The translations under genes were made by a program, and so were the position numbers. This document shows positions 1-64,000 of a stretch of DNA of 64,000 nt, in pieces. How positions within the stretch are numbered: position 1 is the stretch's first letter; the number at the start of each line of letters is the position of its first letter. The stretch spans positions 34,252 to 98,251 of the forward strand of contig JBFZAN010000053.1 of the NCBI GenBank assembly GCA_041309005.1, read 5' to 3'. The DNA is from Candidatus Omnitrophota bacterium. Its GTDB lineage: Bacteria; Omnitrophota; Gorgyraeia; Gygaellales; Profunditerraquicolaceae. The notes under the pieces are model-generated. The model saw only the letters and a program-made list of their open reading frames with translations, made no database searches and was not told the origin of the DNA.

Positions 1-2
1 TT

Positions 3-179
3 ATCTGCAATACGGGCCTTGCGCCGGCAGCGAAGGAGCGTATTAAAGACAGGGTGCCCGAATACGTGTTCCAGACGCAGGAGGATTTTGTCACGTGCCC
101 GAAATGCCGGCGTGTATATTGGCAGGGCACGCACTGGGGAAACGTGCGCGATACGCTGAATGAAATAGATAAGAACTAA
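3..179 (+). CDS. Mut7-C RNAse domain protein, C-terminal fragment (gene starts upstream of window)
   Basis: Frame-3 translation ...CNTGLAPAAKERIKDRVPEYVFQTQEDFVTCPKCRRVYWQGTHWGNVRDTLNEIDKN* shows the CxxC...CPxCxRxYWxGxHW zinc-ribbon tail typical of Mut7-C/PIN-like RNAse domain proteins. Stop TAA at 177-179. Confidence 0.5.
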   Translation: MCNTGLAPAAKERIKDRVPEYVFQTQEDFVTCPKCRRVYWQGTHWGNVRDTLNEIDKN

Positions 180-183
180 CCAC

Positions 184-1422
184 ATGGAATTCATCGCAGA
201 CTTTCACCTCCACTCTAAATATTCCCGCGCGACCAGCCGCGATATGGATATCAAGCATATTGTCGAATGGGCGAAGTTAAAAGGCATTACCCTGATGGGC
301 ACGGGTGATTTTACCCACCATTTATGGCTGGAAGAGCTAAAAAACTCTTTAGAGGACCTGGGAAACGGGCTGTTTAAATACCAGGGGATATATTTTATCC
401 TTACTTCCGAAATAAGCAGCATCTATTCAAAGAGGGGAAGGACCTACCGCATTCACAACGTGGTCTTCAGTCCCTCCTTTAAGACCACGGATAAAATAAA
501 CGAAACGCTTTCGCGCTACGGCAACCTTGCAAGCGACGGCCGTCCTATCCTGGGCATGGATGCGGAAGTCCTGTCCCGCATTATTTTCGATATTGACGAA
601 AACTGCATCATTGTGCCTGGCCACATCTGGACGCCGTGGTTTTCCCTTTTCGGCTCGATGTCCGGCTTTGACAGGATCGAAGATTGTTTTGAAAAACAGG
701 CCTCAAAGATCTTTGCATTGGAAACCGGCTTATCGAGCGACCCCGCGATGAACTGGAGGCTTTCGGCGCTTGACCATTTCAGCCTGATCAGTAATTCCGA
801 CAGCCACAGTCCGGCAAAGATAGGCCGCGAAGCAAACGTCTTTAACTGCGAATTAAATTACCAGACCTTAAGAGAAGTACTCAAGACGAAAGACAAAACA
901 CGCTTTTTATACACCATAGAATTCTTTCCCGAAGAAGGAAAGTATCATTTTGACGGCCATCGAAACTGCGGGGTAAGGTTTTCCCCGCAGGAAACAAAAC
1001 AGCACGCAGGGAAGTGTCCTAAGTGCGCGAAGCGGGTGACCGTAGGTGTGATGAGCCGCGTAGAGCAACTTGCCGACCGGCCCGAAGGCTACGTGCCTGA
1101 AAACGCCATTCCTTTTAAAAACCTCGTTCCCCTTGATGAAATTATCGCAGGGGCAAAAGGAGTTTCGAAAACCTCTATTATGGTAGAGAAAGAATACCGC
1201 GGCGAAATCGCAAAATTCGGCACTGAATTCGAAATACTGCTTAAGGCCTCTAGAGAGGAGTTATTGAGCGGATTGCCGAAGCGGGTCGCGGAAGGCGTAT
1301 TAAGGGTGCGTGAAGGCAAGGTCGATATCAAGGCCGGGTTTGACGGGGAATACGGCCAGATTTCCATATTCGATGAGGCGGACGCAAAGCGGCAGGATGA
1401 GCAGCAATTAAAACTCTTCTAA
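184..1422 (+). CDS. PHP-domain endonuclease Q-like protein (PHP phosphoesterase domain + C-terminal zinc ribbon)
   Basis: N-terminal DFHLHSKYSRATS motif (PHP-domain His cluster) and HIWTPWFS; C-terminal CPKCAKRVTVGVMSRVEQL zinc-ribbon. The overall architecture resembles archaeal/bacterial EndoQ. Confidence 0.55.
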   Translation: MEFIADFHLHSKYSRATSRDMDIKHIVEWAKLKGITLMGTGDFTHHLWLEELKNSLEDLGNGLFKYQGIYFILTSEISSIYSKRGRTYRIHNVVFSPSFKTTDKINETLSRYGNLASDGRPILGMDAEVLSRIIFDIDENCIIVPGHIWTPWFSLFGSMSGFDRIEDCFEKQASKIFALETGLSSDPAMNWRLSALDHFSLISNSDSHSPAKIGREANVFNCELNYQTLREVLKTKDKTRFLYTIEFFPEEGKYHFDGHRNCGVRFSPQETKQHAGKCPKCAKRVTVGVMSRVEQLADRPEGYVPENAIPFKNLVPLDEIIAGAKGVSKTSIMVEKEYRGEIAKFGTEFEILLKASREELLSGLPKRVAEGVLRVREGKVDIKAGFDGEYGQISIFDEADAKRQDEQQLKLF

Positions 1423-1435
1423 CCAGGAGGAGGAA

Positions 1436-1927
1436 ATGAAAAGTATAATCATATACTATTCCTATACCGGCAATACCAGGTGCGTGGCGCAGGCGCTCGC
1501 AAGTTATTTGAAGTCGAAAAATGAAGTTGAAGTCGTGGAGCTGAAAAGCCTGGATGAGAATTCGAATTTCTTCCGGCAGGCCAAAAGGGCATTTATCCGC
1601 GCAAAGGCAAAGCTGGACCTAACGCATACCGACCTGTCTTCTTATGAGATGGTCTGTCTTGGTACGCCTGTTTGGGCCTTCAGGCCTACGCCGGCAATGA
1701 ACGCGTATTTAAATGAATGTAAAGGGCTTGAAGGCAAGGCAGTGGCTCTTTTTACTACTTCAGGGGGCATGGGTGATGAAGGCTGCATAAATTATATGCA
1801 GGAAATGCTAATAAAAAAAGGAGCAAAAACTTTTCGGAAATTTTCTATCCCTCAGGGAAAAGTAAGAGATAGCGAGTTTATTCTTTCAAAGATAAAGGAT
1901 GCAATGCCCCTGTCGCCCAATGGATAG
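1436..1927 (+). CDS. flavodoxin-like protein
   Basis: MKSIIIYYSYTGNTR N-terminus (flavodoxin FMN-binding loop T/SxTGNT); 163 aa; RBS AGGAGGAGG upstream. The 3' end overlaps tRNA-Arg by ~22 nt. Confidence 0.55.
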   Translation: MKSIIIYYSYTGNTRCVAQALASYLKSKNEVEVVELKSLDENSNFFRQAKRAFIRAKAKLDLTHTDLSSYEMVCLGTPVWAFRPTPAMNAYLNECKGLEGKAVALFTTSGGMGDEGCINYMQEMLIKKGAKTFRKFSIPQGKVRDSEFILSKIKDAMPLSPNG

Positions 1928-1977
1928 GGCACTGGCCTCCGGAGCCAGTTGTACAGGTTCGACTCCTGTCAGGGGCA
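1906..1977 (+). tRNA. tRNA-Arg (anticodon CCG)
   Basis: Hand-folded cloverleaf: acceptor GCCCCTG/CAGGGGC + A73, D-stem GCCC/GGGC, anticodon stem CTGGC/GCCAG with loop CTCCGGA (anticodon CCG), T-arm ACAGG-TTCGACT-CCTGT. Confidence 0.8.
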
Positions 1978-2006
1978 TATTATAAATTTTTCAAAATTAA
2001 CAAGAT

Positions 2007-2462
2007 ATGAGTAATAAATCCGTAAGCGTTATAGGTGGGAGAGAATGTAATAAAGAAGTGGAGCAGTTATCCATAGAATTAGGCAAAAAACTAGCTAAAG
2101 TGGTAAATTTTTTATTTTCTGGCGGTTTAGGTGGTACAATGGAGGCTGTTTGTAAAGGATTTAAATCTGCAGGCGGGACTACCATCGGCATTTTGCCCGG
2201 TTATAACAAAAATGATTCTAACCAATTTATTGATATTGTTATCCCGACCGGCTTGGGGCTGGCAAGGAATGTATTAGTGGTCAAGGCCGGGGACGTGGTT
2301 GTGGCCTTGCCGGGTGGAGCGGGGACGCTTTCAGAGATAGCTTATTGCCTGCAATTTAAGGTTCCGGTCATAAGCTTAAACTCCTGGGACATAAAGGGAG
2401 TGACTAAGGTCAAGACAGTAGAAGAGGCAGTAAGGGCGGTAAAGAAGGTGCTGGAACAATGA
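2007..2462 (+). CDS. LOG/TIGR00725-family Rossmann-fold protein (lysine decarboxylase-like)
   Basis: [11 protein letters not shown] and [12 protein letters not shown] motifs characteristic of the LOG / TIGR00725 family; 151 aa. Confidence 0.6.
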
Positions 2463-4063
2463 AGAGGACGGCGCGGACTATGAAGAAAAAAGTTATTATT
2501 TTAGGGGGCGGGCCAAATCGGATCGGGCAGGGGATCGAGTTTGATTATTGCTGCTGCCACGCCGCATACGCGTTACGGGAAGAGGGGGTTGACAGCATTA
2601 TGGTCAATTGCAACCCGGAAACCGTCTCTACTGATTACGACACCTCAGACAGGTTGTATTTTGAGCCCCTGACATTCGAAGACATAATGAATATCATTGG
2701 GCTGGAAAAACCCCTGGGGGTCATCGTGCAATTCGGTGGCCAGACTCCGCTTAATTTAGCAGTCCCGCTAAGAGAAGCTGGAGTGCCGATACTGGGGACA
2801 AGCGCGGACAATATCGATATCGCCGAAGACAGAAAACGCTTTAAGCTGATGCTGGATAAATTGAAACTTCTGCAGCCGAAAAACGGTACCGCTTTTACTT
2901 TTGAGGAAGCCAAGCGGGTCGCGGCAAAAATCGGCTATCCTGTGCTGGTGAGGCCTTCGTATGTCCTTGGGGGCAGGGCCATGGAGATCGTCTATGATGA
3001 GAGCACGCTGGAGAAATTCATTATCGAAGCGGCGAGCGTCTCCGGAGAGCACCCGATATTGATCGATAAATTCCTGGAAGACGCGATAGAAGCCGACGTG
3101 GACCTGATAGGTGACGGCCGGACTTTCGTGATCGGCGGCATCATGGAGCATATTGAGGAAGCCGGGATACATTCCGGAGATTCGGCCATGGCATTGCCTT
3201 CTTTTACCTTGTCCCCGGAAGTGCTCCATACGATCAGGGAGGCTACCTATAAAATGGCCCGCGAGTTGAATGTGGTGGGGCTTATGAACGTGCAGTATGC
3301 GGTGAAAGACAGCCTGGTGTATGTGCTGGAAGTCAACCCCCGCGCTTCGAGGACCGTGCCGTTTGTCTCAAAGGCGATCGGAGTGCCCCTGGCAAAATTA
3401 GCTACCAAAGTCATGCTGGGCGAGAAGCTGAAAGGCCTGGGGTTTACCAAGGAAATTATCCCTGTCCATATCTGCGTGAAGGAATCGGTATTCCCGTTCA
3501 ACCGTTTCCCGGGCGTGGATGTGATACTCGGTCCGGAGATGAGGTCTACCGGAGAAGTGATGGGAATTGACGCTGATTTTGGAAGGGCGTATATCAAAAG
3601 CCAGCTTGCGGCGGGGCAGCACTTGCCGGAAAAAGGCAATGTCTTTATCTCGGTAAGAGATAAAGACAAGCGCGCGGTGGTGTTTATTGCCAAGAAGCTG
3701 GCCGATCTGGGATTTCAGATCCATGCCACTGCCGGTACTGCTTTGGCGCTGAAAAAAAACGGCATTTCTGTCAAGGTGCTGCCTAAGATCGCCGAAGGCA
3801 GGCCCAATATCCTTGACCTGATGAAAGATGGAAAGATACAGTTAGTGATCAATACCCCCTCCGGCAGGATCCCCCGCCAGGATGAAGTCAAGATCCGCTC
3901 GCACGTCATCTTGTATAATATCGCTTATACGACTACCATTTCCGGGGCGCAGGCAACGGTAAACGGCATCGAGGCCAAGCTAAAGAAAGACCTGGAGGTA
4001 ACGCCCCTGCAGGAATACCATAACGCTATAAGGAAATCAAGGAACAAGCGATGGAAAAAATAA
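2459..4063 (+). CDS. carB: carbamoyl-phosphate synthase large subunit, C-terminal half only (second ATP-grasp + MGS-like domain)
   Basis: [30 protein letters not shown]... aligns to the second half of CarB (second carboxyphosphate ATP-grasp and allosteric domain). 534 aa, about half of a full CarB; no N-terminal half adjacent. Confidence 0.85.
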
Positions 4064-4473
4064 ACCTCCATACTACAAAAAGGGCTGAGCTTATAGACAT
4101 CACGGGAAAAATCCAGGAAGCGGCCGGGAAAAACAAACTGGCGGAAGGTGTCTGCGTGGTATTCTGCCCCCACACGACCGCCGGGCTGACCGTCAATGAA
4201 AACGCGGATCCTTCCGTAAAAAAAGACATCATTGCCGCGTTAGGGCGCCTTGTTCCGGAAAATGCCGGCTACGCGCACGGCGAAGGTAACGCGGACAGCC
4301 ACGTTAAATCGTCGCTGTTCGGTTCGTCGGTCACGGTGTTTGTCGAAAAAGGGCAGCTGATGCTGGGTACCTGGCAGGCAATATATTTTTGCGAAAGCGA
4401 CGGCCCGCGCAGCCGGCAGGTGTGGGTTACGCTGTTGGCAAGCAGCCGGATTGAAGGAGAAGGCGATGCCTGA
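4051..4473 (+). CDS. yjbQ: YjbQ/UPF0047 family protein (secondary thiamine-phosphate synthase-like)
   Basis: [20 protein letters not shown]...[10 protein letters not shown] motif set typical of the YjbQ family; 140 aa. Confidence 0.75.
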
Positions 4474-5266
4474 GCTGCCGGAAGTGGAAACATTGAGACG
4501 GGAATTAGCGCGCGCAGTGGCGGGCAAGAAAATCACGGGCGTGACCGTATATAATTCCAGGGTCATCAAGGAGCCGGCAAAAGAGGCTTTTGTAAACGGC
4601 CTTAAAAACACGATGATAAAGAACGTGTTGAGAAAAGGAAAGCTTTTAATCATTGAATTATCTTCGGGCAAATCATTGGCAGTGCATCTTAAAATGACCG
4701 GCCAGCTGATCTATCCGGGTGACGCAAGCCACAGCCGCGTGAGTTTTCGCCTTTCGGATGGGAAGAGCCTCGATTTTAATGACAGGCGCCTGTTCGGCGA
4801 ATTAAAGCTGGTCGATGACTGGAGATCGTTAAAATTCGTTAAAGGGCTGGGGCCTGAACCATTTGAATTGGACCTTGATACGTTCAAAGAGCTGCTTGGC
4901 CGCAGAAAAACAAAAATAAAGCCTTTGCTTATGGACCAGGCTTTTATTTCCGGCGTGGGGAATCTCTACGTAGCCGAGGCGCTTTTTAAAGCCGGGATAC
5001 ATCCCGCAAGGCCAGCCGCAAGCCTTAGCGCAAAGGAAAAAGAAACGCTCTTTAAGGCAATAAAGGAAACGCTGCGTGAAGCGATACGGTATAAGGGGTC
5101 TTCGGTTGACCAGTATGTGCAACTTTCGGGCGAAGAAGGCGGTTATGTTCGTTATCACAAAGTCTACGGCCGGCAAGGTGAACCCTGTCTTGTGTGTGGA
5201 AGGTTGATCAAGCGGGTCGCGCTGGGAGGCAGGGGAACGTATTTCTGTCCTTACTGCCAGAAATGA
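4466..5266 (+). CDS. mutM: formamidopyrimidine-DNA glycosylase (Fpg/MutM)
   Basis: [14 protein letters not shown] catalytic N-terminus (Pro2, Glu3), internal H2TH region, C-terminal zinc finger CxxC...CPYCQK. Start placed at ATG 4466 (after GAAGGAGAAGG RBS) rather than the upstream in-frame ATG 4451. Confidence 0.85.
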   Translation: MPELPEVETLRRELARAVAGKKITGVTVYNSRVIKEPAKEAFVNGLKNTMIKNVLRKGKLLIIELSSGKSLAVHLKMTGQLIYPGDASHSRVSFRLSDGKSLDFNDRRLFGELKLVDDWRSLKFVKGLGPEPFELDLDTFKELLGRRKTKIKPLLMDQAFISGVGNLYVAEALFKAGIHPARPAASLSAKEKETLFKAIKETLREAIRYKGSSVDQYVQLSGEEGGYVRYHKVYGRQGEPCLVCGRLIKRVALGGRGTYFCPYCQK

Positions 5267-5275
5267 GCGAAAAAC

Positions 5276-5992
5276 ATGAAACAAAGGCTTAAGATAAACG
5301 GCGTCATCATTTCACTTACGGTTTTGTTGCTGGTGATTTTTCCAAGGCTGTTTTTCCGTGATGCGATCTTAACCGCCGCCGATGAGTTTGCAAAAATACT
5401 CGGTTTTGCCTGCATCCTTTTGGGCCAGCTCTTCAGGGTGTCGGCGCGCGGGTTTAAGGCAGCGCATTCCCGGCAGGGAAATGCGCTCATCCAGGAAGGG
5501 CCTTACGGGCTGGTGAGAAACCCCATGTATTTAGGCATACTCCTGATCGGCCTGGGCGTAGTGATGATGTTCTTCAGATGGCAGGCGGCAGTGATTTTCG
5601 TATCGGTCTTTATCTGGCGCTACCTGCCCCTTACGATTACAGAAGAAAAAAAGCTTTCCAGCGTATTCGGCAATGCCTACGGGCAGTACTGCGCAAAAGT
5701 TCCTCGCCTGTTTCCGCACCCCGCCAGCTTGATAAAAAAAGATATGAAAGAATATTTGCCGCTTGAGCCCCGGTGGATACACAAAGAGATAGGGTCAATG
5801 AGCGCGGTAATTGCGAGCGTATTCCTGGCCGGATGCTGGCGGACTCTCGGCAATAAGGGGTTAAAAACATGCGCCGCGGAAGTCATAGGCCTGATAGTAG
5901 TAATTGCGCTCTACGCGTGCTTCGTGCTTCATTTAACGGGAAAGGCAGAAAATCTTAAAAATGATATTTCAAACAAAAGCAAAAGTATTTAA
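5276..5992 (+). CDS. membrane methyltransferase, isoprenylcysteine carboxyl methyltransferase (ICMT/PEMT) family
   Basis: Multi-TM protein with GPYGLVRNPMYLG motif diagnostic of ICMT-family methyltransferases. Confidence 0.55.
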   Translation: MKQRLKINGVIISLTVLLLVIFPRLFFRDAILTAADEFAKILGFACILLGQLFRVSARGFKAAHSRQGNALIQEGPYGLVRNPMYLGILLIGLGVVMMFFRWQAAVIFVSVFIWRYLPLTITEEKKLSSVFGNAYGQYCAKVPRLFPHPASLIKKDMKEYLPLEPRWIHKEIGSMSAVIASVFLAGCWRTLGNKGLKTCAAEVIGLIVVIALYACFVLHLTGKAENLKNDISNKSKSI

Positions 5993-6761
5993 AAATATTG
6001 AAGTTGCAAAAAATTATTATAAGATAGTACTAGACGCCGGCCGGGTTGCCGCAAGGGCAAAGCCGGGGCAATTTATTGAGGTGAAAGTTTCGGACGGCGA
6101 GCCTTTGTTAAGAAGGCCCTTCGGCATCCATCGGGCGCAGGAAGGCCGCGTAGAGATCCTTTTCGAGGTAGTCGGTAAGGGCTCAATGCTTTTATCCGGG
6201 ATGCGCCGCGGAGACTGGCTTGATATCATCGGGCCCCTGGGTAACGGATTCGATTATTCCCGGCTCGTTCGCGGAAAACCAGCGGTGTTGGTTGCAGGCG
6301 GCATGGGCGTTGCGCCGTTAGTATTCCTCGCGCAGCGATTAGCGAAGCGTACCTCTCAAAACGCGAAGAATAAAACACTAGTGCTCCTGGGGGCAAGAAC
6401 AAAGGACCACATTCTGTGCGAGCGGGAATTCAAAGATTTTGGCTGTAAGGTGCTGGTCTCAACAGACGACGGCAGCAGGGGCTTTAAAGGTTACGTTTCC
6501 GGTTTATTAGAGGGGCAGGTATCGAAAGAGGACTACGGGTTCTCGACACTGTTCGCCTGCGGGCCGAAGCCCATGCTTAAAGCGGTCAGCCGCATCTGTG
6601 AAACATTTTCGCTGGCCGCCCAGCTCTCTCTGGAAGCACATATGGCCTGCGGCATAGGCGCCTGCCTTGGCTGCGTGGTTGATACGAAAGACGGGTATAA
6701 ACGGGTGTGTAAAGAAGGGCCGGTATTCGAGGCAAACCAGATTCTCTGGGGAAAGGAGTGA
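5961..6761 (+). CDS. pyrK: dihydroorotate dehydrogenase electron-transfer subunit (PyrK)
   Basis: FAD/NAD-binding ferredoxin-reductase fold (RPFGI, GGMGVAP) with C-terminal [2Fe-2S] cysteines CGIGACLGC; precedes a class-1B pyrD. Confidence 0.75.
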   Translation: MIFQTKAKVFKNIEVAKNYYKIVLDAGRVAARAKPGQFIEVKVSDGEPLLRRPFGIHRAQEGRVEILFEVVGKGSMLLSGMRRGDWLDIIGPLGNGFDYSRLVRGKPAVLVAGGMGVAPLVFLAQRLAKRTSQNAKNKTLVLLGARTKDHILCEREFKDFGCKVLVSTDDGSRGFKGYVSGLLEGQVSKEDYGFSTLFACGPKPMLKAVSRICETFSLAAQLSLEAHMACGIGACLGCVVDTKDGYKRVCKEGPVFEANQILWGKE

Positions 6762-6763
6762 CC

Positions 6764-7912
6764 ATGGGCAAAAGCCCTTTTATCTCCATCATCATTCCGG
6801 TAAAGAATTTCGAACGTACCATTGAAAAGACATTTGAATTTCTTCTGAACGTGGAGTACCCGAGGGACGCCTGGGAGTGGGTCATCGTTGACGGCGGTTC
6901 GACCGACAAGACCATAGAGATCATCAGGAACTGGCAGAAAAAATACCCGTTCATCAAATTGGTGGAAGTCCCCAACTGCCCTTCTCCCGGCTACGCGCGC
7001 AACAAGGCGCTGGAGGCGGTCAGGGGCGACTTTCTTTTCTTTACCGATGGTGACTGCGCTCCGGATAAGGATTGGATCAATGAGATGCTCAAGCATTTTG
7101 AGCGCGACCCCAGGATCGCGGCGGTCGGCGGAGAGGTGTATACCTTAAAAGTAGACCCCGATAATTTAGTCGAAGCATGGTGCCAGCATTTCAGGTTTAA
7201 CATGGTCGCTCCCCGCTACGGCTTTATTAAAGAAGGGTACTACCCGGATTTTCCCAACGAGCCTGAGCCTGTCGATATCGGAGGGCACAAGGCCTATTTT
7301 TTCGGCACCTGCAACGTCGCCTACCGAAGGAGCGCGATGCGCGAGATCGGCGCAAAGTTCTGGGAGAGGCCTACGGGTGAAGATATGGACTTAAGTTACC
7401 AGCACCGCTCTAAGGGGTGGAAATTTTACTTCGCGCCCAAAGCAAAAGTCGACCATATGCACCGGGCCGATATAAAGGCACTGCGCAAGGTTTGGGTGAC
7501 CTATGGCCAGGCGCACCTGCCTTTGATCGATAAATATGTCAAAAAGAACGGCCTCGAGATCATTTTCCAGACTTTAAAAGGGGCGCCTTCCGTGACGCTG
7601 CCGCTTCCAATAAGAGGGTTCGTTTATTTGGGGAATTTCCACCTGATGCATTTGTTCGGCGCGCTGTTTGTCGCGGGGCTGATCCTGAGCCCTTTCATCG
7701 GGGGGGCAGGGTTTTCCCTCTTGTCCCTTCTGTGTTTTTTATTAACGCTTTATTACGGATACCAGTACGTAAAATGGAATTTTGCCATGGAGCCGAAAAA
7801 TAGATTCTGGTTCTGGTGCAAGATGAAATACCTTACTAACCTGAGCTTCATACAGGGAGGGCTAAAAGACTTCAAGAAATATAATGTCCTGTGCATTGAA
7901 CCCAGCTTCTGA
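6764..7912 (+). CDS. family 2 glycosyltransferase with C-terminal transmembrane segments
   Basis: FISIIIPVKN...VIVDGGSTDKT...FFTDGDCAPD (GT2 DxD region) followed by hydrophobic C-terminus. ATG 6764 preferred over GTG 6758. Confidence 0.7.
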   Translation: MGKSPFISIIIPVKNFERTIEKTFEFLLNVEYPRDAWEWVIVDGGSTDKTIEIIRNWQKKYPFIKLVEVPNCPSPGYARNKALEAVRGDFLFFTDGDCAPDKDWINEMLKHFERDPRIAAVGGEVYTLKVDPDNLVEAWCQHFRFNMVAPRYGFIKEGYYPDFPNEPEPVDIGGHKAYFFGTCNVAYRRSAMREIGAKFWERPTGEDMDLSYQHRSKGWKFYFAPKAKVDHMHRADIKALRKVWVTYGQAHLPLIDKYVKKNGLEIIFQTLKGAPSVTLPLPIRGFVYLGNFHLMHLFGALFVAGLILSPFIGGAGFSLLSLLCFLLTLYYGYQYVKWNFAMEPKNRFWFWCKMKYLTNLSFIQGGLKDFKKYNVLCIEPSF

Positions 7913-7918
7913 TAATCT

Positions 7919-8209
7919 ATGGCGTGCGGAAACTTTACCTACAGCCAGATTGTATTCAAGAAATACGCCTCTACCAGCCTGACCTACGCGCGGGGAGAGA
8001 TAACCAATAATTCCAGCAGGGATTATAATACCGCGGTGTTCAGGCTTAGCGTCTTTGACGATAAAACGCTTGTGTGGACCGGCATGGTGAAGATACGGGG
8101 GCTTAGAAGAAGGCAGTCAAAGACGTTCCAGATGACGCTCGACAAAGCCGATTTCAACACCGGTTCAAAGGTGATAAAATGCGAGATATGTTTTGAGACG
8201 GCATATTAA
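7919..8209 (+). CDS. hypothetical protein
   Basis: 96-aa ORF filling the gap between co-directional genes; no recognisable motif. Confidence 0.3.
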   Translation: MACGNFTYSQIVFKKYASTSLTYARGEITNNSSRDYNTAVFRLSVFDDKTLVWTGMVKIRGLRRRQSKTFQMTLDKADFNTGSKVIKCEICFETAY

Positions 8210-8238
8210 TTGACGCGGGCATAACAGGGAGGCTTTAG

Positions 8239-8598
8239 ATGATGCAGGTAGGGTATATCGTGTTGGGGCTGGGCGCGGGGATACTGGGAGGCATGTTCGG
8301 TATTGGCGGCGGTTCTATTTTGATCCCGGCCATGGTGTATCTGTTAGGCTTTACGCAACACCAGGCGCAGGGGACGACGTTGGCGATCATGGTGCCTCCC
8401 ATAGGCCTGCTGGCGGCGCTGCGTTACTATTACAGCGGTAACGTAAAGTTATCTATCGCGGCATTCGTCTGCGTAGGATTTTTCGTGGGAGGGTTTATCG
8501 GCGCGCAATTGGTCCAGGCAGTACCCGACCCTTTGCTTAAAAAATTTTTCGGGGTGTTCCTGCTCCTGATTTCCCTGCAAATGATTTTTGGAAAATAA
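8239..8598 (+). CDS. TSUP (TauE/SafE, DUF81) family half-size membrane transporter
   Basis: Gly-rich TM helices GLGAGILGGMFGIGGGSILIPAMVYLLG typical of the TSUP family; 119 aa (single 4-TM repeat). Confidence 0.55.
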   Translation: MMQVGYIVLGLGAGILGGMFGIGGGSILIPAMVYLLGFTQHQAQGTTLAIMVPPIGLLAALRYYYSGNVKLSIAAFVCVGFFVGGFIGAQLVQAVPDPLLKKFFGVFLLLISLQMIFGK

Positions 8599-8607
8599 AA
8601 GGGTACT

Positions 8608-9522
8608 ATGCGACCCAATCTTTCTGTCAGAATAGGCTCACTAAGACTCAAGAATGCCGTCATGGTCTCTTCCGGGACCTTTGGGTATGGAGAAGAGTTC
8701 GGCGATTTTCTAGACCTGAAGGAGCTGGGAGCGCTGGTCACCAAAACCATTACCTTAAAGCCGCGTAAGGGTAACCCCGCGCCCCGGACCTGCGAAACCC
8801 CTGCGGGGATGTTGAATTCGATCGGCCTTGAGAATCCGGGCTTGGAAATTTTTTTAAGCGACAAGTTGCCTTTGTTGAAGAAGGCAGGCGTCCCCCTCAT
8901 AATAAGCATTGCCTCTGAAGCTGGTCCGGAAGAATTCACGCTGCTGGCCAGGAGATTAGGGGGCATGCGGGAAGTGGCCGCCCTCGAGTTGAATATTTCA
9001 TGCCCCAATATTAAAAGCGCGAAACTGATATCGCAGGATGCGCAGGCGACCTACGACGTGGTTAAAAAAGTACGAAAAGTAACGGGCAAGCCTCTTATTA
9101 CGAAACTCTCGCCCAATGTCACTTCTGTCAGTGATATCGCGGCCGCCGCGGAGCGCGCGGGCAGCGACGCCGTTTCCCTGATCAACACGCTTACCGGTAT
9201 GAGCATTGACGCGAATACGAGAAAATCAAAGATCGCCACGGTTGCCGCGGGCTTAAGCGGTCCGGCGATCAGGCCGGTTGCCTTAAAAATGGTGTGGGAA
9301 ACCTACCAGAAAGTAAAAATCCCCATCGTCGGCATGGGGGGCATTATGGATACCGCGAGCGCTTTGGAATTTATTATTGCGGGCGCGACCGCGGTAAGCG
9401 TGGGAACCGCGAATTTTATTAATCCCAAGGCAAGTATGGAAATAAAATCGGGAATAGAGCGCTATCTGAACATGCACAGGATCAAAGATATTAAACGACT
9501 GACAGGGAGCCTGATCGTATGA
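8608..9522 (+). CDS. pyrD: dihydroorotate dehydrogenase catalytic subunit (class 1B PyrD)
   Basis: LKNAVMVSSGTFGYG, NSIGLENPG, SIDANT, GMGGI motifs of PyrD; adjacent pyrK/pyrF. Confidence 0.85.
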   Translation: MRPNLSVRIGSLRLKNAVMVSSGTFGYGEEFGDFLDLKELGALVTKTITLKPRKGNPAPRTCETPAGMLNSIGLENPGLEIFLSDKLPLLKKAGVPLIISIASEAGPEEFTLLARRLGGMREVAALELNISCPNIKSAKLISQDAQATYDVVKKVRKVTGKPLITKLSPNVTSVSDIAAAAERAGSDAVSLINTLTGMSIDANTRKSKIATVAAGLSGPAIRPVALKMVWETYQKVKIPIVGMGGIMDTASALEFIIAGATAVSVGTANFINPKASMEIKSGIERYLNMHRIKDIKRLTGSLIV

Positions 9523-10217
9523 AACAGCGAGCGCAAATGATCCTCGCGTTGGACGTAGATGATATTCAGCAGGCGAAATATTTCGTGAACCGTCTTTATC
9601 CAAAGATCAGGACTTTTAAAGTGGGGCCGGTGCTGTTTACCGCGTACGGCCCGCGTATAATCGATTGTATAAGAAAAAAAGGCGCCCAGGTTTTCTTGGA
9701 CCTGAAATTCCACGATATCCCCAATACTGTCGCGGGCGCAGTGCGCCAGGCAGTGCGCCTTAAGGTAAAGATGCTGACGTTGCATATTGCAGGCGGCAGC
9801 TCAATGCTTGAGGCGGCGGTCAAAGCGGCGGAAGAAGAGTCAAAGCGTCTGAATATAACAGCGCCTTTGTTGATAGGGGTTACGGTCTTGACCAGCCAGG
9901 GCGCAACCCCCGCCCAGGTGCTTGGACTGGCAAAAGAAGCGAAAGCCGCCGGGCTTGACGGAGTAGTGTGTTCGGTGAGGGAAGCAAAGGCCTTAAGAAA
10001 AATGGCAGGCGCAGGTTTTGTGATTGTGACCCCGGGCATAAGGCCGCACGCTCACGGATTCGATGACCAGCGAAGAGTGGCGACCGTTTCAGATGCGGTC
10101 AAGGCGGGGAGTGATTTCTTGGTCGTGGGCAGGCCTATCTTAGAAGCCAAAGACCCTTTGGCCGCTATGCAGGCGATGTTACAAGAGCTGCGCGCCCCTT
10201 CTTCTTCCCGAAAATAG
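9519..10217 (+). CDS. pyrF: orotidine 5'-phosphate decarboxylase
   Basis: ILALDV...FKVG...FLDLKFHDIPNTV...VVGRPI motifs of OMP decarboxylase; ATGA overlap with pyrD stop. Confidence 0.8.
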   Translation: MKQRAQMILALDVDDIQQAKYFVNRLYPKIRTFKVGPVLFTAYGPRIIDCIRKKGAQVFLDLKFHDIPNTVAGAVRQAVRLKVKMLTLHIAGGSSMLEAAVKAAEEESKRLNITAPLLIGVTVLTSQGATPAQVLGLAKEAKAAGLDGVVCSVREAKALRKMAGAGFVIVTPGIRPHAHGFDDQRRVATVSDAVKAGSDFLVVGRPILEAKDPLAAMQAMLQELRAPSSSRK

Positions 10218-10218
10218 G

Positions 10219-10247
10219 TTGAATGCGCACGATAAATAACATATAAT
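10219..10247 (+). promoter_or_regulatory. sigma70-like promoter of V-ATPase operon (-35 TTGAAT, 17-nt spacer, -10 TATAAT)
   Basis: TTGAAT at 10219-10224, 17-nt spacer, TATAAT at 10242-10247, ~37 nt upstream of atpE ATG. Confidence 0.5.
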
Positions 10248-10283
10248 TGTACTACGCTCATTTTACAGGCAAGGGAGATACGT

Positions 10284-10895
10284 ATGGTAGAAGAGATCAG
10301 AGATCTCATAGATAAGATAAACCAGGAAGGTATCCAGGCAGCTGAGCAGAAGGCAAAGCACATAGAGGAAGAAGCCCGCCAAAGGGTGGCCGAGATACTG
10401 CAAAAAGCCAAGGCCGAAGCGGAAAAACTCATTGAAGACGCCAAGAAAGAGATATCCGGTTATCAGGAGAGCGCAAGGGCCTCGCTGAAGCAGGCGGGAA
10501 GAGACCTGCTTCTGGATTTAAAGAAAGAGCTCAATGAGATCCTGGGCAGGCTCGTTACGTTCCAGATAAAAGAAGCGCTTAAGCCGCAGGAGATGGCCCA
10601 GATCATCTATTCGCTCATCAAGGAATATAAGGGCAAAGAAAAAGGGGACATCGTTGTCTCGCTTAATAAGGCGGACCTGGAAAAGCTGGAAAAAGCAATG
10701 TTCAGCGCGCTTCAGGGAGAGATCAAAAGCAAGATAGTACTTAAGCCTTCCGAAGAAATAAGCGCGGGTTTTCTGATCAGTTACGATTCGGGGAAATCGT
10801 ATTTTGATTTTACCGATACCGCGCTGGTAGAATATATAAGCATGTATCTGAAGCCGAAGCTGACAGAGATATTACAAGACCCGTCCGCAAAATAA
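10284..10895 (+). CDS. atpE: V/A-type ATP synthase subunit E
   Basis: 203-aa charged coiled-coil N-terminus (AEQKAKHIEEEARQRVAEILQKAKAEAEKLIE) and globular C-terminus; first gene of an A/B/D/I/K operon. Confidence 0.65.
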   Translation: MVEEIRDLIDKINQEGIQAAEQKAKHIEEEARQRVAEILQKAKAEAEKLIEDAKKEISGYQESARASLKQAGRDLLLDLKKELNEILGRLVTFQIKEALKPQEMAQIIYSLIKEYKGKEKGDIVVSLNKADLEKLEKAMFSALQGEIKSKIVLKPSEEISAGFLISYDSGKSYFDFTDTALVEYISMYLKPKLTEILQDPSAK

Positions 10896-10922
10896 CCGCG
10901 CGTAGCATATTCTAATGTACCG

Positions 10923-11453
10923 ATGGCCGCGTATTATACCTATCTCATAGCGAGTTTGCCGATGCTTCATTTTGGCGTAAAGCCCCCCCTTTCTTTCGGG
11001 AAATTTTTACAGCACTGCGAGGGGCTGATACCCGAAGAGGATATCGCATTCCTGGAGGCGGGCCGCCGCATCAGCGAGTACGTTGACAGTGCCGAGCCCT
11101 CTGCGTTAAGAAAATGGCGTGAATTTGATCTTGCCCTGCGCAATGAATTGGTCAAAGTGAGGGCCGCGCATAAAAAAATAGACCCTTTGCCTTATTTACG
11201 GGGGGACGGCTACGTCGAACCTTCCATTACCCACATCGCCCTGCACGCCTACCGGAGCACGTCTTTGCTTGAAGCCGAGAAAATACTTGATGAGGAGAGA
11301 TGGCGCTTCCTGGATGAATTGGCGGTGGGGCATTTCTTTGACCTCGATTTTCTGATAGTATATGCTTTAAAGCTGTTAATATTGGAGCATTGGGAAAAAA
11401 TACGCGTTGCGGATACGCGCCGCGCGCTGCAGGAAGCGTTGAAAAACGATTAA
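10923..11453 (+). CDS. V-ATPase-operon-associated hypothetical protein (DUF2764-like)
   Basis: 176-aa ORF between subunit E and subunit A, the same position as the conserved hypothetical gene in chlamydial/PVC V-ATPase operons. The assignment rests on synteny, not motifs. Confidence 0.4.
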   Translation: MAAYYTYLIASLPMLHFGVKPPLSFGKFLQHCEGLIPEEDIAFLEAGRRISEYVDSAEPSALRKWREFDLALRNELVKVRAAHKKIDPLPYLRGDGYVEPSITHIALHAYRSTSLLEAEKILDEERWRFLDELAVGHFFDLDFLIVYALKLLILEHWEKIRVADTRRALQEALKND

Positions 11454-11483
11454 TCCGCGTACTTTTATTACAGAGTGTAACGC

Positions 11484-13223
11484 ATGCCGGAAAAAAGAAC
11501 AGGTCGGATCACCAAGATAAACGGCAATATGGTAACGGTAGAAACGGGTACCTTTGTCGTACAGAACGAAGTTGCGTTCATCGCGCACGGCGAAGAACGC
11601 CTTAAAGCAGAAGTTATCCGCGTAAAGGGGAATAAAGCAGAGACGCAAGTGTTCGAGAACACCGCGGGCCTTCAGATAGGAGAAGAGGTAGAGTTTAGCG
11701 AAGCACTCCTTTCGGTTGAGCTTGGGCCGGGACTGCTCGGCCAGATATTCGACGGGTTACAGAATCCTCTCCCCCAGCTTGCTGAAAAATGCGGCTTCTT
11801 TTTAAAAAGGGGGGTGTATATACAGGCTTTGCCTGATGATGTGCCCTGGGAATTTACCCCTCTCTGTAAGAAAGGCGAAAAATTAAAGGCCGGACAAAAA
11901 CTGGGGTTTGTCCAGGAGAAAATATTCAAACATTATACGCTTGCGCCTTTCCATCTTAAGGGCATCCTTGAAGTCGACAGTATTGCCGGCGCGGGAAAAT
12001 ATAATCTGAAGCAGCCGGTTGCCCGGCTAAAGGACCAGGAGGGCAGGCTTCACGACGCATTTCTTTCGCAAAGCTGGCCTGTTAAGATCCCCATCCGCGC
12101 ATACGCGGAAAAATTAAAGCCCAAGACGCCGCTGGTGACGAAGATGCGGCTTATCGACTCTTTGTTTCCCGTGGCCAGGGGAGGGACCTATTGTATCCCG
12201 GGTCCCTTCGGCGCGGGCAAAACCGTTCTCCAGCAGCTCACCAGCAGGCACGCGGAAATCGATATCGTGATCATCGCGGCTTGCGGCGAGCGGGCGGGAG
12301 AAGTGGTCGAAACCCTTAAGACATTCCCCAAGATAACCGACCTGCGGACCGGCAAGCCGTTAAGCGACCGCACGGTGATCATCTGTAATACAAGTTCCAT
12401 GCCTGTGGCCGCAAGAGAATCCAGCGTGTATACCGCAGTCACTATCGCGGAATATTACCGGCAGATGGGGCTGCATGTTCTGCTTCTTGCCGATTCCACG
12501 TCCCGGTGGGCCCAGGCCATGAGAGAGATGTCCGGCAGGCTCGAAGAGATCCCGGGCGAGGAAGCGTTCCCCGCGTACCTTGAATCGCGCATCGCTTCTT
12601 TTTATGAGAGGGCGGGGGAAGTGAAATTATTTGACGGGACTGTCGGCTCCGTCACTATCGGCGGCACGGTAAGCCCGGCGGGAGGGAATTTCGAGGAGCC
12701 TGTGACCCAGGCGACGCTAAAAGTCGTAGGCGCGTTTCACGGCCTTTCCCGGGAGCGTTCCGACGCCAGGCGCTATCCGGCAATAGACCCGCTGATAAGC
12801 TGGAGCAAATACGAGAGCTTTATCAAGAAAGAAAAGATGGACAGGGGCAGGGAAATCCTGCGTAAAAGCCACGATGTGGCGCAGATGATGAAGGTGATCG
12901 GGGAAGAAGGCACATCCCTGGATGATTATATCGATTACCTCAAGGGGGAATTCTTTGATTTCGTGTATCTTCAGCAGAACGCCTTTGACGAAGTGGACGA
13001 AGCAACAAGCCAGGAAAGACAGGTCTACGTATCCGACTTTATCCACGCCATCCTCGAAGCTGCATTTGAGCTGCAAGATAAAGAAAAAGCCCTGCAGTTT
13101 TTCCAGAAATTAAGGCAGCGTTTTAAAAGCTGGAACTCCTGCGGCTGGCAGTCGGAAGAATTCAGCAGGATTGAAAAAGAAATCGCCGAGTTCACGCAAG
13201 AAAAGAAGAAGGGGAGGCAGTAG
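11484..13223 (+). CDS. atpA: V/A-type ATP synthase catalytic subunit A
   Basis: Walker A GPFGAGKTV, the non-homologous insert region typical of A subunits, 579 aa. Confidence 0.9.
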   Translation: MPEKRTGRITKINGNMVTVETGTFVVQNEVAFIAHGEERLKAEVIRVKGNKAETQVFENTAGLQIGEEVEFSEALLSVELGPGLLGQIFDGLQNPLPQLAEKCGFFLKRGVYIQALPDDVPWEFTPLCKKGEKLKAGQKLGFVQEKIFKHYTLAPFHLKGILEVDSIAGAGKYNLKQPVARLKDQEGRLHDAFLSQSWPVKIPIRAYAEKLKPKTPLVTKMRLIDSLFPVARGGTYCIPGPFGAGKTVLQQLTSRHAEIDIVIIAACGERAGEVVETLKTFPKITDLRTGKPLSDRTVIICNTSSMPVAARESSVYTAVTIAEYYRQMGLHVLLLADSTSRWAQAMREMSGRLEEIPGEEAFPAYLESRIASFYERAGEVKLFDGTVGSVTIGGTVSPAGGNFEEPVTQATLKVVGAFHGLSRERSDARRYPAIDPLISWSKYESFIKKEKMDRGREILRKSHDVAQMMKVIGEEGTSLDDYIDYLKGEFFDFVYLQQNAFDEVDEATSQERQVYVSDFIHAILEAAFELQDKEKALQFFQKLRQRFKSWNSCGWQSEEFSRIEKEIAEFTQEKKKGRQ

Positions 13224-13226
13224 CAC

Positions 13227-14525
13227 GTGCACAGGGTGTATACCAACATACTGCAGATCGCAGGGGACGTTATCACCGTTGAGGCCGACGGAATAGGATA
13301 TATGGATATCGCCGAGGTTGCCACAAGCCGCGGGACATCGCTTGCGCAGGTGATCCGTCTCGACGGAAAGATGGTATCGCTGCAGGTATTTGCCGGAAGC
13401 AAAGGCATTTCTACGCAAGACAAGGTGCGCTTCCTGGGCCATCCCATGCGCATCGCAAGCGGCGCAAACCTTCTCGGCCGTATTTTTAACGGAAGCGGCA
13501 CCCCGCGGGATAAAGGGCCGGGCCTCCAGGAGAACCTTATCGATATAGGCGGCCCGCCGGTCAATCCGGTCAAGAGAATAATCCCCGACAAGATGATACG
13601 CACGGGAATACCCATGATAGACGTGTTTAATTCTTTGGTAGAATCGCAGAAATTGCCGATATTTTCCATACCGGGGGAGCCGTATAACGAATTGCTGGCG
13701 CGCATCGCCATACAGGCCGAGATAGATGTGATCATCCTGGGCGGGATGGGGCTTAAGTACGACGATTATCTTTTTTTCCGTGATACCATTGAAGAGCACG
13801 GCGCGCTTTCCAGGGCGGTATTCTTCATACATACCGCCGCGGACCCGACGGTAGAATGCCTGCTTGTGCCCGACATAAGCCTTGCGGTAGCCGAGCATTT
13901 TGCCCTTGAGGGTAAGCGGGTGCTTGTCCTTTTGACAGATATGACCAATTTCTGCGATTCTCTGAAAGAAATCGCCATTACTATGGAGCAGGTGCCCTCA
14001 AACCGCGGTTATCCCGGAGACTTGTACAGCCAGCTTGCCGCGCGCTATGAAAAGGCGGTTGACTTCGACACCGCCGGCTCCATAACCATCCTGGCCGCCA
14101 CTACCATGCCCGGCGACGATGTAACGCATCCTGTGCCCGACAATACGGGGTATATCACCGAAGGTCAGTTTTATCTTAAAAACGGGGTCATTGAGCCGTT
14201 CGGCTCCTTGAGCAGGCTTAAACAGCAGGTAAACGGCAATACCCGCCCCGACCACAGGACGATCATGGACACCATGATCCAACTGTTCGCCAGTTACCGC
14301 GAAACAAAAGAAAAACTGGCGATGGGTTTCCAGATGAGCTCATGGGACAAGAAGCTCCTCTCTTACGGGAAACTTTTTGAGAATGATATCATGTCCCTCA
14401 AGGTAAACGTCCCCCTGGAAAAAGCGCTCTCACGGGGCTGGGAAATTTTACATGAGTGCTTTACTCCCGAAGAGACGGGTATACAGCAATCTATGATCGA
14501 TCGCTTCTGGCCCCGCGGCAGATAA
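13227..14525 (+). CDS. atpB: V/A-type ATP synthase subunit B
   Basis: Strong similarity to the regulatory B subunit ([21 protein letters not shown]..., degenerate P-loop); GTG start 4 nt after the atpA stop. Confidence 0.9.
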
Positions 14526-14528
14526 CCG

Positions 14529-15146
14529 ATGGCAAAGATCAAGCTCACCAAAGGCGAGTTAAAAAAACAAAGGGACTCCCTCAGGCAATACGAAAGATAC
14601 CTGCCTACCCTGCAGCTTAAGAAGCAGCAGCTTCAAATTGAAATAGTGCGCCAGGCAATGTTACGGGAAGAAAAAACGCGTCTTGAAAACGCGCAAAGGA
14701 AAGCTGCTGAAGGCTGGTGCGGCCTTCTTGCGGAACCGGGTGTAGATATCAGGCCCTGGCTTAAGCCCGTAGAGGTCATCACCAGCACGAAGAATATCGC
14801 GGGTGTAGATGTGGCGCTCTTTGACCGCGCCGCATTTGAAGACGCCGTATATGACCTGTTTACCGTTCCTTTATGGGTAGACCGCGCGATCGAATCCTTG
14901 CGCAAGCTCATTGCCTTGCGGGAAGAGATACGTTTGATAGAAGCGGGCATAGGCGTCCTTAAGCAGGAGTTACGCGTTACCGCACAGAGGGTTAACCTGT
15001 TCGAGAAAGTAAAGATCCCCGAGGCTAAAGAAGCGATACGCCTGATCAAGATCTATATAGGCGATCAGCTCGCGAACGCGGTAGGAAGAAGCAAGGCCGC
15101 CAAGCGTAAGATCGAAGAAGCTATGTTAGAAGAGGCCGCGCTATGA
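14529..15146 (+). CDS. atpD: V/A-type ATP synthase subunit D
   Basis: MAKIKLTKGELKKQRDSLRQYERYLPTLQLKKQQL, the classic subunit D N-terminus; 205 aa. Confidence 0.8.
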   Translation: MAKIKLTKGELKKQRDSLRQYERYLPTLQLKKQQLQIEIVRQAMLREEKTRLENAQRKAAEGWCGLLAEPGVDIRPWLKPVEVITSTKNIAGVDVALFDRAAFEDAVYDLFTVPLWVDRAIESLRKLIALREEIRLIEAGIGVLKQELRVTAQRVNLFEKVKIPEAKEAIRLIKIYIGDQLANAVGRSKAAKRKIEEAMLEEAAL

Positions 15147-16924
15147 TAGTCCGGATGAAAAAAGCGTCGATACTGGTACAGGCAAAAGACGCAGAGAGCG
15201 CGGTAGAAGCGCTTCGCTCTTTAGGGGTTTTGCACGTAGAACATCAGCAGGCGCCCAAGGGCAAGGACCTGAACTCTTTAACGGAAGACCTGGCGCTCGT
15301 CAACGAAGCGATGACGGTTTTGTCGCTCGAAGAATTCAGCGTTCCCTGTTCGCCGGAAAAAGCCGCGATGCTTTCTAGCGACTGGAAAGCGGCCGCCAAG
15401 CATCTCATTGATCTTTGGAAGAGGCTCGATCAGTTGCAGGAGTTTTCCAGGGGGCTCGTCAATAAGATGAGCGAGCTGGAGGGCTGGGGCGATTTTGACC
15501 CTCAGGCAATACGGGCGTTACGCGAAAAAAACATTTTTATCAGCCTCTACCAGGTGCCCGAAAAAGAAATGGGGCGCTTTCCCTCCGAAACTACCGTAAA
15601 AGTGACTTCACGCCGCAAGGGCCTCGTTAACTGCGCAGTTGTTTCACTCGGAAAAGCCGAAATCCCGTTTAAAGAGATTGAATTGCCCGCGATGGGGCTT
15701 CGGCAGATAAAGAAAAGGCTGGAAGAAGATAAAGACGTGATGCGCTCCATCATAGATGAGATACATACGTTTTCCGCCTGCCGCGCGAAGCTGCGCGGGA
15801 TCAAAAAGTCACTTGAAAAAGCACTTACATTCCAGGAGGCGCTGCGGGGTATGGGTGGATCGGGTGCAATATCGTATCTGGGAGGTTATGTGCCGGTCGA
15901 TACGGTAGAGAAATTAAAAGAGGCCGCCCGTACGCAAAAGTGGGGCATACGCATCGTTGATCCTTCGGAAGCGGACAGGGTGCCGACGCTGGTCCGCAAC
16001 CCCCGCTGGATTTCCGTTATCAGCCCGGTTTTTAAGATGATTGAAGTGATCCCAGGATATCGCGAGCTTGACATAAGCCTGTGGTTCCTTGTGTTCTTCT
16101 CGGTTTTTTTCGGTATGCTCATCGGGGACGCCGGGTACGGGGCGGTCTATTTTTGCGCGACGCTCTGGGCGCAGAAAAAGTGGGGCAAGAGGCGTAACAG
16201 TAATTCGCTGTTCATCCTGTTTTATATTTTGAGCGCGTGCGCGATCCTCTGGGGTTTGTTGACCGCGACCATCTTTGGCCAGCTCTGGCTTCCTGCCGCG
16301 GTAAAGCCGCTTGTCCCCGCGCTCAGGAACGACAGGAACGTGCAGGAACTGTGTTTTTTCCTGGGAGCGCTTCATTTAAGCATAGCCCACTGCTGGAGGT
16401 TGATCCTGAAAGCCCCTTCGCTTACCGCGCTGGTAGATCTGGGCTGGATTTCGATCCTCTGGGGCGCTTTTTTTCTCGCCAGAACATTGATCCTGGGAGC
16501 CGTATTCCCGTTATGGTGCAAATGGCTTTTTCTCGCCGGGATGTGCCTGGTCGTGCTCTTTACCAACCCGAACAAAAACATATTGAAAGGAATAGGCGGC
16601 GGGTTAGGCAATTTGCTTCTTAACCTGGTCAATAATTTTACCGATATTGTCTCTTATATAAGGCTTTTTGCGGTAGGCCTTGCGACAGTGGCGGTCGCGG
16701 ATTCTTTTAATGCAATGGCCATGGGGATAGGGTATAATAGCATCCTGACCGGCCTGGCCACGTCATTGATCCTTTTGCTGGGGCACGCGCTCAATATAAT
16801 ACTGGGGCCGCTGGCGATCCTCGTGCACGGTGTCAGGTTAAATGTGCTTGAATTTTGCACCCACCTTGATATAAAATGGAGTGGATTCGCGTATACGCCG
16901 TTACGCGAAGATGTGGACAGCTAA
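15143..16924 (+). CDS. atpI: V/A-type ATP synthase subunit I (a-subunit)
   Basis: 593 aa with a hydrophilic N-terminal half and a multi-TM C-terminal half; operon position. Confidence 0.75.
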   Translation: MIVRMKKASILVQAKDAESAVEALRSLGVLHVEHQQAPKGKDLNSLTEDLALVNEAMTVLSLEEFSVPCSPEKAAMLSSDWKAAAKHLIDLWKRLDQLQEFSRGLVNKMSELEGWGDFDPQAIRALREKNIFISLYQVPEKEMGRFPSETTVKVTSRRKGLVNCAVVSLGKAEIPFKEIELPAMGLRQIKKRLEEDKDVMRSIIDEIHTFSACRAKLRGIKKSLEKALTFQEALRGMGGSGAISYLGGYVPVDTVEKLKEAARTQKWGIRIVDPSEADRVPTLVRNPRWISVISPVFKMIEVIPGYRELDISLWFLVFFSVFFGMLIGDAGYGAVYFCATLWAQKKWGKRRNSNSLFILFYILSACAILWGLLTATIFGQLWLPAAVKPLVPALRNDRNVQELCFFLGALHLSIAHCWRLILKAPSLTALVDLGWISILWGAFFLARTLILGAVFPLWCKWLFLAGMCLVVLFTNPNKNILKGIGGGLGNLLLNLVNNFTDIVSYIRLFAVGLATVAVADSFNAMAMGIGYNSILTGLATSLILLLGHALNIILGPLAILVHGVRLNVLEFCTHLDIKWSGFAYTPLREDVDS

Positions 16925-16940
16925 TTATAAGGAGAATGCC

Positions 16941-17399
16941 ATGGATACAGGCGCGCTGGTTCAATTTAAAGATCTCGGATTAGCTTCGGTACTGGCTTTT
17001 TCGGCTGTGGGTTCCGGTTTGGGAGCGGGAGCCGCGGGGATGGCCGCGATAGGGGCCTGGAAAAAGTCCTTTGCACAGAACAAGCCTGCTTCGTTTATGC
17101 TTGTGGCTTTTGTCGGGGCGCCTTTGACCCAGACGATTTACGGCATGATCGTGATGAACAAAATGGTCGAGTCGGCGCTGCGGGGCGGCTATTTGTGGTC
17201 TGTCGGCATATTCTGCGGCATCGCCATGGGCGTTTCCGCCTATATGCAGGGTAAGGCGGGCGCTGCGGCAGCGGACGCGATGGGAGAAACAGGGAAAGGG
17301 TTCGGCAATTACATCGTCGTGCTGGGTATCATCGAAACCGTCGCGCTCTTTGTGATGGCGTTTGTCATGGGGCTGATAGGAAAGCTGGCGGTTTCCTGA
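16941..17399 (+). CDS. atpK: V/A-type ATP synthase proteolipid subunit K (c-subunit)
   Basis: Gly/Ala-rich hairpin helices (GSGLGAGAAGMAAIGAW, GKAGAAAADAMGETG); start at ATG 16941 after AAGGAG rather than the upstream in-frame ATG. Confidence 0.8.
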   Translation: MDTGALVQFKDLGLASVLAFSAVGSGLGAGAAGMAAIGAWKKSFAQNKPASFMLVAFVGAPLTQTIYGMIVMNKMVESALRGGYLWSVGIFCGIAMGVSAYMQGKAGAAAADAMGETGKGFGNYIVVLGIIETVALFVMAFVMGLIGKLAVS

Positions 17400-17406
17400 A
17401 ATGGCC

Positions 17407-17480
17407 GGGCGGTTAGTTCAGCTGGTTAGAACGTCTCTCTTACACAGAGAAGGTCAGGGGTCCGAATCCTCTACCGCCCA
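17407..17480 (+). tRNA. tRNA-Val (anticodon TAC)
   Basis: Acceptor GGGCGGT/ACCGCCC + A, D-stem GTTC/GAAC, anticodon stem TCTCT/AGAGA with loop CTTACAC, T-arm AGGGG-TCCGAAT-CCTCT. Confidence 0.85.
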
Positions 17481-17530
17481 TGTATTTGTCATGGGGCCGA
17501 CAGGGCGCCCAAAAAAGGAGCGAAGCAGCA

Positions 17531-17755
17531 ATGGCTGACTGTACGTTATTGGCGACCTGTATTTTCTTTAATGATAAGATGGCAAGGATGCCTAAAACCA
17601 CGGAATTCATGAAGAATAAATTCTGCAAGGGCGACAATTCCATATGTGCGCGGCATACGGTCTTTCTGGCGTTGGGCAGGGAAAAAGTCCCCCTTGACCT
17701 GTTTCCCGGGGACATGGAGACCGCCGCGATTGTCATCTCCGCCGGCAAAAAATAA
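17531..17755 (+). CDS. small Cys-rich hypothetical protein (74 aa)
   Basis: ORF between two tRNAs with AGGAG RBS 8 nt upstream of ATG; four Cys (C-x5-C ... C-x6-C). Could be spurious. Confidence 0.3.
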   Translation: MADCTLLATCIFFNDKMARMPKTTEFMKNKFCKGDNSICARHTVFLALGREKVPLDLFPGDMETAAIVISAGKK

Positions 17756-17817
17756 GCGCCTTTAAAAAGTTATTGTAAGACAGCGGATTTTACGTTACAA
17801 TCTTTCTTCTGGATCAT

Positions 17818-17893
17818 GGGGTCGTAGTGTAGCCCGGTTCAACACGTCGCCCTGTCACGGCGAAGATCGCGGGTTCAAATCCCGTCGACCCCG
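17818..17893 (+). tRNA. tRNA-Asp (anticodon GTC)
   Basis: Acceptor GGGGTCG/CGACCCC + G, D-stem GTGT/ACAC, anticodon stem TCGCC/GGCGA with loop CTGTCAC, T-arm GCGGG-TTCAAAT-CCCGT. Confidence 0.85.
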
Positions 17894-17989
17894 TAGATTT
17901 CTTTCTCCTAACAGAGTTGAGAATCACTGAGCCCTCCGGCAGCCAAATGCCTTTATACAGGAACCCCTTCGCATACACACAACAAACAT

Positions 17990-19372
17990 ATGCATAAAAA
18001 GCCCGCGCGCAGAAATAAAAGCTTCTGGCTGTTTGCGTTATTTTTGAGCATTATGGCCGGGGCGTGCAGGGCGCAGGGAAGCGGCAGCGAGATCCCCTCA
18101 TTTACCCGGGAAGACAGGGTCCTGGTATTAGCCCCTCATCCGGACGACGAAACCATCGGCGCTTGCGGCGTGATACAGAGGGCGCTTGCCGCAGGCTCAA
18201 AAGTCAAAGTAGTGTTATTTACCAACGGCGATAATAATGAATTCGCGTTCATTGTCTATGAGAAGCGCGTGGTGTTTAAAAAGGCGGAGTTTCTGCGCCT
18301 TGGAGAGGTAAGAAGAAAAGAATCTCTTCTGGCCATGGCGTCTTTGGGCCTCAGCCATGACAATGTGGTATTGCTTGGCTATCCCGATTTCGGCACTATG
18401 GAGATTTTGACTAAATATTGGAAGACCCCCAAGCCCTACAAAAGCCTTTTGACGAGAGTAAATAAGGTAGCGTATCCTGAAGCAATGTCTCCGGGCGCTC
18501 CCTACGTGGGGGAAAGCGTTTTAAAGGATCTAGAAAAGGTTCTTTCTGACTTTAGGCCGACAAAGATCTTTGTATCGCACCCCCTTGATACCAACCGGGA
18601 CCACCGCTCCCTGTATCTTTTTTTACAGGTCGCGCTCTGGAACCTGGAAGGAAAACTCACGCGGCTGGCGGTGCATCCTTACCTTGTGCATATCGCCGGT
18701 TGGCCCAAGCCCAGGGGGCATCATCCGGAATTAGCGCTCCAGCCGCCTGAAAAGCTGAAGAATTGCGGAGTTTTCTGGCAGAAGCTGGAGCTGACCGGAG
18801 AAGAGGCAAAGAAAAAATACGACACCGTGTCATTTTACAAGAGCCAGATCGAATATAACCCGCCGTACTTATTCAGTTTCGCGCGCAAAAATGAGCTTTT
18901 TGGCGATTTTCCCGTAATAAAGCTGCAGGATTCAAAAACGGATGCAATGGGCTGGTTTGAGGTGGGCGTCCCGGAAGAAAACCAGGAAGAAGAGGAACCA
19001 AAGGCTTCTCTTTCGACTTTGGCGTATGCGCTTAAGGAAGAAGCCCTTTTTATTAAGTTGACCCTTAAAAGAAGAATTGCCAAGGACCTGGGGATATCTA
19101 TCTTTCTCCTCGGTTATAGCAATTCAAAAGACTTCAGCGAAATGCCCAAGATCAACCTCCATATAGGAATAGGGGGCTTTCGCGTAAAAGACAAAAAACA
19201 GCCCCTTTTTATCAGGGGCGTGAAATTAAAGTATCAAAAGAACGCCATGATTATACGCGTGCCTCTTGCAGTATTGGGCGATCCCCGGTATATACTGGCA
19301 AGCGCGAAAGCAGTAAGCCCTGTGCTGCCTTTTGACGATACTGCCTGGCGGATTATCGAGGTCCAAAAATAG
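17990..19372 (+). CDS. PIG-L/LmbE-family deacetylase with signal peptide and long C-terminal extension
   Basis: LVLAPHPDDETIGACG motif (PIG-L zinc-site HPDDE); N-terminal hydrophobic signal; 460 aa. Confidence 0.65.
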   Translation: MHKKPARRNKSFWLFALFLSIMAGACRAQGSGSEIPSFTREDRVLVLAPHPDDETIGACGVIQRALAAGSKVKVVLFTNGDNNEFAFIVYEKRVVFKKAEFLRLGEVRRKESLLAMASLGLSHDNVVLLGYPDFGTMEILTKYWKTPKPYKSLLTRVNKVAYPEAMSPGAPYVGESVLKDLEKVLSDFRPTKIFVSHPLDTNRDHRSLYLFLQVALWNLEGKLTRLAVHPYLVHIAGWPKPRGHHPELALQPPEKLKNCGVFWQKLELTGEEAKKKYDTVSFYKSQIEYNPPYLFSFARKNELFGDFPVIKLQDSKTDAMGWFEVGVPEENQEEEEPKASLSTLAYALKEEALFIKLTLKRRIAKDLGISIFLLGYSNSKDFSEMPKINLHIGIGGFRVKDKKQPLFIRGVKLKYQKNAMIIRVPLAVLGDPRYILASAKAVSPVLPFDDTAWRIIEVQK

Positions 19373-19382
19373 ACAGCTGATT

Positions 19383-20078
19383 ATGTATAAGAAAATAGCC
19401 GTATTTCTTTCCTGTTTCCTTATCGTGTCGGGTTATTCCCTGGTGGCGCGGGAAGTTTTGGGCGCATATGATTTCACCGGGGAAAAGATCACCTATTCCA
19501 TAAGCCCCGCGGGTGTGGCAGAGTACAATGACCTGGGAGTCGTTGATCTCGGGGGCAGGAAGGCGAAGCTGGTGACTTTCAGGACCAGGGTGTTCGGTTT
19601 CGACGACACGGAAAGGATTTACAGTGATCCCGGAACGCTTTTGCCGATAAGGGTGGAGCGCGATATTGCCTGGTTCGGGAGAGAGAACATTGTCGAAGAG
19701 TACGGCCAGGAGGATTTCAGCGTCACTATAAAAAAATATAAAGGCAAAAAAAAGATAAGCGAGAAGACGCTTAAAAAGGGCGGGGCTATCCAAAACGCCA
19801 TACTGCTTCCTTTCTACGTGCGCGCCGTCCAGGACCTTTATGTCGGATGGCAGCTCGATGTCAGGGTTCCTGCCGCATTCAAGGTAACGCTTGCGTCGAT
19901 AGACGAAATAAAGATAATGGGCAAAAAATTTTCTGCTTATCACTTTACGAGCGTGCCCGCTAAATTTGAAATCTGGATAAGCAAGGACCCTCTTCGGATA
20001 CCACTTAAAATAAGGGGCAAAGACGGGTTTAACTATACGCTGCAGATGAAGAGCTATAGCTTGCCGGGGAAGAAATAG
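19383..20078 (+). CDS. hypothetical exported protein
   Basis: Signal-peptide-like N-terminus MYKKIAVFLSCFLIVSGYSLVA; beta-rich composition; no catalytic motif recognised. Confidence 0.4.
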   Translation: MYKKIAVFLSCFLIVSGYSLVAREVLGAYDFTGEKITYSISPAGVAEYNDLGVVDLGGRKAKLVTFRTRVFGFDDTERIYSDPGTLLPIRVERDIAWFGRENIVEEYGQEDFSVTIKKYKGKKKISEKTLKKGGAIQNAILLPFYVRAVQDLYVGWQLDVRVPAAFKVTLASIDEIKIMGKKFSAYHFTSVPAKFEIWISKDPLRIPLKIRGKDGFNYTLQMKSYSLPGKK

Positions 20079-20531
20079 GTGCGTGGCTATAAAAGAATCA
20101 AAGAATCGGTCGCCGCCCTGATCAAGCTCAATACTACGCCTCCCGAGATCGCATTAGGGGTCGCCATAGGCGTTTTTATCGCCGTGATGCCGCTGTACGG
20201 TTTCCATACGCTGCTGGTGATTGTGTGCGCCGTACTCATCCCGAAGGCCAATAAAATAGCCATGCTGTTGGGGACGAATATCTCTTTGCCGCCCACCGTG
20301 CCTTTTATCACCTGGGCGGGCTACGAAATAGGGAGATCCGTGTTACGCAGGGGTTACCCGCCTTTACGCTGGTCGTTTTTCAGCCATTTAAGCCTCCAGA
20401 CAATACGCGAGCTCTACTACCCCCTGTTTCTAGGGAGCGTTATTTTAGGAGCGGCGTGCGCGTTGTTGTGTTACGGGGTTACGTTGTTTTTTGCGATGCG
20501 TCTCGAAAAGAAAAAAACCAGTGGGAACTAG
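20079..20531 (+). CDS. DUF2062-family membrane protein
   Basis: IALGVAIGVFIAVMPLYGFHTLL...LGTNISLPPTVPFITWAGYEIG pattern typical of DUF2062; GTG start immediately after the previous stop. Confidence 0.55.
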   Translation: MRGYKRIKESVAALIKLNTTPPEIALGVAIGVFIAVMPLYGFHTLLVIVCAVLIPKANKIAMLLGTNISLPPTVPFITWAGYEIGRSVLRRGYPPLRWSFFSHLSLQTIRELYYPLFLGSVILGAACALLCYGVTLFFAMRLEKKKTSGN

Positions 20532-21174
20532 CAGCGCTACGGAGATCAGGAAATTCGACCGCAAAGACAGGGATGCGGTCAGAAGAATATGTTGCGATAC
20601 GGCGTTAATGGGGGAGCCCGGCCAGGCCTTCTTTGACGGGGATGATATTCTTGCCGATGCCTTGACGATGTATTTTACTGATTTTGAACCGGGATCCTGT
20701 TTTGTTGCCGAAACCGCGGGCACCGTTACGGGTTATTTGATAGGGGCAAAGGACAGCAGGGTGTTAGGCAGGATATTCCGGGAGAAGATCCTGTTGCGCC
20801 TGTTGTATAAGGCGTTGCGCGCGGGCGCGTTACTGAAAAAGAAGAACATGATTTTTATTATGCATGTGCTGGCCAGCGCCTTTAGGGGAGAATTCAATGA
20901 CCCGGATTTTTTCAAGGCATACCCGGCAACCTTGCATATCAACCTCGCGCAGGGCTGGCGAGGGAGAGGTATCGGCGTAAGGCTTATTACTGCGTATGTA
21001 CAATACCTTGTCGCTGCCGGGGTCCGGGGGGTGCGTTTGTGTACTATGTCCGACGGCGCCGCCCTCTTCTTTGAAAAGCAGGGCTTCAGGCTGCTTTACC
21101 GCTCCCGCAGGAGTTATTTCAGATACCTGCTGCGTAAAGATATTCCTGTGTATATTTACGGAAAAGTATTATAA
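20491..21174 (+). CDS. GNAT-family N-acetyltransferase
   Basis: Acetyl-CoA binding-like segment RGRGIGVRLITAYVQYLVAAGVRGV. Start uncertain: ATG 20491 overlaps the upstream gene, alternative GTG 20521. Confidence 0.55.
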   Translation: MRCVSKRKKPVGTSSATEIRKFDRKDRDAVRRICCDTALMGEPGQAFFDGDDILADALTMYFTDFEPGSCFVAETAGTVTGYLIGAKDSRVLGRIFREKILLRLLYKALRAGALLKKKNMIFIMHVLASAFRGEFNDPDFFKAYPATLHINLAQGWRGRGIGVRLITAYVQYLVAAGVRGVRLCTMSDGAALFFEKQGFRLLYRSRRSYFRYLLRKDIPVYIYGKVL

Positions 21175-21176
21175 TA

Positions 21177-21536
21177 ATGGCAATGATCAGGATAAAAAGG
21201 GTATACGAGAAAGCGTCGAAAGATGATGGTTGCAGGGTGCTTGTAGACAGGTTGTGGCCCAGGGGAATGACTAAAACCAGGGCGAAAGTCGACCTGTGGC
21301 TTAAGGAGATCGCCCCAAGCGAAGAATTGAGGAGGAGGTTTGCGCACGACCCTCACAAGGCCATCGATTTCATGAAGAAGTATTTTAAGGAGCTGGACGC
21401 TAAAGTTGACCTGCTTGGCCAACTTATGTTGATAGCGGAAAAAGAAGACGTGACGCTGCTGTATGGCGCCAAGGACAAGGAGATCAACAACGCAGTGGCA
21501 CTGACGGAATATATCAATTCCAAACTAAGGAGGTAG
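21177..21536 (+). CDS. DUF488-family protein
   Basis: IRIKRVYEKASKDDGCRVLVDRLWPRG...WLKEIAPS is the canonical DUF488 signature. Confidence 0.7.
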   Translation: MAMIRIKRVYEKASKDDGCRVLVDRLWPRGMTKTRAKVDLWLKEIAPSEELRRRFAHDPHKAIDFMKKYFKELDAKVDLLGQLMLIAEKEDVTLLYGAKDKEINNAVALTEYINSKLRR

Positions 21537-21539
21537 CAT

Positions 21540-22118
21540 ATGCAAGGAAGGCGTGACGGTGTTGCGGTGCTGGTAACGTTACTCTTAGCTTTTTGTTTTA
21601 TGCTTCCTTCTATAGCAGGCGCGTATCTGGATACCATGGAAGGGCCCATAGTCAAAGACGGGAAAACAGCCTTAGAGAAGGCGGATGTGACGCCGGTCCT
21701 TAAATGGGTGAAAAGAGAAAAAGAAATAGAGGTCTGCGAGGCGTTCAATAAAGCGATGGCCGCCAGGAGCAAAGGCCCGCAGGAAAATGCCGCGGCAGAC
21801 AGGGCTTTTTTTGAGACGCTGGTCCGTCTGCACCATGAAGGCCGGGGCAATCCTTTTACGGGAATAAAGCCTGCCGCAGCCATACCTAACGTAGCGCTTT
21901 TGGAAGCCGACCTTGCGCTGGAAATAGGTTCGTCCGAAACGCTTGAGAAGCTGGTGTCCTTAAGCATAGCCGACGGTATCAGGCAGCGCCTCGCGAACGC
22001 CCTCGAGAAAAAGAAGGAACTTTCAAAAGGCCTGGAGGCCGAGAGAGAATACGCGGACGCCTATATCGCGTTTGTGGAGTACGTGGAGCGGGTATATAAT
22101 GATGCGCAGGCGAAGTAG
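21540..22118 (+). CDS. hypothetical secreted protein
   Basis: Signal-peptide-like N-terminus VAVLVTLLLAFCFMLPSIAGA; alpha-helical, no motif. Confidence 0.4.
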   Translation: MQGRRDGVAVLVTLLLAFCFMLPSIAGAYLDTMEGPIVKDGKTALEKADVTPVLKWVKREKEIEVCEAFNKAMAARSKGPQENAAADRAFFETLVRLHHEGRGNPFTGIKPAAAIPNVALLEADLALEIGSSETLEKLVSLSIADGIRQRLANALEKKKELSKGLEAEREYADAYIAFVEYVERVYNDAQAK

Positions 22119-22136
22119 CTAAGGAGCAAAGGAGTA

Positions 22137-22436
22137 ATGTTTGCGGTATCGAATTTTTTAATAGCGTGTGCCCGGGTGCTTGATATAGCCCTGACTATCC
22201 TGTACTGGCTCATACTTATTCGGGCGCTCATCAGCTGGGTGAATCCCGACCCTTTTAACCCGATCGTGCAGTTTTTAAATAAGACAACCGAACCCATACT
22301 GTATCCCATAAGAAAACTATTGCCTTTTAGCCTCAAATTCGGCATCGATATTTCGCCGATACTGGCGTTTCTGGCGATCATGTTTCTAAGGGTATTTTTA
22401 GTCAAAACGCTGCTCGATGTAGCGGCGAGGCTTTAA
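22137..22436 (+). CDS. YggT-family membrane protein
   Basis: LILIRALISWVNPDPFNPIVQFLNKTTEPILYPIRKLLP is the YggT/Ycf19 signature; 99 aa. Confidence 0.7.
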   Translation: MFAVSNFLIACARVLDIALTILYWLILIRALISWVNPDPFNPIVQFLNKTTEPILYPIRKLLPFSLKFGIDISPILAFLAIMFLRVFLVKTLLDVAARL

Positions 22437-22479
22437 CGCCTGAAATAAAGGACACATCCTTTAAAAAGACTCATCGCCC

Positions 22480-23103
22480 ATGCTAAAACGCGTTGACCGC
22501 TATTTTATCGCCGGACTTTTAATTATCGTACCGCTTTTTTTAAGCGTGTATATCTTCTATGTACTTTTCCGGTTCGTCGACGGGATACTGGGAAACTTCA
22601 TCGATTCCTATTTTCAAAGGACATTCGGGTTTTATGTCCCCGGTATAGGGCTCATCCTGTTTTTGGTCGGGATTATTTTTGTAGGGTTCATCAGCAGCCA
22701 CGTGCTGGGTAAAAGGTTCCATAACTTTCTCGGCCGCACGGTCACGCGGTTCCCTCTGTTGCGCTATATCTACCCCTTAATAAAACAGGCGTTCGAGTTC
22801 CTTTTTTCCGGAGACCGGCTGGCATTCAAGAAAGCGGTACTCGTAGAATACCCCTGCAAAGGGACATGGTCAATCGGGTTCATCACCAATGAAAGCTTTC
22901 ATGAGGCCCGGGAGAAAACAAGGCAGGAATTGCTGAACGTCTTTATCCCCCTGGCCCCGAACCCGGTTTCCGGGTTTATCGCGCTCGTTCCCCATAAAGA
23001 GGTGATCCAGCTCGACATAAGCATACAAGAGGCCATGAAGTTGATTATTTCCGCAGGCTTGATTAACCCTCATATGCCCGCCAGACCCGCAACAAAAGAA
23101 TAA
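22480..23103 (+). CDS. DUF502-family membrane protein
   Basis: Two N-terminal TM helices then VEYPCKGTWSIGFITNE...IPLAPNPVSGFIALVPHKEV pattern typical of DUF502. Confidence 0.6.
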   Translation: MLKRVDRYFIAGLLIIVPLFLSVYIFYVLFRFVDGILGNFIDSYFQRTFGFYVPGIGLILFLVGIIFVGFISSHVLGKRFHNFLGRTVTRFPLLRYIYPLIKQAFEFLFSGDRLAFKKAVLVEYPCKGTWSIGFITNESFHEAREKTRQELLNVFIPLAPNPVSGFIALVPHKEVIQLDISIQEAMKLIISAGLINPHMPARPATKE

Positions 23104-23131
23104 ATTTATCAATCATTTTTTAGGAGGCACC

Positions 23132-23452
23132 ATGGTTACGTTAGATGAGTTCAGGAAACTTGAATTAAGGGTAGCCCGTATCAAAGAGGTAAGCGACCAT
23201 CCAAACGCCGATAAGCTTTACGTGATACAGATCGAGCTGGGCGATGTGACCAAGCAGATCGTCGCGGGCATCAAGCATTTCTACAGTAAAGAGGACCTGC
23301 TTGGCCGTCAGGTCGTCGTGGTGGATAATCTGGAACCGGCGCTGCTTCGGGGCGTTGAAAGCCAGGGGATGCTGTTGGCCGCGCAGGATGAAGAAGGGGT
23401 CGCGATAATTACTACCTCAAGGGAAATGAAGGCAGGCAGCGTCGTGAAATAA
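23132..23452 (+). CDS. tRNA-binding protein (CsaA / EMAP-II-like OB-fold domain)
   Basis: FRKLELRVARIKEVSDHPNADKLYVIQIELGD...RQVVVVDNLEPA matches the tRNA-binding OB-fold of CsaA and the MetRS C-terminal domain. Confidence 0.75.
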   Translation: MVTLDEFRKLELRVARIKEVSDHPNADKLYVIQIELGDVTKQIVAGIKHFYSKEDLLGRQVVVVDNLEPALLRGVESQGMLLAAQDEEGVAIITTSREMKAGSVVK

Positions 23453-23453
23453 T

Positions 23454-23924
23454 ATGCAGGAATTAAGACAGTTTATCGCGAAGGAGTATTGTTTTAAATG
23501 CCAGGGTTGTTGCAGGTTCGCCGAACAGGCCGGCGCCTGGGCGCCGAGGCTTCTTGAAGAAGAGAAGTCCAGGGTCGCGCCTTTACGCAGGAGCCTGCTG
23601 CTTCTGGCAAACCCGCAAGGCGACGGCTTCCTCTGCCAGTTCTTCGACACGCGCGGCAATAAATGCAAGATTTATGCTATCCGGCCTTTTGAATGCGGCC
23701 TTTATCCCTTTCTCCTGAATCGCCGGCAAGGCAGGGTGTATCTGTCCGTTGACGTAAAGTGCCCTTTTATAAAAGAAAAGGGGCGCATCGGCGAGTACAA
23801 CGGTTACGTCCAGTACTTAAACGGGTATTTCAAAGACCCTGATATCCTGTATACCTTAAAACGCAACCCGCAGGTAATCCAATCATACGAAGACGCGCTG
23901 GATATCTTTGAGTTAAGGCTTTAA
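23454..23924 (+). CDS. YkgJ-family cysteine-cluster protein
   Basis: CFKCQGCCRFAE...CQFFDTRGNKCKIYAIRPFECGLYPF Cys pattern of the YkgJ/UPF0153 family. Confidence 0.6.
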   Translation: MQELRQFIAKEYCFKCQGCCRFAEQAGAWAPRLLEEEKSRVAPLRRSLLLLANPQGDGFLCQFFDTRGNKCKIYAIRPFECGLYPFLLNRRQGRVYLSVDVKCPFIKEKGRIGEYNGYVQYLNGYFKDPDILYTLKRNPQVIQSYEDALDIFELRL

Positions 23925-23926
23925 CG

Positions 23927-24829
23927 ATGCGCTTAAGACCTCTGACCGTAAGAGACATAAAAACCTTTCGAGCATTCTTAAGCTTAAAGCCGCATGAGCT
24001 TTCGGTCTACGCCTTTGAGAGCATTTATCCCTGGAAAGCGCTCTATGAAATAAACTGGACAGTAATGGGGGAGAGCCTCTGCGTGTTTTTCCGGGATCGG
24101 CTGGGGTGTTTTCTTAATCTCGCGCCGCTGGCAAAAACAATTGACCCGGCCTGCGTCAGTAAAGCGTTCGCGGTCATGGATCAAATCAACAAACACAAAG
24201 ACATTTCTCGTATTGAAAATGTCGAGGAGCAGGACCGCCAGTTTTATACGCAGGCAGGTTACCGCTGCGTAGAGAAATTTCCCGATTATCTCTGCGAAAG
24301 GCAGGAGCTGGCTTGCCTTAAAGGCAACAAGTTCAAGTCCAAGCGCGCCGCCTCCAATCATTTTATGAAACATTACGCGTTTGAATATCTGCCGTTTTCT
24401 TTGCGCTACAGGGACGCGTGTCTAGATCTGTATGCTGCATGGATGCGGGGGCGCTTTGAGGCGAACCCTGACTCCCTATACCGCGGCATGCTTAAGGACG
24501 GGCTGGTTTGCCTGAAGCGGGTGTTCGATAATTATAAGGACTTCTGTTACCGCGGGGCCCTGGTAAAAACAGAGGGCCGGGTATGCGGCTTCAGCCTCGG
24601 CTTCCCCCTTAATAAAGACACCTTTTGCATTTCGTACGAAATAACCGATCTTAAGGCGCAGGGTTTGAGCCAGTTTATCTTCCGGCGGTTCTGCGAAGAG
24701 CTGTCCGAGTATAGGTATATCAATATTATGGACGATTCCGGGCTGACAAACCTGAAGAAGGTAAAGCAGTCTTATCACCCCTCTAGATTAATACCGAGCT
24801 ATATCGTAACGCGGGGGCCTGCGGATTAA
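23927..24829 (+). CDS. DUF2156-domain protein (MprF C-terminal-like, GNAT-fold aminoacyl-transferase-type domain)
   Basis: 300 aa; the pattern of conserved aromatic/charged blocks resembles the stand-alone DUF2156 domain. The call is tentative. Confidence 0.45.
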   Translation: MRLRPLTVRDIKTFRAFLSLKPHELSVYAFESIYPWKALYEINWTVMGESLCVFFRDRLGCFLNLAPLAKTIDPACVSKAFAVMDQINKHKDISRIENVEEQDRQFYTQAGYRCVEKFPDYLCERQELACLKGNKFKSKRAASNHFMKHYAFEYLPFSLRYRDACLDLYAAWMRGRFEANPDSLYRGMLKDGLVCLKRVFDNYKDFCYRGALVKTEGRVCGFSLGFPLNKDTFCISYEITDLKAQGLSQFIFRRFCEELSEYRYINIMDDSGLTNLKKVKQSYHPSRLIPSYIVTRGPAD

Positions 24830-24835
24830 AAGAAA

Positions 24836-25669
24836 ATGCGCGATGAGATGAATAAAGCATTGGACGAGGTAGAATTTACCATTTTTGATACGGAAACGAC
24901 CGGCCTGGAGCCGGGATCAGGCGACAGGATAGTGGAAATCGCGGCAATACGGTTTAGGGGCAAGGAAACAGTCTCCACCTTCCAGACCCTCGTGAATCCG
25001 AACCGGCAGGTCTCTGAGGGCGCATTCCGGGTGAACCACATAACCCGGGAAATGCTCGAAAGCGCCCCCGCCATAGAAGCAGTGCTGCCCGATTTTCTGA
25101 ATTTCATCAAAGGCAGCTGCCTTTGTTCTTACAACGCTCCCTTCGACATGGAATTCCTGGAGAACGAATTAAAGCTTGCCAATGTCAGTCCGCCGGCCGG
25201 CCTGGTGGTGGTGGATATCCTCAGCATGGCAAGAAAACTTTTGCCCGGTCTCCCGCGTTACGCGCTCTGGTCCGTCGCGCAGAAACTCGGGGCCGCCTGT
25301 GAGCAGCGCCACCGCGCATTTGCCGACGTAGAAATGAGCCTGGACGTGTTCAGGAAATTAGGGGACATAATGAGACTGAAGCGCATAATCGATTATAAAG
25401 GGCTGGTCGTTTTATTCGGCCTGGACTCTCCATTTTTACAGGATATTACCAGCCAGAAGATCGCCCAGATACAGGAGGCCATCGACCTGGGGGTAAAGAT
25501 CAGGATCCAGTATTTTTCCAGTTCCGGCGCTCAGGTTTCCGAACGCGAAGTGGCGCCCAAAGTAATAAAACTCGACAATAACAAAGCGTACCTGGTCGGT
25601 TATTGCTGCTTGAAGCACGAGGAGCGTACATTCAGGATAGATGGCATATTACACCTTGAAATCATATAA
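24836..25669 (+). CDS. DnaQ-like 3'-5' exonuclease (DEDDh) fused to a C-terminal WYL domain
   Basis: Exo I FTIFDTETTGLEP, Exo II SYNAPFDMEFL, Exo III HRAFADVEMS. The C-terminal IRIQYFSSSGAQVSEREVAPKVIKLDNNKAYLVGYCCLKHEERTFRIDGI fits the WYL consensus. Confidence 0.7.
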   Translation: MRDEMNKALDEVEFTIFDTETTGLEPGSGDRIVEIAAIRFRGKETVSTFQTLVNPNRQVSEGAFRVNHITREMLESAPAIEAVLPDFLNFIKGSCLCSYNAPFDMEFLENELKLANVSPPAGLVVVDILSMARKLLPGLPRYALWSVAQKLGAACEQRHRAFADVEMSLDVFRKLGDIMRLKRIIDYKGLVVLFGLDSPFLQDITSQKIAQIQEAIDLGVKIRIQYFSSSGAQVSEREVAPKVIKLDNNKAYLVGYCCLKHEERTFRIDGILHLEII

Positions 25670-27011
25670 GTTGACCCTGGATCCGTTCGAGATCTTCCAA
25701 AGGCTGCAGGGAGGCAGGGGGTGCTTCTTCCTTGATTCCAGCCTTGCCTCCGGGGAATCGGGAAGGTTTTCTTTCCTGGGCATAGACCCGGTCCTTACGA
25801 TCAGTGCCGGCGCAAAGACAGCCTTCGACGGCTTAAGAAACACGCTGGACTCCTACCGCGTCTGTATCCCTAAGTGCCGCATTCCTTTTCTGGGGGGCGC
25901 GGTGGGGTATCTTTCGTATGACCTTGGGGAATCAATGGAGAAAAAGATAACCAGAAGGCAAAAAGAAGCGATAGAGATACCCGAGTGCCGGTTCGCTTTT
26001 TATAATACGGCCATAATCATAGACCATCTCAAGCACAACCTTCACGTCTGCGCAGTGGGCTTTCCAGAAAAAAGCTCCCACTGGGCAACGCTCCTTTGCA
26101 GATCAAACCTCAAAAAGATCCACGCGTTGCTTTCGCGTAACAGCCGCGCGGCAGCAGGGAAGAATGAAGGCGCTGCCGGCCCGCGGCCGGTCGAGATAGA
26201 GTCGAATTTCAACAAAACAGGATACCTTTCGGCCGTAAAAAAAGCCAAGGCGTATATAAAAAAGGGCGATATATACCAGGTAAACCTTTCGCAGAGATTT
26301 TCCTGCGCAAGCGCGCTGGACCCAAAAGAGATTTATGGCCGGTTGCGCCGCATCAGCCCCTCTTATTTCAGTTGTTATCTTGATGGCGGAGATTTTCAGA
26401 TAGCAAGTTCCTCTCCCGAGAGGTTCCTGAAAGTCGACGGCAGGCGGGTAGTTACCAGGCCGATGAAAGGCACAAGGCCCCGCTCAAGCCATGCGCGTAG
26501 CGACCGGCGATTTAAAAAAGCGCTTCTTGGCAGCGCCAAAGACAAAGCAGAGTTGCTGATGATCGTAGATCTGGAGAGAAACGATCTGGGGAGGGTCTGC
26601 GATTACGGATCGATAAAGGTCACCGCCTTAAGAGAGCTCGAGTCCTATAGTACGGTATACCAGACCACCGCCACGGTGGAGGGGATCTTGCACAGGGATA
26701 AAGACAGGTTTGACCTGCTGCGGGCGTGTTTCCCTGGAGGCTCGATCACCGGCTGCCCTAAGATCAGGGCAATGGAAATTATCGAGGAGCTTGAGCCTTG
26801 CAGGCGCGCTATCTATACGGGAAGCCTTGGATATCTGAGCTTCACCGGCGATATGGATTTCAATATCCTGATCCGCACCTTCCTCAAGAAGCAAAACAGC
26901 CTTTATTTTGGCGTCGGCGCAGGCATCGTCGCCGATTCAGAACCGGAAGCAGAATACCGGGAGACCCTGGTTAAGGCAAAAGCGATACTACAGGCGATCA
27001 ACGTGAAATGA
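25641..27011 (+). CDS. pabB: aminodeoxychorismate synthase component I (chorismate-binding enzyme; PabB/TrpE family)
   Basis: Chorismate-binding motifs SSPERFLKVDGRRVVTRPMKGT, LLGSAKDKAELLMIVDLERNDL, FPGGSITGCPKIRAMEIIEELE; followed by a class-IV aminotransferase (PabC-like) rather than trpD, so PabB is favoured. Confidence 0.7.
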   Translation: MAYYTLKSYKLTLDPFEIFQRLQGGRGCFFLDSSLASGESGRFSFLGIDPVLTISAGAKTAFDGLRNTLDSYRVCIPKCRIPFLGGAVGYLSYDLGESMEKKITRRQKEAIEIPECRFAFYNTAIIIDHLKHNLHVCAVGFPEKSSHWATLLCRSNLKKIHALLSRNSRAAAGKNEGAAGPRPVEIESNFNKTGYLSAVKKAKAYIKKGDIYQVNLSQRFSCASALDPKEIYGRLRRISPSYFSCYLDGGDFQIASSSPERFLKVDGRRVVTRPMKGTRPRSSHARSDRRFKKALLGSAKDKAELLMIVDLERNDLGRVCDYGSIKVTALRELESYSTVYQTTATVEGILHRDKDRFDLLRACFPGGSITGCPKIRAMEIIEELEPCRRAIYTGSLGYLSFTGDMDFNILIRTFLKKQNSLYFGVGAGIVADSEPEAEYRETLVKAKAILQAINVK

Positions 27012-27841
27012 AAGAAATTATCTTTTTGAACGGCCGGTGTATCCGGAAAAAAGAAGCCGTGATCTCTGCGTGCGGGCCTGGAGCCTTCTACGGCTGCGGC
27101 GTATTTGAAACCATGCGCAGTTACCGCCAGAGGGTAGTGTACCTGAAGAATCACCTTCTAAGGATCGGGAGCGCCTGCCGGCGTATGGGCATAGCGCAGC
27201 CGTTTCGCCCGCAGGAGCTAACCCGGATGATCGCACAGGCCGTCAAATTAAGCGGTTTTCGCGATGCGTACGTGAGGCTGAGTATTTACGAGGCCGAACG
27301 CGGGGTGGATACCGTCGTGCTTGTCAAAAAATACACGCCTTATACCGTTTCAGCATACCGAAGGGGTTTTCGCGCCTGCATAGCCGGGGTGAGACAGAAC
27401 GAGTCTTCAGTCCTCCCGGGAATTAAATCCATAAACCGTCTTTTGTACAGGATTGCATATGGCCAGGCGCAAAGGGATGGTTTCGACGAAGCGATTATGC
27501 TTAACAGCCGGGGCTTGGTAGCCGAAGGTTCCCGTACCAATATATTCCTGGTCAAGAGCAAAAAAATACTGACCCCGGCTTTAGAGAGCGGTTGCCTTAA
27601 CGGGATCACCCGCCAGGCGGTATGCGATCTTGCCGGGAAGTGCGGCTTCTTAGTCAAGCAGGGCGCCATCGCGCCCCGGGATGTAAGAAAGGCCGATGAG
27701 GCATTCCTTACTAATTCTTTGGTGGGGATCATGCCTCTGGTGTCCCTGGCAAAATCGCCGATTAACCGGGGCAAAGCCGGAAGCGTCACCATGGCCTTGA
27801 TGCAACAATACAAGCTTCTTTTAAAAGGCGGCGGGCAATAA
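27008..27841 (+). CDS. pabC: aminodeoxychorismate lyase / class IV aminotransferase
   Basis: Class IV PLP-fold enzyme (GVFETMRSY, ...EGSRTNIFLV..., LNGITRQ); translationally coupled to pabB (ATGA overlap). Confidence 0.65.
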   Translation: MKEIIFLNGRCIRKKEAVISACGPGAFYGCGVFETMRSYRQRVVYLKNHLLRIGSACRRMGIAQPFRPQELTRMIAQAVKLSGFRDAYVRLSIYEAERGVDTVVLVKKYTPYTVSAYRRGFRACIAGVRQNESSVLPGIKSINRLLYRIAYGQAQRDGFDEAIMLNSRGLVAEGSRTNIFLVKSKKILTPALESGCLNGITRQAVCDLAGKCGFLVKQGAIAPRDVRKADEAFLTNSLVGIMPLVSLAKSPINRGKAGSVTMALMQQYKLLLKGGGQ

Positions 27842-27906
27842 AAGCGCTATGTTTTTTAAGAATAAGATATAAAATATTTATACGTAAGATCTTTAAGGAG
27901 TGGCTG

Positions 27907-30276
27907 ATGAAAAAATATCTATTGATGGCAGGGCTCTGTTGCGTGCTGTCTGCGATGGCAGGCGGCTGCGTCCAGGAAAACAAACTCACGCAGGCAAAAA
28001 ATTATTCCCACCTGTCAGATTCCTATTATCAGCGTGCCGCGGAGATTTATAAAGGCCTGATCGAAAAGGACCCTGATGATAAGGTATTGCGCTTCGGCCT
28101 GGGCAGGCTCTACTATGACCACGGCGCGTTCAGGGAAGCCGCCCTGGAGTTTAAAAAAGTCAATGACGCGCAAAGCAGGCAATTCCTCGCCCTCGCATAT
28201 TACAGGCTGGGCGATTTTACCGACGCGCTGGAAATCTTTAACCAGGAACAGCCGTCGCAGGACGAATACCGGTATTATTACGGTCTCACCTGCGAGAAAT
28301 TGAACCTTTTTGACAAGGCCCTGGAGCTCTATAAAGAGGTGAAGACCGTTCCCTTTGAGGGCTTTGCCCGGGGGCGGATCAACGCCATCGAAAAGCAGGT
28401 GCGAGGCATTCTTATAAAGGACTTAAGCCCCGAGGTAGATACACTCCTTGCTAACGCGCCGCCGCAGAAGGAGTACCCGCAGGCCGGGGCCTTGATCTTG
28501 CGCTGTGACGAAAGGATCGAGATCAGCCCTGACAACACGCTGGTTTCGTATCTGCATTACGTGGTCAAGATCCTCAATGAGCGCGGCAAGGAAGATTTTT
28601 CGGAGTCCCACATAGAGTATGATTCTACCTATGAAAAAGTGGAGCTGGAATTCGCCCGCACCATAAAACCAGACGGTACGGTAGCTCAGGTAGGCAGTCG
28701 CCACATAAGGGACGTTTCCAAGTACCTGAATTTCCCGTTATACAGTAACGCGCGGATGTTCATTATCTCATTCCCCGAGATCACAGAAGGCGCCAGTATT
28801 GAGTACAGCCTTAAGGTTTCCCGCAGCCAGCTTATTAATAAGAAAGACTTTATTATGAGCTATCCTGTCCAGGCAGATGAGCCGGTCATAGACGCGAACT
28901 TTGTCATCCGGGCGCCTAAGAATAAAATCATGCATCTGAGGGCCATAAACCAGCGGTATAACAGTTTCGGCGCGCCGCTCGCCGCGCAAATATCGCAAGA
29001 AGGCGAATACGTGCTCTACCGGTGGCACTTTAAGGATATTCCGCAGATAATCCCCGAATCCAATATGCCTCCCGGAGTCTTGATAAATCCAACCATATTG
29101 CTATCAACATTTAAAAACTGGCAGGATATTTATGAGTGGTGGTGGTCTCTTGCGAAAGATAAAATCAAGGCAGACGCTTCGATAAAAGAAAAGGTCCAAA
29201 GCCTCATCAAAAACAAGGTCACTCCGGAAGCAAAAGTCAGGGCGCTCTATAATTTCTGCGCCCAAAAGATCCGCTATGTGGCGGTTGAATACGGGCAGGC
29301 CGGCTACGAGCCCCATAAAGCCGAAGATATATTCAGGAATAAGTACGGGGACTGCAAGGACCAGGCGATCCTCCTGACCACCATGCTCAAGGAAGCGGGA
29401 TTTTCCGCCTGGCCCGTGCTCATCCCCACAAAAGACAGCTACAATCTTATTCAGGACTTTCCTTCGCTTTTCTTTGACCACTGCATCGCCGCGGTGTCCC
29501 TGGGCGAGGAGATTGTTTTTCTCGACCCTACCGCAGAGACGTGCGCCTTCGGGGACTTGCCCGAGGGGGACCAGGGAAGACAGGTGCTCATATGCAAAGA
29601 AGACGGGTATGTGATTTGGCCGACCCCGTTGTTCGGTGCTTCACATAACCGCGTTACCCAGGACCTTAAGGTCACGCTGCGTAACGACGAAAGCATGCTC
29701 GCCGAAAAGACCATTTTAATCCAGGGCGCTTATGACCAGGCGCAAAGGCGCTGGTTATTATATACTCCTCCGGAGCTTATCAGACAGTATTTGGAAGAAA
29801 AGATACAGGGCGTATCCATAGGCGCGCGCCTTGAGCGCTATACAGTCAAGAATCTCGAAGACCCGAATACGCCGGTAACCTTGTCCTACGCGTTCAGCGG
29901 CGACGAATACCTTGAGCCAGCGGGCAAACTCCGGATCGCTTCTCAGCTGGCAGGATTAGACGCTTCTTGTGTGGCAAAAAATACCCGCACCTACCCGATA
30001 GATTTCGGCATCCTGGATACCAGAGAGTCGCTATACGAGATAGAGCTTCCTTCCTCGCTTATCGTCAAATACCTGCCCGAAGAGACCAGCGAAGATAACC
30101 CCTGGATGAAATTTCATGTTACCTACGAATATAAGGGCAGAAAGGTCCGCTTTAGGCAAAGGCTGGAACTAAAGAAGAGCGTGATTTCCCAGGAAGAATA
30201 CCCTCAGTTCAAGAAAGACTATGAAAGCCTTGCCAGGAAGATCAAGCAGAGGCTGGTATTGGAAAAAGTAAAATGA
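27907..30276 (+). CDS. lipoprotein with TPR repeats, DUF3857-like and transglutaminase-like domains
   Basis: Lipobox LSAMAGGC; N-terminal TPR-like repeats; NKYGDCKDQAILLTTML is the transglutaminase-like catalytic Cys block; 789 aa. Confidence 0.6.
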   Translation: MKKYLLMAGLCCVLSAMAGGCVQENKLTQAKNYSHLSDSYYQRAAEIYKGLIEKDPDDKVLRFGLGRLYYDHGAFREAALEFKKVNDAQSRQFLALAYYRLGDFTDALEIFNQEQPSQDEYRYYYGLTCEKLNLFDKALELYKEVKTVPFEGFARGRINAIEKQVRGILIKDLSPEVDTLLANAPPQKEYPQAGALILRCDERIEISPDNTLVSYLHYVVKILNERGKEDFSESHIEYDSTYEKVELEFARTIKPDGTVAQVGSRHIRDVSKYLNFPLYSNARMFIISFPEITEGASIEYSLKVSRSQLINKKDFIMSYPVQADEPVIDANFVIRAPKNKIMHLRAINQRYNSFGAPLAAQISQEGEYVLYRWHFKDIPQIIPESNMPPGVLINPTILLSTFKNWQDIYEWWWSLAKDKIKADASIKEKVQSLIKNKVTPEAKVRALYNFCAQKIRYVAVEYGQAGYEPHKAEDIFRNKYGDCKDQAILLTTMLKEAGFSAWPVLIPTKDSYNLIQDFPSLFFDHCIAAVSLGEEIVFLDPTAETCAFGDLPEGDQGRQVLICKEDGYVIWPTPLFGASHNRVTQDLKVTLRNDESMLAEKTILIQGAYDQAQRRWLLYTPPELIRQYLEEKIQGVSIGARLERYTVKNLEDPNTPVTLSYAFSGDEYLEPAGKLRIASQLAGLDASCVAKNTRTYPIDFGILDTRESLYEIELPSSLIVKYLPEETSEDNPWMKFHVTYEYKGRKVRFRQRLELKKSVISQEEYPQFKKDYESLARKIKQRLVLEKVK

Positions 30277-32222
30277 GCACAAGCAAAGCGATCCCCCCTG
30301 AAGAAAAAAGGCGTTATCTGCGCCTTAATTCCGTGTTTCCTGTGCAGTTTAGGCTTTTGAGCCTGGACGGGAGCCGGTTTTTCTCCGACTGGATACAGGG
30401 CTTTACTAATAATATAGGTAAGGGTGGGATATGTTTGAGGGTGAATAACCTGCCTGAGGATTTGGCGGCCAGAGTAAAGGCCTTGCAGGCAAAATGTTTC
30501 CTTGAGGTAGAGGTCCCGCTGGGCAACGCCGCGGTAAGCGCGCAGGCAGCGGTCGTCTGGGTCAGGGAGATCGCAGGCCAGCAGGATAAGCTTCTTATCG
30601 GCCTTGCGTATGAAAAGATCCTCGCCGACAGTAACAGCCGGCTTATGCGTTATGTGTGGCTGAAGAAATTGTTTGTGCCGGTAATGGGGGCAACCATGAT
30701 CCTTTTGGGGCTGGGCCTCGCAGCCAACAGCTACCTGAACATAAAGCTGACCGAAGGGAATAAGGCCCTCGTCGGTCAACTCGTTACAATCCTGCAGGAC
30801 TCCCGCCTCGCCCAGAAAAAGATACGCCAGATAAGCCGCGATAAAGACGACCTGCAGCTTAAGATCCAGGCTTTGCAGGTGCGTATCCAGGCTCTCGACG
30901 AAGAAAAGAAGAAGCTGGAGGAAGGCGCATGGCTTCAGGAGCTAAAGAATGCCAGGAAGATCGGCGAGATGAAGGCTCAGATGGAAAAGCTTGGCCGGGA
31001 AAAAGCCCCTCTGCAGGAGCAATTAATCGCGTTACAGCATAAAGAGGGCGCCGTGACCGAAGAGCTGCTGCAGTTGCATCAGAAAAGAGCGGTCATAGAA
31101 AAAGCGAATTTTGACAAAATGTACCAGTGGCTTACCGTGCACCAGAACCCCCGCAGCGGCCTGGTAATGAGCTTTGAAGGGGATTCGGATGTCTCCAACT
31201 GGGGATTTATTTACGATGAGTCTCTTGCGGCGCAGGCATTTACGAAATTCCTGGATTTTGAGCGCGCGAGGAAGATCCTCGATTTCTTCGCAAAAAAAGC
31301 CAAAAGAAGAGAGGGCTTGTTTTTAAACGCCTATTATGTAGATGACGGCAGCCCCGCCGAATACATAGCACATGCGGGTCCGAATATCTGGCTGGGTATA
31401 GCCATGCTCCATTATACTGATAAAAGCAGCGATGGCCGGTATCTGCCTTTAGCCGAGGAGATCGCCCAGGCGATCATAGGGCTGCAGGATGAAGAGGGGG
31501 GTATCAGGGGAGGCCCTAATGTCGCCTGGTATTCCACCGAGCATAACCTGGATGGCTACGCTTTTTTTGACATGCTCTACAGCCTTACGGGACAGAAGAA
31601 GTACCTTGAAGCGAAAGAAAAGGTGTTACGCTGGTTAGTTAAGCATACCTATGACAGGCCCGGCATACCTATTATGCGCGGCAAAGGAGACTCCACTATC
31701 GCTACCGATACCTACGCTTGGTCTATCTCCGCGTTAGGCCCGGGCAAGCTGGAAGAGCTGGGTATGAGCCCGGACAAGGTCGTTGAATTTGCGGAAGAGA
31801 ATTGCGCGGTAGAGGTTACATTCCTCAGACCGGAAGGAACTCCGGTCAAGGTCAAAGGGTTCGATTTCGCCGCGCAACGCCACCTGGCCAGGGGCGGGGT
31901 AGTATCCAGCGAATGGACCGCCCAGATGATTCTCGCATTTAAAATAATGGCTGATTTCTATCACCGCAAGGACATGGACGCAAAAGCCTCCTCGTATGAG
32001 TCCAAGGCCGATGACTATTTAGCTCAGTTGTGCAACATGATCATTTCCAGCCCTTCGCCATCCGGACAAGGCGAAGGCTGCCTTCCCTACGCTTCCGCTG
32101 ATTCCGTGGACACCGGACATGGGTGGGTGACCCCCAAGGGCAAGGCAACGGGTTGCGTGTCCGGCACGGTATACACGATATTCGCATATTACGATTATAA
32201 CCCCTTGAGCTTAAAAGAATAA
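30273..32222 (+). CDS. PilZ-domain membrane protein with coiled-coil and C-terminal domain tentatively alpha/alpha-toroid (glycoside-hydrolase-like)
   Basis: N-terminal PilZ motifs RRYLRLNSVFPV (RxxxR) and NNIGKGGICL (DxSxGG-like); TM helix VPVMGATMILLGLGLAANSY; long coiled coil (QLKIQALQVRIQALDEEKKKLEEGA...); ~360-aa C-terminal domain with a repeated aromatic/Gly pattern. The toroid/GH-like fold is a guess from composition only. Confidence 0.55.
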   Translation: MSTSKAIPPEEKRRYLRLNSVFPVQFRLLSLDGSRFFSDWIQGFTNNIGKGGICLRVNNLPEDLAARVKALQAKCFLEVEVPLGNAAVSAQAAVVWVREIAGQQDKLLIGLAYEKILADSNSRLMRYVWLKKLFVPVMGATMILLGLGLAANSYLNIKLTEGNKALVGQLVTILQDSRLAQKKIRQISRDKDDLQLKIQALQVRIQALDEEKKKLEEGAWLQELKNARKIGEMKAQMEKLGREKAPLQEQLIALQHKEGAVTEELLQLHQKRAVIEKANFDKMYQWLTVHQNPRSGLVMSFEGDSDVSNWGFIYDESLAAQAFTKFLDFERARKILDFFAKKAKRREGLFLNAYYVDDGSPAEYIAHAGPNIWLGIAMLHYTDKSSDGRYLPLAEEIAQAIIGLQDEEGGIRGGPNVAWYSTEHNLDGYAFFDMLYSLTGQKKYLEAKEKVLRWLVKHTYDRPGIPIMRGKGDSTIATDTYAWSISALGPGKLEELGMSPDKVVEFAEENCAVEVTFLRPEGTPVKVKGFDFAAQRHLARGGVVSSEWTAQMILAFKIMADFYHRKDMDAKASSYESKADDYLAQLCNMIISSPSPSGQGEGCLPYASADSVDTGHGWVTPKGKATGCVSGTVYTIFAYYDYNPLSLKE

Positions 32223-32233
32223 AGGCCGTAGAG

Positions 32234-32893
32234 ATGGCGCGGGCGCTTGATACCCTGTTTAAGAAACTTTACGGGCATTTCGGCCCGCAGCACTGGTGGC
32301 CTGCCCGGACGCCTTTTGAGGTAATGGTCGGGGCGATCCTCACGCAGAATACGAGCTGGCGTAATGTCGAAAAGGCGATTAATAACCTCAGAGAAAAGCG
32401 CCTTCTTCGCCCGCAAAGACTTCTTCGCATGCCGGAGAAGAAACTGGCCTCTCTTATTAAGCCGGCAGGATATTACAATATTAAAACCAGGCGTTTGAAA
32501 TGCTTCCTGGAATATCTTTTCAGCCGTTACCAGGGTAATCCCGCATTGATGCGCGGCCGGGATACCGCGCTTCTCAGGAAAGAATTGCTTTGCGTCAACG
32601 GCATCGGCAAGGAAACCGCAGATTCGATACTGCTCTACGGCCTAGGCAAGCCGGTGTTCGTAGTGGACGCCTATACAAAAAGGATACTGGTGAGGCGAGG
32701 TATCATCGATGCGGATGCCGATTATGAAAAAATACAAAATTTATTTATGAAAAACCTTAAACCCAATGTACAATTATTCAATGAATACCACGCGCTCCTG
32801 GTAAAGTTGGGAAAAGATTTTTGTTTGAAGACTAAACCGAAGTGCGCGGCATGCTTTTTAAGAAAGAAAAGGAGGATCGTATGCGTACTTTGA
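32234..32893 (+). CDS. endonuclease III-domain (HhH-GPD superfamily) DNA glycosylase-like protein
   Basis: FEVMVGAILTQNTSWRNVEKAINNL and HhH LLCVNGIGKETADSILLYG with the Asp of the GPD loop (VVDAYTKRIL). Confidence 0.7.
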   Translation: MARALDTLFKKLYGHFGPQHWWPARTPFEVMVGAILTQNTSWRNVEKAINNLREKRLLRPQRLLRMPEKKLASLIKPAGYYNIKTRRLKCFLEYLFSRYQGNPALMRGRDTALLRKELLCVNGIGKETADSILLYGLGKPVFVVDAYTKRILVRRGIIDADADYEKIQNLFMKNLKPNVQLFNEYHALLVKLGKDFCLKTKPKCAACFLRKKRRIVCVL

Positions 32894-33561
32894 CAATTGC
32901 CTGTTTTCTTTCGATGTGTTTATTTTTATATGCGCAGGCCGCGCCCTGCTATGGGACAAAGATGCCAGCGAAAAAAGGGTTCTTCGCCGGCGCCCAGGTC
33001 CACTCTGTCCTGGACAGGAAGCTCGAGCACGATTCAGGAAAGATCAGGAGCGCGCAGTATTTTGTCCTTCTTTCTTACGGTTTATTTGACTGGCTTTCCG
33101 TGGATCTAAAAGGAGGCGCGGGCAACATTAAACAACGCCCCTGCGCCGGGGATGATGTAAATTATAAGATCAACTTTGCCGGCGGCTACGGCTTCAGGCT
33201 GAAATTGGTCGACAAAGGAAAGATAAAGGCGGTGTTCGGCTTCCAGCATATAAGCGTGCATCCCTCGGGTTCGGAAGTGGCGGGCATCAAACACAAGGCA
33301 ATTCTTGACGATTGGCAAACCTCGCTTTTGGTATCTTGCGATATGGGCAAAGTGACGCCATACGCGGGCACGCGCTGGTCAAGGGTTGATTATATACACA
33401 GGCAGGACTCGGACAGAAAAAGGACGATGTCTGACTTCGGTAAGAGCGTGGGGTTGATCGCCGGTTTAGACGTCCCCCTCTCGGAAAAGATATGGCTTAA
33501 CCTGGAAGGCCAGGCGTTCGACAGTGAAGCTTTTTCCTGCAGCGTTAATTACAAATTTTGA
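32881..33561 (+). CDS. outer-membrane beta-barrel protein
   Basis: Signal peptide MRTLTIACFLSMCLFLYAQA, alternating amphipathic beta-strands, C-terminal ...NYKF aromatic terminus; GGAGG RBS before ATG 32881. Confidence 0.55.
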   Translation: MRTLTIACFLSMCLFLYAQAAPCYGTKMPAKKGFFAGAQVHSVLDRKLEHDSGKIRSAQYFVLLSYGLFDWLSVDLKGGAGNIKQRPCAGDDVNYKINFAGGYGFRLKLVDKGKIKAVFGFQHISVHPSGSEVAGIKHKAILDDWQTSLLVSCDMGKVTPYAGTRWSRVDYIHRQDSDRKRTMSDFGKSVGLIAGLDVPLSEKIWLNLEGQAFDSEAFSCSVNYKF

Positions 33562-33579
33562 TCTTACGGCAGAAAACGT

Positions 33580-34728
33580 ATGGCAAATAAGAAACGCTTA
33601 CTTGCGCTTACGCGGGAACTGATCAGGATAGATTCCCAGAATCCGCCCGGGAACGAATCGCGGATAGCGGCCTTTGTCGGTTCTTATTTGAAAAAACTTG
33701 GGCTAAGGGTAAGGCTGTACGAGTTCGCGAAGAACCGTCCTAATGTCGTGGCGTATCTGGCAGGAAGGAATAAGGGCAGGTCCCTGCTTATCACGCCTCA
33801 TTTAGATACAGTGCCCGCCGGAAAAAGCTGGACGCGCGCTCCTTTCGCCGCGCAGGTACGCGGGGAAAAATTGTACGGCCTAGGCGCCACCGATTGTAAA
33901 GGTAATCTCGCGAGCGCGCTGGAGGCCCTGCGCAGTATTATCGAAGATGGCTTACGGCTGGAGTATACCCTGGTTTTTGCGGCTACCGCTGACGAAGAGA
34001 CAGGCTCCGATCTCGGCTTGATCCCGCTTTTGGACAAAGGGATCCTGACGCCTGATGCGGCGCTGGTCCTGGATTCCGATGATTTTGAGATTATCGTCGC
34101 CCAGAAAGGCCTTCTTCATGTGAAGGTGAAGGTCCGCGGCAAGAGGGCGCACGGAGCGTACCCTTGGCTCGGCGTCAACGCGATCGACGAAATGCTGGCG
34201 ATACTGCAGGCGTTAAAACGTCATGCTTTTGAATATGCGGGAAATAAATATCTTAAGCCTCCCACGGTCAATATAGGGACCATCAGGGGAGGGGACAAGG
34301 TGAATATAGTAGCAGACTGGTGTGAATGCGAATTGGATTTCAGGTTTACTCCCGGAATGTCGGCGAAAGCGATCTTGCGGGTGCTGGAACGCATTGTTCG
34401 TTCACGCGCCGGAAAATTCGAGATCGAGATCGAAGGAAGCCAGAAGCCGTATGTAATAAAAGAGGGACATTCCCTGGTAAAAGATTTGGTAGCCGCAATG
34501 CGCGCGGTCAACGTGCAGGGACGGGTACAGGGTTCGGAAGGCGCAACCACGATAACGTTTTTTCAGGATAAGCATATCCCCGCGGTTGCCACCGGCTTTG
34601 GCTGCGCGGGTTGCGCGCATATCGCGGATGAATATGTCAAGATCGACAGCCTTTACAAAGGGGCCCTTGTCCTGGAAACATTTTTAAAAAACTATACATT
34701 CGGTTCTTATAAAGAAAGAGGTGGGTAA
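33580..34728 (+). CDS. M20-family metallopeptidase (ArgE/DapE-type deacylase)
   Basis: ITPHLDTVP, GATDCKGNLA, ADEETGS motifs of M20 zinc peptidases. Confidence 0.75.
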   Translation: MANKKRLLALTRELIRIDSQNPPGNESRIAAFVGSYLKKLGLRVRLYEFAKNRPNVVAYLAGRNKGRSLLITPHLDTVPAGKSWTRAPFAAQVRGEKLYGLGATDCKGNLASALEALRSIIEDGLRLEYTLVFAATADEETGSDLGLIPLLDKGILTPDAALVLDSDDFEIIVAQKGLLHVKVKVRGKRAHGAYPWLGVNAIDEMLAILQALKRHAFEYAGNKYLKPPTVNIGTIRGGDKVNIVADWCECELDFRFTPGMSAKAILRVLERIVRSRAGKFEIEIEGSQKPYVIKEGHSLVKDLVAAMRAVNVQGRVQGSEGATTITFFQDKHIPAVATGFGCAGCAHIADEYVKIDSLYKGALVLETFLKNYTFGSYKERGG

Positions 34729-35693
34729 TGGAAGGTGTTGCGATCCATAAAAAACCGAGATTAAAAAATCCGTATTTGATCGTCGCCTGGCCGGGTATGG
34801 GAGAGGTGGCGTTCAAGGCAGCGACCTATTTGATAGATACGTTAAAAGCGCAGGAGTTCGCCGAAATGGCCGCACAGGACTTTTTTTATCTGACAGGCAG
34901 TAAAATAGAGGCCGGGGTAGTCAGCCTGCCACAGATGCCCTACAGCAAATTCTATTATTACAAAAATAAAGCGGGCAATAACGATCTGATCATATTTTTA
35001 AGCGATTCGCAGCCGGACCTGGCGAAGGCAGACGAGTATTGCAAGAGGATCATCCACGTGGCCAGGACGTTTAAGGTAAAGATGGTGATCAGCTTTGCCG
35101 CGATGCCGCAGCCCATAGACCATACCCAGCATTCCAATGTATGGTGCGCGGCCACGTCGCCGCAGCTGAATAACTCGCTAAGCAAACACAATGTACAGTT
35201 GCTTGCAGAGGGACAGGTAAGCGGCCTGAACGGCCTTTTTCTCGGGATGGCAAAGAAAGAAGGCTTCCAGGGTTTCTGCCTTTTGGGTGAGATCCCCCTG
35301 TACACCATACAGATAGAAAACCCCAAGGCTTCCCACGCGGTGCTGGAGACGCTGGGCAGGATAATCGATCTCCCGATAGATTTTTCAGGCCTCGCTGAGC
35401 AGGAGCATGGTATGGATGAGCAGATCAATAAACTGCTGGATTTCCTTAAGGTGGGGCCCACGCAAAACCCTATCAGTGAAGACGAGATAGAAAAGATCAA
35501 GAAGTCTTTGAGCCAGCTTACGAAGTTGCCTCTTTCCGTAAAAGAGAAAATCGAAAAGCTTTTTTCGGAAACCAAGACGGACATTTCGAAGGCCCGCCAG
35601 TTAAAAGACGAACTGGATAAATGGAATGTGTATCGGGAATATGAAGACAGGTTCCTGGATTTGTTCAAGAAGCAGAAGGATAAGAATAACTAA
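34728..35693 (+). CDS. PAC2-family protein
   Basis: YLIVAWPGMGEVAFKAATYLID...LSDSQPD...GLNGLFLGMAKKEG pattern of bacterial PAC2 (proteasome-assembly-chaperone-like) family; C-terminal acidic coiled coil. Confidence 0.5.
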   Translation: MEGVAIHKKPRLKNPYLIVAWPGMGEVAFKAATYLIDTLKAQEFAEMAAQDFFYLTGSKIEAGVVSLPQMPYSKFYYYKNKAGNNDLIIFLSDSQPDLAKADEYCKRIIHVARTFKVKMVISFAAMPQPIDHTQHSNVWCAATSPQLNNSLSKHNVQLLAEGQVSGLNGLFLGMAKKEGFQGFCLLGEIPLYTIQIENPKASHAVLETLGRIIDLPIDFSGLAEQEHGMDEQINKLLDFLKVGPTQNPISEDEIEKIKKSLSQLTKLPLSVKEKIEKLFSETKTDISKARQLKDELDKWNVYREYEDRFLDLFKKQKDKNN

Positions 35694-35721
35694 AAGCCCA
35701 CCCTTTTTTAAGAAAATATAC

Positions 35722-36348
35722 ATGGACGCCGCGCCGGTAAAGGCAATCATTTTTGATTTAGGCAATGTGCTCGTCAGTTTCGACCATTCCATAGCGGCGC
35801 GTAAGATCGCCCCCTTTACCGATAAGACCCTTCCCGAGATATACTCCCTCTTCTTTAACTCTAACATCACCCAGCTCTTTGAGGAAGGAAAGATCGCGCC
35901 CCTGGATTTTTTCGCAGAGGTCAAACACATGCTTGGCGCAAGGCTTGACTACGATGCCTTCCTGCCGATATGGAATGAGATCTTTTTCCTGACCGATGAG
36001 AACCGCAGGGTGTATGCGCTGGCTAAGCGCCTGAATCACCGGTACGCTACGGCGCTCCTGTCGAATATAAATATCCTGCATCTGGAGTATCTTAAAAGTA
36101 ATTTTTCCGTATTCGATGCGTTCGGTAACGTTTTTACTTCTTGTGAACTGGGATCCATCAAGCCGGACCCCTCGACCTATAATGAGGTGCTGCGGTCCCT
36201 GGGGGTAATGGCGAGTGAGGCCTTCTATGTCGACGACAGGCAGGAGCTTATCGACGCGGCGGCCGGCTTAGGGATACGGTCATTTGTGTTTATGGGCGCG
36301 CAGCAGCTGGAAAAGGATCTGTCGGATTGCGGCGTAATCGTCGAATAA
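35722..36348 (+). CDS. HAD-family hydrolase (subfamily IA)
   Basis: Motif I IIFDLGNVL, motif II LLSN, motif III/IV ...YVDDRQELI; start at ATG 35722 rather than the track's upstream ATG. Confidence 0.7.
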   Translation: MDAAPVKAIIFDLGNVLVSFDHSIAARKIAPFTDKTLPEIYSLFFNSNITQLFEEGKIAPLDFFAEVKHMLGARLDYDAFLPIWNEIFFLTDENRRVYALAKRLNHRYATALLSNINILHLEYLKSNFSVFDAFGNVFTSCELGSIKPDPSTYNEVLRSLGVMASEAFYVDDRQELIDAAAGLGIRSFVFMGAQQLEKDLSDCGVIVE

Positions 36349-36349
36349 A

Positions 36350-37084
36350 ATGAAAAGCAGCGTTTACCAGAGACGGTTTTACAGGCGATGGCAGGGCGCG
36401 CGCGATCTTTACAAGGCGCGCGTGGTAATACAGGAGACCGATCTCTACATACTTACGGACAGGCCTGTTGATCGGGATTTCGTCGGGAAGAGGCTGATGC
36501 GTTACCGCGGTCAGATAGAGCGCTATATCCAGAAGGACCGCCGTTTCCTCGCCAGTCTGAAGCCGATAACGCTCGATTCGGATGGTCCCGCAATCATACG
36601 GCAGATGGGTGAGGCCGCCAAAAAGGCCGGGGTAGGCCCCATGGCGGCGGTCGCAGGCGCTATCGCTGGATTTCTGGGCAGGGACCTTTTACGCAAGGGG
36701 TATACAGAGGTAATTATCGAGAACGGCGGCGATATATTTTTAAAGTCTTCAAAGACCCGCCTGGTAGGGATCTATGCGGGAGCTTCTCCGCTATCGCGCC
36801 GGCTCTCTCTGAAGATACGCCCTGAAGACACGCCGTTAGGCGTATGCGCCTCTTCGGGTACAGTGGGCCATTCTTTAAGTTTTGGCCGCGCCGACAGCGC
36901 GGTGGTCATTTCAAAAAACGCCTCCCTCGCGGACGCGGCAGCTACCGCAACCTGCAATCGCGTCGAAGCGAAAGAAGATATGCAAAAGGCGCTTGATTTC
37001 GCGCGCTCCGTAAAAGGGATTACCGGGGCCGTGGTCGTCATGGGGGAAGCGCTTGCCGCCTGGGGCGCCGTTGAATTGGCATAA
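36350..37084 (+). CDS. conserved hypothetical protein (UPF0280/ApbE-like?)
   Basis: GPMAAVAGAIAGFLGRDL...IIENGGDIFL...GVCASSGTVGHSLSFGRADSAVV. The family assignment is tentative. Confidence 0.4.
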   Translation: MKSSVYQRRFYRRWQGARDLYKARVVIQETDLYILTDRPVDRDFVGKRLMRYRGQIERYIQKDRRFLASLKPITLDSDGPAIIRQMGEAAKKAGVGPMAAVAGAIAGFLGRDLLRKGYTEVIIENGGDIFLKSSKTRLVGIYAGASPLSRRLSLKIRPEDTPLGVCASSGTVGHSLSFGRADSAVVISKNASLADAAATATCNRVEAKEDMQKALDFARSVKGITGAVVVMGEALAAWGAVELA

Positions 37085-37164
37085 AAACATTAAGAATACG
37101 GCCCCAAAGGGGTCTGTATGAAAAAATTTTTTTTAAATCCCCGCGTTCCGTCGATAGAAAATAC

Positions 37165-37193
37165 TTGACAAAACATACAGATGTGATAAAAAA
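37165..37193 (+). promoter_or_regulatory. putative sigma70-like promoter (-35 TTGACA; extended -10 TGaTAAAAA)
   Basis: TTGACA at 37165-37170; TG at 37184-37185 and A/T-rich hexamer 37187-37192, 16-nt spacer; ~100 nt upstream of the ATP-grasp gene. Confidence 0.35.
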
Positions 37194-37269
37194 TAAATAC
37201 AATACGTAAAGACTTAAGAAACTTTTGAGGAGGTAGGTCAGCTAAATTGGAAAAACTAGGTACTATATA

Positions 37270-37298
37270 AAGGCTCTGGGTCAAAAGAGCCTTTTTTT
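37270..37298 (+). terminator. intrinsic-terminator-like hairpin (8-bp stem AAGGCTCT/AGAGCCTT, loop GGGTCAAA, then T7) abutting the start codon at 37299
   Basis: Perfect inverted repeat followed directly by TTTTTTT; located between the putative promoter and the first Ddl-like gene. Confidence 0.5.
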
Positions 37299-38294
37299 AT
37301 GCTTATGGCGAAAACAGTCGGATTAACATACGATTTAAAGACGGATTACGAGTTTAAGGATAGCGATCCTCCTGACGCGAACGCGGAGTTTGATCATCCG
37401 GATACCGTTTCTCTTATTGCTTCAGCCATCGCATCAAGGGGCTTTAAGGTAAAAAGGATCGGTAATGTCTCAAGCCTCCTGGAGAATATCGCGGACCTCA
37501 AGGTAGACATCGTATTCAATATATCCGAAGGCGTCTCCGGCAGGAACCGCGAATCCCAGGTGCCTTTATTGCTGGAAATGGCGGGTATCCCTTTTGTGGG
37601 AGCGGATTCCCTGAGTCTCGGGATCTCTCTGGATAAGCTTATGGCAAAAAAGATCTTTATCGCTGAAAAAATCCCCACCCCCAGATTTATCGAAGTCAAG
37701 GATTCCGCCGCGCTTGACTCAGACCACCTTAAATTCCCCCTGATCGTAAAGCCGCGTTTTGAAGGTTCCTCCAAAGGCTTAAGCGAATCCTCGCGCGTGG
37801 AGAATGCCGAAGAGCTCAAGAAGCAGGTCGAATATATCATCTCTACCTATAAGCAGCCCGCGCTGATAGAAGAATTTATACGGGGGGAAGAGTTCACCGT
37901 CGCGCTTATCGGCAACGAGCCTCCTGAAGTGCTGCCGATAGTCCAGATAAAGATAGACGGAAGACTTAAGCTTAACGATAAGTTCTACACCTTCGGCCAC
38001 ATCAAGGACGATAAATTGGAATATGTGTGTCCCGCGAGGGTCTCTCAGGAGTTAAAGCTTGAAATCGGCGAGCTTGCCCGGCGGACTTTCGAAGCGATCG
38101 AATGCCGCGATTTCGGCAGGGTCGATTTCAGGGTCGATGAAAAAGGCAAGCCCTACGTGCTTGAGATAAACCCCCTGCCTTCCTTGTCGTCGGCAGACGT
38201 ATTTATGGTAGTGGCACATCAGCTAGGGCTTTCGTATGAAGATATCATCGGCAGGATATTGCAGGCTGCCCTTACCAGGTATAATTTGAATTGA
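37299..38294 (+). CDS. D-alanine--D-alanine ligase-family ATP-grasp enzyme (paralogue 1)
   Basis: Ddl-like N-domain (KTVGLTYDL...), central GRNRESQVPLLLEMAGIPFVGADSLSLGISLDKLMAKKIF, ATP-grasp C-domain (EEFIRGEEFTVALI, VDFRVDEKGKPYVLEINPLP). Confidence 0.7.
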   Translation: MLMAKTVGLTYDLKTDYEFKDSDPPDANAEFDHPDTVSLIASAIASRGFKVKRIGNVSSLLENIADLKVDIVFNISEGVSGRNRESQVPLLLEMAGIPFVGADSLSLGISLDKLMAKKIFIAEKIPTPRFIEVKDSAALDSDHLKFPLIVKPRFEGSSKGLSESSRVENAEELKKQVEYIISTYKQPALIEEFIRGEEFTVALIGNEPPEVLPIVQIKIDGRLKLNDKFYTFGHIKDDKLEYVCPARVSQELKLEIGELARRTFEAIECRDFGRVDFRVDEKGKPYVLEINPLPSLSSADVFMVVAHQLGLSYEDIIGRILQAALTRYNLN

Positions 38295-38302
38295 GCGCGA
38301 AT

Positions 38303-39310
38303 ATGAAAATCGCTTTGACGTGCAATCTTAAAAAAGAGGATGATTCAAAACCCCCGGATTATTTTTCAGAATTTGATTCCCAGGAGACCGTAAACGCCAT
38401 CACCTCGGCGCTGGAGACCAAGGGCCACAACGTCGATTTTATCGACGTGGAACAGCCTAACCTCTTTACCTTTTTCAAAAAAAATCGAGTCGATATGGTA
38501 TTCAATATCGCGGAAGGCAAAACCGGCAGGTACCGTGAGTCGGAAGTGCCCGCCATACTCGATTATTTGAATATCCCCTACACCGGCTCCAATACCCTTT
38601 CCTTAGCCGTCGCGTTAAATAAAGCGCTTACCAAAAAAATACTGAAAGCAGAAGGTATTCCCACTCCGGCCTTTCAGATCTTCAGCAAGGGCAACGAAAA
38701 GCTCGATGCGGCCCTGCGTTTTCCTCTTATCGTAAAGCCAAACTATGAAGGCTCCGCAAAGGGCATCAATAAAACCAATGTAGTGCATAGTCCGCGAGAG
38801 CTTTTTGACAAGGTCAGGGAGACCATTGATTTTTACAAGCAGGGGGTACTGGTCGAAGAATTTATCGAAGGCAGGGAATTGACGGTAGGGATATTGGAGA
38901 ATGGCAAAGCACAGGTGCTTCCCATCCTGGAGATAGATTTCTCCACCTGCTCCGGGAGCGGCGAGTATTTTTATTCCTGGCGCATGAAAGAATACCAGGG
39001 CAACGCCGAAATGGGACTGACCCCGACGTTTCACTGCCCTGCCAAGCTGGATGCGGAAACAGAGCGCAAGGTCAAAGAGGCGGCGTTAAAGACGCATAGC
39101 GCGATAGGCTGTCTGGATATTTCCCGCACCGATATACGCTTAAGCAGGGACAATATCCCGTATGTCCTTGAGATAAACCCTTTGCCGGGGCTGGACCCCA
39201 AAGAATCCAATTTTCCGATCATGGCGTACGCGGCGGGCATGACCTACGAAGATCTTATTGAGGGCATATTGTTAAATGCCTATAAAAGGAGGAGTCTGGA
39301 AGATGAATAA
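38303..39310 (+). CDS. D-alanine--D-alanine ligase-family ATP-grasp enzyme (paralogue 2)
   Basis: Same architecture as the upstream gene (MKIALTCNL..., SEVPAILDYLNIPYTGSNTLSLAVALNKALTKKIL, EEFIEGRELTVGIL, ISRTDIRLSRDNIPYVLEINPLPGL); ATG 38303 preferred over the in-frame TTG 38291. Confidence 0.7.
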   Translation: MKIALTCNLKKEDDSKPPDYFSEFDSQETVNAITSALETKGHNVDFIDVEQPNLFTFFKKNRVDMVFNIAEGKTGRYRESEVPAILDYLNIPYTGSNTLSLAVALNKALTKKILKAEGIPTPAFQIFSKGNEKLDAALRFPLIVKPNYEGSAKGINKTNVVHSPRELFDKVRETIDFYKQGVLVEEFIEGRELTVGILENGKAQVLPILEIDFSTCSGSGEYFYSWRMKEYQGNAEMGLTPTFHCPAKLDAETERKVKEAALKTHSAIGCLDISRTDIRLSRDNIPYVLEINPLPGLDPKESNFPIMAYAAGMTYEDLIEGILLNAYKRRSLEDE

Positions 39311-40487
39311 TGCGACAGCAACGGATACCCAGAAGTTGCTCGTAGAAAATACAGCCCCTGCGCGCTCAGGCAGGCGGGCGCCGGATTATCAGCAGATAAG
39401 CCTGTACAAAGACGTCAACCCCCTTGAATGGGAGGATTGGCACTGGCAGATGAAAAACCGCATCACTAAACTCGAACAGATCAGCCAGGTAGTTACGCTC
39501 ACCCCCGAAGAAGAAGAGGGCATAAAGAACGCCAAGGGGAGGATGGCGATGGCGATTACCCCCTATTGGGCGACGATGATTGACCCCGAAGATACAAAAT
39601 GCCCCATACGGCGCCAGGCGATTCCCACCAAATACGAATTTGAAATCGGCCCGTATGAGATGACCGACCCTTGCGCCGAAGACAGGGATTCTCCCGCCGC
39701 GCATTTGGTCCATCGTTATCCCGACAGGGTATTGCTGCTTGCGACCGAGCAGTGCGCGATGTATTGCAGGCACTGCACCAGGAGAAGGCTGGTCGGCAAA
39801 GAAGAGACTACGGAAAAAATACTGAATAAGCTCGATGCGGGGATAGAATATGTCAGGAGCAACAAAAAGGTGCGCGACGTGCTTATTTCCGGAGGAGACC
39901 CCCTTCTTCTTGAAGAAGAAGCCCTGGAGGAGCTGCTTAAGAAGATCCGCGCCATCCCCCATGTGGAGCTCTTGAGGATAGGTACGAGGGCCCCGGTGAC
40001 GTTACCGCAACGGATCACCCCGTCCCTGATCGCGATGCTTAAAGAATACGCGCCGATCTGGATAAGTATACATTTCAATCATCCGAAAGAGATCACCAGG
40101 CGGTGTAAGAGCGCCTGCGAAATGCTCGCCGATGCGGGATTTCCTTTGGGGAGCCAGACAGTGCTCCTGCAGGGGATCAACGACCGGCCTTACGTCATGC
40201 GTAAACTTATGCATGAACTCTTAAAAATCAGGGTCCGCCCCTATTATATCTACCAGTGTGACCCCGTAAAAGGGACCAGCCACTTCCGCACCCAGGTTTC
40301 AGTGGGTATAAACATCATGGAAAGGCTCAGGGGCCACACTTCAGGGTATGCGGTCCCGACATATGTGATTGATGGCCCGGGCGGAGGAGGAAAGATCCCG
40401 GTTGGGCCGAACTATATACTTTCCCTGGCAAAGGGAAAATATGTGCTGCGCAATTATAAAGGCAAGATCTACACCTACCTGGAGTAG
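39303..40487 (+). CDS. KamA-family radical SAM protein (lysine 2,3-aminomutase-like)
   Basis: CAMYCRHCTRRR (CxxxCxxC radical-SAM cluster), VLISGGDPLLL, PLP-binding Lys region ...YYIYQCDPVKGTSHFR typical of KamA/EpmB; AAGGAGG RBS before ATG 39303. Confidence 0.8.
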   Translation: MNNATATDTQKLLVENTAPARSGRRAPDYQQISLYKDVNPLEWEDWHWQMKNRITKLEQISQVVTLTPEEEEGIKNAKGRMAMAITPYWATMIDPEDTKCPIRRQAIPTKYEFEIGPYEMTDPCAEDRDSPAAHLVHRYPDRVLLLATEQCAMYCRHCTRRRLVGKEETTEKILNKLDAGIEYVRSNKKVRDVLISGGDPLLLEEEALEELLKKIRAIPHVELLRIGTRAPVTLPQRITPSLIAMLKEYAPIWISIHFNHPKEITRRCKSACEMLADAGFPLGSQTVLLQGINDRPYVMRKLMHELLKIRVRPYYIYQCDPVKGTSHFRTQVSVGINIMERLRGHTSGYAVPTYVIDGPGGGGKIPVGPNYILSLAKGKYVLRNYKGKIYTYLE

Positions 40488-40493
40488 ACGCGC

Positions 40494-41798
40494 GTGCATA
40501 AAAAAGGCCGCATAACGTTTTTTCTGGCGCTCGTCCTGCTTCTGCCGTTTCCCGCCTTCGCGCAACTGAACCCGGAAATCAGACAATATATTGTCAGCCG
40601 CTCGCTGGACATGCTGGAGTCCCAGCATAACCCTCTTGCCCAGGGCGCTTACAATACGTACTATCCCCCGCAGGGTCCAGACGAAGAACCTTACCAGCCT
40701 TCCAGGCCGCCGCGTGACCGGGACGAAGTGGCCGAAGAATACATCATCGAGCAGGAAAATAAGTCTTCCGATACGCTTTATAATTTTATTTTCGGTAACG
40801 GACTGGGGAAACTGTCGCTGGGATTCGAATTAGGCAGCATCAAGGGGGATACCAAATACCGCATCAGCTTCGACAATCCTTACGATATTGGCGGTCACGG
40901 AGAAAGCGAGCTTAAGTGGCCTATCGACACCACGCTGATCGGCCTTTCCGCCGCGCTCCACTACAAGCCGCAGGAAGACAATATGCTTACGCATGACAGG
41001 TTCCGCCTCAGCTTCAAATGGCTTACGAAGGCAGGCAAGAGCAGGGGCAATATGAAAGATTCCGACTGGATCGAGAACGACGTCGGATACATAGATTATA
41101 ACGATGATGGCGTCTTGAACGGCTCCAGCGCCTGGGCGACGAACCATGACGGCCTCGATATATATTCGGAATCGCCGGTAAAGCTGGACGAAGCAAACAT
41201 CTTCGATATCAACTACGTCTATAACCTCTGGGTAAGGGATACGTGGGCGCTGGGGCCCGTACTCGGCTATCACCACCAGAGTTTTAAGTTTTCAGCCTAC
41301 AGCGTGAACCAGGTAGGCTACGGCCCTTACGGCCCCGCCGGGCTTTTTGACCAGAGCTTTCAGGACACCCGCGGCCTTAAATGGGGAGAATATCAGGCGA
41401 GTTATCACGTGCCGTATCTGGGGCTGAACAGCGAGTTCAGCCTGAACGAAAAGCTCTCCTTTCTTATTAACCTGGGGTATTCTCCCTGGGTGAGGATCAA
41501 GGACAGGGATTCGCATCTGTACCCGACTATGGACGAAGCCTTAGGTTATAATGTCGATATGCTTTCTCCCGGCCGGAGCCACGGCAAGGCATTCCTCTTC
41601 GGCAGCGAAGGCAGCTGGAAGCTGGCCCAAGGGTGGTTACTGAATGTGGGCGCTAATTATATCTCCATCAACGCGAAAGGCGACCTCGTCCAGCAGCACT
41701 ATGCTGCCGGCGTCCTGACCGGGGAAAGCGAACCCGTTGATGAAAAAGTAAAATCCAGGTATTGGCTTATCAACGCAGCGCTGCAATACACATTCTAG
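40494..41798 (+). CDS. secreted protein, probable outer-membrane beta-barrel protein
   Basis: Signal peptide FFLALVLLLPFPAFAQ, Gly/Tyr/aromatic-rich alternating strands, C-terminal ...ALQYTF; 7 nt after KamA. Confidence 0.45.
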   Translation: MHKKGRITFFLALVLLLPFPAFAQLNPEIRQYIVSRSLDMLESQHNPLAQGAYNTYYPPQGPDEEPYQPSRPPRDRDEVAEEYIIEQENKSSDTLYNFIFGNGLGKLSLGFELGSIKGDTKYRISFDNPYDIGGHGESELKWPIDTTLIGLSAALHYKPQEDNMLTHDRFRLSFKWLTKAGKSRGNMKDSDWIENDVGYIDYNDDGVLNGSSAWATNHDGLDIYSESPVKLDEANIFDINYVYNLWVRDTWALGPVLGYHHQSFKFSAYSVNQVGYGPYGPAGLFDQSFQDTRGLKWGEYQASYHVPYLGLNSEFSLNEKLSFLINLGYSPWVRIKDRDSHLYPTMDEALGYNVDMLSPGRSHGKAFLFGSEGSWKLAQGWLLNVGANYISINAKGDLVQQHYAAGVLTGESEPVDEKVKSRYWLINAALQYTF

Positions 41799-41828
41799 CG
41801 TCATTCCCCCGCTTTCCTTAACTATTCC

Positions 41829-41857
41829 TTGACCAGCCAAACTTTGCGGTATATAAT
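41829..41857 (+). promoter_or_regulatory. sigma70-like promoter (-35 TTGACC, 17-nt spacer, -10 TATAAT)
   Basis: TTGACC 41829-41834, TATAAT 41852-41857; 61 nt upstream of the EF-G-like gene with GGAG RBS. Confidence 0.55.
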
Positions 41858-41918
41858 TTTTTATTACATGCTCGCCTTTTCTTGCTACGCCGCCTATCCT
41901 CTATAAAGGAGTATAGCC

Positions 41919-43874
41919 ATGGATGCGAACAATAAAAGGAACATTATTTTATTAGGCCACGCCCAGTCGGGAAAGACTTCCCTTGCGGAAAGCATGTTGT
42001 TTGTCTGCAAGGCCGTCGCAAGAAAGGGCTCGGTTACCGACGGAACAACGGCGAGCGATTATAGCTGGGACGAAATAGAAAGAAAAAGCTCCATAAATTC
42101 CGGGCTCCTTAACTGCGAATACAAGGATACGAAGGTCCAGATCATCGACGCGCCGGGATACGCGGATTTCTTCGGCGAGGTTATTTCCGGCTTACGAGCG
42201 GTAGACGCAGCAGTAATCGTGGTGGACGTAAGCGCCGGGATTGAGGTCGGGACAGAACGCTCCTGGCAGATAACGGAAGATTCTAACCTGCCCTGCATTA
42301 TTTTTATCAATAAAACGGACAAGGATGGCGCGGACGTCAATAAAGTATTGGCGGATATCCAGAGCGTATTTTCCAAAAGGGCGGTGATGATCGGCTCCTT
42401 AGAAGACCCTTCGCTCATAGAAGCGATCGCCGAAAGCGACGACAAGCTCCTGGAAAAATACCTGGAAGGCACACAGCTGTCTGCTGATGAGCTGAAAAAT
42501 GGTTTACATCAGGCAGTGGACAGGCGAAAGGTATTCCCCGTGGTGTGCGGCTCTTCCCTTACCGATAAAGGTATACCGGAATTATTGGAAGAGATCGTAA
42601 CCTATATGCCTTCACCGCTGGAGCGGGAAAAAATCGAGGTGACAAATCCCCTCAAGCCGGATGAGCGCAAAGAGATAGCCTTTCGCCAGGACGGCCCGTT
42701 TGCGGCATTTGTGTTCAAGACGATTTCAGACCCGTATGTCGGCCAGCTTACGCTATTACGCGTGTTCTCCGGCGCGCTGGCGGCGAACACGGGGTTTTTT
42801 AACGTCACCAAAAAAACCAGAGAGAGGATAGGCTCTATTTTTATGCTGCAGGGTAAGGAGCAGCGCTCGGTGGACGCCGCAGCATGCGGGGACATCGTGG
42901 CGATCGCGAAATTAAAAGAAACTGCCACTTCGGATTCGCTCGCGGATGAAAAAGAGCAGGTCCTGTTTGAGCCCATCGTGTTCCCGGAGCCGGCCATATC
43001 CGCATCGGTAAAGCCTAAATCGCGAGCCGACGAAGAGAAGATCTCCAGCGTCCTGGCGAAACTCGCCGATGAAGACCCCACCTTTAAAGCGCACCATGAC
43101 CCTCAGACAAAAGAGCTGATTATTTCGGGGCTCGGAGACTTGCATCTTACGGTGATGGTCGGCAGGATGAAAAAAAGGTTTAATGTCGATGTGGAATTGG
43201 GGACGCCAAAAGTTTCTTACAAGGAGACCATAACCAAAAGCGCCAAGGTCCAGGGTAAATTCAAGCGTCAGTCAGGCGGCCGCGGCCAGTACGGGGACGT
43301 CTGGATCCAGATCGAGCCTATGGAAAAAGGCGCAGGGTTTGAATTTGTGGACAAGATTTTCGGCGGCGCTATCCCCAAGAACTATATCCCTTCGGTAGAA
43401 AAGGGCGTTATCCAGGCAATGGCAGAAGGCGCGGTCGCAGGATATCCTATTGTGGACGTGCGGGTGATCCTCACGGACGGTTCGTATCACGAAGTCGATT
43501 CTTCCGATATGGCGTTCCAGAGAGCAGGTTCCATCGCGCTGCGAAAAGCGGTCACGGAAGCCGGCCCTGCATTGCTTGAGCCGATCATGGATGTCGAGGT
43601 GGCGATCCCTGAAGAATTCCTTGGCGCGATTTCGGGCGATATCAATTCCAGGCGCGGCCGAATTATGGGCATGGATGTAAAAGGGAAGTCGCAGGTGGTA
43701 AAAGCAACTGTCCCGCTGGCCGAAATGTTTACCTATGCCAACGACTTGCGCTCCCTTACCGGCGGCAGGGGCTCCTACGCAATGAAGTTTTCCCGCTACG
43801 AAGAGGCGCCCCACAAAATATCGTCCGTAATCATAAACCACTACCAGGCAACTAAGAAACACGAAGAAGAATAG
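41919..43874 (+). CDS. elongation factor G-family translational GTPase (EF-G paralogue)
   Basis: G1 GHAQSGKTSL, G3 DAPGYADF, G4 NKTDK, then EF-G domains II–V (GDLHLTVMVGRMKKRFNVDVELGTPKVSYKETI...; C-terminal ...RGRIMGMD...). At 651 aa it is shorter than canonical EF-G, and the G-motifs are divergent (canonical AHIDAGKTT / NKMD). Confidence 0.7.
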   Translation: MDANNKRNIILLGHAQSGKTSLAESMLFVCKAVARKGSVTDGTTASDYSWDEIERKSSINSGLLNCEYKDTKVQIIDAPGYADFFGEVISGLRAVDAAVIVVDVSAGIEVGTERSWQITEDSNLPCIIFINKTDKDGADVNKVLADIQSVFSKRAVMIGSLEDPSLIEAIAESDDKLLEKYLEGTQLSADELKNGLHQAVDRRKVFPVVCGSSLTDKGIPELLEEIVTYMPSPLEREKIEVTNPLKPDERKEIAFRQDGPFAAFVFKTISDPYVGQLTLLRVFSGALAANTGFFNVTKKTRERIGSIFMLQGKEQRSVDAAACGDIVAIAKLKETATSDSLADEKEQVLFEPIVFPEPAISASVKPKSRADEEKISSVLAKLADEDPTFKAHHDPQTKELIISGLGDLHLTVMVGRMKKRFNVDVELGTPKVSYKETITKSAKVQGKFKRQSGGRGQYGDVWIQIEPMEKGAGFEFVDKIFGGAIPKNYIPSVEKGVIQAMAEGAVAGYPIVDVRVILTDGSYHEVDSSDMAFQRAGSIALRKAVTEAGPALLEPIMDVEVAIPEEFLGAISGDINSRRGRIMGMDVKGKSQVVKATVPLAEMFTYANDLRSLTGGRGSYAMKFSRYEEAPHKISSVIINHYQATKKHEEE

Positions 43875-43887
43875 AAAGAGGTTTTAG

Positions 43888-44589
43888 ATGAAGATAAGCG
43901 TTTTTGCGATACCCGAATTACCCCCCGGCAAATATAATGTAAAAGACAGCCGGCTCGATGAAGTTGACAAGATCACAAAAGCCAAAAAGAAGACATACGT
44001 GCAGGTCGAGCTTGCGGGAGAAGAGGCCATGCTCGAAGCGGATGCGGTACTGACTTTATCCGGCTCTCTCCCCGACCTGGTATTAAAAGACCTGGAATTC
44101 GTTGAAACGCGCTTAAGCCGCGCTGAGCAGGAGCAGGAAAAGGCGATACTCGGTAAATTGAAGACGATCCTGGAAAAAGAAGAGCTTATTTTTAAGGCCG
44201 GCTTAAGCCAGGAAGAATTCCGCATGCTGGCCGGGTATTCACTTATTACCGCGAAACCCGTGGTGGCGGTCCAGAAACAGGAGCTGGAGGATATGCCCGC
44301 GATCCTGGCGAAGGCGCTCAGGGAAAGCGGCTATCTCAGTTTTTTTACTACCGGCGAAAAAGAAACACGCGCCTGGTTGATCAGGAAGGGCGCCACTGCC
44401 TGGGAGGCGGCGGGAGCGATACACTCCGATATCCAGCGGGGCTTTATCCGCGCGGAGATCATCAGCTTGAGCGACTTTATCCAGGCGGGCGGCGAGAACC
44501 AGGCGAAACAGGCGGGAAAATTGCGCCTTGAGCAAAAAGACTACGTGATGCAGGACGCCGACCTCGCTAACTTCCGTTTCAATAAATAA
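43888..44589 (+). CDS. YchF/Ola1-like protein lacking a functional P-loop G-domain (DUF933/TGS-like C-terminal region conserved)
   Basis: The C-terminus ETRAWLIRKGATAWEAAGAIHSDIQRGFIRAEIISLSDFIQAGGENQAKQAGKLRLEQKDYVMQDADLANFRFNK aligns to the YchF C-terminal domain. The N-terminus MKISVFAIPELPPGKYN occupies the place of the Walker A (GLPNVGKST) but lacks it. Only 233 aa against ~363 for YchF. Confidence 0.55.
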   Translation: MKISVFAIPELPPGKYNVKDSRLDEVDKITKAKKKTYVQVELAGEEAMLEADAVLTLSGSLPDLVLKDLEFVETRLSRAEQEQEKAILGKLKTILEKEELIFKAGLSQEEFRMLAGYSLITAKPVVAVQKQELEDMPAILAKALRESGYLSFFTTGEKETRAWLIRKGATAWEAAGAIHSDIQRGFIRAEIISLSDFIQAGGENQAKQAGKLRLEQKDYVMQDADLANFRFNK

Positions 44590-44607
44590 TCTCGAAAACA
44601 TAGGCGT

Positions 44608-46161
44608 ATGATTGAAATCAGGCGTGCGTTGATAAGCGTATCCGATAAGACCGGCATTCTTGATTTAGCGAAAGCGCTGAATCAGTCCGGTGCCGAGATC
44701 ATTTCAACCGGCGGCACGGCAAAGCTGCTTCGCGAACACAATATCCCGGTAAAGGACGTTTCGGCATACACAGGTTTTCCTGAAATACTCGACGGAAGGG
44801 TCAAGACCCTGCATCCGAAAATACACGCGGGGCTCCTGGCGCTGCGCGGGAACCCCGCGCACATGCGCACGCTCAAGGAGCTGGGCATCGGGTTGATCGA
44901 CATGGCGGTGATAAACCTCTATCCTTTTGAGCGGACCGTCGCCAAAACAGGGGTAACCAGAGAAGAGGCGATTGAACATATCGATATCGGCGGGCCTTCA
45001 ATGCTGCGTTCAGCGGCGAAGAATCATCAGTCTGTAGCCGTAGTTTCAGATCCCCGCCAGTACGCACAGATAATCAGGGAATTGCAGGAGCACGCAGGCA
45101 AGATCAGCGAGGATACGGCGAAACGCCTTGCCGCGGAAGTATTCAGGGCGACTTCCGGTTATGACAGCTCGATCTACGAGTATTTTTCTAAAGAAAATGG
45201 GGCTGAGGGCGCTTTTCCCCGGGAATTACGCCTGGCGTTCACGAAATTAAAGGATTTGCGGTATGGGGAGAACCCTCATCAAAAAGCAGCTCTTTACAGG
45301 GCGCAGGGTGAGGCCTCGGGGGAAGGGATTGCCGATGCGCGGCAATTGCAGGGCAAGGAACTCTCTTTCAACAATTTTCTCGACCTGCACAGTGTCTGGG
45401 AATTGCTGAAAGAGTTTGACAATCCCGCTGCCGTGATCGTGAAGCATAATAATCCTTGCGGCGCTGCAGAAGCGAAGAATATCGGCAAGGCTTACCGGGA
45501 TGCGTTCAACTGCGATCCGCTTTCCGCGTTCGGAGGCATCGTGGGGCTTAATCGTCCCGTTGACGCGATAACGGCGAAGAGCATTACGAAAAGCGGCTTC
45601 CTGGAATGCGTCATCGCCCCTGCCTTTAGCAAAGAGGCCTTAAGCTTTTTTTCGCAGAAGAAGAATCTGCGCGTCCTGGAGCTGAAAGACCTCAGGCGCC
45701 GTAAGGAATACGATTTTAAAAAAATGAGCGGCGGCCTCCTGTTGCAGGATAGCGACTCAAGCTTGCTGAATAAGGGCAGCCTTATCGTCGCTACGCGAAA
45801 GAAGCCGACAAAAACGCAGCTGGCTTCTCTCTTGTTTGCCTGGAAGGTGGCAAAGCACGTCAAATCCAATGCCATTATCATCGCGAAAGCCACAAAGACC
45901 GTGGGGATCGGGGCCGGCCAGATGTCAAGGGTCGATTCCGTCCTCATCGCCGGGAAAAAGGCAGCCGGGCGCGGACGTAATACATGTCTTGCTTCTGACG
46001 GGTTCTTCCCAAAACCTGATGCTATCATAGCAGCGGCAAAAATGGGCGTTAAGGCCGTAATCCAGCCCGGCGGTTCTATCGCTGACCGGGAAGTTATCAA
46101 GGCGTGCGATACGCACCGCATTGCCATGGTGCTGACCGGAATAAGGCACTTCAAACACTAA
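44608..46161 (+). CDS. purH: bifunctional AICAR transformylase / IMP cyclohydrolase
   Basis: MGS-like N-domain ALISVSDKTGI...ISTGGTAK and the AICARFT C-domain; 517 aa. Confidence 0.9.
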   Translation: MIEIRRALISVSDKTGILDLAKALNQSGAEIISTGGTAKLLREHNIPVKDVSAYTGFPEILDGRVKTLHPKIHAGLLALRGNPAHMRTLKELGIGLIDMAVINLYPFERTVAKTGVTREEAIEHIDIGGPSMLRSAAKNHQSVAVVSDPRQYAQIIRELQEHAGKISEDTAKRLAAEVFRATSGYDSSIYEYFSKENGAEGAFPRELRLAFTKLKDLRYGENPHQKAALYRAQGEASGEGIADARQLQGKELSFNNFLDLHSVWELLKEFDNPAAVIVKHNNPCGAAEAKNIGKAYRDAFNCDPLSAFGGIVGLNRPVDAITAKSITKSGFLECVIAPAFSKEALSFFSQKKNLRVLELKDLRRRKEYDFKKMSGGLLLQDSDSSLLNKGSLIVATRKKPTKTQLASLLFAWKVAKHVKSNAIIIAKATKTVGIGAGQMSRVDSVLIAGKKAAGRGRNTCLASDGFFPKPDAIIAAAKMGVKAVIQPGGSIADREVIKACDTHRIAMVLTGIRHFKH

Positions 46162-46176
46162 GTATCCCGCCTGAAG

Positions 46177-47544
46177 ATGACCTATCTTGAAGCCATCCAG
46201 TACCTGGACTCTTTTATTAATTACGAAAAAACCCCCCTCGCTTCTTACAAGGAGTCTTGCAAGTTAGAAAGAATAAAGGGATTCCTTGCGGCCTTACGCA
46301 ATCCTCAAGAGCGCTTCCAGAGCCTTCACGTCGCAGGCACAAAAGGAAAAGGCTCCGTATGCGCATTCCTGTCGTATATCCTGAAAGAAGCCGGCTACAA
46401 GGTAGGGTTGTTCACGTCCCCGCATTTATCAAGCGTACGGGAAAGGATCAGGGTCATGCGCGGGCGGACGCAGCCCGGCGGTATAGTCGCCGATGTATTC
46501 GAAGGCATGATAACCGAAAGAGCCCTCGCCGACCTGGTAGAAAGATTAAAGCCGGGAATAGAACAATATAATCGGCGTTCGCGCCATGGGCCGCTGTCAT
46601 TCTTTGAAGTATACACTGCCTTGGCGTTTGAGTATTTCAAGGAGCAGAAAGTTGATTACGCGGTATTAGAAACCGGCCTGGGCGGCCGCCTGGACGCGAC
46701 TAACGTAGTGCAGGCTTTGGTGTGCGGGATCACCCCGGTAAGTTACGACCATACCCGGACGCTGGGCGTGACCCTGACCGAGATCGCCGGGGAAAAGGCG
46801 GGGATTATCAAGGGGCGCCGTCCGCTGGTGGTAAGCGCCGCGCAGGTAAAAGAAGTTGCGGCGGCTATCAGGGGCAGGTGCCGGCAGGTACACGCGCGGC
46901 TGTACGAACTAGGTAAAGAAGTGGTGTGCACGCCCAGACCTGCAGGACGCGACGGGCAGGCCTTTGATATTGACGGGGAGTTCGGCGGGATCAGCGACCT
47001 TAAGATCCGTTTATTGGGAAGCCACCAGCTGGTTAATGCCGCCGAGGCCGTAGCCATGGCACAGGTATTACGCGCGTTCTTTCGCAGCGCTATCAGTTCC
47101 GAAGACATGCGCCGCGGGCTCTATGCCACAGTGTGGCCGGGAAGATTCGAGATTGTGAATACACCTGCTGCAACGGTGGTATTGGACGGAGCGCATAACC
47201 CCGCTTCCGCTCACGCGCTCAAGGAGGCCCTCAGGAGCCGCTTTCCAGGCAATACGGTAGTACTCGTGCTAGGCGTATCCAGCGATAAGGATATCAGGGG
47301 TATTTGTAAAGAGCTCTCGCCCCTTACGGACACGGTGATCTTGACCAGGGCGAATAATCCACGCGCGGCCACGCCGCAGGGCATTCTATGCGAAATGAAG
47401 CGAATGGCGCCGCGCCATAACGTCAGTCTAACAGGGTGCGTCAAAGATGCTTTGGCGCAGGCAAGAGAAAAAGCTGGAGAAAAAGGCATAATCGTTATTT
47501 GCGGTTCGTTGTTTGTGGTAGGGGAGGCGAGGGAATTACTATAG
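46177..47544 (+). CDS. folC: folylpolyglutamate synthase / dihydrofolate synthase
   Basis: HVAGTKGKGS P-loop, ...LETGLGGRLDATN..., Mur-ligase C-domain; 455 aa. Confidence 0.85.
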   Translation: MTYLEAIQYLDSFINYEKTPLASYKESCKLERIKGFLAALRNPQERFQSLHVAGTKGKGSVCAFLSYILKEAGYKVGLFTSPHLSSVRERIRVMRGRTQPGGIVADVFEGMITERALADLVERLKPGIEQYNRRSRHGPLSFFEVYTALAFEYFKEQKVDYAVLETGLGGRLDATNVVQALVCGITPVSYDHTRTLGVTLTEIAGEKAGIIKGRRPLVVSAAQVKEVAAAIRGRCRQVHARLYELGKEVVCTPRPAGRDGQAFDIDGEFGGISDLKIRLLGSHQLVNAAEAVAMAQVLRAFFRSAISSEDMRRGLYATVWPGRFEIVNTPAATVVLDGAHNPASAHALKEALRSRFPGNTVVLVLGVSSDKDIRGICKELSPLTDTVILTRANNPRAATPQGILCEMKRMAPRHNVSLTGCVKDALAQAREKAGEKGIIVICGSLFVVGEARELL

Positions 47545-47573
47545 CCTCGGTTTCAAGTTCTGCACGATCCCAG

Positions 47574-47613
47574 GATAGGCCGGGTAAGGGCATGTTGCCC
47601 GGCCTATTTATTT
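47574..47613 (+). terminator. rho-independent terminator after folC (10-bp stem ATAGGCCGGG/CCCGGCCTAT then TTTATTTT)
   Basis: Perfect 10-bp inverted repeat 47574-47606 with 13-nt loop, followed by a T-rich tract. Confidence 0.6.
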
Positions 47614-47687
47614 TGAGCCTTCCTCTTTAACTCCTTAATCCAAAGAAGCTTAAAATTCTTTATACAGCAAAGATTTTGATAAAATAC

Positions 47688-47715
47688 TTGACTTTTTTTA
47701 AAAATATACTAAAAT
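47688..47715 (+). promoter_or_regulatory. sigma70-like promoter of pilus locus (-35 TTGACT, 16-nt spacer, -10 TAAAAT)
   Basis: TTGACT 47688-47693, TAAAAT 47710-47715, AGGAGA RBS 7 nt before ATG 47753. Same architecture as the promoter at 62209. Confidence 0.5.
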
Positions 47716-47752
47716 ATGACAAATAGTATTAAACTATATCAGGAGATTTTAG

Positions 47753-48406
47753 ATGGGCATTTTCCGGGCAGCGGAAGTGGCTGGCAAATTGAGGATTTCT
47801 AAGCAAACGCTTTTTCGTTACGAAAAAAAAGGCATTTTTCCTAAACCGAGAAGGAACAGGATCAACCGTTGGCGCGAATATAACGAGGAAGAAATACAAA
47901 AAATGAAACAGATCATGGGCAGGGGTTTTACACTGCTTGAATTGATCATAGTAGTGGTGATAATGGGGATCCTGGCTGCCTTGGCCATCCCGCGCTTTGA
48001 AAGTTTCTATACCGTAAAATTGAAGGGAGCGGTGAACAATGTGGTTTCCGACATCCGCTACGTGCAGCAACTGGCGGCCTCCAGCCATGATACCTACAAG
48101 ATGACTTTTTACGTAACTCCCGCCAACAGGTACGAAGTCCAGAAATCAGACAATAGCTACGCGAAGAACCCTTTTGGCCACGGGGATTTTATAATCAATT
48201 TCACAAATGATCCCCAGTATAAAGGGATCGGTATCGATAGCGCGAATATTAACGGAATGAATATCCTGAGCTTCGATTGGAACGGCACGCCCCGGGATGC
48301 AAACGGGAACACCTTGACAGCCGAGGGGCAGGTAAATCTTTCTTATCAAAATGATTCTTTTTCCGTGAGGGTTACGCCTAATACCGGCTGGGTGAGGGTG
48401 CAGTGA
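47753..48406 (+). CDS. type IV pilin/pseudopilin with in-frame N-terminal MerR-like HTH extension (HTH–prepilin fusion ORF)
   Basis: Residues ~8-50 AEVAGKLRISKQTLFRYEKKGIFPKPRRNRINRWREYNEEEI resemble the MerR/excisionase-type HTH. These are followed in the same frame, with no stop, by a textbook class-III signal MKQIMGRG|FTLLELIIVVVIMGILAALAIP (Gly-1, Phe+1, Glu+5) and a pilin-like beta-rich C-terminus. The reading frame was verified codon by codon. Confidence 0.65.
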   Translation: MGIFRAAEVAGKLRISKQTLFRYEKKGIFPKPRRNRINRWREYNEEEIQKMKQIMGRGFTLLELIIVVVIMGILAALAIPRFESFYTVKLKGAVNNVVSDIRYVQQLAASSHDTYKMTFYVTPANRYEVQKSDNSYAKNPFGHGDFIINFTNDPQYKGIGIDSANINGMNILSFDWNGTPRDANGNTLTAEGQVNLSYQNDSFSVRVTPNTGWVRVQ

Positions 48407-48924
48407 AGAATAAAGGCATCAGCCTGATCGAAATGATCATCACGATCGTCATTCTGGGATTGACGATACCCGTTCTTTTGAATATGTGGTCGGACGTAGC
48501 GTTACGATCAGCCCGTTCGGAAGCGCTGGCAGACGCTCTTTTTTACGGACAGCAATTGATGGAGGAGATACAATCAAAGAAATTCGACCAGCATACCGCC
48601 GCGCCCTGGAGCGATACGCTCGGGCCGGATAACGCGGAGACCAGACTAGGCACAGGGAATGCGGGTTTTAATGACGTTGATGATTACAACGGATATTCCG
48701 ACAGTCCCGCGCCAGGCTACAGCCGCTGCGTGACCGTCGATTATGTCGCGCTCAGCGGTACCGCGTGGAACGGAACATGTTCGCCGAATACTCCGTCAGG
48801 CTGCACCCCTGCGTCGTGCACGGCAGGCAATGTGACCGATTACAAACGTATTACAGTCAGGGTGGATCGTAATGACTCCCTGGTAAAAGATATAGTTCTG
48901 GCGCTGGTGGTAAATCCATTTTAG
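48403..48924 (+). CDS. prepilin-type N-terminal cleavage/methylation domain protein (minor pilin/pseudopilin)
   Basis: MKNKG|ISLIEMIITIVILGLTIPVLL with Glu+5; Cys-rich C-terminal region; GTG start overlapping the upstream stop. Confidence 0.6.
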   Translation: MKNKGISLIEMIITIVILGLTIPVLLNMWSDVALRSARSEALADALFYGQQLMEEIQSKKFDQHTAAPWSDTLGPDNAETRLGTGNAGFNDVDDYNGYSDSPAPGYSRCVTVDYVALSGTAWNGTCSPNTPSGCTPASCTAGNVTDYKRITVRVDRNDSLVKDIVLALVVNPF

Positions 48925-48940
48925 AAGGAGGGCTGCGTCA

Positions 48941-49468
48941 TTGCAGGGAAAGCGCGCTCGCTTTAAAAAAGAAGGGGTAACCCTGATAGAGCTGGTGATA
49001 GTGATCGTTATCGTCGGCGTATTAACGGGGGTATCGGCCTTGTATGCCCGGGAGATCGTGGACCTGTGGCGTTTTATTAATTTTCGCAGCGAGATTGTTT
49101 CACAGGGCAGGGCCGCCCTGATGAGGATGGAGAGAGAGATCAGGCAGATCGCGGGTAAGGGGTCGGTATATGCGGCGGGCATTTCGCAATTGCGCTTCCA
49201 TGACATATACGGAAACGATATCCAGTATCAGTGGTTAAGCGACCCCGATCCTTCGATAAAGGGCGCTATCATGCGCAATAACGATATCCTGGTCAAGGGC
49301 GTCGAGAGCCTCGTGTTTAACTATTACGATCAAGATAATAATCCGATCGTTTCTCCTCCTGTCAGTCCGTCGGATACCACCATCAAAAGAATAAGCGTGA
49401 CATTCATAATGCTTGCAGGCGACCAGGAAAAAACGTTGAGCGCGCAGACCTTCCCCCGGAACCTTTGA
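48941..49468 (+). CDS. prepilin-type N-terminal cleavage/methylation domain protein (minor pilin/pseudopilin)
   Basis: ...KKEG|VTLIELVIVIVIVGVLTGV with Glu+5; TTG start 10 nt after the AAGGAGG RBS. Confidence 0.55.
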   Translation: MQGKRARFKKEGVTLIELVIVIVIVGVLTGVSALYAREIVDLWRFINFRSEIVSQGRAALMRMEREIRQIAGKGSVYAAGISQLRFHDIYGNDIQYQWLSDPDPSIKGAIMRNNDILVKGVESLVFNYYDQDNNPIVSPPVSPSDTTIKRISVTFIMLAGDQEKTLSAQTFPRNL

Positions 49469-49504
49469 ACCGGGGCGTTACTTTGATAAAAAAAGGGGGC
49501 CACG

Positions 49505-49777
49505 ATGGCTAAAAAATTTATGTTTGCTTCACTCATCGCGGTATGCCTGTTGCTGGGGATGAGTATGACCCTGAGGGCGCAGAGGCCCCAGGAACAGCCG
49601 GCGGGTACGGATGTCGCAGCGCAGCTTGCCCAGATACGGGCGCAGCTTGAGCAGGTCTCAAATAATGCGGACGCCGCGAACAGGGAAATAGTAAAAAAGC
49701 TGAACGATGTCTTGAGCGATCACGACAAGATATTTAAAGAGCTTGACATTATCAAGGTGAGAGCCAGCCTGAGGTAA
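49505..49777 (+). CDS. small secreted coiled-coil protein
   Basis: Signal peptide FMFASLIAVCLLLGMSMTLRA then helical AAQLAQIRAQLEQV...; 90 aa, sits in the pilus operon. Confidence 0.4.
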   Translation: MAKKFMFASLIAVCLLLGMSMTLRAQRPQEQPAGTDVAAQLAQIRAQLEQVSNNADAANREIVKKLNDVLSDHDKIFKELDIIKVRASLR

Positions 49778-49778
49778 C

Positions 49779-51569
49779 ATGCGTGATGATAAAACGCCGG
49801 AGCGTAAGGCGGTAAGCCGCGGTTCCGGCCCGAATGCAAAAAGCGGCCTGTCACAGTTCCTTTCACTTCTGGGGAGGTTTTTTACCTCTTCGCAGGACGT
49901 GCTGGGGATAGATATCGGCTACAGCTACATGAAAATACTGCAATTGCAGAAGACGGCCAAGGGCTACGTGATCGCGCATTGCATTACGCGCGCCATACCC
50001 CAGAACGTAAAAGAGGACCCCGCAGGGCGCAGGAAATTCATCCAGGGCGCGGTGAAGCAGTTTATTTCCGATTCCAAGATAAAAACCAACCTCGCGCGCC
50101 TCGCTATCTCGGGGAAAGGGGTCTTTATTTTTTCGATAACCGCCCCCGCCGCTATCAGTAAAAAAGACTTAAGGGGGCTGGTGGGCATTGAGTTGAAAAA
50201 ACGCCTCCCCTTTCAATTAGAGATCAGCAATATGTCGTATGATTTTTTTACCACAGGCCAGCAACAGGACGAGAAGGGCGTAAGCCTTCAGGTGACCTGC
50301 GTCTCAGTGGACCGACTGACCATAGACGAACAAATCGGCCTTTTAAAGGACATGGATATAAGTCCGGTTGCCATCAACGCCGTTTCAGACGCGCTGGGCA
50401 ATCTCCTGCCTTATTGCCTGAACGCTCCCGGCGACAGGACCGTAACGCTTTTGGATATAGGCGCGAATACTTCCTTGCTGAATTTTTATAAAGGCAAAAA
50501 CCTGGTGTTTTCGCGCGAAATACCCGTTGGCGGAGAGCATATAACCCGCGCCATGGCCAAGCCCATCCCCGCTTCCTCAGGTACGGTCGAACTTGGCGTC
50601 GAGGATGCCGAGAAGATCAAGCGTAACGTCGGCATCCCCCTGGAAGACGAATCGCGGCAGGATTTCTTGACGGATTACGGCGTATTCCAGGGAGAACAGA
50701 TCTCGACCGCCTTAAGGCCGACGCTGGAGAGGTTGATCCTGGAGATCACCAGGACCGTAAGCTATTATACTAAAACGTTCAAGGCAGAAGATACGGAAGC
50801 ATTGTATATCACCGGCGGCAGCTCGCGCCTGCGGAATATCGATAAGTTCCTGTTATATAACCTCGAGAGGCTCACAAAAGTAGAACACCTTCCCGTATTG
50901 AGCGCGGTGAAGGGCTGGTCAGAGACCGGCGTCTTCAGGCAGGAGCTGGTCATGGAACAGGCTGCGCCTCATCTGGCGGTAGCCTTCGGCCTTTGCCTGG
51001 GAAGCGGAGGGAGAGTAAACCTTTTACCGGTGAAGGAAAAGGTAGAGCAAAAAACAGTTTTCCTGATGCTCCTTTTTAAGGTATTCTTCCCGGTGATCCT
51101 GGTGCTGGTGCTGTCGTGGTACGTCATAAGTATCGTGAACAACCATAAATATAGAAATTTAATCAGGAAGACGAACTCCGATATAAGCCGCCTGGAACCG
51201 ACTGCCTCAAAGGTGAAGGAGTATCTGAATATAAAGACAAAATTTGAAGAGAGAAAAGAGTCGCTGGAAAAAGCGGAAGGCAAACAGCCTCTCTGGTGGG
51301 GCATATTCAAGGAACTAAGCAATATAACACCCCCGGGCGTAGTGCTTACGCAGATAACCGCCGTAGCCGGGACCGAGCCGAAACAGCTGCGCCTGGCGGG
51401 CAGGATCGTCTCCCGGTATACGGTAGTGGATGTGGAGCTTTCGCAATACCTTATCGCGCTGGAAGAATCGCCTTATTTCAGGGATGTCGTATTGGTCTCC
51501 AGCGAAAAAGACCTGTATTCTCCGATGCCGGCTGCGAAATTCGAGATCACCTGCACGCTGGTGTATTGA
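49779..51569 (+). CDS. pilM: type IV pilus assembly protein PilM fused to PilN
   Basis: N-terminal actin-like ATPase fold (VLGIDIGYSYMKILQL..., ...TLLDIGANTS..., ...YITGGSSRL) = PilM; then a TM helix VFLMLLFKVFFPVILVLVLSWYVISIV and a periplasmic PilN-like domain, all in one 596-aa ORF. Confidence 0.75.
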   Translation: MRDDKTPERKAVSRGSGPNAKSGLSQFLSLLGRFFTSSQDVLGIDIGYSYMKILQLQKTAKGYVIAHCITRAIPQNVKEDPAGRRKFIQGAVKQFISDSKIKTNLARLAISGKGVFIFSITAPAAISKKDLRGLVGIELKKRLPFQLEISNMSYDFFTTGQQQDEKGVSLQVTCVSVDRLTIDEQIGLLKDMDISPVAINAVSDALGNLLPYCLNAPGDRTVTLLDIGANTSLLNFYKGKNLVFSREIPVGGEHITRAMAKPIPASSGTVELGVEDAEKIKRNVGIPLEDESRQDFLTDYGVFQGEQISTALRPTLERLILEITRTVSYYTKTFKAEDTEALYITGGSSRLRNIDKFLLYNLERLTKVEHLPVLSAVKGWSETGVFRQELVMEQAAPHLAVAFGLCLGSGGRVNLLPVKEKVEQKTVFLMLLFKVFFPVILVLVLSWYVISIVNNHKYRNLIRKTNSDISRLEPTASKVKEYLNIKTKFEERKESLEKAEGKQPLWWGIFKELSNITPPGVVLTQITAVAGTEPKQLRLAGRIVSRYTVVDVELSQYLIALEESPYFRDVVLVSSEKDLYSPMPAAKFEITCTLVY

Positions 51570-51577
51570 GGTGGGAA

Positions 51578-52198
51578 ATGATAACGCTTAAGAAAACAAG
51601 CAAATTTATGCAGGCCGGGCTCCTGTGCCTTGTCTTTTTTTTCGTTCTCGTCGCGCTGTATTTTGCCTGGGGGAGATCTCTTTTTAAGGCCGAGAAGAAG
51701 TTGAAAACGGAATTCAGCCTCAAGCAATCAGAGCTCAAAGAGCAGGAGGTGTTGATCAGGACCGTTCCTGACCCTAAGAAGGCCATCGAAGAGATCGAAA
51801 AAAAGGCGGATGAATTCAAAGATATCGAGGTCGGGAAACGGCAGGTCCCCCGGCTCATCCATCTGCTGGGCAGCGCGGCCGCGGAACACAACATAAATAT
51901 TGTTTCCATAAGGCCGCGGGAGGACATAAAAGTCGCGAATGAGAATCTTCCGTCGGGAGTGACCAAGGTGTATGTCGAGATGGTGCTTGGCTGTCCTTAC
52001 CAGGTGCTGGGCGGGTATTTAGCCGACCTGGGCAAGCTGCCGGTTACCTTTATCATTGAGTCGGTCTCCATAGCGCCCAGGGAAGAAACGGCAACGCCTG
52101 CTCCCGACGCGAAGAAGGCGGCAGTAAGCAAGGGAGAAAGGCCGCAAGAGCTCTTGATAACCCTGCTTTTAAGCACCTATATGATCTATGAAATATAA
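51578..52198 (+). CDS. pilO: type IV pilus assembly protein PilO-like
   Basis: Single N-terminal TM LLCLVFFFVLVALYFAW, coiled coil, periplasmic domain; operon position after PilMN. Start at ATG 51578 after the GAGGTGGG RBS. Confidence 0.55.
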   Translation: MITLKKTSKFMQAGLLCLVFFFVLVALYFAWGRSLFKAEKKLKTEFSLKQSELKEQEVLIRTVPDPKKAIEEIEKKADEFKDIEVGKRQVPRLIHLLGSAAAEHNINIVSIRPREDIKVANENLPSGVTKVYVEMVLGCPYQVLGGYLADLGKLPVTFIIESVSIAPREETATPAPDAKKAAVSKGERPQELLITLLLSTYMIYEI

Positions 52199-52215
52199 GG
52201 TACGGCCGTACGCAT

Positions 52216-52665
52216 ATGGATAAACAGCAAAAACAACTTATTATAATCGGGGTCCTGGTGGTAGTGTTGGCGCTGGCGCTCGTGAGTAATTTAAAAAAGA
52301 AGCCCAAGAAAAAAGCAGCCCCCTTGCCCAAGCCGGATGCGGCGTCTTTGGCCAAATCCGCGCCTGTGGTCAGCGCCGCGCCTGCCGCGGATGCGGGCGT
52401 GCTGGGCGAGCAGATCGAGCGCACGAAGCTTACATGGGGACGAGATCCCTTTTCCGTTAATACGGACAAAACGTTCCAGTTAAGCGAGCTTAAGCTCCAG
52501 GGCATCTCCTTCGGCACAGATAAAAAAGGTTTCGCATTTATTAATGGCGAGATTGTGCAAAAGGGTGATAAAATAGGAGATTACGAGGTCATAGATATCG
52601 AAAAAGAAAGAGTGCTTCTCAAGAGAGGCAGCCAGGATTTTTACCTGGTTTTCCCTGGAGAATAG
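52216..52665 (+). CDS. pilP: PilP-like pilus assembly protein
   Basis: N-terminal TM, Pro/Ala-rich linker, C-terminal beta domain LKLQGISFGTDKKGFAFINGEIVQKGDKIGDYEVIDIEKERVLLKRG typical of PilP/GspC HR domains; immediately precedes the secretin. Confidence 0.5.
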   Translation: MDKQQKQLIIIGVLVVVLALALVSNLKKKPKKKAAPLPKPDAASLAKSAPVVSAAPAADAGVLGEQIERTKLTWGRDPFSVNTDKTFQLSELKLQGISFGTDKKGFAFINGEIVQKGDKIGDYEVIDIEKERVLLKRGSQDFYLVFPGE

Positions 52666-52693
52666 CGGGACAAATAGGCAAAGAGGTCGAAAA

Positions 52694-54094
52694 ATGAAGA
52701 GAAAATTGGCGTGTGTCTGTATTATGGCTTTGATGTGTCTTAGCGCCTGCGTTCATCCGCCCCTGTGCGCGCAGGAGAAGGAAAACCTGGTGATCGAATC
52801 CCTGGAGTTCAGGGAGGTCGATATCAAAGATGTCTTGCGGCAGCTCGCCAAGCAATACAACCTCAACATCGTATTTTCTGAGGCGGTGAAAGGGTTGGTC
52901 ACCGTGCAGCTTAACAACGTGAGCATCGAGCAAGCGCTGGATTCGATCATCACCGTGAACGGCTTCGCGTATACCAAGAAAGAGAACGTCTATAAAGTGA
53001 CCACGCAGGAAGAGGCGCATAAGCAAGGCAAACAGACAAAGCTCTTTAAATTAAATAACGCCGATTCGGCTAAACTGAAGACCACCTTAGAAAAGTCTTT
53101 GACCCCGGAAGGCTCTATTGAGGCGGACAGCCGTTCCAATTCCATAATCATCACGGATTCTCCCGCGGTCATAAGCAAGATAGAGGCGATGATCCCCGAT
53201 CTGGATGAACTTACGCCCCAGGTATTGATCGAGGCGCGCCTGATTGAGGCGTCGCTCAACGACAATGACAAGCTGGGCTTTGATTGGTCTACGACGGTCG
53301 CGGCGTCCGGCTCTTCGCGCCCCATCACGTTTCCTTTTAGCGGCAAGGGCAATTATAACCCCGGGACGTTTACTCCCCTGAACACGACAGCCGGTTTCAC
53401 GGGGCCGTACGCCTTTCCTTCCGCGGCCGCGGAAAATTTCACCTTTGGCACGCTTGATTTTACTTCCCTGAAGGCTGTGCTCGACATGTTAAAGACGCGC
53501 AAAAAGACCAAGCTCGTCGCCAATCCCAGGATAGTCACCCTTAATAACCAGAACGCCTCCATTAATGTCGGTAAAGTCCTGGCGTTGCCTACCTACGAGA
53601 GGAACGAAACAACCGGAAAGCTGGAGATCACCGGATGGACTAATTATAATGTAGGCGTCAATTTAAGCGTCACTCCGCAGGTAAGCCCCGACGGCCATAT
53701 CAAGCTGAAATTAAAGCCCGAGGTAAGCAGCCTCATCGGGTACGCTTCTCAAAGGGACGGCGTCAATGAGGGCCCTATCACTTCGTCCCGGACGGCGCAA
53801 ACCGAAGTGCAGATGAGAGACGGCCAAACGGTCGTGATCGGAGGGCTGGTCAAGGAAGAATCATTCACCATCACAAAGAAGATACCCGTGCTGGGGGATA
53901 TCCCCATCCTCGGGGCTTTGTTTACGCGAAAGGAAGTCGGCTCGACGGAGAACCCTACCGAAAAAACCGACTTGCTAATCTTTGTGACAGCCCGTATAAT
54001 TAAAGAAAGCGACGCGCCACTGCTCGCAAACGACAGCGCTCTGGTGACTTCCGGGAGGAGGCCGTTTAAACTGGACATGAGAAAGATCAAATGA
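52694..54094 (+). CDS. pilQ: type IV pilus secretin PilQ
   Basis: Signal peptide; N0/N1-type domains (VIESLEFREVDIKDVLRQLAKQYNLNIVF...); secretin core QTVVIGGLVKEE...KIPVLGDIPILGALFT. Confidence 0.85.
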   Translation: MKRKLACVCIMALMCLSACVHPPLCAQEKENLVIESLEFREVDIKDVLRQLAKQYNLNIVFSEAVKGLVTVQLNNVSIEQALDSIITVNGFAYTKKENVYKVTTQEEAHKQGKQTKLFKLNNADSAKLKTTLEKSLTPEGSIEADSRSNSIIITDSPAVISKIEAMIPDLDELTPQVLIEARLIEASLNDNDKLGFDWSTTVAASGSSRPITFPFSGKGNYNPGTFTPLNTTAGFTGPYAFPSAAAENFTFGTLDFTSLKAVLDMLKTRKKTKLVANPRIVTLNNQNASINVGKVLALPTYERNETTGKLEITGWTNYNVGVNLSVTPQVSPDGHIKLKLKPEVSSLIGYASQRDGVNEGPITSSRTAQTEVQMRDGQTVVIGGLVKEESFTITKKIPVLGDIPILGALFTRKEVGSTENPTEKTDLLIFVTARIIKESDAPLLANDSALVTSGRRPFKLDMRKIK

Positions 54095-55449
54095 CGGATA
54101 AGAAATTCTTTGTTTTGCTGGTGGCGACGATAGGGATATTCCTTGCGCTTTTTTACTCCGCGAGGAGCGCCAGGCGTACCCAGACCGCCCAAACGCCGCC
54201 GGCGGGCAGCTCGCTGCCCCAGGCCACGATACCGATGCTGGAATCAAGGATGCAGCAGTTAAAGGACGCAGTCTCAACCTACGGCCAGCTAAACGTTTCG
54301 CTGCATAAGGCCTTCAACGAAGAAAAGGAAAAGTCGCTTGAGGTACGGGAAAAAGCGATGAGCCTGCAGGAAGAATTAAAAAATGTCACCGCGCAAAAAG
54401 ACGCCCTCTCAAAAGAATTGTCCGACACCAGGACGAAGCTGGAAATGACCCAACCTTTAAAGCAGAAGCTTATCCAGATGGAGACTGCGTTATCGGGATT
54501 GAACTTCAGCCAGGATATGCAGGGTGAGGTGGTGGCCCGGCTGGACACGCTGATCAAGGAGCTGGATTCCATCGACCAGCAGATGCCGTATCTGCTCAAT
54601 GAAAACATGGCCTTTAAAGTGCAGGTGCAGAACCTTTCCGATCTTCTTGGCCGCAAAGAGCAGGAACTGGCTGTACTGAAACAGCAGGCAGAAGACGCAA
54701 AAGTCAAAAATCAAACGCTCAGCAAGAACGTGGACGCGCTCTTAGAGCAGCTTATGGCGGCCAGCAAAGGGAGGCAGGCGCTGGAGCAGAAGGCCGCTGA
54801 TCTGGAAAAGGTCGCTTCGAATCTAAAAAAAGCCGGCTATTTCCTGAAGGAAAAATTAGAAAAGACGCGCAAAGAGCTCGGGGAAGTCAAGGAAAGAGAG
54901 GCAAGGGCCGCTCAGGAAAAACAGGAGGCTTTGGGCGGGCTGGGCGCAAGGCAGGAGCACCTGGCAGCGCTTGAAACCAGAAACCAGGCATTGGAACAGG
55001 AACTGGCGTCGCTCAAGGAAAAACTGGAGACGCTCAGTAGGGAATACGCGGGTTTCAAGGACGAACACGCAACCGCGCAGCTGGCGATCAGGCAGACTGA
55101 AGCGGAATTAAAGAAAAACAGGGATGAAATATCCTATTTTAAGGATAAGCTTGCCGACGCGGATACGAGGTTCATCGAACTTCAGTCAAAATATAACGAG
55201 GTGAAAAAAGAATCCGCTGTATTGCGGGAACAGTACGTGAATGTACAGCTGGAAAGGGAGAGGTTAAGGGATGAATTACAGCGGGCGCGGATGAATTTGA
55301 GCGAACTGCAGAATAAATTCCAGAAAATAGGCACTATGTTTATGTCGCAACCGCCGCCGCAGATGGCTTCGCCCGAAGAAGGGGCCTCTTCTCGCAGGAA
55401 GGTCGACGTGGAGCTTCTTCCCAAGACGAAAGAGGGATCTGAACAATGA
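54091..55449 (+). CDS. membrane-anchored long coiled-coil protein
   Basis: N-terminal TM FFVLLVATIGIFLALF followed by ~400 aa of heptad-rich sequence (many EL/QL/KEL repeats). Confidence 0.45.
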   Translation: MTDKKFFVLLVATIGIFLALFYSARSARRTQTAQTPPAGSSLPQATIPMLESRMQQLKDAVSTYGQLNVSLHKAFNEEKEKSLEVREKAMSLQEELKNVTAQKDALSKELSDTRTKLEMTQPLKQKLIQMETALSGLNFSQDMQGEVVARLDTLIKELDSIDQQMPYLLNENMAFKVQVQNLSDLLGRKEQELAVLKQQAEDAKVKNQTLSKNVDALLEQLMAASKGRQALEQKAADLEKVASNLKKAGYFLKEKLEKTRKELGEVKEREARAAQEKQEALGGLGARQEHLAALETRNQALEQELASLKEKLETLSREYAGFKDEHATAQLAIRQTEAELKKNRDEISYFKDKLADADTRFIELQSKYNEVKKESAVLREQYVNVQLERERLRDELQRARMNLSELQNKFQKIGTMFMSQPPPQMASPEEGASSRRKVDVELLPKTKEGSEQ

Positions 55450-56183
55450 GCCGCGATGCGCTTATATTGTGCGCTGCCGTGTGCGTGTCCGTTTCTGCCG
55501 CAATACGGGCCTATGGCGCGCCGGCCGAGGCTGGCCTGCCACCTGGCCGCATGATGCCGGCGCCCGCTGCCGACGCGGCGATAGCCGTTACGCAGGATGC
55601 CGGGTTGACCAGGCAGGAAAAGATAGAAAAGGCGCGCCAGCTTTATTCTCACGGGGAACAGCTTCTGGAGGACGGGAATTTTGTCGCCGCAGACGACGCG
55701 CTTAAAAGAGCGCAACGGTTACTCGAGGAATCCATACCCCGGCAAGCGCCGCTGCGTTTAAACGAAGCGCCTGCGTCCGATGATGACGGGGTGGCCGTGG
55801 AAGAACGGGTATGGCCCGCATCCAAGGCGTGGGAACTGTCTCAAGAAGGCGCTTCAGAAGAAGCGGTCGGCTATTACCTGAAGGCGATCGATCTTGAACC
55901 CGGGCGCGCCGACCTGTATTATAATCTGGGGGTAGAGTATTTAAAGACCGGTCAATATGCGTTTGCGGTAAAGGCCTTTAAAGAGTCGCTGCGCCTTGAC
56001 CCGAAGGACGCGTTCTCCTGTTATAATTTGGGGGTGCTCTACGAAGATTATCTTAAGGAGAAAAAACAGGCGCTGGAATATTACCGGAAGTTCCTGAAGC
56101 TTGCGCCCAACGCGGAGGAAGCGCCCGAAGTAAAGCGCTGGATACAGGAACTGATCAACTATTATAGCGAGGATGAACGATAA
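55446..56183 (+). CDS. TPR-repeat protein with signal peptide (PilF/Tgl-like pilotin candidate)
   Basis: Signal peptide LILCAAVCVSVSAA; TPR motifs (AVGYYLKAIDLEPGRADLYYNLGVEYLKTGQYAFAVKAFKESLRLDPKDAFSCYNLGVLYE...). Confidence 0.55.
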   Translation: MSRDALILCAAVCVSVSAAIRAYGAPAEAGLPPGRMMPAPAADAAIAVTQDAGLTRQEKIEKARQLYSHGEQLLEDGNFVAADDALKRAQRLLEESIPRQAPLRLNEAPASDDDGVAVEERVWPASKAWELSQEGASEEAVGYYLKAIDLEPGRADLYYNLGVEYLKTGQYAFAVKAFKESLRLDPKDAFSCYNLGVLYEDYLKEKKQALEYYRKFLKLAPNAEEAPEVKRWIQELINYYSEDER

Positions 56184-57876
56184 AGACCTGGAAGGTTTAT
56201 TATTATCTACGCATCTCTTAGACGAGACAGAGCTGCATAAGGCTCTGGACGAGATGAGGAAATTAAAGAGGCCGCTGGAAAAAATAGTGGTCGATATGCG
56301 CCTTGTTGACCGCGCGAGCCTCTACGAAGCGATAGCCAAGCACCAGGGGTTCAGTTACGTCGCGCTGGATTCCGTCCAGTATGACGAGACATTGACCAGG
56401 GTTATGCCCGAGGGTCTGGCGCGCCAGACGCAATCCGTTCCCTTCAGGACCGCTAACGATACTCTTCACGTCGCGATGGTTGAGCCCACCGATCTCTACG
56501 CAATCGATCAGATCCAGATGCATACCGGTACGCCCATCGAGGTATATCTTTCCAGCCCCCAGGAAATAGAAGAGGCGCAAAGCAGGCTGTATGCGGGCAA
56601 GAGCGCTCCCAGCGCGAAGAAGCTCATGGAGGGGATCACGAAAGTCTCTTCCGGCGTCGCCAAAGAGGCGGCCACCGAAGGGACTTCGATCATCAAGCTC
56701 GTAGATTTGGTTATATCCCAGGCAGTGCACGACAGGGCCTCGGACATCCATATTGAGCCGGAACAGGATATGCTGCGCATCAGGTTCAGGATCGACGGCA
56801 TCCTGCACGAGATACCCTCTCCTCCAAAAGAATGGGAGGCGGCGATTATTTCCCGGGTCAAGGTTTTATCGAATATGGACATCGCCGAGAGCAGGGTCCC
56901 TCAGGACGGCCACTTTCAGGCAAAGGTCGATGACAAGATAGTGGATTTCCGCGTCGCCACCATACCCACCATATACGGGGAGAACCTGGTCATGAGGCTC
57001 CTGGATACCGCCTCGGTAATGATCGGGCTGGAAAAGCTGGGGTTTGCAACGGAGTTTGAATTAAAGGCCTATGAGAAGCTGATCAATATGCCTTATGGGA
57101 TAATCCTTTCGACCGGCCCCACGGGAAGCGGCAAGACCACGACGCTTTATTCCGCGTTAATGAGGATAAATACCGTCGACAAACACATCATTACTATCGA
57201 GGACCCGGTGGAGTACCGCCTGGGGCTGATACGGCAGATCCAGGTGAACCCCAAGGCGGGGATTACCTTCGTCAACGGCCTGAGGGCGATTTTACGCCAG
57301 GATCCCGACGTGATCATGGTGGGGGAGATCAGGGATCTGGATACGGCGGTCATCGCGGTGCAGGCAGCGCTCACCGGCCATCTGGTGTTTTCCACGCTGC
57401 ACACAAACGACGCAGCGTCTGCGGTAACGCGCCTGGTAAACATGGGGGTTGAGCCGTTTTTGATCTCCGCCTGTCTGATCGGCGTGCTCGCGCAGCGCTT
57501 AGTAAGAAAGATATGCGAGCATTGCAAGGAGCCTTACGAACCGCCGGCGCTTATTATGCGAAGATGGGGTTTGGATAAAAAGAAAGGGCTCCTGCTCTAC
57601 CATGGCCGGGGCTGCGACCACTGTAAGGGTACCGGCTTCCGGGGGCGCGCCGGCATATTCGAGCTGTTGGTTGTCGACGATGAGATCCGGGAGATGATAA
57701 TTCAGGGAGCTTCCGCCATGGCGCTGCGCAAAAAAGCCCAAGTCAAAGGCATGAAGCTTTTAAGCGATGACGGATTAAGCAAAGTTTTGTCCGGCGTGAC
57801 TACCATCGAAGAGGTCTCCAGGGTCTGCGCCGAGCAGTCAGACGCTGTCCCGGATGATACGGAAGAGAAAGAATAA
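56173..57876 (+). CDS. pilB: type IV pilus assembly ATPase PilB (GspE family)
   Basis: N-terminal T2SSE_N domain, Walker A GPTGSGKTTT, Asp box, Walker B ...DPDVIMVGEIRD, His box, tetracysteine CEHC...CDHC. Confidence 0.9.
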   Translation: MNDKDLEGLLLSTHLLDETELHKALDEMRKLKRPLEKIVVDMRLVDRASLYEAIAKHQGFSYVALDSVQYDETLTRVMPEGLARQTQSVPFRTANDTLHVAMVEPTDLYAIDQIQMHTGTPIEVYLSSPQEIEEAQSRLYAGKSAPSAKKLMEGITKVSSGVAKEAATEGTSIIKLVDLVISQAVHDRASDIHIEPEQDMLRIRFRIDGILHEIPSPPKEWEAAIISRVKVLSNMDIAESRVPQDGHFQAKVDDKIVDFRVATIPTIYGENLVMRLLDTASVMIGLEKLGFATEFELKAYEKLINMPYGIILSTGPTGSGKTTTLYSALMRINTVDKHIITIEDPVEYRLGLIRQIQVNPKAGITFVNGLRAILRQDPDVIMVGEIRDLDTAVIAVQAALTGHLVFSTLHTNDAASAVTRLVNMGVEPFLISACLIGVLAQRLVRKICEHCKEPYEPPALIMRRWGLDKKKGLLLYHGRGCDHCKGTGFRGRAGIFELLVVDDEIREMIIQGASAMALRKKAQVKGMKLLSDDGLSKVLSGVTTIEEVSRVCAEQSDAVPDDTEEKE

Positions 57877-57879
57877 AAA

Positions 57880-59109
57880 ATGCCTACGTACGTATATAAA
57901 GCGGTAGACCAATTGGGTAAGCTTGTGAAGGGCGAGATGGACGCGGTAAGCGAAGTGGAGTTGACCACGCAGCTAGCCAAAATCGGGTATCTGCCCGTAA
58001 GCATAAGCTTCAAGACCAAAGGGGGAAAATCAAAAGAAGCCGCAGAAAGCTTTCTGAAGAGCGGGTATAAGGTTGATACCCAGGCGCTGGTGGTATTCAC
58101 CCGTCAGTTCGCGACGATCATAAAAGCCGCAGTCCCCATACTGGAAGGCCTTGGGGTATTGGCTGAGCAGGCGGAGGACCCGGCGCTCAAAGAGGTGCTG
58201 CGTAAAGTCATCCATGATGTTGAGGGCGGCGCGAGCCTCTCCCAGGCGATGGCAAAACACCCGGGCGTGTTTTCCAAGCTGTATATCAATACGGTGATCG
58301 CGGGGGAAAGCGCCGGAGTGTTGGACAAGGTGCTGCTAAGGCTCGCCAAGATGCTGGAAAATGATCAGGAGACGCGGTCCAATATCCAGTCTGCGTTACG
58401 CTACCCGATCATGGTGGTCATTGCGATGCTGGTGGCGGTTGTCGTATTGTCGGTATTTGTTATCCCCCAGTTTGCCAAGATCTATACGAGCGCCAAAGTG
58501 GCGTTGCCGCTGCCTACGCAGGTAATGATATTCATAAGCAATATTCTCATCCATCACTGGTTCATCCTCGTGCCTGTTGTGATAGGCGTAATTTTTGCCT
58601 TCCAGTGGTACATTAATACAACCGCGGGCAGGTGGCTCTGGGACGGCCTTAAATTCAAAGTGCCGATCGTCAGCAAGCTGTACACCAAAATGACGATGTT
58701 GCGCTTTGCCTCGATGCTCAGCGTCCTTTATCAGGCGGGGCTTCCCGTGCTCAGCACGCTGGATATCGTGGGGATGACTATCGGCAACGTGGTCCTTTCC
58801 AGGGAAGTGGACGTGATAAAACGCGATGTCGCCGACGGTAAAGGTATTTCAGGCGCGGTGTTGAACAGCCAGTTTTTCCCCAGGCTCGTCGGGTATATGA
58901 TCGCGATAGGAGAAAAAAGCGGCCAGCTTCCGATGATGCTGGATTCCCTGTGCGAATACTTCGATCTGGAAGTGAAGACCGTCACCAAGAACCTGACTAC
59001 CATGATCGAACCGGTGATGACCGCCGTATTAGGCACGGTCGTGGTCGGGATGGCGTTATCGATCTTTCTGCCGTTGTGGAACATGATACAGGTAATCAAG
59101 GGGGGATAA
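57880..59109 (+). CDS. pilC: type IV pilus platform protein PilC (GspF family)
   Basis: Two GspF repeats (..GESAGVLDKVLLRLAKMLE.. and ..GEKSGQLPMMLDSLCEYF..), three TM helices. Confidence 0.9.
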   Translation: MPTYVYKAVDQLGKLVKGEMDAVSEVELTTQLAKIGYLPVSISFKTKGGKSKEAAESFLKSGYKVDTQALVVFTRQFATIIKAAVPILEGLGVLAEQAEDPALKEVLRKVIHDVEGGASLSQAMAKHPGVFSKLYINTVIAGESAGVLDKVLLRLAKMLENDQETRSNIQSALRYPIMVVIAMLVAVVVLSVFVIPQFAKIYTSAKVALPLPTQVMIFISNILIHHWFILVPVVIGVIFAFQWYINTTAGRWLWDGLKFKVPIVSKLYTKMTMLRFASMLSVLYQAGLPVLSTLDIVGMTIGNVVLSREVDVIKRDVADGKGISGAVLNSQFFPRLVGYMIAIGEKSGQLPMMLDSLCEYFDLEVKTVTKNLTTMIEPVMTAVLGTVVVGMALSIFLPLWNMIQVIKGG

Positions 59110-59122
59110 CCAAAAAAAGGAT

Positions 59123-59980
59123 ATGGCGGGAATGGTGATTTCTATTGCGATAGTACTGGTCGTTTCTGCTGCGTTCGCTTTTTACGCGGTGGCGGTCGAC
59201 CGCCGCTGGAAGAAGAAAATAGAGGAAAAAACAAACCTGGTCAAGGAAGCCGAGGCGCAGATAGTGCATATGGAAAAAATGGCTTCCCTGGGCACGCTTG
59301 CCGCCGGGATCGCGCATGAAATAAACAACCCTTTAGGATTTTTGATCAGCAATCTCCAGAATCTCAAGGAATATATCCAGAAGCTGGAAGGAAAAATTTC
59401 TCTCGAAGAAAAAGAAAATCAGGTACTGCTCGATGATTTTAAGGCGATAGCCCAGGAGTCGCTCGATGGCGCGAAGCGCATAAAAAAGATCGTCTCGGAC
59501 CTGCGAACTTTTTCCCGCAGGAGCGAAACGCAGCATATCACTATCGACGTCAACCAGATCCTGGAAACCGTATTATCGATCGTCTGGAACGAGATAAAAT
59601 ATAAGGTCACGGTGGTAAAGGATTACCAGGCGAGCTCTACTACTTTGGGGGATCCGACCCAGCTGTCCCAGGTATTCCTGAACCTTGTCATCAACGCCAG
59701 CCAAGCTATCGCGGAGAAGGGCTCGATCAGCATCTCGACTTCGGAAGACGCGAACAATATTTACATCAAGATCGCCGACACCGGAAGCGGTATTGCGCCT
59801 GAAGTGCTGCCTAAGATATTCGACCCGTTCTTTTCCACAAAAAAAAGCACCGGGCTTGGCCTTTCGGTAACGTATAATATCGTTAAGCATCACGCAGGAG
59901 ATATACAGGTAGAAAGCAAAGTGGGCGCCGGCACGACCTTTACCGTTTGGCTGCCGAAAATAGCCAAACAAAACGAATAG
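59123..59980 (+). CDS. sensor histidine kinase (single TM, HisKA + HATPase_c)
   Basis: TM ISIAIVLVVSAAFAFYAVAV; H-box LAAGIAHEINNPL; N box LNLVINASQA; G boxes DTGSGI...GLGLSV. Confidence 0.8.
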   Translation: MAGMVISIAIVLVVSAAFAFYAVAVDRRWKKKIEEKTNLVKEAEAQIVHMEKMASLGTLAAGIAHEINNPLGFLISNLQNLKEYIQKLEGKISLEEKENQVLLDDFKAIAQESLDGAKRIKKIVSDLRTFSRRSETQHITIDVNQILETVLSIVWNEIKYKVTVVKDYQASSTTLGDPTQLSQVFLNLVINASQAIAEKGSISISTSEDANNIYIKIADTGSGIAPEVLPKIFDPFFSTKKSTGLGLSVTYNIVKHHAGDIQVESKVGAGTTFTVWLPKIAKQNE

Positions 59981-60017
59981 CGCACACAAAAGGTATCGAC
60001 AAGAGGAGGTGATCGGC

Positions 60018-60227
60018 ATGAGAAAGGTATACAATCTCGGCGACGATCTGTTTTTAGCGGTTGCATTTGTCTCGTTTATAGTGGGGGCAGTGTTGCGGCT
60101 CATGGGGATCTATGAGATAGCCTGGGGGATCACCAACCGCGCGCTGATCGTGAACGCCATCATATGCCTTTTATTCAGCATCGCGCTGAGCTTATATGAC
60201 CTGGCGCGCACCCAGGGCAAAGCGTAG
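60018..60227 (+). CDS. small membrane protein (2 TM, 69 aa)
   Basis: AAGAGGAGG RBS 8 nt before ATG 60018; two hydrophobic helices. Confidence 0.35.
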   Translation: MRKVYNLGDDLFLAVAFVSFIVGAVLRLMGIYEIAWGITNRALIVNAIICLLFSIALSLYDLARTQGKA

Positions 60228-60317
60228 CTTTTCACGGTATCTACGCGTGTGGTGTTATTGCCGCGAAACCAAAAACGCTTTAAAAATCGCTTTGAGGCGT
60301 TTTGATAAGGAGAAGGT

Positions 60318-60689
60318 ATGGCTTCCTACGACGAAAAAAGACAGTACCAGAGAGCGTATTTCAAAATAAAGGTGGAATGCAGGGGTAAGAGTTTCTGGCA
60401 GTACGTCGAGACCAGGGACATCTCCGCCGGAGGGATGTTCGTGGTTACGGATAAAGTAGAGCCAGCCAAAACGAAGATCGAAGTGATGTTCGAGTTCGAT
60501 GAGGGAGAGAAGAAGTTCATTTATGCGGAAGGCGTCGTCGCATGGAGCAGGGGCAAGCCCTTTAAGAACGAGGCCGGCGAAACCATACCGGCCGGAATGG
60601 GCATTATGTTTACCAAAATAACCCCTTCGGGAGGAAAGGCGTATATCGACCAATTGGTGAAGCAGACAGAGGAGAAGAAGAATGGCTAA
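60318..60689 (+). CDS. PilZ-domain protein
   Basis: RQYQRAYFK (RxxxR) and TRDISAGGMFV (DxSxGG) c-di-GMP-binding motifs; 123 aa. Confidence 0.7.
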   Translation: MASYDEKRQYQRAYFKIKVECRGKSFWQYVETRDISAGGMFVVTDKVEPAKTKIEVMFEFDEGEKKFIYAEGVVAWSRGKPFKNEAGETIPAGMGIMFTKITPSGGKAYIDQLVKQTEEKKNG

Positions 60690-61254
60690 GCATACTATTT
60701 TAATCGTTGATGATGAGCAGAATATCTTAAGCAGCCTCTCGAGAGTGTTACGCACCGAGGACAGGCAAGTCCATACCGCCGGCTGCGTCCAGGAAGGCAT
60801 CGAGAAGTTAAAGGCCTTAGGCGGCATAGACCTGGTGATCTCGGATAACCGGATGCCTGACGGAACGGGGGTCGATTTCCTGGTCAAGGTAAAGCAGTTG
60901 TATCCGGATACTATCCGGATACTTTTTACAGGGTACCCGGATCTTGACGCGGCCATCCAGGCGATCAATAAGGGGCAGGTCTACCGGTTTATCACCAAGC
61001 CCTGGGAAAATGAGGAGCTCAAGCTTATCGTGAGGCAATCGCTCGATTATTTCGACGTGCTCAGGGACAACCGCGTCCTGTTAAAGATCGCCCGCCAACA
61101 GGCGGAAATGCTGGAGACCATGCAAAAGAAATACCCCCAGGTTTCCCAGGAAGATATTAACAGGGGGGGGCTCTACATTATCGATGAGCAGCGGGTCTCG
61201 GAAACGCTTTCCGATTTTTTAAAGAAATATTACCCTCAGCAGATCAAAGAGTGA
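60682..61254 (+). CDS. response regulator receiver protein (REC + short C-terminal extension)
   Basis: ILIVDDEQNIL, phospho-acceptor region LVISDNRMPDGTG, ...ILFTGYPD..., KPW motif. Confidence 0.8.
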   Translation: MAKHTILIVDDEQNILSSLSRVLRTEDRQVHTAGCVQEGIEKLKALGGIDLVISDNRMPDGTGVDFLVKVKQLYPDTIRILFTGYPDLDAAIQAINKGQVYRFITKPWENEELKLIVRQSLDYFDVLRDNRVLLKIARQQAEMLETMQKKYPQVSQEDINRGGLYIIDEQRVSETLSDFLKKYYPQQIKE

Positions 61255-61279
61255 CCGCCTGTTAAAAAGGAGCCCGCCA

Positions 61280-62116
61280 GTGCAGGATTTTGAAGAAAAG
61301 CTTATCCAGGGCAAATGGCTTACCAGCCAGAATTATTCTATCGCGAAGAAAGAAGCCGGGAGGCTTGGCAGGTCGATCTGGTCTACCATGGTCAGGCTCG
61401 GTTTTCTTTCAGAAGAGGATATCTCTACCTTTTTTGCCGAAGAGAGCGGCATCCCCCACGCAAGGCTTTCCGATTATGAAATGGAGGAAGGAGTCGTGCG
61501 TCTCGTCAGCGAGGAGTTTTGCCGAAAGCACAGCGTGATCCCTGTTTTTAGAATCCAGGATACGTTATTCGTCGCCTTCAGTAATCCGCTTGATGCCTCT
61601 TGCATAGATAGCCTGGTTAAGATGACCGGCCTTGCTGTCGAACCTTTGATAACTTCAAAGCGCGCTATCTCTACCGCCCTGGATACCCATTACGGTCCTG
61701 ACGATAACGACTTCCTGATAGAGCAGTTCTTATTCAGGAAGAATCCGTTGCAGGGGATCCCCTTCAAAAGGGAAGCCGAGAGGATCAATTTAGAGATCCC
61801 GGTATCCCTTAAGGTAGTGGATAGCTCTGTCAGATTACATTACTCTTCGCCGATAGAGGGCTTTACGCGCAATATTTCGGTAAACGGGACGGCCCTGAGC
61901 CTTCAGGTGTTTTTGTTTCTGCCCAGGGATATCGCGGTTTCTCTTGAATTTAAGCCTACGCAGACTCTCTTTTCTTCAGGAGAAAGCATAGGCGCCAAGG
62001 GCCAGATCGTATATTGCCAGATGGAAAAAGGCCAGCGGTATTTGCTGGGTGTTCGATTTACTGATATAGCGAGTGAAAGCTTAAACACGCTTATTCGCCT
62101 GGCAAGAAGAAAATAA
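61280..62116 (+). CDS. T2SSE_N (GspE/MshE N-terminal-like) + PilZ two-domain protein
   Basis: N-terminal GspE_N-like fold (LGRSIWSTMVRLGFLSEEDISTFF...KHSVIPVFRIQDTLFVAFSNPLD...); C-terminal PilZ-like beta-barrel (REAERINLEIPVSLKVVD...RNISVNGTAL...). Confidence 0.6.
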   Translation: MQDFEEKLIQGKWLTSQNYSIAKKEAGRLGRSIWSTMVRLGFLSEEDISTFFAEESGIPHARLSDYEMEEGVVRLVSEEFCRKHSVIPVFRIQDTLFVAFSNPLDASCIDSLVKMTGLAVEPLITSKRAISTALDTHYGPDDNDFLIEQFLFRKNPLQGIPFKREAERINLEIPVSLKVVDSSVRLHYSSPIEGFTRNISVNGTALSLQVFLFLPRDIAVSLEFKPTQTLFSSGESIGAKGQIVYCQMEKGQRYLLGVRFTDIASESLNTLIRLARRK

Positions 62117-62208
62117 ATCAAGATCGGAATTATCTTCGTCTTTCCATCTTACTAAGTAATTGTAAGTAAAAGGGTAATGGGCAGCAAAGATAATAACAAA
62201 GATAAATC

Positions 62209-62237
62209 TTGACAATTTATATTTGATGACTTAAAAT
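62209..62237 (+). promoter_or_regulatory. sigma70-like promoter (-35 TTGACA, 17-nt spacer, -10 TAAAAT)
   Basis: TTGACA 62209-62214, TAAAAT 62232-62237; upstream of the stand-alone HTH gene; mirrors the promoter at 47688. Confidence 0.45.
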
Positions 62238-62302
62238 TATACCAAAGTATATCAAATATGGTCAGACTTGATCTAGGGAGAATAAGGGTTTCGTATAATT
62301 AA

Positions 62303-62494
62303 ATGGAAAAAAACAGGTTATATACAATCCAGGAAGTCGCAGAAAAGTTGGGTATTTCCAAGCAAACTCTTTTCCGTTACGAAAAGAAAGGCATTTTCCC
62401 GAAACCTAAACGGAACACGATCAATCGCTGGCGTCAATATACGGAAGAAGATATTAATAAGCTTAAAGAAATAATAAGGGGAAGTATTGAATAA
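62303..62494 (+). CDS. small MerR-like HTH protein (63 aa), paralogue of the N-terminal extension of the pilin at 47753
   Basis: MEKNRLYTIQEVAEKLGISKQTLFRYEKKGIFPKPKRNTINRWRQYTEEDINKLKEIIRGSIE; the 41-aa core is ~80% identical to the fused copy (ISKQTLFRYEKKGIFPKP[RK]RN.INRWR.Y.EE.I.K.K.I). Confidence 0.6.
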   Translation: MEKNRLYTIQEVAEKLGISKQTLFRYEKKGIFPKPKRNTINRWRQYTEEDINKLKEIIRGSIE

Positions 62495-62942
62495 GGGAGG
62501 CGTATTTCTTTTACTCCTGTGTTTCGGTATGCTTGCCGGCTGCGAAAGAGAAGCGGCGGTAAGCGTTAAAAAGAAGTCCGCCAAGACAAAAGGGAATAAG
62601 GCGGAAATGGCAGCTCACAGCGACGCTGAAGCGGGAGCATCCGGCGCGAAGCCGGCTATCATCGAGTCTTCAATGAGGACTAACCCGTTTTTGACCAGGG
62701 AGGAAGAAGACCTCTATAAGAAACAGGATACGCGAAGGCCTGTTAATTTTGACCTTTCCGCTATATTCTATGCCCCTCCCAAAAGCAAGGCTGTGATCGC
62801 AGGCAGGATCTACAAAGAAGGCGATATCGTTGACAATAAGGAAATCGTGAAGATCAATACCGGCGACGTTATTTTAAAAGACGGGCAGGGCGAATATATC
62901 CTGCGCCTGAAAACAGTGTTAAGGAGCGGTCCGCAGGGATGA
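62487..62942 (+). CDS. lipoprotein with PilP-like C-terminal beta domain
   Basis: Lipobox LLLLCFGMLAGC; the C-terminus VNFDLSAIFYAPPKSKAVIAGRIYKEGDIVDNKEIVKINTGDVILKDGQGEYILRLK follows the same pattern as the PilP-like gene at 52216. Confidence 0.45.
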   Translation: MNKGGVFLLLLCFGMLAGCEREAAVSVKKKSAKTKGNKAEMAAHSDAEAGASGAKPAIIESSMRTNPFLTREEEDLYKKQDTRRPVNFDLSAIFYAPPKSKAVIAGRIYKEGDIVDNKEIVKINTGDVILKDGQGEYILRLKTVLRSGPQG

Positions 62943-64000
62943 AAAAAGAATTAATTGCCAAGAAAGGGGTCCACTTCGTGCTTCTTGCCTGCCTGCCCCT
63001 TGCGCTGGGATGGCAAAAAGTAAGCCTCGGGGATTATATCAAGACCCGCGCGGCAGCCGAAGAAAAGCAGGCATATGCAGAGCTGCCCCGGGATGCGTCG
63101 TTTAGCGCCTACCAGATCCTGGAGAAAGCGACCTCGGCATTTTATAAGACAAAGACCATGAAAATATCCATGGAGGCGTGGTTTGAAACGCCCCTGTATC
63201 ACATAAAGTCAGATTTTAAAAGCAGCATCGAGAATATCGATAATTATAAGACCGACGGCCAGACCAGCCTGTCGTTATTGATCCCGCATAGCGCTTCCAG
63301 CTCCCGCTGGGTCCAGTCCTACCAGATCGACGGTATCCCTTTTACCTGGGACCTCAACAAGAGGGAATGGCGCCAGGAAGAATTGAAAATTTCCGGCAAA
63401 GATGCCAAGAAGGTGCTCGAGTACAGCGTGCTCAGAAGCCTGTTTACCATCAACGAGGGGTCTGTTGATCCCGCGACGGTGCGGGTGCTGGGCGCGGAAA
63501 AGAGGAAAGGCAGGGATTGTTACGTACTTTCATATAAACTCAACCCCAAACTTTTCAAGCGATGGAATACCTTAGGCGACATTTCGGTTAAGACCTGGAT
63601 CGGTATGCAAGATTTTCTTCCCGTATCGCTGCGTTCGGAAGGGACGATCTCCGATATGTATATCCTGCAAATAGTCGATTATTCTGATTTCAACGCTCCC
63701 CTTGAGCTGGCCGTACCACCGGTGATTTCCGATGCTTGTCAGAAAGAGCGGGAAAAACTGGAAGGGAAAATAGGCGGCCTGGTGGACTTCGTATCCGGGG
63801 TACAGGGATGGGCCAAGCCCGATAAGCTCCCGATAGTGTTTAAGGACAGGGTATCATTGCGGGAATTTCTTGCCGCAAAGCTTACGAAAGAGCGCAGCGT
63901 TCAGAAGCTTGCCAACGATGCGTATATTTTTAAATGGCTTGGCCTTCTGGATAAAGACGCCGATTACAAGGAGAGCATTCTTAACTCCGAGGTTTCCTCG
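62939..64000 (+). CDS. secreted hypothetical protein, 5' partial in window (runs off the 3' end)
   Basis: Open frame from ATG 62939 (ATGA overlap with the upstream stop) to the window end without a stop (manually translated); N-terminal signal-like HFVLLACLPLALG. Confidence 0.4.
   Translation, partial: MKKELIAKKGVHFVLLACLPLALGWQKVSLGDYIKTRAAAEEKQAYAELPRDASFSAYQILEKATSAFYKTKTMKISMEAWFETPLYHIKSDFKSSIENIDNYKTDGQTSLSLLIPHSASSSRWVQSYQIDGIPFTWDLNKREWRQEELKISGKDAKKVLEYSVLRSLFTINEGSVDPATVRVLGAEKRKGRDCYVLSYKLNPKLFKRWNTLGDISVKTWIGMQDFLPVSLRSEGTISDMYILQIVDYSDFNAPLELAVPPVISDACQKEREKLEGKIGGLVDFVSGVQGWAKPDKLPIVFKDRVSLREFLAAKLTKERSVQKLANDAYIFKWLGLLDKDADYKESILNSEVSS

Follow-up and report, generated by a model that had tools for sequence, protein, structure and literature searches.

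A PilZ domain linked by a single membrane helix and a two-armed stalk to a predicted (alpha/alpha)6 barrel in Omnitrophota

Organization of the locus

The window analysed, that is, the whole stretch of 64,000 nt, comes from a Candidatus Omnitrophota bacterium. The ORF list and the translation located an intact ORF at positions 30273-32222 (+), coding for a protein of 649 aa made up of a PilZ domain, a transmembrane (TM) helix, a two-armed helical stalk and an (alpha/alpha)6 barrel. Each part of the anatomy that an earlier sequence-only reading had assigned to this ORF (PilZ, TM, helical stalk and C-terminal domain) was recovered. Searches returned 1,155 homologues at E ≤ 1e-3, and relatives were present in 357 stretches of species-representative genomes, the best 80 of which belonged nearly throughout to Omnitrophota. 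The database names of these homologues were all “hypothetical” or “PilZ domain-containing”. Identity was highest in the barrel (71%) and lowest in the middle of the stalk (36%), the PilZ domain showing 54.5%.

The gene is part of a syntenic block of 12 genes of functionally mixed, housekeeping character. Its neighbours encode PabB, an aminotransferase, a transglutaminase (TGase)-like protein, HhH-GPD, an OMP, an M20 peptidase, PAC2 and HAD, and no genes for polysaccharide synthesis or export, or for glycan synthesis, were found near it. Overall, the PilZ-barrel gene is widespread in Omnitrophota and its syntenic position is usually unchanged.

The TGase-like gene (27907..30276, +) lies upstream and overlaps the PilZ-barrel gene by 4 bp. 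According to Pfam, its product combines TPR, DUF3857, transglutaminase-core (Transglut_core, PF01841) and DUF3858 regions, and its N-terminus, MKKYLLMAGLCCVLSAMAGGC, resembles a lipoprotein signal. C483, H525 and D540, read from the sequence, form a Cys-His-Asp set that appears intact, and comparison with the PDB retrieved the “putative protease” 3kd4 (E 0.003). Of 61 genomes, 49 have this gene directly upstream of the PilZ-barrel gene and 12 lack it; its product is a possible partner of the PilZ-barrel protein.

A cytoplasmic PilZ domain with a modified second motif

Residues 11-128 (30303..30656, +) matched Pfam PF07238 over positions 1-100 of the 102 in the profile, with an E-value of 5.9e-4 and 20.6 bits, a score just short of the gathering value of 22.5 bits. 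Among 26 homologues, 25 gave a PilZ match at E ≤ 0.1 (best 3.7e-10), and one of them checked singly, P0103, reached 24.5 bits and so exceeded that value. When compared with the PDB, the family profile retrieved the solved PilZ protein YpfA/MotI (5vx6; E 0.003). AlphaFold2 (AF2) modelled strands at residues 16-29, 41-49, 52-58, 74-79, 88-99 and 106-116, followed by a helix from residue 118, with a pLDDT of about 88; judged by this predicted secondary structure, the region is a six-stranded PilZ-type beta-barrel followed by an alpha-helix.

The sequence-only reading had also claimed both PilZ signatures, and these find profile support in the Pfam, homologue and PDB matches. The first, RxxxR, is R13-R-Y-L-R17 (30309..30323, +), whose R13 and R17 were invariant in 119 of 119 aligned homologues. 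The second has been defined as [D/N]hSxxG (10.1101/814665) and corresponds to N47-I-G-K-G-G52 (30411..30428, +). Column counts over 120 homologues showed N or D, then I, V or L, and finally G52 in all 120, so that the claim needs amending at one position only: residue 49, canonically Ser, is Gly in the query. At this position 64 of the 120 homologues carry Gly, 48 Ser and 5 Ala, and Ser and Gly swap between close relatives. In a BLASTP comparison with a canonical PilZ domain of the same window, RxxxR and the second motif were both in register.

The window also encodes other c-di-GMP receptors, namely a stand-alone PilZ protein, an MshEN-PilZ protein and an MshEN-T2SSE ATPase. A scan of the 64 kb turned up no GGDEF motif; EAL-like and HD-GYP-like matches were present there as raw pattern matches.

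Membrane helix, stalk and topology

The only hydrophobic segment of the protein spans residues 133-151 (30669..30725, +; Kyte-Doolittle 2.13 over 19 residues), with four K/R residues flanking its N-terminal side and two its C-terminal side. In the AF2 model it sits within an unbroken helix of residues 118-218, so that the C-terminal helix of PilZ runs through the membrane into the periplasmic helix. The first arm of the stalk, residues 152-218 (30726..30926, +), follows a heptad pattern in one frame at about 162-210, and its 163-205 portion was identical in length in 120 of 120 homologues. The second, residues 223-289 (30939..31139, +), is modelled as a helix that continues into the first helix of the barrel; it shows a heptad pattern in a second frame at about 218-270, and the length of its 235-286 portion was again identical in 120 of 120 homologues. 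All the length variation of the 120 homologues was found in residues 205-235 (30885..30977, +), a stretch of low identity that ranged from 18 to 48 residues in non-heptad steps and that contains a break in the AF2 helix at 219-222. The single TM helix and the coiled coil of about 130 aa proposed previously agree with these results, given that about 152-289 is helical and shows heptad periodicity over two stretches. With its two fixed-length arms and the variable middle or tip between them, the stalk could be either a hairpin of helices or a coiled coil with a hinge.

Five relatives in which the C-terminal domain stands alone were inspected, and each begins with a signal peptide. The 150 best cluster representatives included 18 short forms anchored by a signal or a TM segment, together with 19 giant or multidomain proteins, and copies of the domain occur within giant Omnitrophota proteins. 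Both the signal-peptide-bearing relatives and the copies in giant proteins support a location of the barrel outside the cytoplasm. In the favoured reading, which the TM segment and its charge bias also support, the PilZ-barrel protein is a single-pass inner-membrane protein with its N-terminus in and its C-terminus out.

An uncharacterised (alpha/alpha)6 barrel family with conserved carboxylates

Residues 286-649 (31128..32219, +) make up one folded domain, an extracytoplasmic (alpha/alpha)6 barrel whose family is uncharacterised. What had been described as aromatic/Gly repeats holds as a matter of composition (G 9.2%, Y 5.6%, F 4.7%, W 1.9%); the elements in question correspond to the barrel's helix hairpins and not to sequence repeats. 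The same reading had tentatively guessed, from composition, a glycoside hydrolase-like (alpha/alpha)6 or carbohydrate-binding fold, and the structure search bears this out, since its top two matches were glycoside hydrolases and the domain resembles carbohydrate-active (alpha/alpha)6 glycosidases. In overall fold, the modelled barrel comes nearest to inverting (alpha/alpha)6 glycosidases of the clan GH-L type, namely the endo-mannosidase MmpH and enzymes of the GH15 type.

At the sequence level the only relatives were glycoside hydrolases of family GH76. The broad family profile matched GH76 chains with an E-value of 1.8e-8 over about 100 residues, and 21 of 26 homologues matched PF03663 (GH76) at E ≤ 0.1 (best 1.7e-7). 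The query itself gave no Pfam match to PF03663 at E ≤ 1, and the more distant relatives P0214 and P0225 scored 17-19.6 bits, under the cut-off of 25.9. Chains of GH15 or MmpH were absent from the PDB sequence and profile matches at E ≤ 10. By these profile comparisons, the barrel family is remotely homologous to GH76, with a similarity that is significant but partial.

Residues conserved across the barrel family include Y314, D315, G369-P-N-x-W373, E423, D427, D473, D479, E547, Y606 and W618. Over 90 diverse copies of the domain, conservation of the carboxylates reached 94% for D315, 95% for E423, 90% for D427, 95% for D479 and 97% for E547, and all five are present in the query. They are found within a turn or two of the start of alternate helices (helices 313, 422, 478 and 546), with D315, E423 and E547 in the first turn, and this is the region in which (alpha/alpha)6 glycosidases form their pocket; such a location suggests that the five carboxylates constitute a new kind of active pocket. 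The catalytic Asp-Asp that precedes NxW in GH76 is replaced by Gly-Pro (DDNxW versus GPNxW). Opposite the query segment HAGPNIWLG stand DDNIWIAL in 4mu9 and IAAMEWLG in 6shm, a D136A/D137A mutant, and within the barrel family G369 is conserved at 94% and P370 at 81%, the column reading Ser/Gly-Gly/Pro. Since the Asp-Asp of GH76 is absent, any catalysis by the barrel would require another set of residues. In MmpH, of 345 residues, the catalytic residues are Asp47/Asp50 and Glu262 (PMC9883506). D315 and E547 are residues 41 and 273 of the 375 in our model, comparable to the MmpH residues by relative position only.

Proposed mechanism and alternative explanations

Taken together, we favour a reading in which PilZ binds c-di-GMP and the signal passes along the continuous helix and stalk to switch a periplasmic glycan enzyme, and we give this reading as a whole a probability of roughly 0.55. 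The PilZ domain would bind c-di-GMP in the cytoplasm; in response, the helix and stalk would pack differently, rotate or change their oligomeric state; and this change would in turn switch what the periplasmic barrel does, where it sits or which partner it binds, a case of inside-out signalling. The barrel would be an active enzyme on a cell-envelope or surface glycan, most likely a hydrolase in which E547 would serve as base and either D315 or E423 as acid, if their positions are read by analogy with Glu262 and Asp47 of MmpH. An intracellular signal would then probably control a sugar-processing activity at the cell envelope.

An unlikely alternative is that the barrel is a non-enzymatic docking or sequestering module, through which the c-di-GMP-bound PilZ protein would make its periplasmic part capture or release a partner. 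The TGase-like lipoprotein is the obvious candidate, with its overlapping gene upstream in most genomes, its lipoprotein-like signal, its apparently intact Cys-His-Asp set and its 3kd4 match. Such logic is established for LapD/LapG (PMC3032545), and the missing GH76 dyad would also fit. Against it, the PilZ-barrel gene is intact in the 12 genomes that lack the neighbour, and the 12-gene block is wholly syntenic and mixed, so adjacency may reflect shared ancestry alone. Moreover, the neighbour matches Transglut_core, whereas LapG belongs to another family. Near-invariant buried carboxylates in very different architectures are also better explained by catalysis or sugar binding than by a lineage-specific protein interface.

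The protein might instead be a constitutively membrane-anchored periplasmic glycan enzyme whose PilZ domain has lost c-di-GMP binding and acts only as a cytoplasmic anchor or in protein interactions. The sub-threshold Pfam score of the query and the change of Ser to Gly in the second motif of the query and about half of the homologues would agree with this, as loss of binding is known for some PilZ domains (10.1101/814665). We consider it improbable, because the Arg residues of RxxxR, the [D/N], the hydrophobic residue and the final Gly, kept in 119-120 of 120 homologues, are hard to explain without a ligand, Ser and Gly versions interchange between close relatives, and PilZ domains in fusion proteins retain binding (10.1101/814665).

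There is a slim chance that the barrel is not hydrolytic at all and is a sugar epimerase or isomerase, an envelope-glycan lyase or transglycosylase, or an (alpha/alpha)6 enzyme outside carbohydrate chemistry, for instance a terpenoid cyclase. Sugar 2-epimerases and isomerases nearly equalled the hydrolases in fold score, but the top two fold matches and the sole sequence-level relatives are glycoside hydrolases, and no DxDD-type motif is conserved, the query having D357-D358 and the family consensus N-D. Known AGE-type enzymes and terpenoid cyclases use small substrates and reside in the cytoplasm or within the membrane, unlike this exported domain.

Very improbable, finally, is that the PilZ-stalk-barrel protein and the TGase-like lipoprotein form a LapD/LapG-like switch built of unrelated parts, with PilZ in place of the degenerate EAL domain and the barrel as periplasmic clamp, in which c-di-GMP would set whether a protease stays bound at the inner membrane or is released to cut surface proteins, possibly the giant Omnitrophota proteins that carry the same barrel domain; were it true, c-di-GMP would be tied to attachment or predation in Omnitrophota.

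Comparison with known systems

The favoured reading, a PilZ-controlled periplasmic glycan enzyme, had initially been likened to BcsA. In both, c-di-GMP would act through PilZ in a glycan system, but the analogy is loose: the PilZ domain of BcsA is C-terminal and gates, from the same membrane side, the active site of a cytoplasmic GT2 glycosyltransferase, and no GT2 domain was found in the query by Pfam. BcsZ, a separate periplasmic (alpha/alpha)6 hydrolase of family GH8 without c-di-GMP input, appeared among the Foldseek fold matches of the barrel at rank 50.

With the alpha-1,6-mannanases of GH76 (PF03663; PDB 6u4z, 4c1s, 4d4a) the protein has the (alpha/alpha)6 barrel in common, and it differs from them in the replacement of the catalytic Asp-Asp by Ser/Gly-Gly/Pro. 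MmpH, the methylmannose polysaccharide endo-alpha-(1->4)-mannosidase (PDB 7qsj; PMC9883506), is only 13-14% identical and gave no sequence-level match. Its substrate is an intracellular mycobacterial polysaccharide, while the barrel described here is exported.

LapD-LapG is an inside-out c-di-GMP switch (PMC3032545) in which, as proposed here, a cytoplasmic receptor domain governs a periplasmic output domain, and the TGase-like putative protease encoded next to the PilZ-barrel gene in most genomes adds to the likeness. The two systems differ in that the degenerate EAL sensing, the HAMP domain and the two TM helices of LapD are all missing here. Searches of Pfam and NCBIfam found no EAL/GGDEF module, HAMP or LapD periplasmic domain in the query. 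The neighbour differs from LapG as well, being of the Transglut_core type and missing in 12 of 61 genomes.

Searches of Pfam and NCBIfam at E ≤ 1 found neither HlyD/MFP lipoyl nor beta-barrel domains in the query. Alg44, the alginate co-polymerase of Pseudomonas aeruginosa, is a PilZ-HlyD-type fusion (10.1101/814665). It differs from the protein described here in its periplasmic end, which is HlyD/MFP and not an (alpha/alpha)6 barrel, and in its genetic context, as neither an Alg8-like GT2 synthase nor an EPS cluster lies near the PilZ-barrel gene. The likeness lies in the order of the parts, with an N-terminal cytoplasmic canonical PilZ domain, one TM helix and then a periplasmic part; proteins of the HlyD type have a helical hairpin. 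Of the well-studied cases that can be cited, Alg44 is the only one in which a single polypeptide couples PilZ to a periplasmic domain. Thus, Alg44 in its architecture and LapD in its inside-out logic are closer analogues than BcsA.

The gene and its distribution

The open reading frame at 30273-32222 (+) is intact, encodes 649 aa and is a real gene. A search of a large protein collection (E ≤ 1e-3) returned 1,155 homologues, the best 120 of which are 61-69% identical to the protein over 97-100% of its length and come, wherever the source names an organism, from Omnitrophota/Omnitrophica. Scanning one genome per species yielded 357 related stretches. Of these, the top 80 span the whole gene or close to it, at 55-64% identity, and nearly all carry an Omnitrophota label. 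Mean identity is highest in the C-terminal barrel (71%, residues 286-649), against 54.5% in the PilZ domain. All parts that the sequence-only reading had described, namely a PilZ domain, a transmembrane (TM) helix, a coiled coil and a C-terminal domain, were recovered, and we hold this PilZ-TM-stalk-barrel architecture and its topology to be very probably correct. On the opposite strand, an ORF of 186 aa (30219-30779, −) lies wholly inside the junction of two conserved forward-strand genes and is most likely spurious.

The PilZ domain and c-di-GMP signalling

Taken singly, the protein scores just below the Pfam cut-off for PilZ, with 20.6 bits against 22.5 (residues 11-128, profile positions 1-100 of 102, E = 5.9e-4), and its NCBIfam search gave nothing beyond coiled-coil noise and a weak match to a PilZ-like paralogue domain (TIGR02266). 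Among homologues, 25 out of 26 matched PilZ at E ≤ 0.1 (best 3.7e-10), and in the PDB the family profile picked up a c-di-GMP receptor of solved structure, YpfA/MotI (5vx6, E = 0.003), with the two motifs in register. BLASTP against the canonical stand-alone PilZ protein of the window (60318-60689) placed ‘EKRRYLR’ on ‘EKRQYQR’ and ‘NNIGKGG’ on ‘RDISAGG’. The full-length AlphaFold model has six beta strands within residues 16-116 followed by a helix, at a pLDDT of about 88. The assignment, as predicted from profiles, is firm at the family level.

The sequence-only reading had credited the domain with both PilZ signatures (for the motif definitions, see Galperin and Chou, 10.1101/814665). The first of them, RxxxR, stands, as R13 and R17 are kept in 119 of 119 sequences of the 120-homologue set. 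The second stands at its [D/N], hydrophobic and last Gly positions, each conserved in 120/120 homologues, and departs from the canon at the Ser position, which is occupied by Gly in 64 homologues, Ser in 48 and Ala in 5, and by Gly in the present protein. A PilZ domain that has lost ligand binding, a reading to which the Gly lends itself and the invariant Arg pair does not, seems to us unlikely.

A receptor that still binds c-di-GMP would have company in the window. A type IV pilus/T2SS-like cluster (49779-59109, +) encodes a PilM-PilN fusion, a secretin with an STN domain, an unannotated 452-aa ORF, a T2SSE ATPase bearing an MshEN domain of the c-di-GMP-binding type, and T2SSF. Directly after it, a putative c-di-GMP receptor stretch (59123-62116, +) encodes a histidine-kinase-like protein, the stand-alone PilZ protein, a receiver-only response regulator that overlaps the latter by 8 bp, and an MshEN+PilZ protein (61280-62116). 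Given this MshEN ATPase, stand-alone PilZ and MshEN-PilZ, c-di-GMP signalling appears to be in use by the host organism; a motif scan of the 64-kb window found no GGDEF motif.

The membrane helix and the stalk

The sole strongly hydrophobic segment spans residues 133-151 (Kyte-Doolittle 2.13), in keeping with the single TM helix proposed earlier. K/R residues number four in the 15 positions on its N-terminal side and two in the 15 on its C-terminal side. In the AlphaFold model one unbroken helix (118-218) takes in the C-terminal helix of PilZ, the TM segment and 67 further residues; after a four-residue break, a second helix (223-289) leads into the first one of the C-terminal domain. These helices, together with heptad periodicity in two stretches whose frames differ, bear out the coiled coil that had been placed after the TM segment. 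Across the 120 homologues, segments 163-205 and 235-286 are constant in length and all indels are confined to residues 205-235, the least conserved part (36% identity), which measures 18 to 48 residues, the differences not being multiples of seven. Two geometries would account for such a pattern: a helical hairpin whose tip varies, or a pair of rigid coiled coils with a hinge between them.

The C-terminal barrel

Residues 275-649 modelled alone (120 sequences) gave twelve helices with a pLDDT of 87.7 and a pTM of 0.91. The best structural match was MmpH (7qsj, 33.1), followed by dextran dextrinase (32.8), a GH15-related glycosidase (30.0), sugar 2-epimerases (about 29), glucoamylases (28.9), GH8 (27.8), GH88 (26.8), GH76 (24-26.4) and terpenoid cyclases (about 25). 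Foldseek was concordant (MmpH, E = 7e-10), and the (alpha/alpha)6 fold guessed earlier is thereby supported. A terpene-cyclase reading was set aside, no DxDD motif being conserved.

For the protein alone, neither Pfam nor a direct sequence search of the PDB gave a glycosidase match, the latter returning coiled-coil noise only; relatives emerged with profiles. Sub-threshold GH76 matches occurred in 21 of 26 homologues, and a profile from 41 diverse relatives reached GH76 structures (6u4z, E = 1.8e-8; 4mu9, E = 3.1e-6; 4c1s, E = 3.4e-5) in alignments spanning about 100 residues. These align the GH76 motif ‘DDNxW’ with ‘GPNxW’, at the start of helix 368 of the barrel. The two Asp are the catalytic pair of GH76, mutated to Ala in PDB 6shm (D136A/D137A), and their replacement by Gly-Pro makes the GH76 mechanism unavailable to the barrel family. 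Membership of GH76 was rejected on the missing Asp-Asp and on the Pfam threshold, which is not reached.

Other residues are strongly conserved. Among 90 diverse copies of the barrel, the best conserved polar positions are D315 (94%), E423 (95%), D427 (90%), D473 (87%), D479 (95%) and E547 (97%), accompanied by Y314, Y354, Y606, W373 and W618, and the present protein has them all. D315, E423, D479 and E547 sit in the first turn of helices 313, 422, 478 and 546, respectively, with D427 one turn deeper in helix 422. Since the catalytic pocket of (alpha/alpha)6 glycosidases is lined by the N-terminal ends of alternate (inner) helices, this carboxylate pattern suggests an active or sugar-binding site. 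Asp47 or Asp50 has been proposed as the acid of MmpH (345 residues), and Glu262 is its base (PMC9883506). D315 and E547, residues 41 and 273 of the 375 in the model, would thus occupy similar relative positions, a likeness of position only and not of superposed structures.

Two cysteines, C511 and C603 (nt 31803-31805 and 32079-32081), are invariant or nearly so in the 120 PilZ-type homologues and could form a periplasmic disulfide. They are not conserved across the wider barrel family (90 diverse copies), and a LanC-like reading was set aside on that ground.

This wider family was collected by searching residues 280-649 against 1.84 billion cluster representatives, which matched at least 851 clusters at E ≤ 1e-3 and 112 at E ≤ 1e-30. 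The best 150 representatives include 52 of PilZ-TM-stalk architecture, 18 short proteins that begin with a signal or anchor, and 19 giant or multidomain proteins (1,300 to 7,900 aa). A typical signal peptide opens all five short members read, which supports a location of the barrel outside the cytoplasm and, with the charge bias of the TM segment, the topology first proposed. The barrel also lies inside giants of 3,000-7,900 aa (homologues P0194, P0197, P0210, P0211, P0220, P0222 and P0270). The source names found for relatives all read ‘hypothetical protein’ save that of P0222, from Omnitrophota, an ‘L,D-transpeptidase family protein, partial’. For the giant proteins of Omnitrophota, a preprint reports a GH76-like fold that only structure prediction revealed (10.1101/2023.11.21.568195); it is probably the same domain. 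One barrel homologue, of 427 aa, has a signal peptide, ends in a hydrophobic tail and is annotated on 2.6-Mb contigs of the eukaryote Anaeramoeba flamelloides (P0241/P0272); it could reflect horizontal transfer or contamination.

Proposed mechanism and gene surroundings

By computation, the protein has a cytoplasmic PilZ fold in which the residues that contact the ligand are conserved, a single TM helix continuous with both the PilZ helix and the stalk, and an exported (alpha/alpha)6 barrel whose conserved acidic residues form a pocket-like pattern. We propose that c-di-GMP would bind the PilZ domain and change how the continuous helix and the stalk pack or oligomerise, which in turn would switch the activity, reach or partner binding of a barrel acting on an envelope or surface glycan. 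We put the probability of this complete mechanism at roughly 0.55; the function suggested by the sequence-only reading is a reasonable inference. The rival readings partly overlap and are not strictly exclusive.

One rival makes the barrel a non-catalytic docking module, possibly for the 789-aa product of the upstream gene (27907-30276, +), which overlaps the PilZ gene by 4 bp. This product has a lipoprotein-like N-terminus, TPR repeats, DUF3857, a transglutaminase core with C483, H525 and D540 (GDC483KD, FDH525C, FLD540PT) and DUF3858. Its gene lies directly 5′ of the PilZ gene in 49 of the 61 related genomes with enough sequence and is absent in 12, six with hypF/C/D there and six with the PilZ gene directly after an aminotransferase or RNase_T-WYL gene. 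A divergent transglutaminase-like gene was sought in the 2.4-kb gaps of six genomes, and hypF and hypD were found instead. The HhH-GPD glycosylase gene is directly 3′ in 63/69, and a mixed housekeeping block (LPG_synthase_C, RNase_T-WYL, PabB, aminotransferase IV, HhH-GPD, M20, PAC2, HAD) occurs again at most of the 80 related loci. Because synteny holds for the entire block, some twelve genes of mixed function, adjacency says little about a functional link and mostly reflects shared ancestry. We therefore largely rejected gene neighbourhood as functional evidence. The docking role is improbable. A non-hydrolytic chemistry of the barrel, for which the nearly equal scores of sugar 2-epimerases might speak and against which the glycosidases at the top of the structural ranking do, is slightly less probable still.

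Other features of these loci were recorded. Insertions of hydrogenase-maturation genes (hypF C-terminal part/hypC/hypD) sit before the transglutaminase-like gene or replace it in some genomes (related loci L002-L004, at 3106-5582, L026, L028, L031, L040, L042 and L060). The RNase_T exonuclease fused to a C-terminal WYL domain (24836-25669, +) is conserved in position across related loci. At 37299-39310 (+) and 40494-41798 (+), two tandem D-Ala-D-Ala-ligase-like ATP-grasp genes, the first called by Pfam and the second from syntenic loci, precede a lysine-2,3-aminomutase-like radical SAM gene, and an omptin-family outer-membrane protease homologue comes next.

Comparison with known systems

The gene is conserved throughout Omnitrophota, a phylum of ultra-small bacteria that may be predators or parasites and of which few have been cultured. 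If c-di-GMP switches a periplasmic glycan-active domain, the protein would provide a simple one-protein model of inside-out signalling, a first function for an (alpha/alpha)6 family of at least 851 sequence clusters without a characterised member, and a handle on the same domain within giant Omnitrophota proteins, which are implicated in prey cell-wall attack.

In the literature we found nothing on PilZ and GH76 together and no paper describing a PilZ-barrel fusion. MmpH is nearest to the barrel in structure and unrelated in sequence, and differs in that its substrate is an intracellular polysaccharide; GH76 is nearest in sequence and differs at the catalytic dyad. The usual targets of PilZ receptors are cytoplasmic. 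BcsA, invoked by the sequence-only reading, is the least similar of the systems compared, its PilZ output being a cytoplasmic glycosyltransferase that it gates, and LapD shares the inside-out logic only. To our knowledge, Alg44 is the one studied protein whose PilZ domain is coupled across the membrane to a part in the periplasm. It shares the order PilZ, TM, periplasmic part with the protein described here, which lacks the HlyD-type domains of Alg44 and a partner synthase. What is new here is a PilZ receptor coupled across the membrane to an uncharacterised glycosidase-like periplasmic output; beside Alg44, it would be a second, structurally different solution, in which one unbroken helix connects PilZ to a stalk and an enzyme-like barrel.

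Follow-up and report, generated by a model that had tools for sequence, protein, structure and literature searches.

The window analyzed here, a 64,000-nucleotide (64-kb) stretch of DNA from a member of Omnitrophota, an almost entirely uncultivated phylum, contains a leader of about 100 bases that adjoins, on the 5′ side, what is probably an operon of the beta-lysine pathway. The operon carries two ATP-grasp ligase genes and a lysine 2,3-aminomutase gene, the product of which scores 526.9 bits against TIGR03820 (cutoff: 525.4) and matches PDB 2A5H (E = 9e-144), with Asp at both positions aligned to D293 and D330. The features of the leader and the operon are as follows (positions within the window):

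37165–37170, plus strand: -35 hexamer TTGACA, from the sequence and a promoter scan
37184–37192, plus strand: extended -10 element TG-a-TAAAAA (TG at 37184–37185, TAAAAA at 37187–37192), after a 16-nt spacer from the -35 hexamer
37199–37268, plus strand: predicted purine/A-rich 5′ part of the leader transcript, unstructured in that RNAalifold places no conserved helix here
37227–37233, plus strand: Shine-Dalgarno (SD)-like GAGGAGG with a conserved pentamer, 13 nt before the mini-ORF start
37247–37270, plus strand: putative mini-ORF TTG GAA AAA CTA GGT ACT ATA TAA (MEKLGTI, then stop), the stop codon overlapping the first bases of the terminator stem
37269–37294, plus strand: predicted intrinsic-terminator hairpin with a 9-bp stem (4 GC pairs), an 8-nt loop and about -12.7 kcal/mol
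37292–37298, plus strand: T7 tract of the terminator, a T-run following the stem in all relatives
37299–38294, plus strand: ATP-grasp gene 1 (D-Ala-D-Ala-ligase-like, Pfam PF07478), without an SD
38291–39310, plus strand: ATP-grasp ligase paralogue 2, assigned to the same operon by synteny
39276–40487, plus strand: lysine 2,3-aminomutase (AblA/KamA type), assigned by TIGR03820, the PDB 2A5H match and synteny to the same operon

A sequence-only reading of this DNA had placed a TTGACA and a TG-extended -10 element at 37165–37192. Both are present, and a promoter scan found the leader promoter independently (10 of 12 matches). Judged by its motifs, this is a strong, near-consensus promoter of the sigma-70 type, with a predicted transcription start at about 37199–37201. 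The core clade keeps the hexamer throughout, as cTTGACA in an unchanged position, and most core-clade loci repeat TTGACA-N16/17-TGnTAAAAA. The distance from the promoter to the mini-ORF start varies freely among relatives (39–96 nt), and in one clade (L049–L059) the leader is promoterless and lies between two co-directional genes. Further upstream, a hairpin (GGCCCCAAAGGGGTC) had been proposed at 37104–37118 as the terminator of the preceding gene; it really lies at 37100–37114, its T-run starts 14 nt past the stem, and it is neither canonical nor conserved, being missing in the closest relatives. Two minus-strand ORFs in the region (37090–37284 and 37038–37202) are unlikely to be genes, given that alignments show frequent indels of lengths that are not multiples of three.

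The leader ends in a hairpin (5′ arm AAAGGCTCT, loop GGGTCAAA, 3′ arm AGAGCCTTT) that was the top terminator in the promoter/terminator scan and, under stricter rules, one of only two convincing coding-strand intergenic terminators in the 64 kb. The 8-bp stem and T7 tract described before stand, with one A-T pair added, so that nine pairs and the T-run span 37269–37298. RNAalifold gave nothing on the raw MAFFT alignment, in which the stems were out of register, and realignment of the leaders with a covariance model (R1) resolved this. When 81 Omnitrophota sources were searched, the model matched 64, once per locus, always on the plus strand and directly upstream of the ATP-grasp orthologue, and the element was absent elsewhere in the ~1.3 Mb searched. 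Among these 64 sequences, which are related and thus contribute non-independent events to any count of conservation, compensatory changes occur at all nine pairs, with 91.7% of cells paired. None of 500 shuffles matched the observed covariation values, and slid controls were 28–68% paired. Every member has a hairpin of -8 to -19 kcal/mol followed by a U-run. Chance is ruled out because the element is conserved and covarying in 64 relatives, and both its structure and its covariation are those of an intrinsic (Rho-independent) terminator, at which termination is predicted. A metagenome pattern scan for other contexts (GGAGG-N9-12-AAATTGGAAAAA) gave at least 120 matches, mostly due to chance, from unrelated metagenomes; the sole genuine one among the 120 matches listed (L177, 107 bits) is upstream of the same operon, and the scan is only weakly informative on other genomic contexts.

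Terminator-to-gene distance varies freely (8–457 nt), and in about half of the lineages 8–13 nt separate the terminator from the first gene. A gap of this size leaves no room for a second promoter, so the operon must be transcribed through the terminator. Together with the conservation of the whole unit before the same operon, this bears out the earlier suggestion of a leader-based device that needs read-through. The strong conserved promoter, the defined terminator and the length of the terminated transcript (~100 nt) would also suit an independent small-RNA or micropeptide gene that yields this transcript as its product and is merely syntenic with the operon. We regard this as very unlikely: the operon has no other transcription route in about half of the lineages, the element was never found away from it in the ~1.3 Mb, one clade's element has no promoter of its own, the terminator is the sole conserved structure, and the peptide is unconserved and can be a bare start-stop.

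The sequence-only reading also had an SD-less ATG abutting the T-tract. An ATG without a purine-rich SD before it does stand at 37299, but the conserved start of the gene is probably the second ATG at 37305 (MAKTVG...), 6 nt past the T-run rather than flush with it, because most orthologues are 329 aa long and begin there with MK(T/I)(V/I)GLT. Many other genes of the 64-kb window are likewise without an SD, and a minority have an SD-like pentamer; SD-to-start spacing at the window's real genes is 5–9 nt. Orthologues of the first gene that lie 40–160 nt from the terminator are mostly without a clear SD as well. Since SD-less genes are frequent both in the window and among these distant orthologues, the absence of an SD, though true, has weak evidential value.

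The GAGGAGG at 37227–37233 and the TTG mini-ORF at 37247–37270 had been overlooked in that reading, which gave no mechanism. A GGAGG-like pentamer is found in 58 of the 61 leaders scored, and in three more (L043, L045 and L077), inspected by eye, GAGGA takes its place, bringing SD-like sequences to 61 of the 64 leaders. Relatives mostly have 12–16 nt (mode 13) between this sequence and the start codon. In the aligned start column of the 61 leaders (TTG: 54, GTG: 3, ATG: 3, CTG: 1), TG is invariant, and the three leaders with GAGGA carry ATG AAG TTT TAA behind it, so that an NTG start exists in all 64. Upstream of the terminator, the leaders thus have an SD-like sequence and a start codon whose substitutions are of the start-codon type, and translation of this leader ORF is putative. 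Its length ranges from 1 to 42 codons among relatives (MEK, MKK or MKN followed by a stop in 13 leaders, seven codons in 10, and start-stop [NTG TAA] in three), with 1–3 codons in about a third of the leaders. Lys (AAA) is frequent, not universal, at codon 2 or 3: codon 2 is GAA in 27 and AAA in 19 of the 61 leaders and codon 3 is AAA in 33, numbers that are inseparable from the general A-richness. Even though the sequences have diverged, the distance from the start codon to the terminator stem is conserved at 20–28 nt (mode 22; 22 nt here). The peptide is not conserved; the placement of a ribosome, rather than a product, appears to be what is maintained. The surrounding box, GGAGG-N13-AAAUUGRAAAA, is conserved at the nucleotide level and is unstructured. 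An internal promoter or leaderless start for ATP-grasp gene 1 was considered and rejected, as no -35/-10 pair fits between the box and the ATG.

Apart from the terminator, RNAalifold found no conserved helix in either the full or the truncated alignments. The single-sequence fold of the leader reached z = -1.56 only, mostly from the terminator hairpin, and a window-specific helix in this fold was dropped as relatives do not conserve it. Comparison of own-versus-swapped and shuffled duplex energies, leader against either terminator arm, revealed no co-evolving antiterminator, and with no conserved second helix either, mutually exclusive antiterminator/terminator folds were not recovered. Single-sequence folds of 37 leaders showed no consistent pairing that sequesters the main start codon. 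A covariance-model search, which had been suggested for the leader segment, was run against Rfam and returned no known family: in the whole window, Rfam 15 found three tRNAs only at the gathering threshold and no family at the leader, and a local search at E ≤ 10 gave sub-threshold noise only (Trp_leader_2 [17 bits vs 100], Atu_C8, L10_leader and Histone3). No Omnitrophota-specific cis-regulatory RNA is described in Rfam or was found by literature search. A T-box-like UGGN motif was rejected; the second GGA is often changed (GAA to AAA).

These results bear directly on a metabolite-binding riboswitch (e.g., for lysine or beta-lysine) with the terminator as its expression platform. Such an element would fit a 5′ leader that precedes an amino-acid-converting operon and has a terminator at its end, yet it is extremely improbable here, given that neither a structured covarying aptamer nor an Rfam family was found even at E ≤ 10, that no conserved helix, covariation or antiterminator occurs upstream of the terminator, and that the room available is about 70 nt of A/G-rich unstructured RNA only. 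The conserved SD and mini-ORF point to ribosome dependence rather than a riboswitch. Taken over the whole unit, what is conserved is neither an RNA fold nor a peptide but the ribosome landing site and its distance to the terminator.

We give about an even chance to our preferred explanation, in which the leader is a ribosome-dependent transcription attenuator gating the ATP-grasp/ATP-grasp/lysine-2,3-aminomutase operon. The sigma-70 promoter (TTGACA-16-TGnTAAAAA) would start the RNA at about 37200, the first ~70 nt of which would be unstructured and would present a strong SD followed, 13 nt on, by a weak TTG that opens a tiny ORF, with the intrinsic terminator beginning 22 nt past this start codon. 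By default, the polymerase would stop at the T7 tract, leaving an RNA of ~100 nt and the operon off. If a ribosome were on the mini-ORF in time, its leading edge, placed at about +16 relative to the P-site codon, would reach or enter the hairpin's 5′ arm, and in this window, where the stop codon overlaps the stem, a terminating ribosome would cover the whole 5′ arm. The hairpin would then be unable to close in the RNA exit channel, and read-through would allow transcription of the SD-less first gene. We infer promoter firing at the predicted site, translation of the mini-ORF, efficient termination and control of read-through by ribosome occupancy, as well as the signal, for which the capacity for initiation, stalling of a ribosome on the start codon and the supply of lysyl-tRNA via the common AAA codon are candidates.

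Such an attenuator has known counterparts. In E. coli pyrBI and pyrE (rph-pyrE), a ribosome that reaches the terminator blocks the hairpin physically, no antiterminator helix is needed, and whether read-through occurs depends on where the ORF stops with respect to the hairpin (the rph-1 effect). The Omnitrophota leader resembles these in having an intrinsic terminator before the structural gene and no antiterminator helix, and because it has no conserved helix but the terminator and no co-evolving antiterminator, it fits direct occlusion of this pyrBI/pyrE-like subtype only and not an RNA switch. The pyrBI and pyrE leader ORFs, however, with 44 codons in one case and the end of rph in the other, are long and are known to extend to the hairpin in every instance; their signal is UTP-dependent polymerase pausing. 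The Omnitrophota ORF has 1–42 codons, often ends before the stem and starts at a TTG that follows the SD by 13 nt, and the leader shows no evident U-rich pause region linked to nucleotide pools.

Some observations argue against the attenuator. A ribosome on a 3-codon ORF would only abut the stem, and one on a start-stop would halt 6–8 nt short of it; as ORFs of 1–3 codons occur in about a third of the leaders, not every leader can work by simply masking the 5′ arm. In addition, the 13-nt SD-to-start spacing exceeds the 5–9 nt at the window's genes, so initiation may be poor, and known mini-ORF attenuators of the vmlR type work with antiterminator and anti-antiterminator helices that are missing here. 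A protein-binding site would be an equally good account of the conserved single-stranded box. The last point leads to factor-dependent attenuation, in which the box binds an RNA-binding protein or small RNA that promotes or prevents termination 22 nt downstream and the start codon is incidental. Nucleotide-level conservation of an unstructured box agrees with this, the fixed box-to-hairpin spacing would also suit a bound factor, and an RNA-only switch is not detectable. We nevertheless consider it unlikely. Variation among T, G, A and C confined to the first base of the NTG, and the replacement of the whole box by an SD and ATG AAG TTT TAA in L043, L045 and L077, match the expectation for a start codon rather than for a sequence-specific protein site. 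Roughly 40% of members have lost the second GGA (GAA to AAA), which led us to reject a CsrA-type double GGA site. Moreover, synteny around the leader across relatives comprises enzyme genes only, with no conserved candidate regulator gene.

A further rival dispenses with any signal-dependent switch: a constitutive, leaky terminator would damp the strong promoter or insulate the operon from transcription that arrives from upstream, and the mini-ORF would feed reinitiation or protect the 5′ end of the mRNA. This translational loading would be in keeping with a first gene that has no SD in nearly all lineages, with the promoterless leader between co-directional genes, which looks like an intra-operon attenuator, and with three separate lineages (the L001/L002/L006 group, L037/L039, and L035) in which the mini-ORF crosses the hairpin and has an ATGA overlap with the gene start. 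But with AAA as the usual second codon of the gene, about one in three read-through frames should end in an ATGA overlap anyway, and most mini-ORFs end 35–50 nt before the gene, with a stable hairpin between. SD-less genes are also common in the genome and orthologues far from the leader mostly have no clear SD, which makes a special loading device needless, and a passive terminator leaves the conserved start-to-stem spacing unexplained. We assign this model a low probability.

Returning to the ribosome-dependent attenuator, a stronger version of it can be proposed, which we offer as speculation and would not expect to hold in full. A ribosome parked on a minimal ORF, from a start-stop to a few codons, would be a direct steric antiterminator that needs no alternative RNA fold. 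The fixed ruler of ~22 nt would bring the side of the ribosome where mRNA enters up to the terminator's 5′ base and so keep the hairpin from closing in the polymerase exit channel. Throughout the phylum, the leader would sense how available ribosomes or initiation factors are, or lysyl-tRNA (AAA), and would gate the conversion of lysine to beta-lysine products.

The same order of parts is known from the trp, his, leu and thr attenuators, in which a promoter, a translated leader ORF and a terminator precede a biosynthetic operon and ribosome position decides termination. The Omnitrophota unit shares this order, but has no regulatory codon run, conserved peptide or 2:3 antiterminator. Three-codon regulatory uORFs have a precedent, by analogy, in the Bacillus subtilis vmlR leader (an ARE-ABCF gene), which has an SD and the uORF MIN with natural variants MDN, MDK and MRK; there, peptide identity is of minor importance and the signal is an initiating or stalled ribosome (PMC9226507). 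Likewise, the leaders studied here have an SD and a mini-uORF followed by an intrinsic terminator, and their MEK, MKK, MKN and MDK peptides resemble those variants. The vmlR leader, however, depends on anti-antiterminator, antiterminator and SD-sequestering hairpins as well as NusG pauses (PMC9226507), whereas the Omnitrophota leaders have no conserved helices of these kinds, and the genes downstream encode two Ddl-like ATP-grasp ligases and AblA, which are amino-acid-modifying, not a resistance ABCF. With both the resistance gene and such hairpins missing, the leader does not belong to the antibiotic-sensing vmlR/lmo0919 type. In Sinorhizobium meliloti, a DUF1127 gene is subject to uORF-dependent attenuation, modeled on C-rich codon accessibility and RBS pairing (PMC12218461). 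Unlike that case, the leader here is A/G-rich and unstructured and has a canonical terminator of hairpin and U-tract. Its conservation across the phylum makes the Omnitrophota leader most likely a ribosome-dependent transcription switch, of a variant that has so far not been described.

If occlusion is true, this would be a minimal attenuator design (SD, start codon, 22-nt ruler and hairpin) that might be reusable in synthetic biology. The leader also marks the ATP-grasp/ATP-grasp/AblA operon as tightly regulated and provides a lead to the product that these nanobacteria would derive from beta-lysine. The EF-G-like gene downstream was considered as a link to translation factors, and this idea was dropped: by its scores the gene encodes an ordinary EF-G and not a Tet(M)-type protein, and its synteny with the leader is probably housekeeping.

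Direct reading of positions 36800–37600 resolved the ~100-nt leader of the ATP-grasp operon into a promoter, a Shine-Dalgarno-like (SD) sequence, a mini-ORF and a terminator. The SD-like sequence and the mini-ORF were missing from an earlier sequence-only reading of this DNA. The features and neighboring genes are:

Upstream of the leader, + strand: genes for an M20 peptidase, a PAC2-family protein, an HAD hydrolase and a PRK04334-family protein, the latter (last gene before the leader) ending at 37084
37100–37114: hairpin sequence GGCCCCAAAGGGGTC, then TGTATG, then A6T8
37165–37170, + strand: −35 element TTGACA
37184–37185, + strand: TG of the extended −10, 16 nt past TTGACA
37187–37192, + strand: −10 element TAAAAA
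37227–37233, + strand: SD-like GAGGAGG
From 37247, + strand: mini-ORF TTG GAA AAA CTA GGT ACT ATA TAA
37268–37270, + strand: mini-ORF stop codon, overlapping the first stem bases of the terminator
37269–37294, + strand: hairpin AAAGGCTCT-GGGTCAAA-AGAGCCTTT (coordinates re-checked)
Ending at 37298, + strand: T7 run directly after the hairpin
37299, + strand: ATG of the first ATP-grasp gene, the next base after T7
37299–38294: first D-Ala-D-Ala-ligase-like ATP-grasp gene (AG1)
38291–39310: second D-Ala-D-Ala-ligase-like ATP-grasp gene (AG2)
39276–40487: KamA-family radical-SAM enzyme
Downstream of the KamA-family gene, in this order: omptin-like protein, EF-G, YchF, PurH

The sequence-only reading had described a TTGACA/extended −10 promoter (37165–37192), a hairpin with a T7 run (37269–37298) and an ATG abutting the T-tract, and all three are present. 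The promoter matched the consensus at 10/12 positions in a scan of the window, and the hairpin ranked first among terminator-like sites in a consensus scan; when stricter rules were applied across the 64 kb, only it and one other coding-strand site stood out as convincing intergenic terminators. The leader region is AT-rich (GC 0.40–0.46 vs ~0.52 in the flanks). The same reading had proposed that GGCCCCAAAGGGGTC may terminate the preceding gene, which we rejected because TGTATG and A6 separate the stem from the T-run and the hairpin is absent from the nearest relatives (loci L001, L002, and L006), some of which still contain the A/T palindrome that follows it.

To analyze conservation, we compared 80 genomic loci encoding AG1 orthologues (43–77% identity). 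Most upstream regions share one layout: cTTGACA-N16/17-TGnTAAAAA, a ~45–60 nt spacer, GGAGG, 12–14 nt, AAATTGRAAAA, ~15–20 variable nt, and a GC-rich hairpin with a T-run before the gene. A covariance model built from 39 of these upstream sequences matched 64/81 sources exactly once each. Every match was on the + strand, immediately before the ATP-grasp gene, and no second copy turned up in the 681 kb searched, including the rest of the window. By eye, the layout recurs in several more members of the L049–L059 clade, which score below the model threshold; leaders of this clade are promoterless and directly follow a membrane-protein gene, where they would act as intra-operon attenuators. In a pattern scan of metagenome contigs, the matches listed were mostly due to chance, and the single genuine leader among them (L177, 107 bits) again precedes the ATP-grasp operon. 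Gene order on either side of the leader is strongly conserved (M20-PAC2-HAD-PRK04334 upstream, AG1-AG2-AblA-(omptin)-EF-G downstream), and all AG1 homologues with a source name are labelled Candidatus Omnitrophota, which places the window in that phylum. The promoter, mini-ORF and terminator could also form an independent sRNA or micropeptide gene; that reading appears quite improbable.

The terminator helix is conserved in pairing and not in sequence. In the model-based alignment, 91.7% of cells over its nine pairs are standard pairs and compensatory double substitutions occur at 9/9 pairs, and the stem occurs in several sequence versions (GGCUC/GAGCC; GAGACAC/GUGUCUC; GAAGGGACUUC/GAAGUCCCUUC; GAGGC/GCCUC; GGGACC/GGUCCC). 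None of 500 shuffled controls attained the observed pairing values, which fell to 28–68% when partner columns were slid. In all members a U-run follows the hairpin, with hairpin energies of −8 to −19 kcal/mol. Judged by this covariation, the terminator is real. Separately, in core-clade terminators (L015, L012, L013, L018, L024, and L026), the 5′ arm together with the loop reads GCUCUUUAA(C)A (e.g., GGGCUCUUUAACAGAAC in L015), which resembles boxA, bound by NusB–S10 in rrn and lambda antitermination; clades whose stems differ in sequence lack the boxA-like element, and only GCUCU occurs in the window.

No Rfam 15 family matched the leader; the sole Rfam hits of the window are three + strand tRNA genes (1906–1977, 17407–17480, and 17818–17893). 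RNAalifold predicted no conserved helix besides the terminator in the leader alignment, and no structure when the alignment was cut before or within it. A co-evolving antiterminator was not found when the duplex energy of each leader with its own terminator arms was compared to arms swapped from other clades and to shuffled leaders (5′ arm mean z 0.02; own pairings no better than swapped), nor was the gene start codon consistently sequestered across 37 leaders folded with the gene start. Because these analyses were all negative, the RNA preceding the terminator is best viewed as open and A/G-rich, predicted to lack riboswitch-like structure, and a riboswitch is very hard to credit.

What is conserved in this open segment resembles a translation start. 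The aligned start triplet is TTG in 54 leaders, GTG in three, ATG in three and CTG in one, with TG invariant; such variation at the first base only is a start-codon pattern. The three remaining leaders (L043, L045, and L077) lost the box (the single-stranded GGAGG-N13-AAAUUGRAAAA segment holding the start) and have GAGGA-AAA-ATG AAG TTT TAA instead. In 61/64 leaders a GGAGG-like pentamer lies ahead of the start, mostly at 12–16 nt (mode 13), and only a minority of window genes have an SD, at 5–9 nt. The mini-ORF itself ranges from 1 to 42 codons: the product is MEK*, MKK* or MKN* in 13 leaders, ten contain a seven-codon ORF ending at the stem foot (as in the window), three are bare start-stops, and about twenty run into or through the hairpin. 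Despite unconserved intervening sequence, the SD-to-start and start-to-stem (20–28 nt, mode 22) lengths stay constant; promoter-to-start (39–96 nt) and terminator-to-gene (8–457 nt) lengths vary freely. Because of the start-codon pattern, the ATG variant, SD conservation, the unconserved ORF and the constrained lengths, the evidence points to a ribosome landing site as the conserved core. Binding of the box by a protein or sRNA, another reading of its conservation, is unlikely. The Lys codon AAA is frequent at mini-ORF position 2 or 3, a feature inseparable from A-richness and suggestive ahead of a lysine-consuming operon.

In about half of the lineages the stem lies only 8–13 nt from the gene, therefore the operon can be transcribed only through the terminator. 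Since transcription passes the terminator, no RNA alternative was found, and a ribosome-binding site is conserved at a fixed distance, we infer that the most economical model is one in which a ribosome on the mini-ORF occludes the hairpin, allowing read-through into the operon. Ribosome occlusion of a terminator is how pyrBI and pyrE attenuation works in E. coli, and the leader terminator is proposed to be blocked likewise. Assuming a footprint of ~15–16 nt 3′ of the first P-site base (PMC9226507 documents a +16 toeprint of the 30S subunit on the vmlR uORF), the protected edge on three-codon ORFs with the stop in the A site would fall at ~+22, where the stem begins; a ribosome on a seven-codon ORF would cover the entire 5′ arm, and one on a longer ORF would run through the hairpin. 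The main weakness of the occlusion model is the start-stop leaders, in which the expected edge is 6–8 nt short of the stem. Because the weak TTG start is near-universal and SD spacing is long, the design suggests that ribosome loading is the limiting step, which would let it respond to initiation capacity or to stalling of an initiating ribosome. The alternative that the terminator is passive and leaky, and that the mini-ORF loads ribosomes, supports reinitiation or protects the mRNA, has a low probability. We give even chances to a ribosome-dependent attenuation device, and the weaker claim, that the leader attenuates transcription of the operon in cis, is likely. Rfam and literature searches found no family or paper describing the leader. 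It belongs in kind with ribosome-mediated attenuators, but differs in having no antiterminator fold, regulatory codon runs or conserved peptide, and it lacks the helices of vmlR-type mini-uORF leaders.

Transcription initiation is probably regulated as well, because the promoter has operator-like symmetry and is preceded by a second conserved box. The promoter spacer contains a palindrome (ACAATATATTGT in most relatives, e.g., L007, L013, and L029; ACATacagATGT in the window), and past the −10 comes a third half-site, ACAATAT(T), so that the −10 is bracketed by ATATTGT-N19-ACAATAT. The arrangement (37173–37207 in the window) looks like a dimeric-repressor operator that overlaps the core promoter. 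If true, this would add a second layer of control on the leader. The upstream box, at 37148–37161 in the window (CCGTCGATAGAAAA) and located in most loci 5–45 nt ahead of the −35, differs in orientation among lineages (TTTCTCGTCGG / CCGACGAGAGAAAA) and may be a transcription-factor binding site.

The KamA-family protein scores above the AblA lysine-2,3-aminomutase equivalog cutoff (526.9 vs 525.4 bits), aligns with Clostridium LAM (PDB 2A5H; E = 9e-144), and has Asp at both positions aligned to D293 and D330, the residues that bind the lysine side chain. Because of these matches, the operon most likely converts lysine to β-lysine, followed by ligation to something. The EF-G gene (41919–43874), which most loci share in synteny downstream of the operon, has a product of only 651 aa; it aligned to EF-G models in two stretches, which suggests a shortened G′ region, and scored above EF-G and below Tet(M) cutoffs. 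Upstream, the longest HAD hydrolase ORF begins at 35626 and shares 68 nt (35626–35693) with the 3′ end of the PAC2 gene (34728–35693); since its domain match starts only at residue 38, translation probably begins further downstream.

Some loci deviate upstream of the ATP-grasp gene. L009, L010 (terminator-gene gap), L034, and L036 contain insertions of 60–160 nt between terminator and gene, with short direct repeats (gcataacttatg in L009/L010, aattcgtgt in L036) or additional hairpins; these insertions could represent small mobile elements or repeats. In two lineages, a gene for a 93-aa protein lies directly upstream of the ATP-grasp gene (L053 3641–3922, between leader and gene; L065 3732–3962, where no leader was detected); the protein, without homologue in the window or other loci, resembles by eye alone a zinc-ribbon plus helix-turn-helix protein (DUF2089-like). 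Distant lineages (L069, L072, L073, L076, and L079) have neither leader nor second ATP-grasp gene and share a different motif, ATAGCATTTTGGCGTATTTTTGATAAATTG, ~20–60 nt upstream of the ATP-grasp gene, with a TGGC-N8-TTGA spacing reminiscent of a sigma-54 −24/−12 promoter.

Follow-up and report, generated by a model that had tools for sequence, protein, structure and literature searches.

The analysed window, a stretch of 64,000 nucleotides from a Candidatus Omnitrophota genome, contains two genes for Ddl-like ATP-grasp ligases (D1 and D2), a gene for a KamA-type aminomutase and a gene for an omptin-like outer-membrane barrel, closely spaced behind a single promoter (Table 1). All four genes were found on the + strand, where the first-pass annotation had placed two Ddl-like genes, a KamA gene and a gene for an exported protein. 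Homologue lengths and the positions of Shine–Dalgarno sequences were used to choose between the alternative starts of D1, D2 and KamA, and point to those listed first in Table 1 as the likely ones. Because of these revised starts, D1 and D2 do not overlap but are separated by 8 nt; of the start/stop overlaps described earlier, only that of the KamA start with the end of D2 therefore stands (8 nt, with AAGGAGGAG preceding KamA). A gap of 6 nt separates the KamA stop codon from the barrel gene, which is predicted to be co-transcribed with the other three genes in the window.

Table 1. Features of the Omnitrophota operon and its leader (positions in the window).
Feature	Position	Strand	Alternative start	Remarks
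Promoter-like element	37165..37194	+		TTGACA-18-AAAAAT, extended TGTGATAAAAAAT -10 region
Conserved 5' leader	37195..37304	+		Candidate attenuator
AGGAGG box in leader	37228-37233	+		
AAATTGGAAAAA box in leader	37244-37255	+		
Intrinsic terminator hairpin AAAGGCTCT/AGAGCCTTT	37269-37294	+		Followed by a T run up to the start codon
ATP-grasp ligase D1, Ddl-like	37305..38294	+	37299	Closer to type A; acceptor site diverged (S281 to D, G276 to S)
ATP-grasp ligase D2, Ddl-like	38303..39310	+	38291 (TTG)	Closest to type A; Y216 to E
KamA/AblA-type lysine 2,3-aminomutase, short form	39303..40487	+	39276	Radical SAM and PLP enzyme
Omptin-like outer-membrane beta-barrel	40494..41798	+		Signal peptide; Pfam Omptin 1.5e-16; variable slot

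D1 and D2, which are 40% identical to each other, both match the Pfam family Dala_Dala_lig_C (1.9e-39 and 7.4e-38, respectively). In Pfam, NCBIfam and the PDB alike, the best matches of both are Ddl or Van ligases, and the solved structures closest to them all belong to small-substrate Ddl enzymes; further, weak Pfam matches are to TTL and RimK. Yet both proteins score below the cut-offs of the Ddl subfamily models: NF002378, the best Ddl model (cut-off 243), gives 182.6 bits for D1 and 204 for D2, and TIGR01205 (cut-off 245.65) gives 164 and 171 bits. Residue conservation was counted over 74 D1-type and 48 D2-type sequences, using the numbering of E. coli DdlB, which was checked at 16 of the positions considered; S151 and G276 follow the same numbering. 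Residues K97, K144, E180, E187, R255, D257, E270 and N272, involved in ATP and Mg binding and in catalysis, are kept in all four ligase groups, and E15, which binds the donor amine in Ddl, is retained by D1, D2 and the type A ligases described below. In contrast, the D-alanine-binding residues of Ddl are not kept: H63 is variable, E68 is replaced by R and L282 by V or N, while Y216 becomes I or V in D1-type and E in D2-type sequences, and S281 becomes D in D1. Where Ddl has its N-terminal GGxSxE region, this family instead carries the motifs AEFD and FNIAEGxxGRxRE. Judged by these scores and replaced residues, D1 and D2 are Ddl-like but are not genuine Ddl enzymes, in line with the first reading of the DNA. 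The window ORFs that were scanned include no mur or dcw genes.

More than 13,000 related sequences were scored in two protein searches (5,475 at E <= 0.001 and 7,883 at E <= 1e-30); among the matches listed, those with a source name are called 'D-alanine-D-alanine ligase' or 'ATP-grasp domain-containing protein'. Relatives of D1 and D2 thus carry the public annotation D-alanine-D-alanine ligase; we know of no characterized member of this ligase family.

The third gene product contains the CAMYCRHC cluster motif and matches the lysine 2,3-aminomutase of C. subterminale (2A5H) with an E-value of 9e-144 over residues 41-403. Alignment to this structure shows that the CxxxCxxC motif, the PLP lysine K337 and the lysine-binding residues R134, D293 and D330 are all retained; indeed, of the 67 cassette KamAs of other phyla and the 49 Omnitrophota-like KamAs, 66-67 and 47-49, respectively, keep C125, C129, C132, R134, D293, D330 and K337. 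The protein passes the AblA model TIGR03820, with 526.9 bits against a cut-off of 525.4, and does so marginally because the match spans only model positions 5-360 of 417, so that the enzyme is a short form in which the C-terminal region is missing. It stays well below the cut-off of the EpmB model TIGR03821 (240.1 against 369.3 bits). The initial assignment to the KamA family is thereby confirmed and narrowed to the KamA/AblA type, and the enzyme is predicted from its sequence to convert L-lysine to beta-lysine.

A feature that the first-pass annotation did not mention is the conserved, terminator-containing leader ahead of the operon. A promoter, a conserved 5' UTR and then an intrinsic terminator immediately ahead of D1 form the arrangement expected of an attenuator or riboswitch leader, and the same promoter layout occurs in the relatives L001 and L003 and in most Omnitrophota-like leaders. 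When leader hairpins were counted sequence by sequence, 57 of 59 relatives had a hairpin followed by a U-run 5' of D1, with the U-run beginning a median of 16 nt ahead of the start codon; the corresponding figure for the other genes that were tested is 0-2 of 19-52. The leader box motif has a single position within the whole window, and in L003 the upstream gene is different, yet the leader still accompanies D1. RNAalifold returned zero consensus pairs for 27 leaders, because the MAFFT alignment set the hairpin arms out of register. Rfam searches of the window, the leader and seven loci, at gathering and E-value thresholds, gave no riboswitch, only tRNAs and chance-level matches, and inspection of the leader by eye gave no obvious antiterminator. 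Operon expression would be set by this leader and would probably require read-through of the terminator.

Among relatives, D1, D2 and KamA are 72-74% identical, compared with 72% for EF-G and 53-64% for flanking genes. The D1-D2-KamA trio is thus under strong purifying selection and is as conserved as EF-G. In Omnitrophota, an EF-G paralogue and a YchF-like gene lie just downstream of it, a neighbourhood missing from some members, which have the order D1-KamA-PurH; in a deeper Omnitrophota-like branch, a single ligase accompanies KamA. The neighbours M20, PAC2, HAD, AbpE_bact, EF-G, YchF-C and PurH were rejected as pathway members, since other phyla show no linkage of any of them to the cassette, a promoter and terminator separate the upstream ones from the operon, and the downstream EF-G gene has its own promoter. 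A literature search for 'AbpE' returned unrelated acronyms only.

The barrel protein has a signal-peptide-like N terminus and matches Pfam Omptin with 60.8 bits (gathering threshold 22.6) over profile positions 4-201 of 283; it is below the cut-off of the NCBIfam omptin subfamily (31.9 against 415 bits), and by sequence it matches neither solved omptins nor any other solved homologue. Its gene occurs in only 1 of 80 Omnitrophota-like relatives and is absent from L001 and L002, a distribution that excludes it from the system. The initial suggestion that this outer-membrane protein exports or anchors the product is accordingly abandoned.

A genome scan was run with a 12-sequence alignment (A2), and 80 loci from other phyla were compared, including Ignavibacteriota, Gemmatimonadota, Desulfuromonadales, Kryptonia and Bathyarchaeia (the last at L008-L010, L015 and L023). 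KamA adjoins two family ligases in 68 of these loci; four of the remaining 12 are truncated contigs, so that 8 of 76 untruncated loci have no KamA nearby. The wider system usually comprises two distinct ligase types (A and B), and a small GNAT acetyltransferase is present in 65 of the 80 loci. The components are also fused to one another in several combinations: KamA with ligase A, ligase A with ligase B, and ligase B with GNAT. Examples are a ligase-KamA fusion (P0209), a KamA-ligase fusion (P0214), a ligase-GNAT fusion adjoining a KamA-ligase fusion (L006), and an A-B ligase fusion located between KamA and GNAT (L169). Co-conservation across distant phyla and gene fusions support the view that the ATP-grasp ligases and KamA form one functional unit. 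That they belong together had been put forward in the first-pass annotation, and none of the three situations it named as speaking against this, a murein Ddl context, grouping of the aminomutase with EpmB or a lack of co-conservation, applies here.

The ligase family is not strictly tied to beta-lysine, as indicated by the 8 of 76 loci without KamA and by KamA-free fused ligases linked to Peptidase_S58. Peptidase_S58 is a family of beta-aminopeptidases, and fused B-A ligases are paired with it in L005 and L168, a related hint in favour of the beta-lysine reading set out below; in L005, KamA is absent within 8 kb. No conserved transporter, hydrolase or regulator that would point to the product's fate was found among the 80 loci, and a histone-deacetylase-like neighbour in Desulfuromonas, present in only three loci, was rejected as a member. 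Na+/H+ exchangers adjoin the cassette in L006. The sources of the loci are groundwater, sediment, soil and hot springs, none of them especially saline. The cassette GNAT is 157 aa long; its best NCBIfam match is RimI-like, with 52 bits and below the cut-off, and it scores 20.2 bits against the AblB model TIGR03827 (cut-off 205.1).

Compared with this wider system, in which the GNAT and the two ligase types had gone unmentioned in the initial reading, the Omnitrophota cassette appears as a derived variant, a status that had likewise not been recognized. In a neighbour-joining tree and by HMM score differences of 40-55 bits, D1 and D2 both group with type A; searches of the window, of L001-L003 and of the ORFs of L088-L166 gave no cassette-type GNAT.

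We estimate at roughly 60% the probability that the operon represents the Omnitrophota form of a widespread cassette, so far undescribed, that makes a small beta-lysine-containing peptide or amide. KamA would convert L-lysine to beta-lysine, and one or two Ddl-like ligases would form an acyl phosphate at the expense of ATP and couple beta-lysine to a further small amino acid, which might be a second beta-lysine, with formation of one or two amide bonds. Our best guess for the end product is such a small peptide or amide containing beta-lysine. In most other phyla, the 157-aa GNAT would N-acetylate the compound, whereas Omnitrophota would have dropped the GNAT and kept two ligases both closer to type A. 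We infer beta-lysine as the ligase substrate from gene context, and the nature of the product and the regulatory mechanism have the same standing. A bolder version, which we hold only tentatively and at somewhat less than even odds, is that the cassette makes a new peptide or oligomer based on beta-lysine, a core metabolite of Omnitrophota that would also be widespread among anaerobic bacteria and Bathyarchaeia. A new functional class of Ddl-like ligases taking a beta,epsilon-diamino acid would build it, and in Omnitrophota a new lysine-responsive leader would control it through a translated M-(E/K)-K mini-ORF or a new riboswitch located before the terminator.

Other readings of the same genes were weighed. 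The ligases might place beta-lysine, or a tail, on a macromolecule, be it a translation factor, an envelope polymer or the target of an EpmA-independent, EF-P-like beta-lysylation, and would then resemble ATP-grasp enzymes of the RimK or tubulin-tyrosine-ligase type. The location of the Omnitrophota trio just upstream of the EF-G paralogue and the YchF-like gene, its EF-G-level conservation, the weak TTL and RimK matches and the RimI-like best match of the GNAT are all consistent with such a role. We nevertheless consider it rather unlikely: the EF-G neighbourhood is seen only in Omnitrophota and is absent from those with the D1-KamA-PurH order, EF-G has its own promoter, and the 80 loci of other phyla have no conserved candidate target gene. 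The closest solved relatives, moreover, are all small-substrate enzymes, KamA falls outside the EpmB type, and the cassette occurs in Bathyarchaeia; archaea use hypusinated aIF5A. It is also unlikely that the cassette makes a beta-lysine polymer for storage or as a polycation, with the two ligases forming two kinds of bond or dividing initiation and elongation, by analogy with cyanophycin synthesis and the beta-lysine chains of streptothricins. The acceptor-site residues do differ between the two ligases, the fused di-ATP-grasp relatives with their S58 peptidase recall a synthetase/hydrolase pair, and lineages that manage with one ligase and KamA would fit a homo-oligomer. On the other hand, the KamA-linked cassette has no conserved hydrolase, the N-acetyltransferase that most cassettes include is more in keeping with a capped small molecule, and the ligases have no primer-binding or extra domain, unlike cyanophycin synthetase.

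The remaining two readings dispense with one part of the cassette. An AblAB-type pathway to the osmolyte N-epsilon-acetyl-beta-lysine, with the ligases as irrelevant passengers, would account for a KamA that clears the AblA cut-off, for the GNAT adjoining it in most other phyla and for the Na+/H+ exchangers of L006. We judge it quite improbable, since the linked GNAT is missing in Omnitrophota and elsewhere falls far short of the AblB model, no other partner of KamA is as constant as the ligases, which are even fused to it, and the sources of the loci are not especially saline. Very improbable indeed is the reading of D1 and D2 as the organism's own murein D-Ala-D-Ala (or D-Ala-D-X) ligases, adjacent to KamA by coincidental synteny: their top database matches and public annotation suggest it, but the sub-cut-off scores, the loss of H63, E68, Y216, L282 and the GGxSxE region, the lack of nearby mur/dcw genes, the presence of the family in Bathyarchaeia and its fusions with KamA and GNAT all argue against it.

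The cassette can be compared with several known systems. The cassette ligases share with Ddl/VanA the fold, the ATP/Mg/catalytic residues and probably an acyl-phosphate mechanism joining two small amino acids; they differ in substrate residues, N-terminal motifs and model scores, and also in being found in archaea, outside a murein gene context and fused to KamA or GNAT. AblA and AblB, a lysine 2,3-aminomutase and a beta-lysine acetyltransferase, produce the N-epsilon-acetyl-beta-lysine osmolyte of methanogens and some bacteria. As in that pathway, a KamA/AblA-type enzyme would supply beta-lysine to an adjacent dedicated enzyme, and most phyla's cassettes include a GNAT. However, the two Ddl-like ligases are constant in the cassette, its GNAT, at half the size of AblB, does not pass the corresponding model, its KamA does not cover the C-terminal ~57 positions of the AblA model, and the Omnitrophota cassette has no GNAT. 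In EpmA/EpmB, a KamA-family enzyme similarly feeds beta-lysine to a dedicated ligase for EF-P beta-lysylation, but that ligase is a LysRS paralogue rather than an ATP-grasp enzyme, and the cassette aminomutase is below the EpmB cut-off. Ngg, a bifunctional GNAT and ATP-grasp enzyme of the N-acetylglutaminylglutamine amide osmolyte pathway, also combines an ATP-grasp amide ligase with N-acetylation to give a small cytoplasmic peptide, and the use of a beta-amino acid by an ATP-grasp enzyme has a precedent in carnosine synthase, which ligates beta-alanine. These two comparisons, drawn at the superfamily level, involve other ATP-grasp subfamilies and no aminomutase.

To our knowledge, only a few roles of beta-lysine have been described: the N-epsilon-acetyl-beta-lysine osmolyte, EF-P modification, lysine fermentation and some antibiotics. 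In the Pbo cluster of Pseudomonas syringae, a KamA-like radical SAM gene (PboF) adjoins an ATP-grasp ligase gene (PboG) (PMC8473136), but PboG is of the L-amino-acid-ligase type and belongs to a 16-gene secondary-metabolite island of narrow distribution (PMC8473136). In open-access full-text literature we found no description of the cassette or its product, with the Pbo cluster as a loose parallel only.

The occurrence of the cassette from Omnitrophota to Bathyarchaeia, together with its EF-G-level conservation, suggests a widespread and overlooked metabolite. Because a full cassette is present in the cultured Desulfuromonas versatilis, and the cassette also in cultured Geoalkalibacter strains, its product should be directly identifiable. 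The finding corrects a systematic mis-annotation as D-alanine-D-alanine ligase, and the cassette ligases would define a new specificity class in a family of drug-target enzymes.

Named homologues place the source of the window in Candidatus Omnitrophota. The operon under study consists of four tightly packed genes transcribed in one direction, which encode two Ddl-like ATP-grasp ligases (D1 and D2), a lysine 2,3-aminomutase (KamA) and an omptin-like barrel protein. D1 and D2 share 40% identity, in agreement with the first-pass annotation of two diverged paralogues. The start/stop overlaps that it described hold for D2 and KamA, the KamA ATG at 39303 overlapping the final D2 codons with AAGGAGGAG 5′ of it, but not for D1 and D2, where 8 nt separate the D1 stop from the D2 ATG. 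A further 6 nt lie between the KamA stop and the start of the barrel gene.

Features of the window in and around the ligase–aminomutase operon
Feature	Position	Strand	Description
M20–PAC2–HAD–AbpE_bact array	33580-37084		M20 deacylase (ArgE/DapE type), PAC2 family, HAD phosphatase, AbpE_bact (PF27030)
Operon	37165-41798		four genes, one direction
Promoter-like element	5′ of D1	+	TTGACA-18-AAAAAT; first of four ordered leader elements
AGGAGG box	leader	+	second element
AAATTG(G/A)AAAAA box	~14 nt after AGGAGG	+	third element
GC-rich hairpin + U-run	U-run end 7-20 nt before D1 start codon	+	fourth element
D1	37305-38294	+	ATP-grasp, Ddl C-terminal domain, Pfam 1.9e-39
D2	38303-39310	+	ATP-grasp, Ddl C-terminal domain, Pfam 7.4e-38
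KamA	39303-40487	+	radical SAM/PLP aminomutase; third gene of operon
Omptin-like barrel	40494-41798	+	distant match after signal peptide, Pfam 1.5e-16; fourth gene
EF-G paralogue	41919-43874		own promoter 41829-41857, near-consensus TTGACC-17-TATAAT
YchF-like protein	43888-44589		233 aa, C-terminal YchF domain (DUF933) only
MerR/prepilin protein	47753-48406		MerR-type HTH domain and prepilin N-terminal methylation motif

In Omnitrophota, the D1–D2–KamA order is kept in long contigs and predominates among 80 metagenome loci. Taken alone, this order could be inherited synteny, because the entire neighbourhood is conserved there; it is the evidence from other phyla that is decisive for the link between ligases and KamA. 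An exhaustive search returned 1,170 proteins at E <= 1e-30 (50%-identity representatives), many of which are fused double ATP-grasp proteins and two of which join a family ligase to KamA, one in each order (P0209 and P0214). A family-alignment scan restricted to one genome per species yielded 80 loci from Ignavibacteriota (including Ignavibacterium album MAGs), Gemmatimonadota, Desulfuromonadales/Geobacteraceae, Kryptonia, Thermodesulfobacteriota and Bathyarchaeia. By ORF and phmmer analysis, nearly all of these carry two family ligases, of types A and B. The proposed co-conservation of ligases and aminomutase is upheld, KamA being present in 68 of the 80 (of the 12 loci without it, four lie on truncated contigs), and a 157-aa GNAT acetyltransferase occurs in 65, mostly between the second ligase and KamA; no further neighbour is conserved across phyla in these loci. 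Fusions tie all four components together: one locus (L006) encodes a KamA+ligase fusion followed by a ligase+GNAT fusion, and another (L169) has the order KamA, fused A+B ligase, GNAT. The full A-B-GNAT-KamA cassette is carried by the cultured Desulfuromonas versatilis, where it spans about 3,147,668-3,151,300 of AP024355.1 with DESUT3_27940 as ligase A. Ligase A homologues are found in Geoalkalibacter and other Desulfuromonas isolates, where annotation goes no further than hypothetical, ATP-grasp or ‘Ddl family'.

In an Elusimicrobiota locus (L004 8001-14095), genes for a leucine-rich-repeat protein of 1,086 aa and a small HTH protein lie between KamA and a lone family ligase. Three loci of Desulfuromonadales (L170 5891-7636, from Desulfuromonas versatilis AP024355.1, L053 and L062) have, directly 5′ of the cassette, a gene for a protein of 581 aa that combines a faint GNAT match with a histone-deacetylase-like amidohydrolase domain and may deacetylate the cassette product.

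The Omnitrophota variant differs in its ligases. Both D1 and D2 are nearer to type A, as judged from a neighbour-joining tree and type-specific HMMs (312 bits for type A versus 272 for type B in D1; 338 versus 282 in D2), and the type-A residues K215, G276 and S281 are retained in D2 but diverged in D1. No cassette-type GNAT was found in the window, in the related Omnitrophota contigs L001-L003 or in the ORFs of the Omnitrophota-like metagenome loci L088-L166. In a deeper branch (52-60% identity), a single ligase is followed directly by KamA, so that one type-A-like ligase with KamA is the smallest unit. In relatives, identity to the window proteins is 72-74% for D1, D2 and KamA and 72% for EF-G, and 53-64% for the M20, PAC2, HAD, AbpE and YchF-C neighbours. 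Strong selection on D1–D2–KamA suggests that these genes serve a core, not an accessory, function.

Ligase residues were mapped onto E. coli DdlB, the numbering of which was confirmed at 16 of 18 mapped positions (all but S151 and G276). The ATP, Mg and catalytic residues K97, K144, E180, E187, R255, D257, E270 and N272 are kept in D1, D2 and types A and B, and D1, D2 and type A also retain E15, the residue that in Ddl binds the amino group of the donor. At the D-alanine sites, H63 is variable; in place of E68, the ligases D1, D2 and A have Arg and type B has an aromatic residue; in place of Y216, Trp stands in both A and B, Glu in D2 and Ile or Val in D1. L282 is likewise variable, and position 281 of D1 is Asp. 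The N-terminal domain carries the invariant family-specific motifs AEFD and FNIAEGxxGRxRExxxP, and the ligases score under every Ddl cut-off of the curated models. Intact catalytic residues, replaced D-alanine-site residues and sub-cut-off scores thus predict active amide ligases with a specificity other than that of Ddl, and the reading of D1, D2 and types A and B as genuine Ddl enzymes has less support. The added acidic residues would fit a cationic substrate.

KamA aligns over residues 41-403 with the solved lysine 2,3-aminomutase of Clostridium subterminale (2A5H; 9e-144). On curated models it reaches 526.9 bits for AblA (equivalog, cut-off 525.4), 474 bits for glutamate 2,3-aminomutase (cut-off 650) and 240 bits for EpmB (cut-off 369). 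The window protein keeps the cysteines of the cluster, K337 (the PLP lysine) and R134, D293 and D330, which bind lysine; the roles of these residues are established from the 2A5H structure. Their conservation extends to 47-49 of 49 cassette sequences from Omnitrophota-like loci and to 66-67 of 67 from elsewhere. Every cassette KamA is a short form that lacks the C-terminal region covered by the AblA model. The ligase+KamA fusion P0209 (L007 7171-9258) has Gln at the D293 equivalent, the sole exception at this position among cassette aminomutases and a hint that the enzyme of this lineage acts on another substrate.

The most likely reading is a route from KamA through the ligase(s) to GNAT. KamA would convert lysine to beta-lysine; a type-A ligase would join it, via an acyl-phosphate, to a second small amino acid, possibly beta-lysine again; a second ligase would add one more amide bond; and, in most phyla, GNAT would acetylate an amine, giving a small beta-lysine peptide as end product. 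The closest analogies are the AblAB osmolyte pathway, Ngg, which unites GNAT and ATP-grasp in one enzyme, and carnosine synthase, which has a beta-amino acid as ligation substrate. The plain AblAB pathway has less support, as do modification of a protein or polymer by the cassette and synthesis of a storage polymer. Two loci (L005 8001-11432 and L168 2505-5310) encode a fused double ATP-grasp protein that belongs to the cassette ligase family, B-like then A-like, with a Peptidase_S58 gene immediately 3′, and no KamA lies within 8 kb of the fused ligase in L005. The beta-aminopeptidases DmpA and BapA belong to family S58; this pairing looks like a related synthetase/hydrolase pair with a different substrate and fits peptides bearing beta-amino acids.

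D1 is preceded by a leader whose four-element anatomy recurs in L001, L003 and across metagenome loci. Of 59 loci, 57 have a hairpin with U-run 5′ of D1; before nine other gene classes, the count is 0-2 of 19-52. The stems vary in sequence with pairing kept (e.g. GGGCTC/GAGCCC, GAGACAC/GTGTCTC, GGGATAG/CTATCCC), the box motif has a single position in the window, in the D1 leader, and in L003 the leader still accompanies D1 although the upstream gene differs. There is no space for a promoter 3′ of the terminator, so transcription of the operon must depend on read-through. No Rfam family matches the leader, in which no conserved antiterminator was seen. A possible mini-ORF with the reading M-(E/K)-K starts from a TTG or GTG codon that is conserved, and in some loci it passes through the terminator to an ATGA overlap with the D1 start. 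It would permit attenuation sensing lysine codons, a possibility weakened by the 14-nt Shine-Dalgarno-to-start spacing and a GTG-TAA variant.

The downstream outer-membrane protein, to which the first-pass annotation had given a possible role in the system, drops out: the omptin-like gene is present in one of 80 relatives, is absent from L001 and L002 and is replaced by an unrelated 284-aa ORF in L003. It is the occupant of a variable slot outside the system. The EF-G and YchF-like genes were likewise rejected as members, being neighbours in Omnitrophota only. The EF-G paralogue, which most Omnitrophota relatives also have 3′ of the KamA operon, aligns to EF-G models as two separate segments; ~46 G-domain residues are missing, and residues 165-647 correspond to model positions 211-690. 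The YchF-like protein, whose gene is adjacent to the EF-G paralogue in relatives also, matches positions 266-367 of the 368-position YchF model and appears to lack the GTPase part. The M20–PAC2–HAD–AbpE_bact array lies upstream throughout Omnitrophota relatives; it is parted from the operon by the leader promoter and terminator, is unlinked to the cassette in other phyla and was also rejected. Farther downstream, the unusual MerR–prepilin domain pairing opens a type IV pilus cluster that continues with two pilin-like ORFs, a PilM-PilN fusion, a secretin and a T2SSE ATPase.

Among curated NCBIfam models, none names the cassette ligases, whose public names are generic, and the open-access literature searched yielded only the loosely similar PboF/PboG pair; an earlier computational mention of the cassette is possible. 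Its known relatives in kind are beta-lysine pathways and ATP-grasp peptide ligases, and the cassette is widely distributed and open to direct testing.
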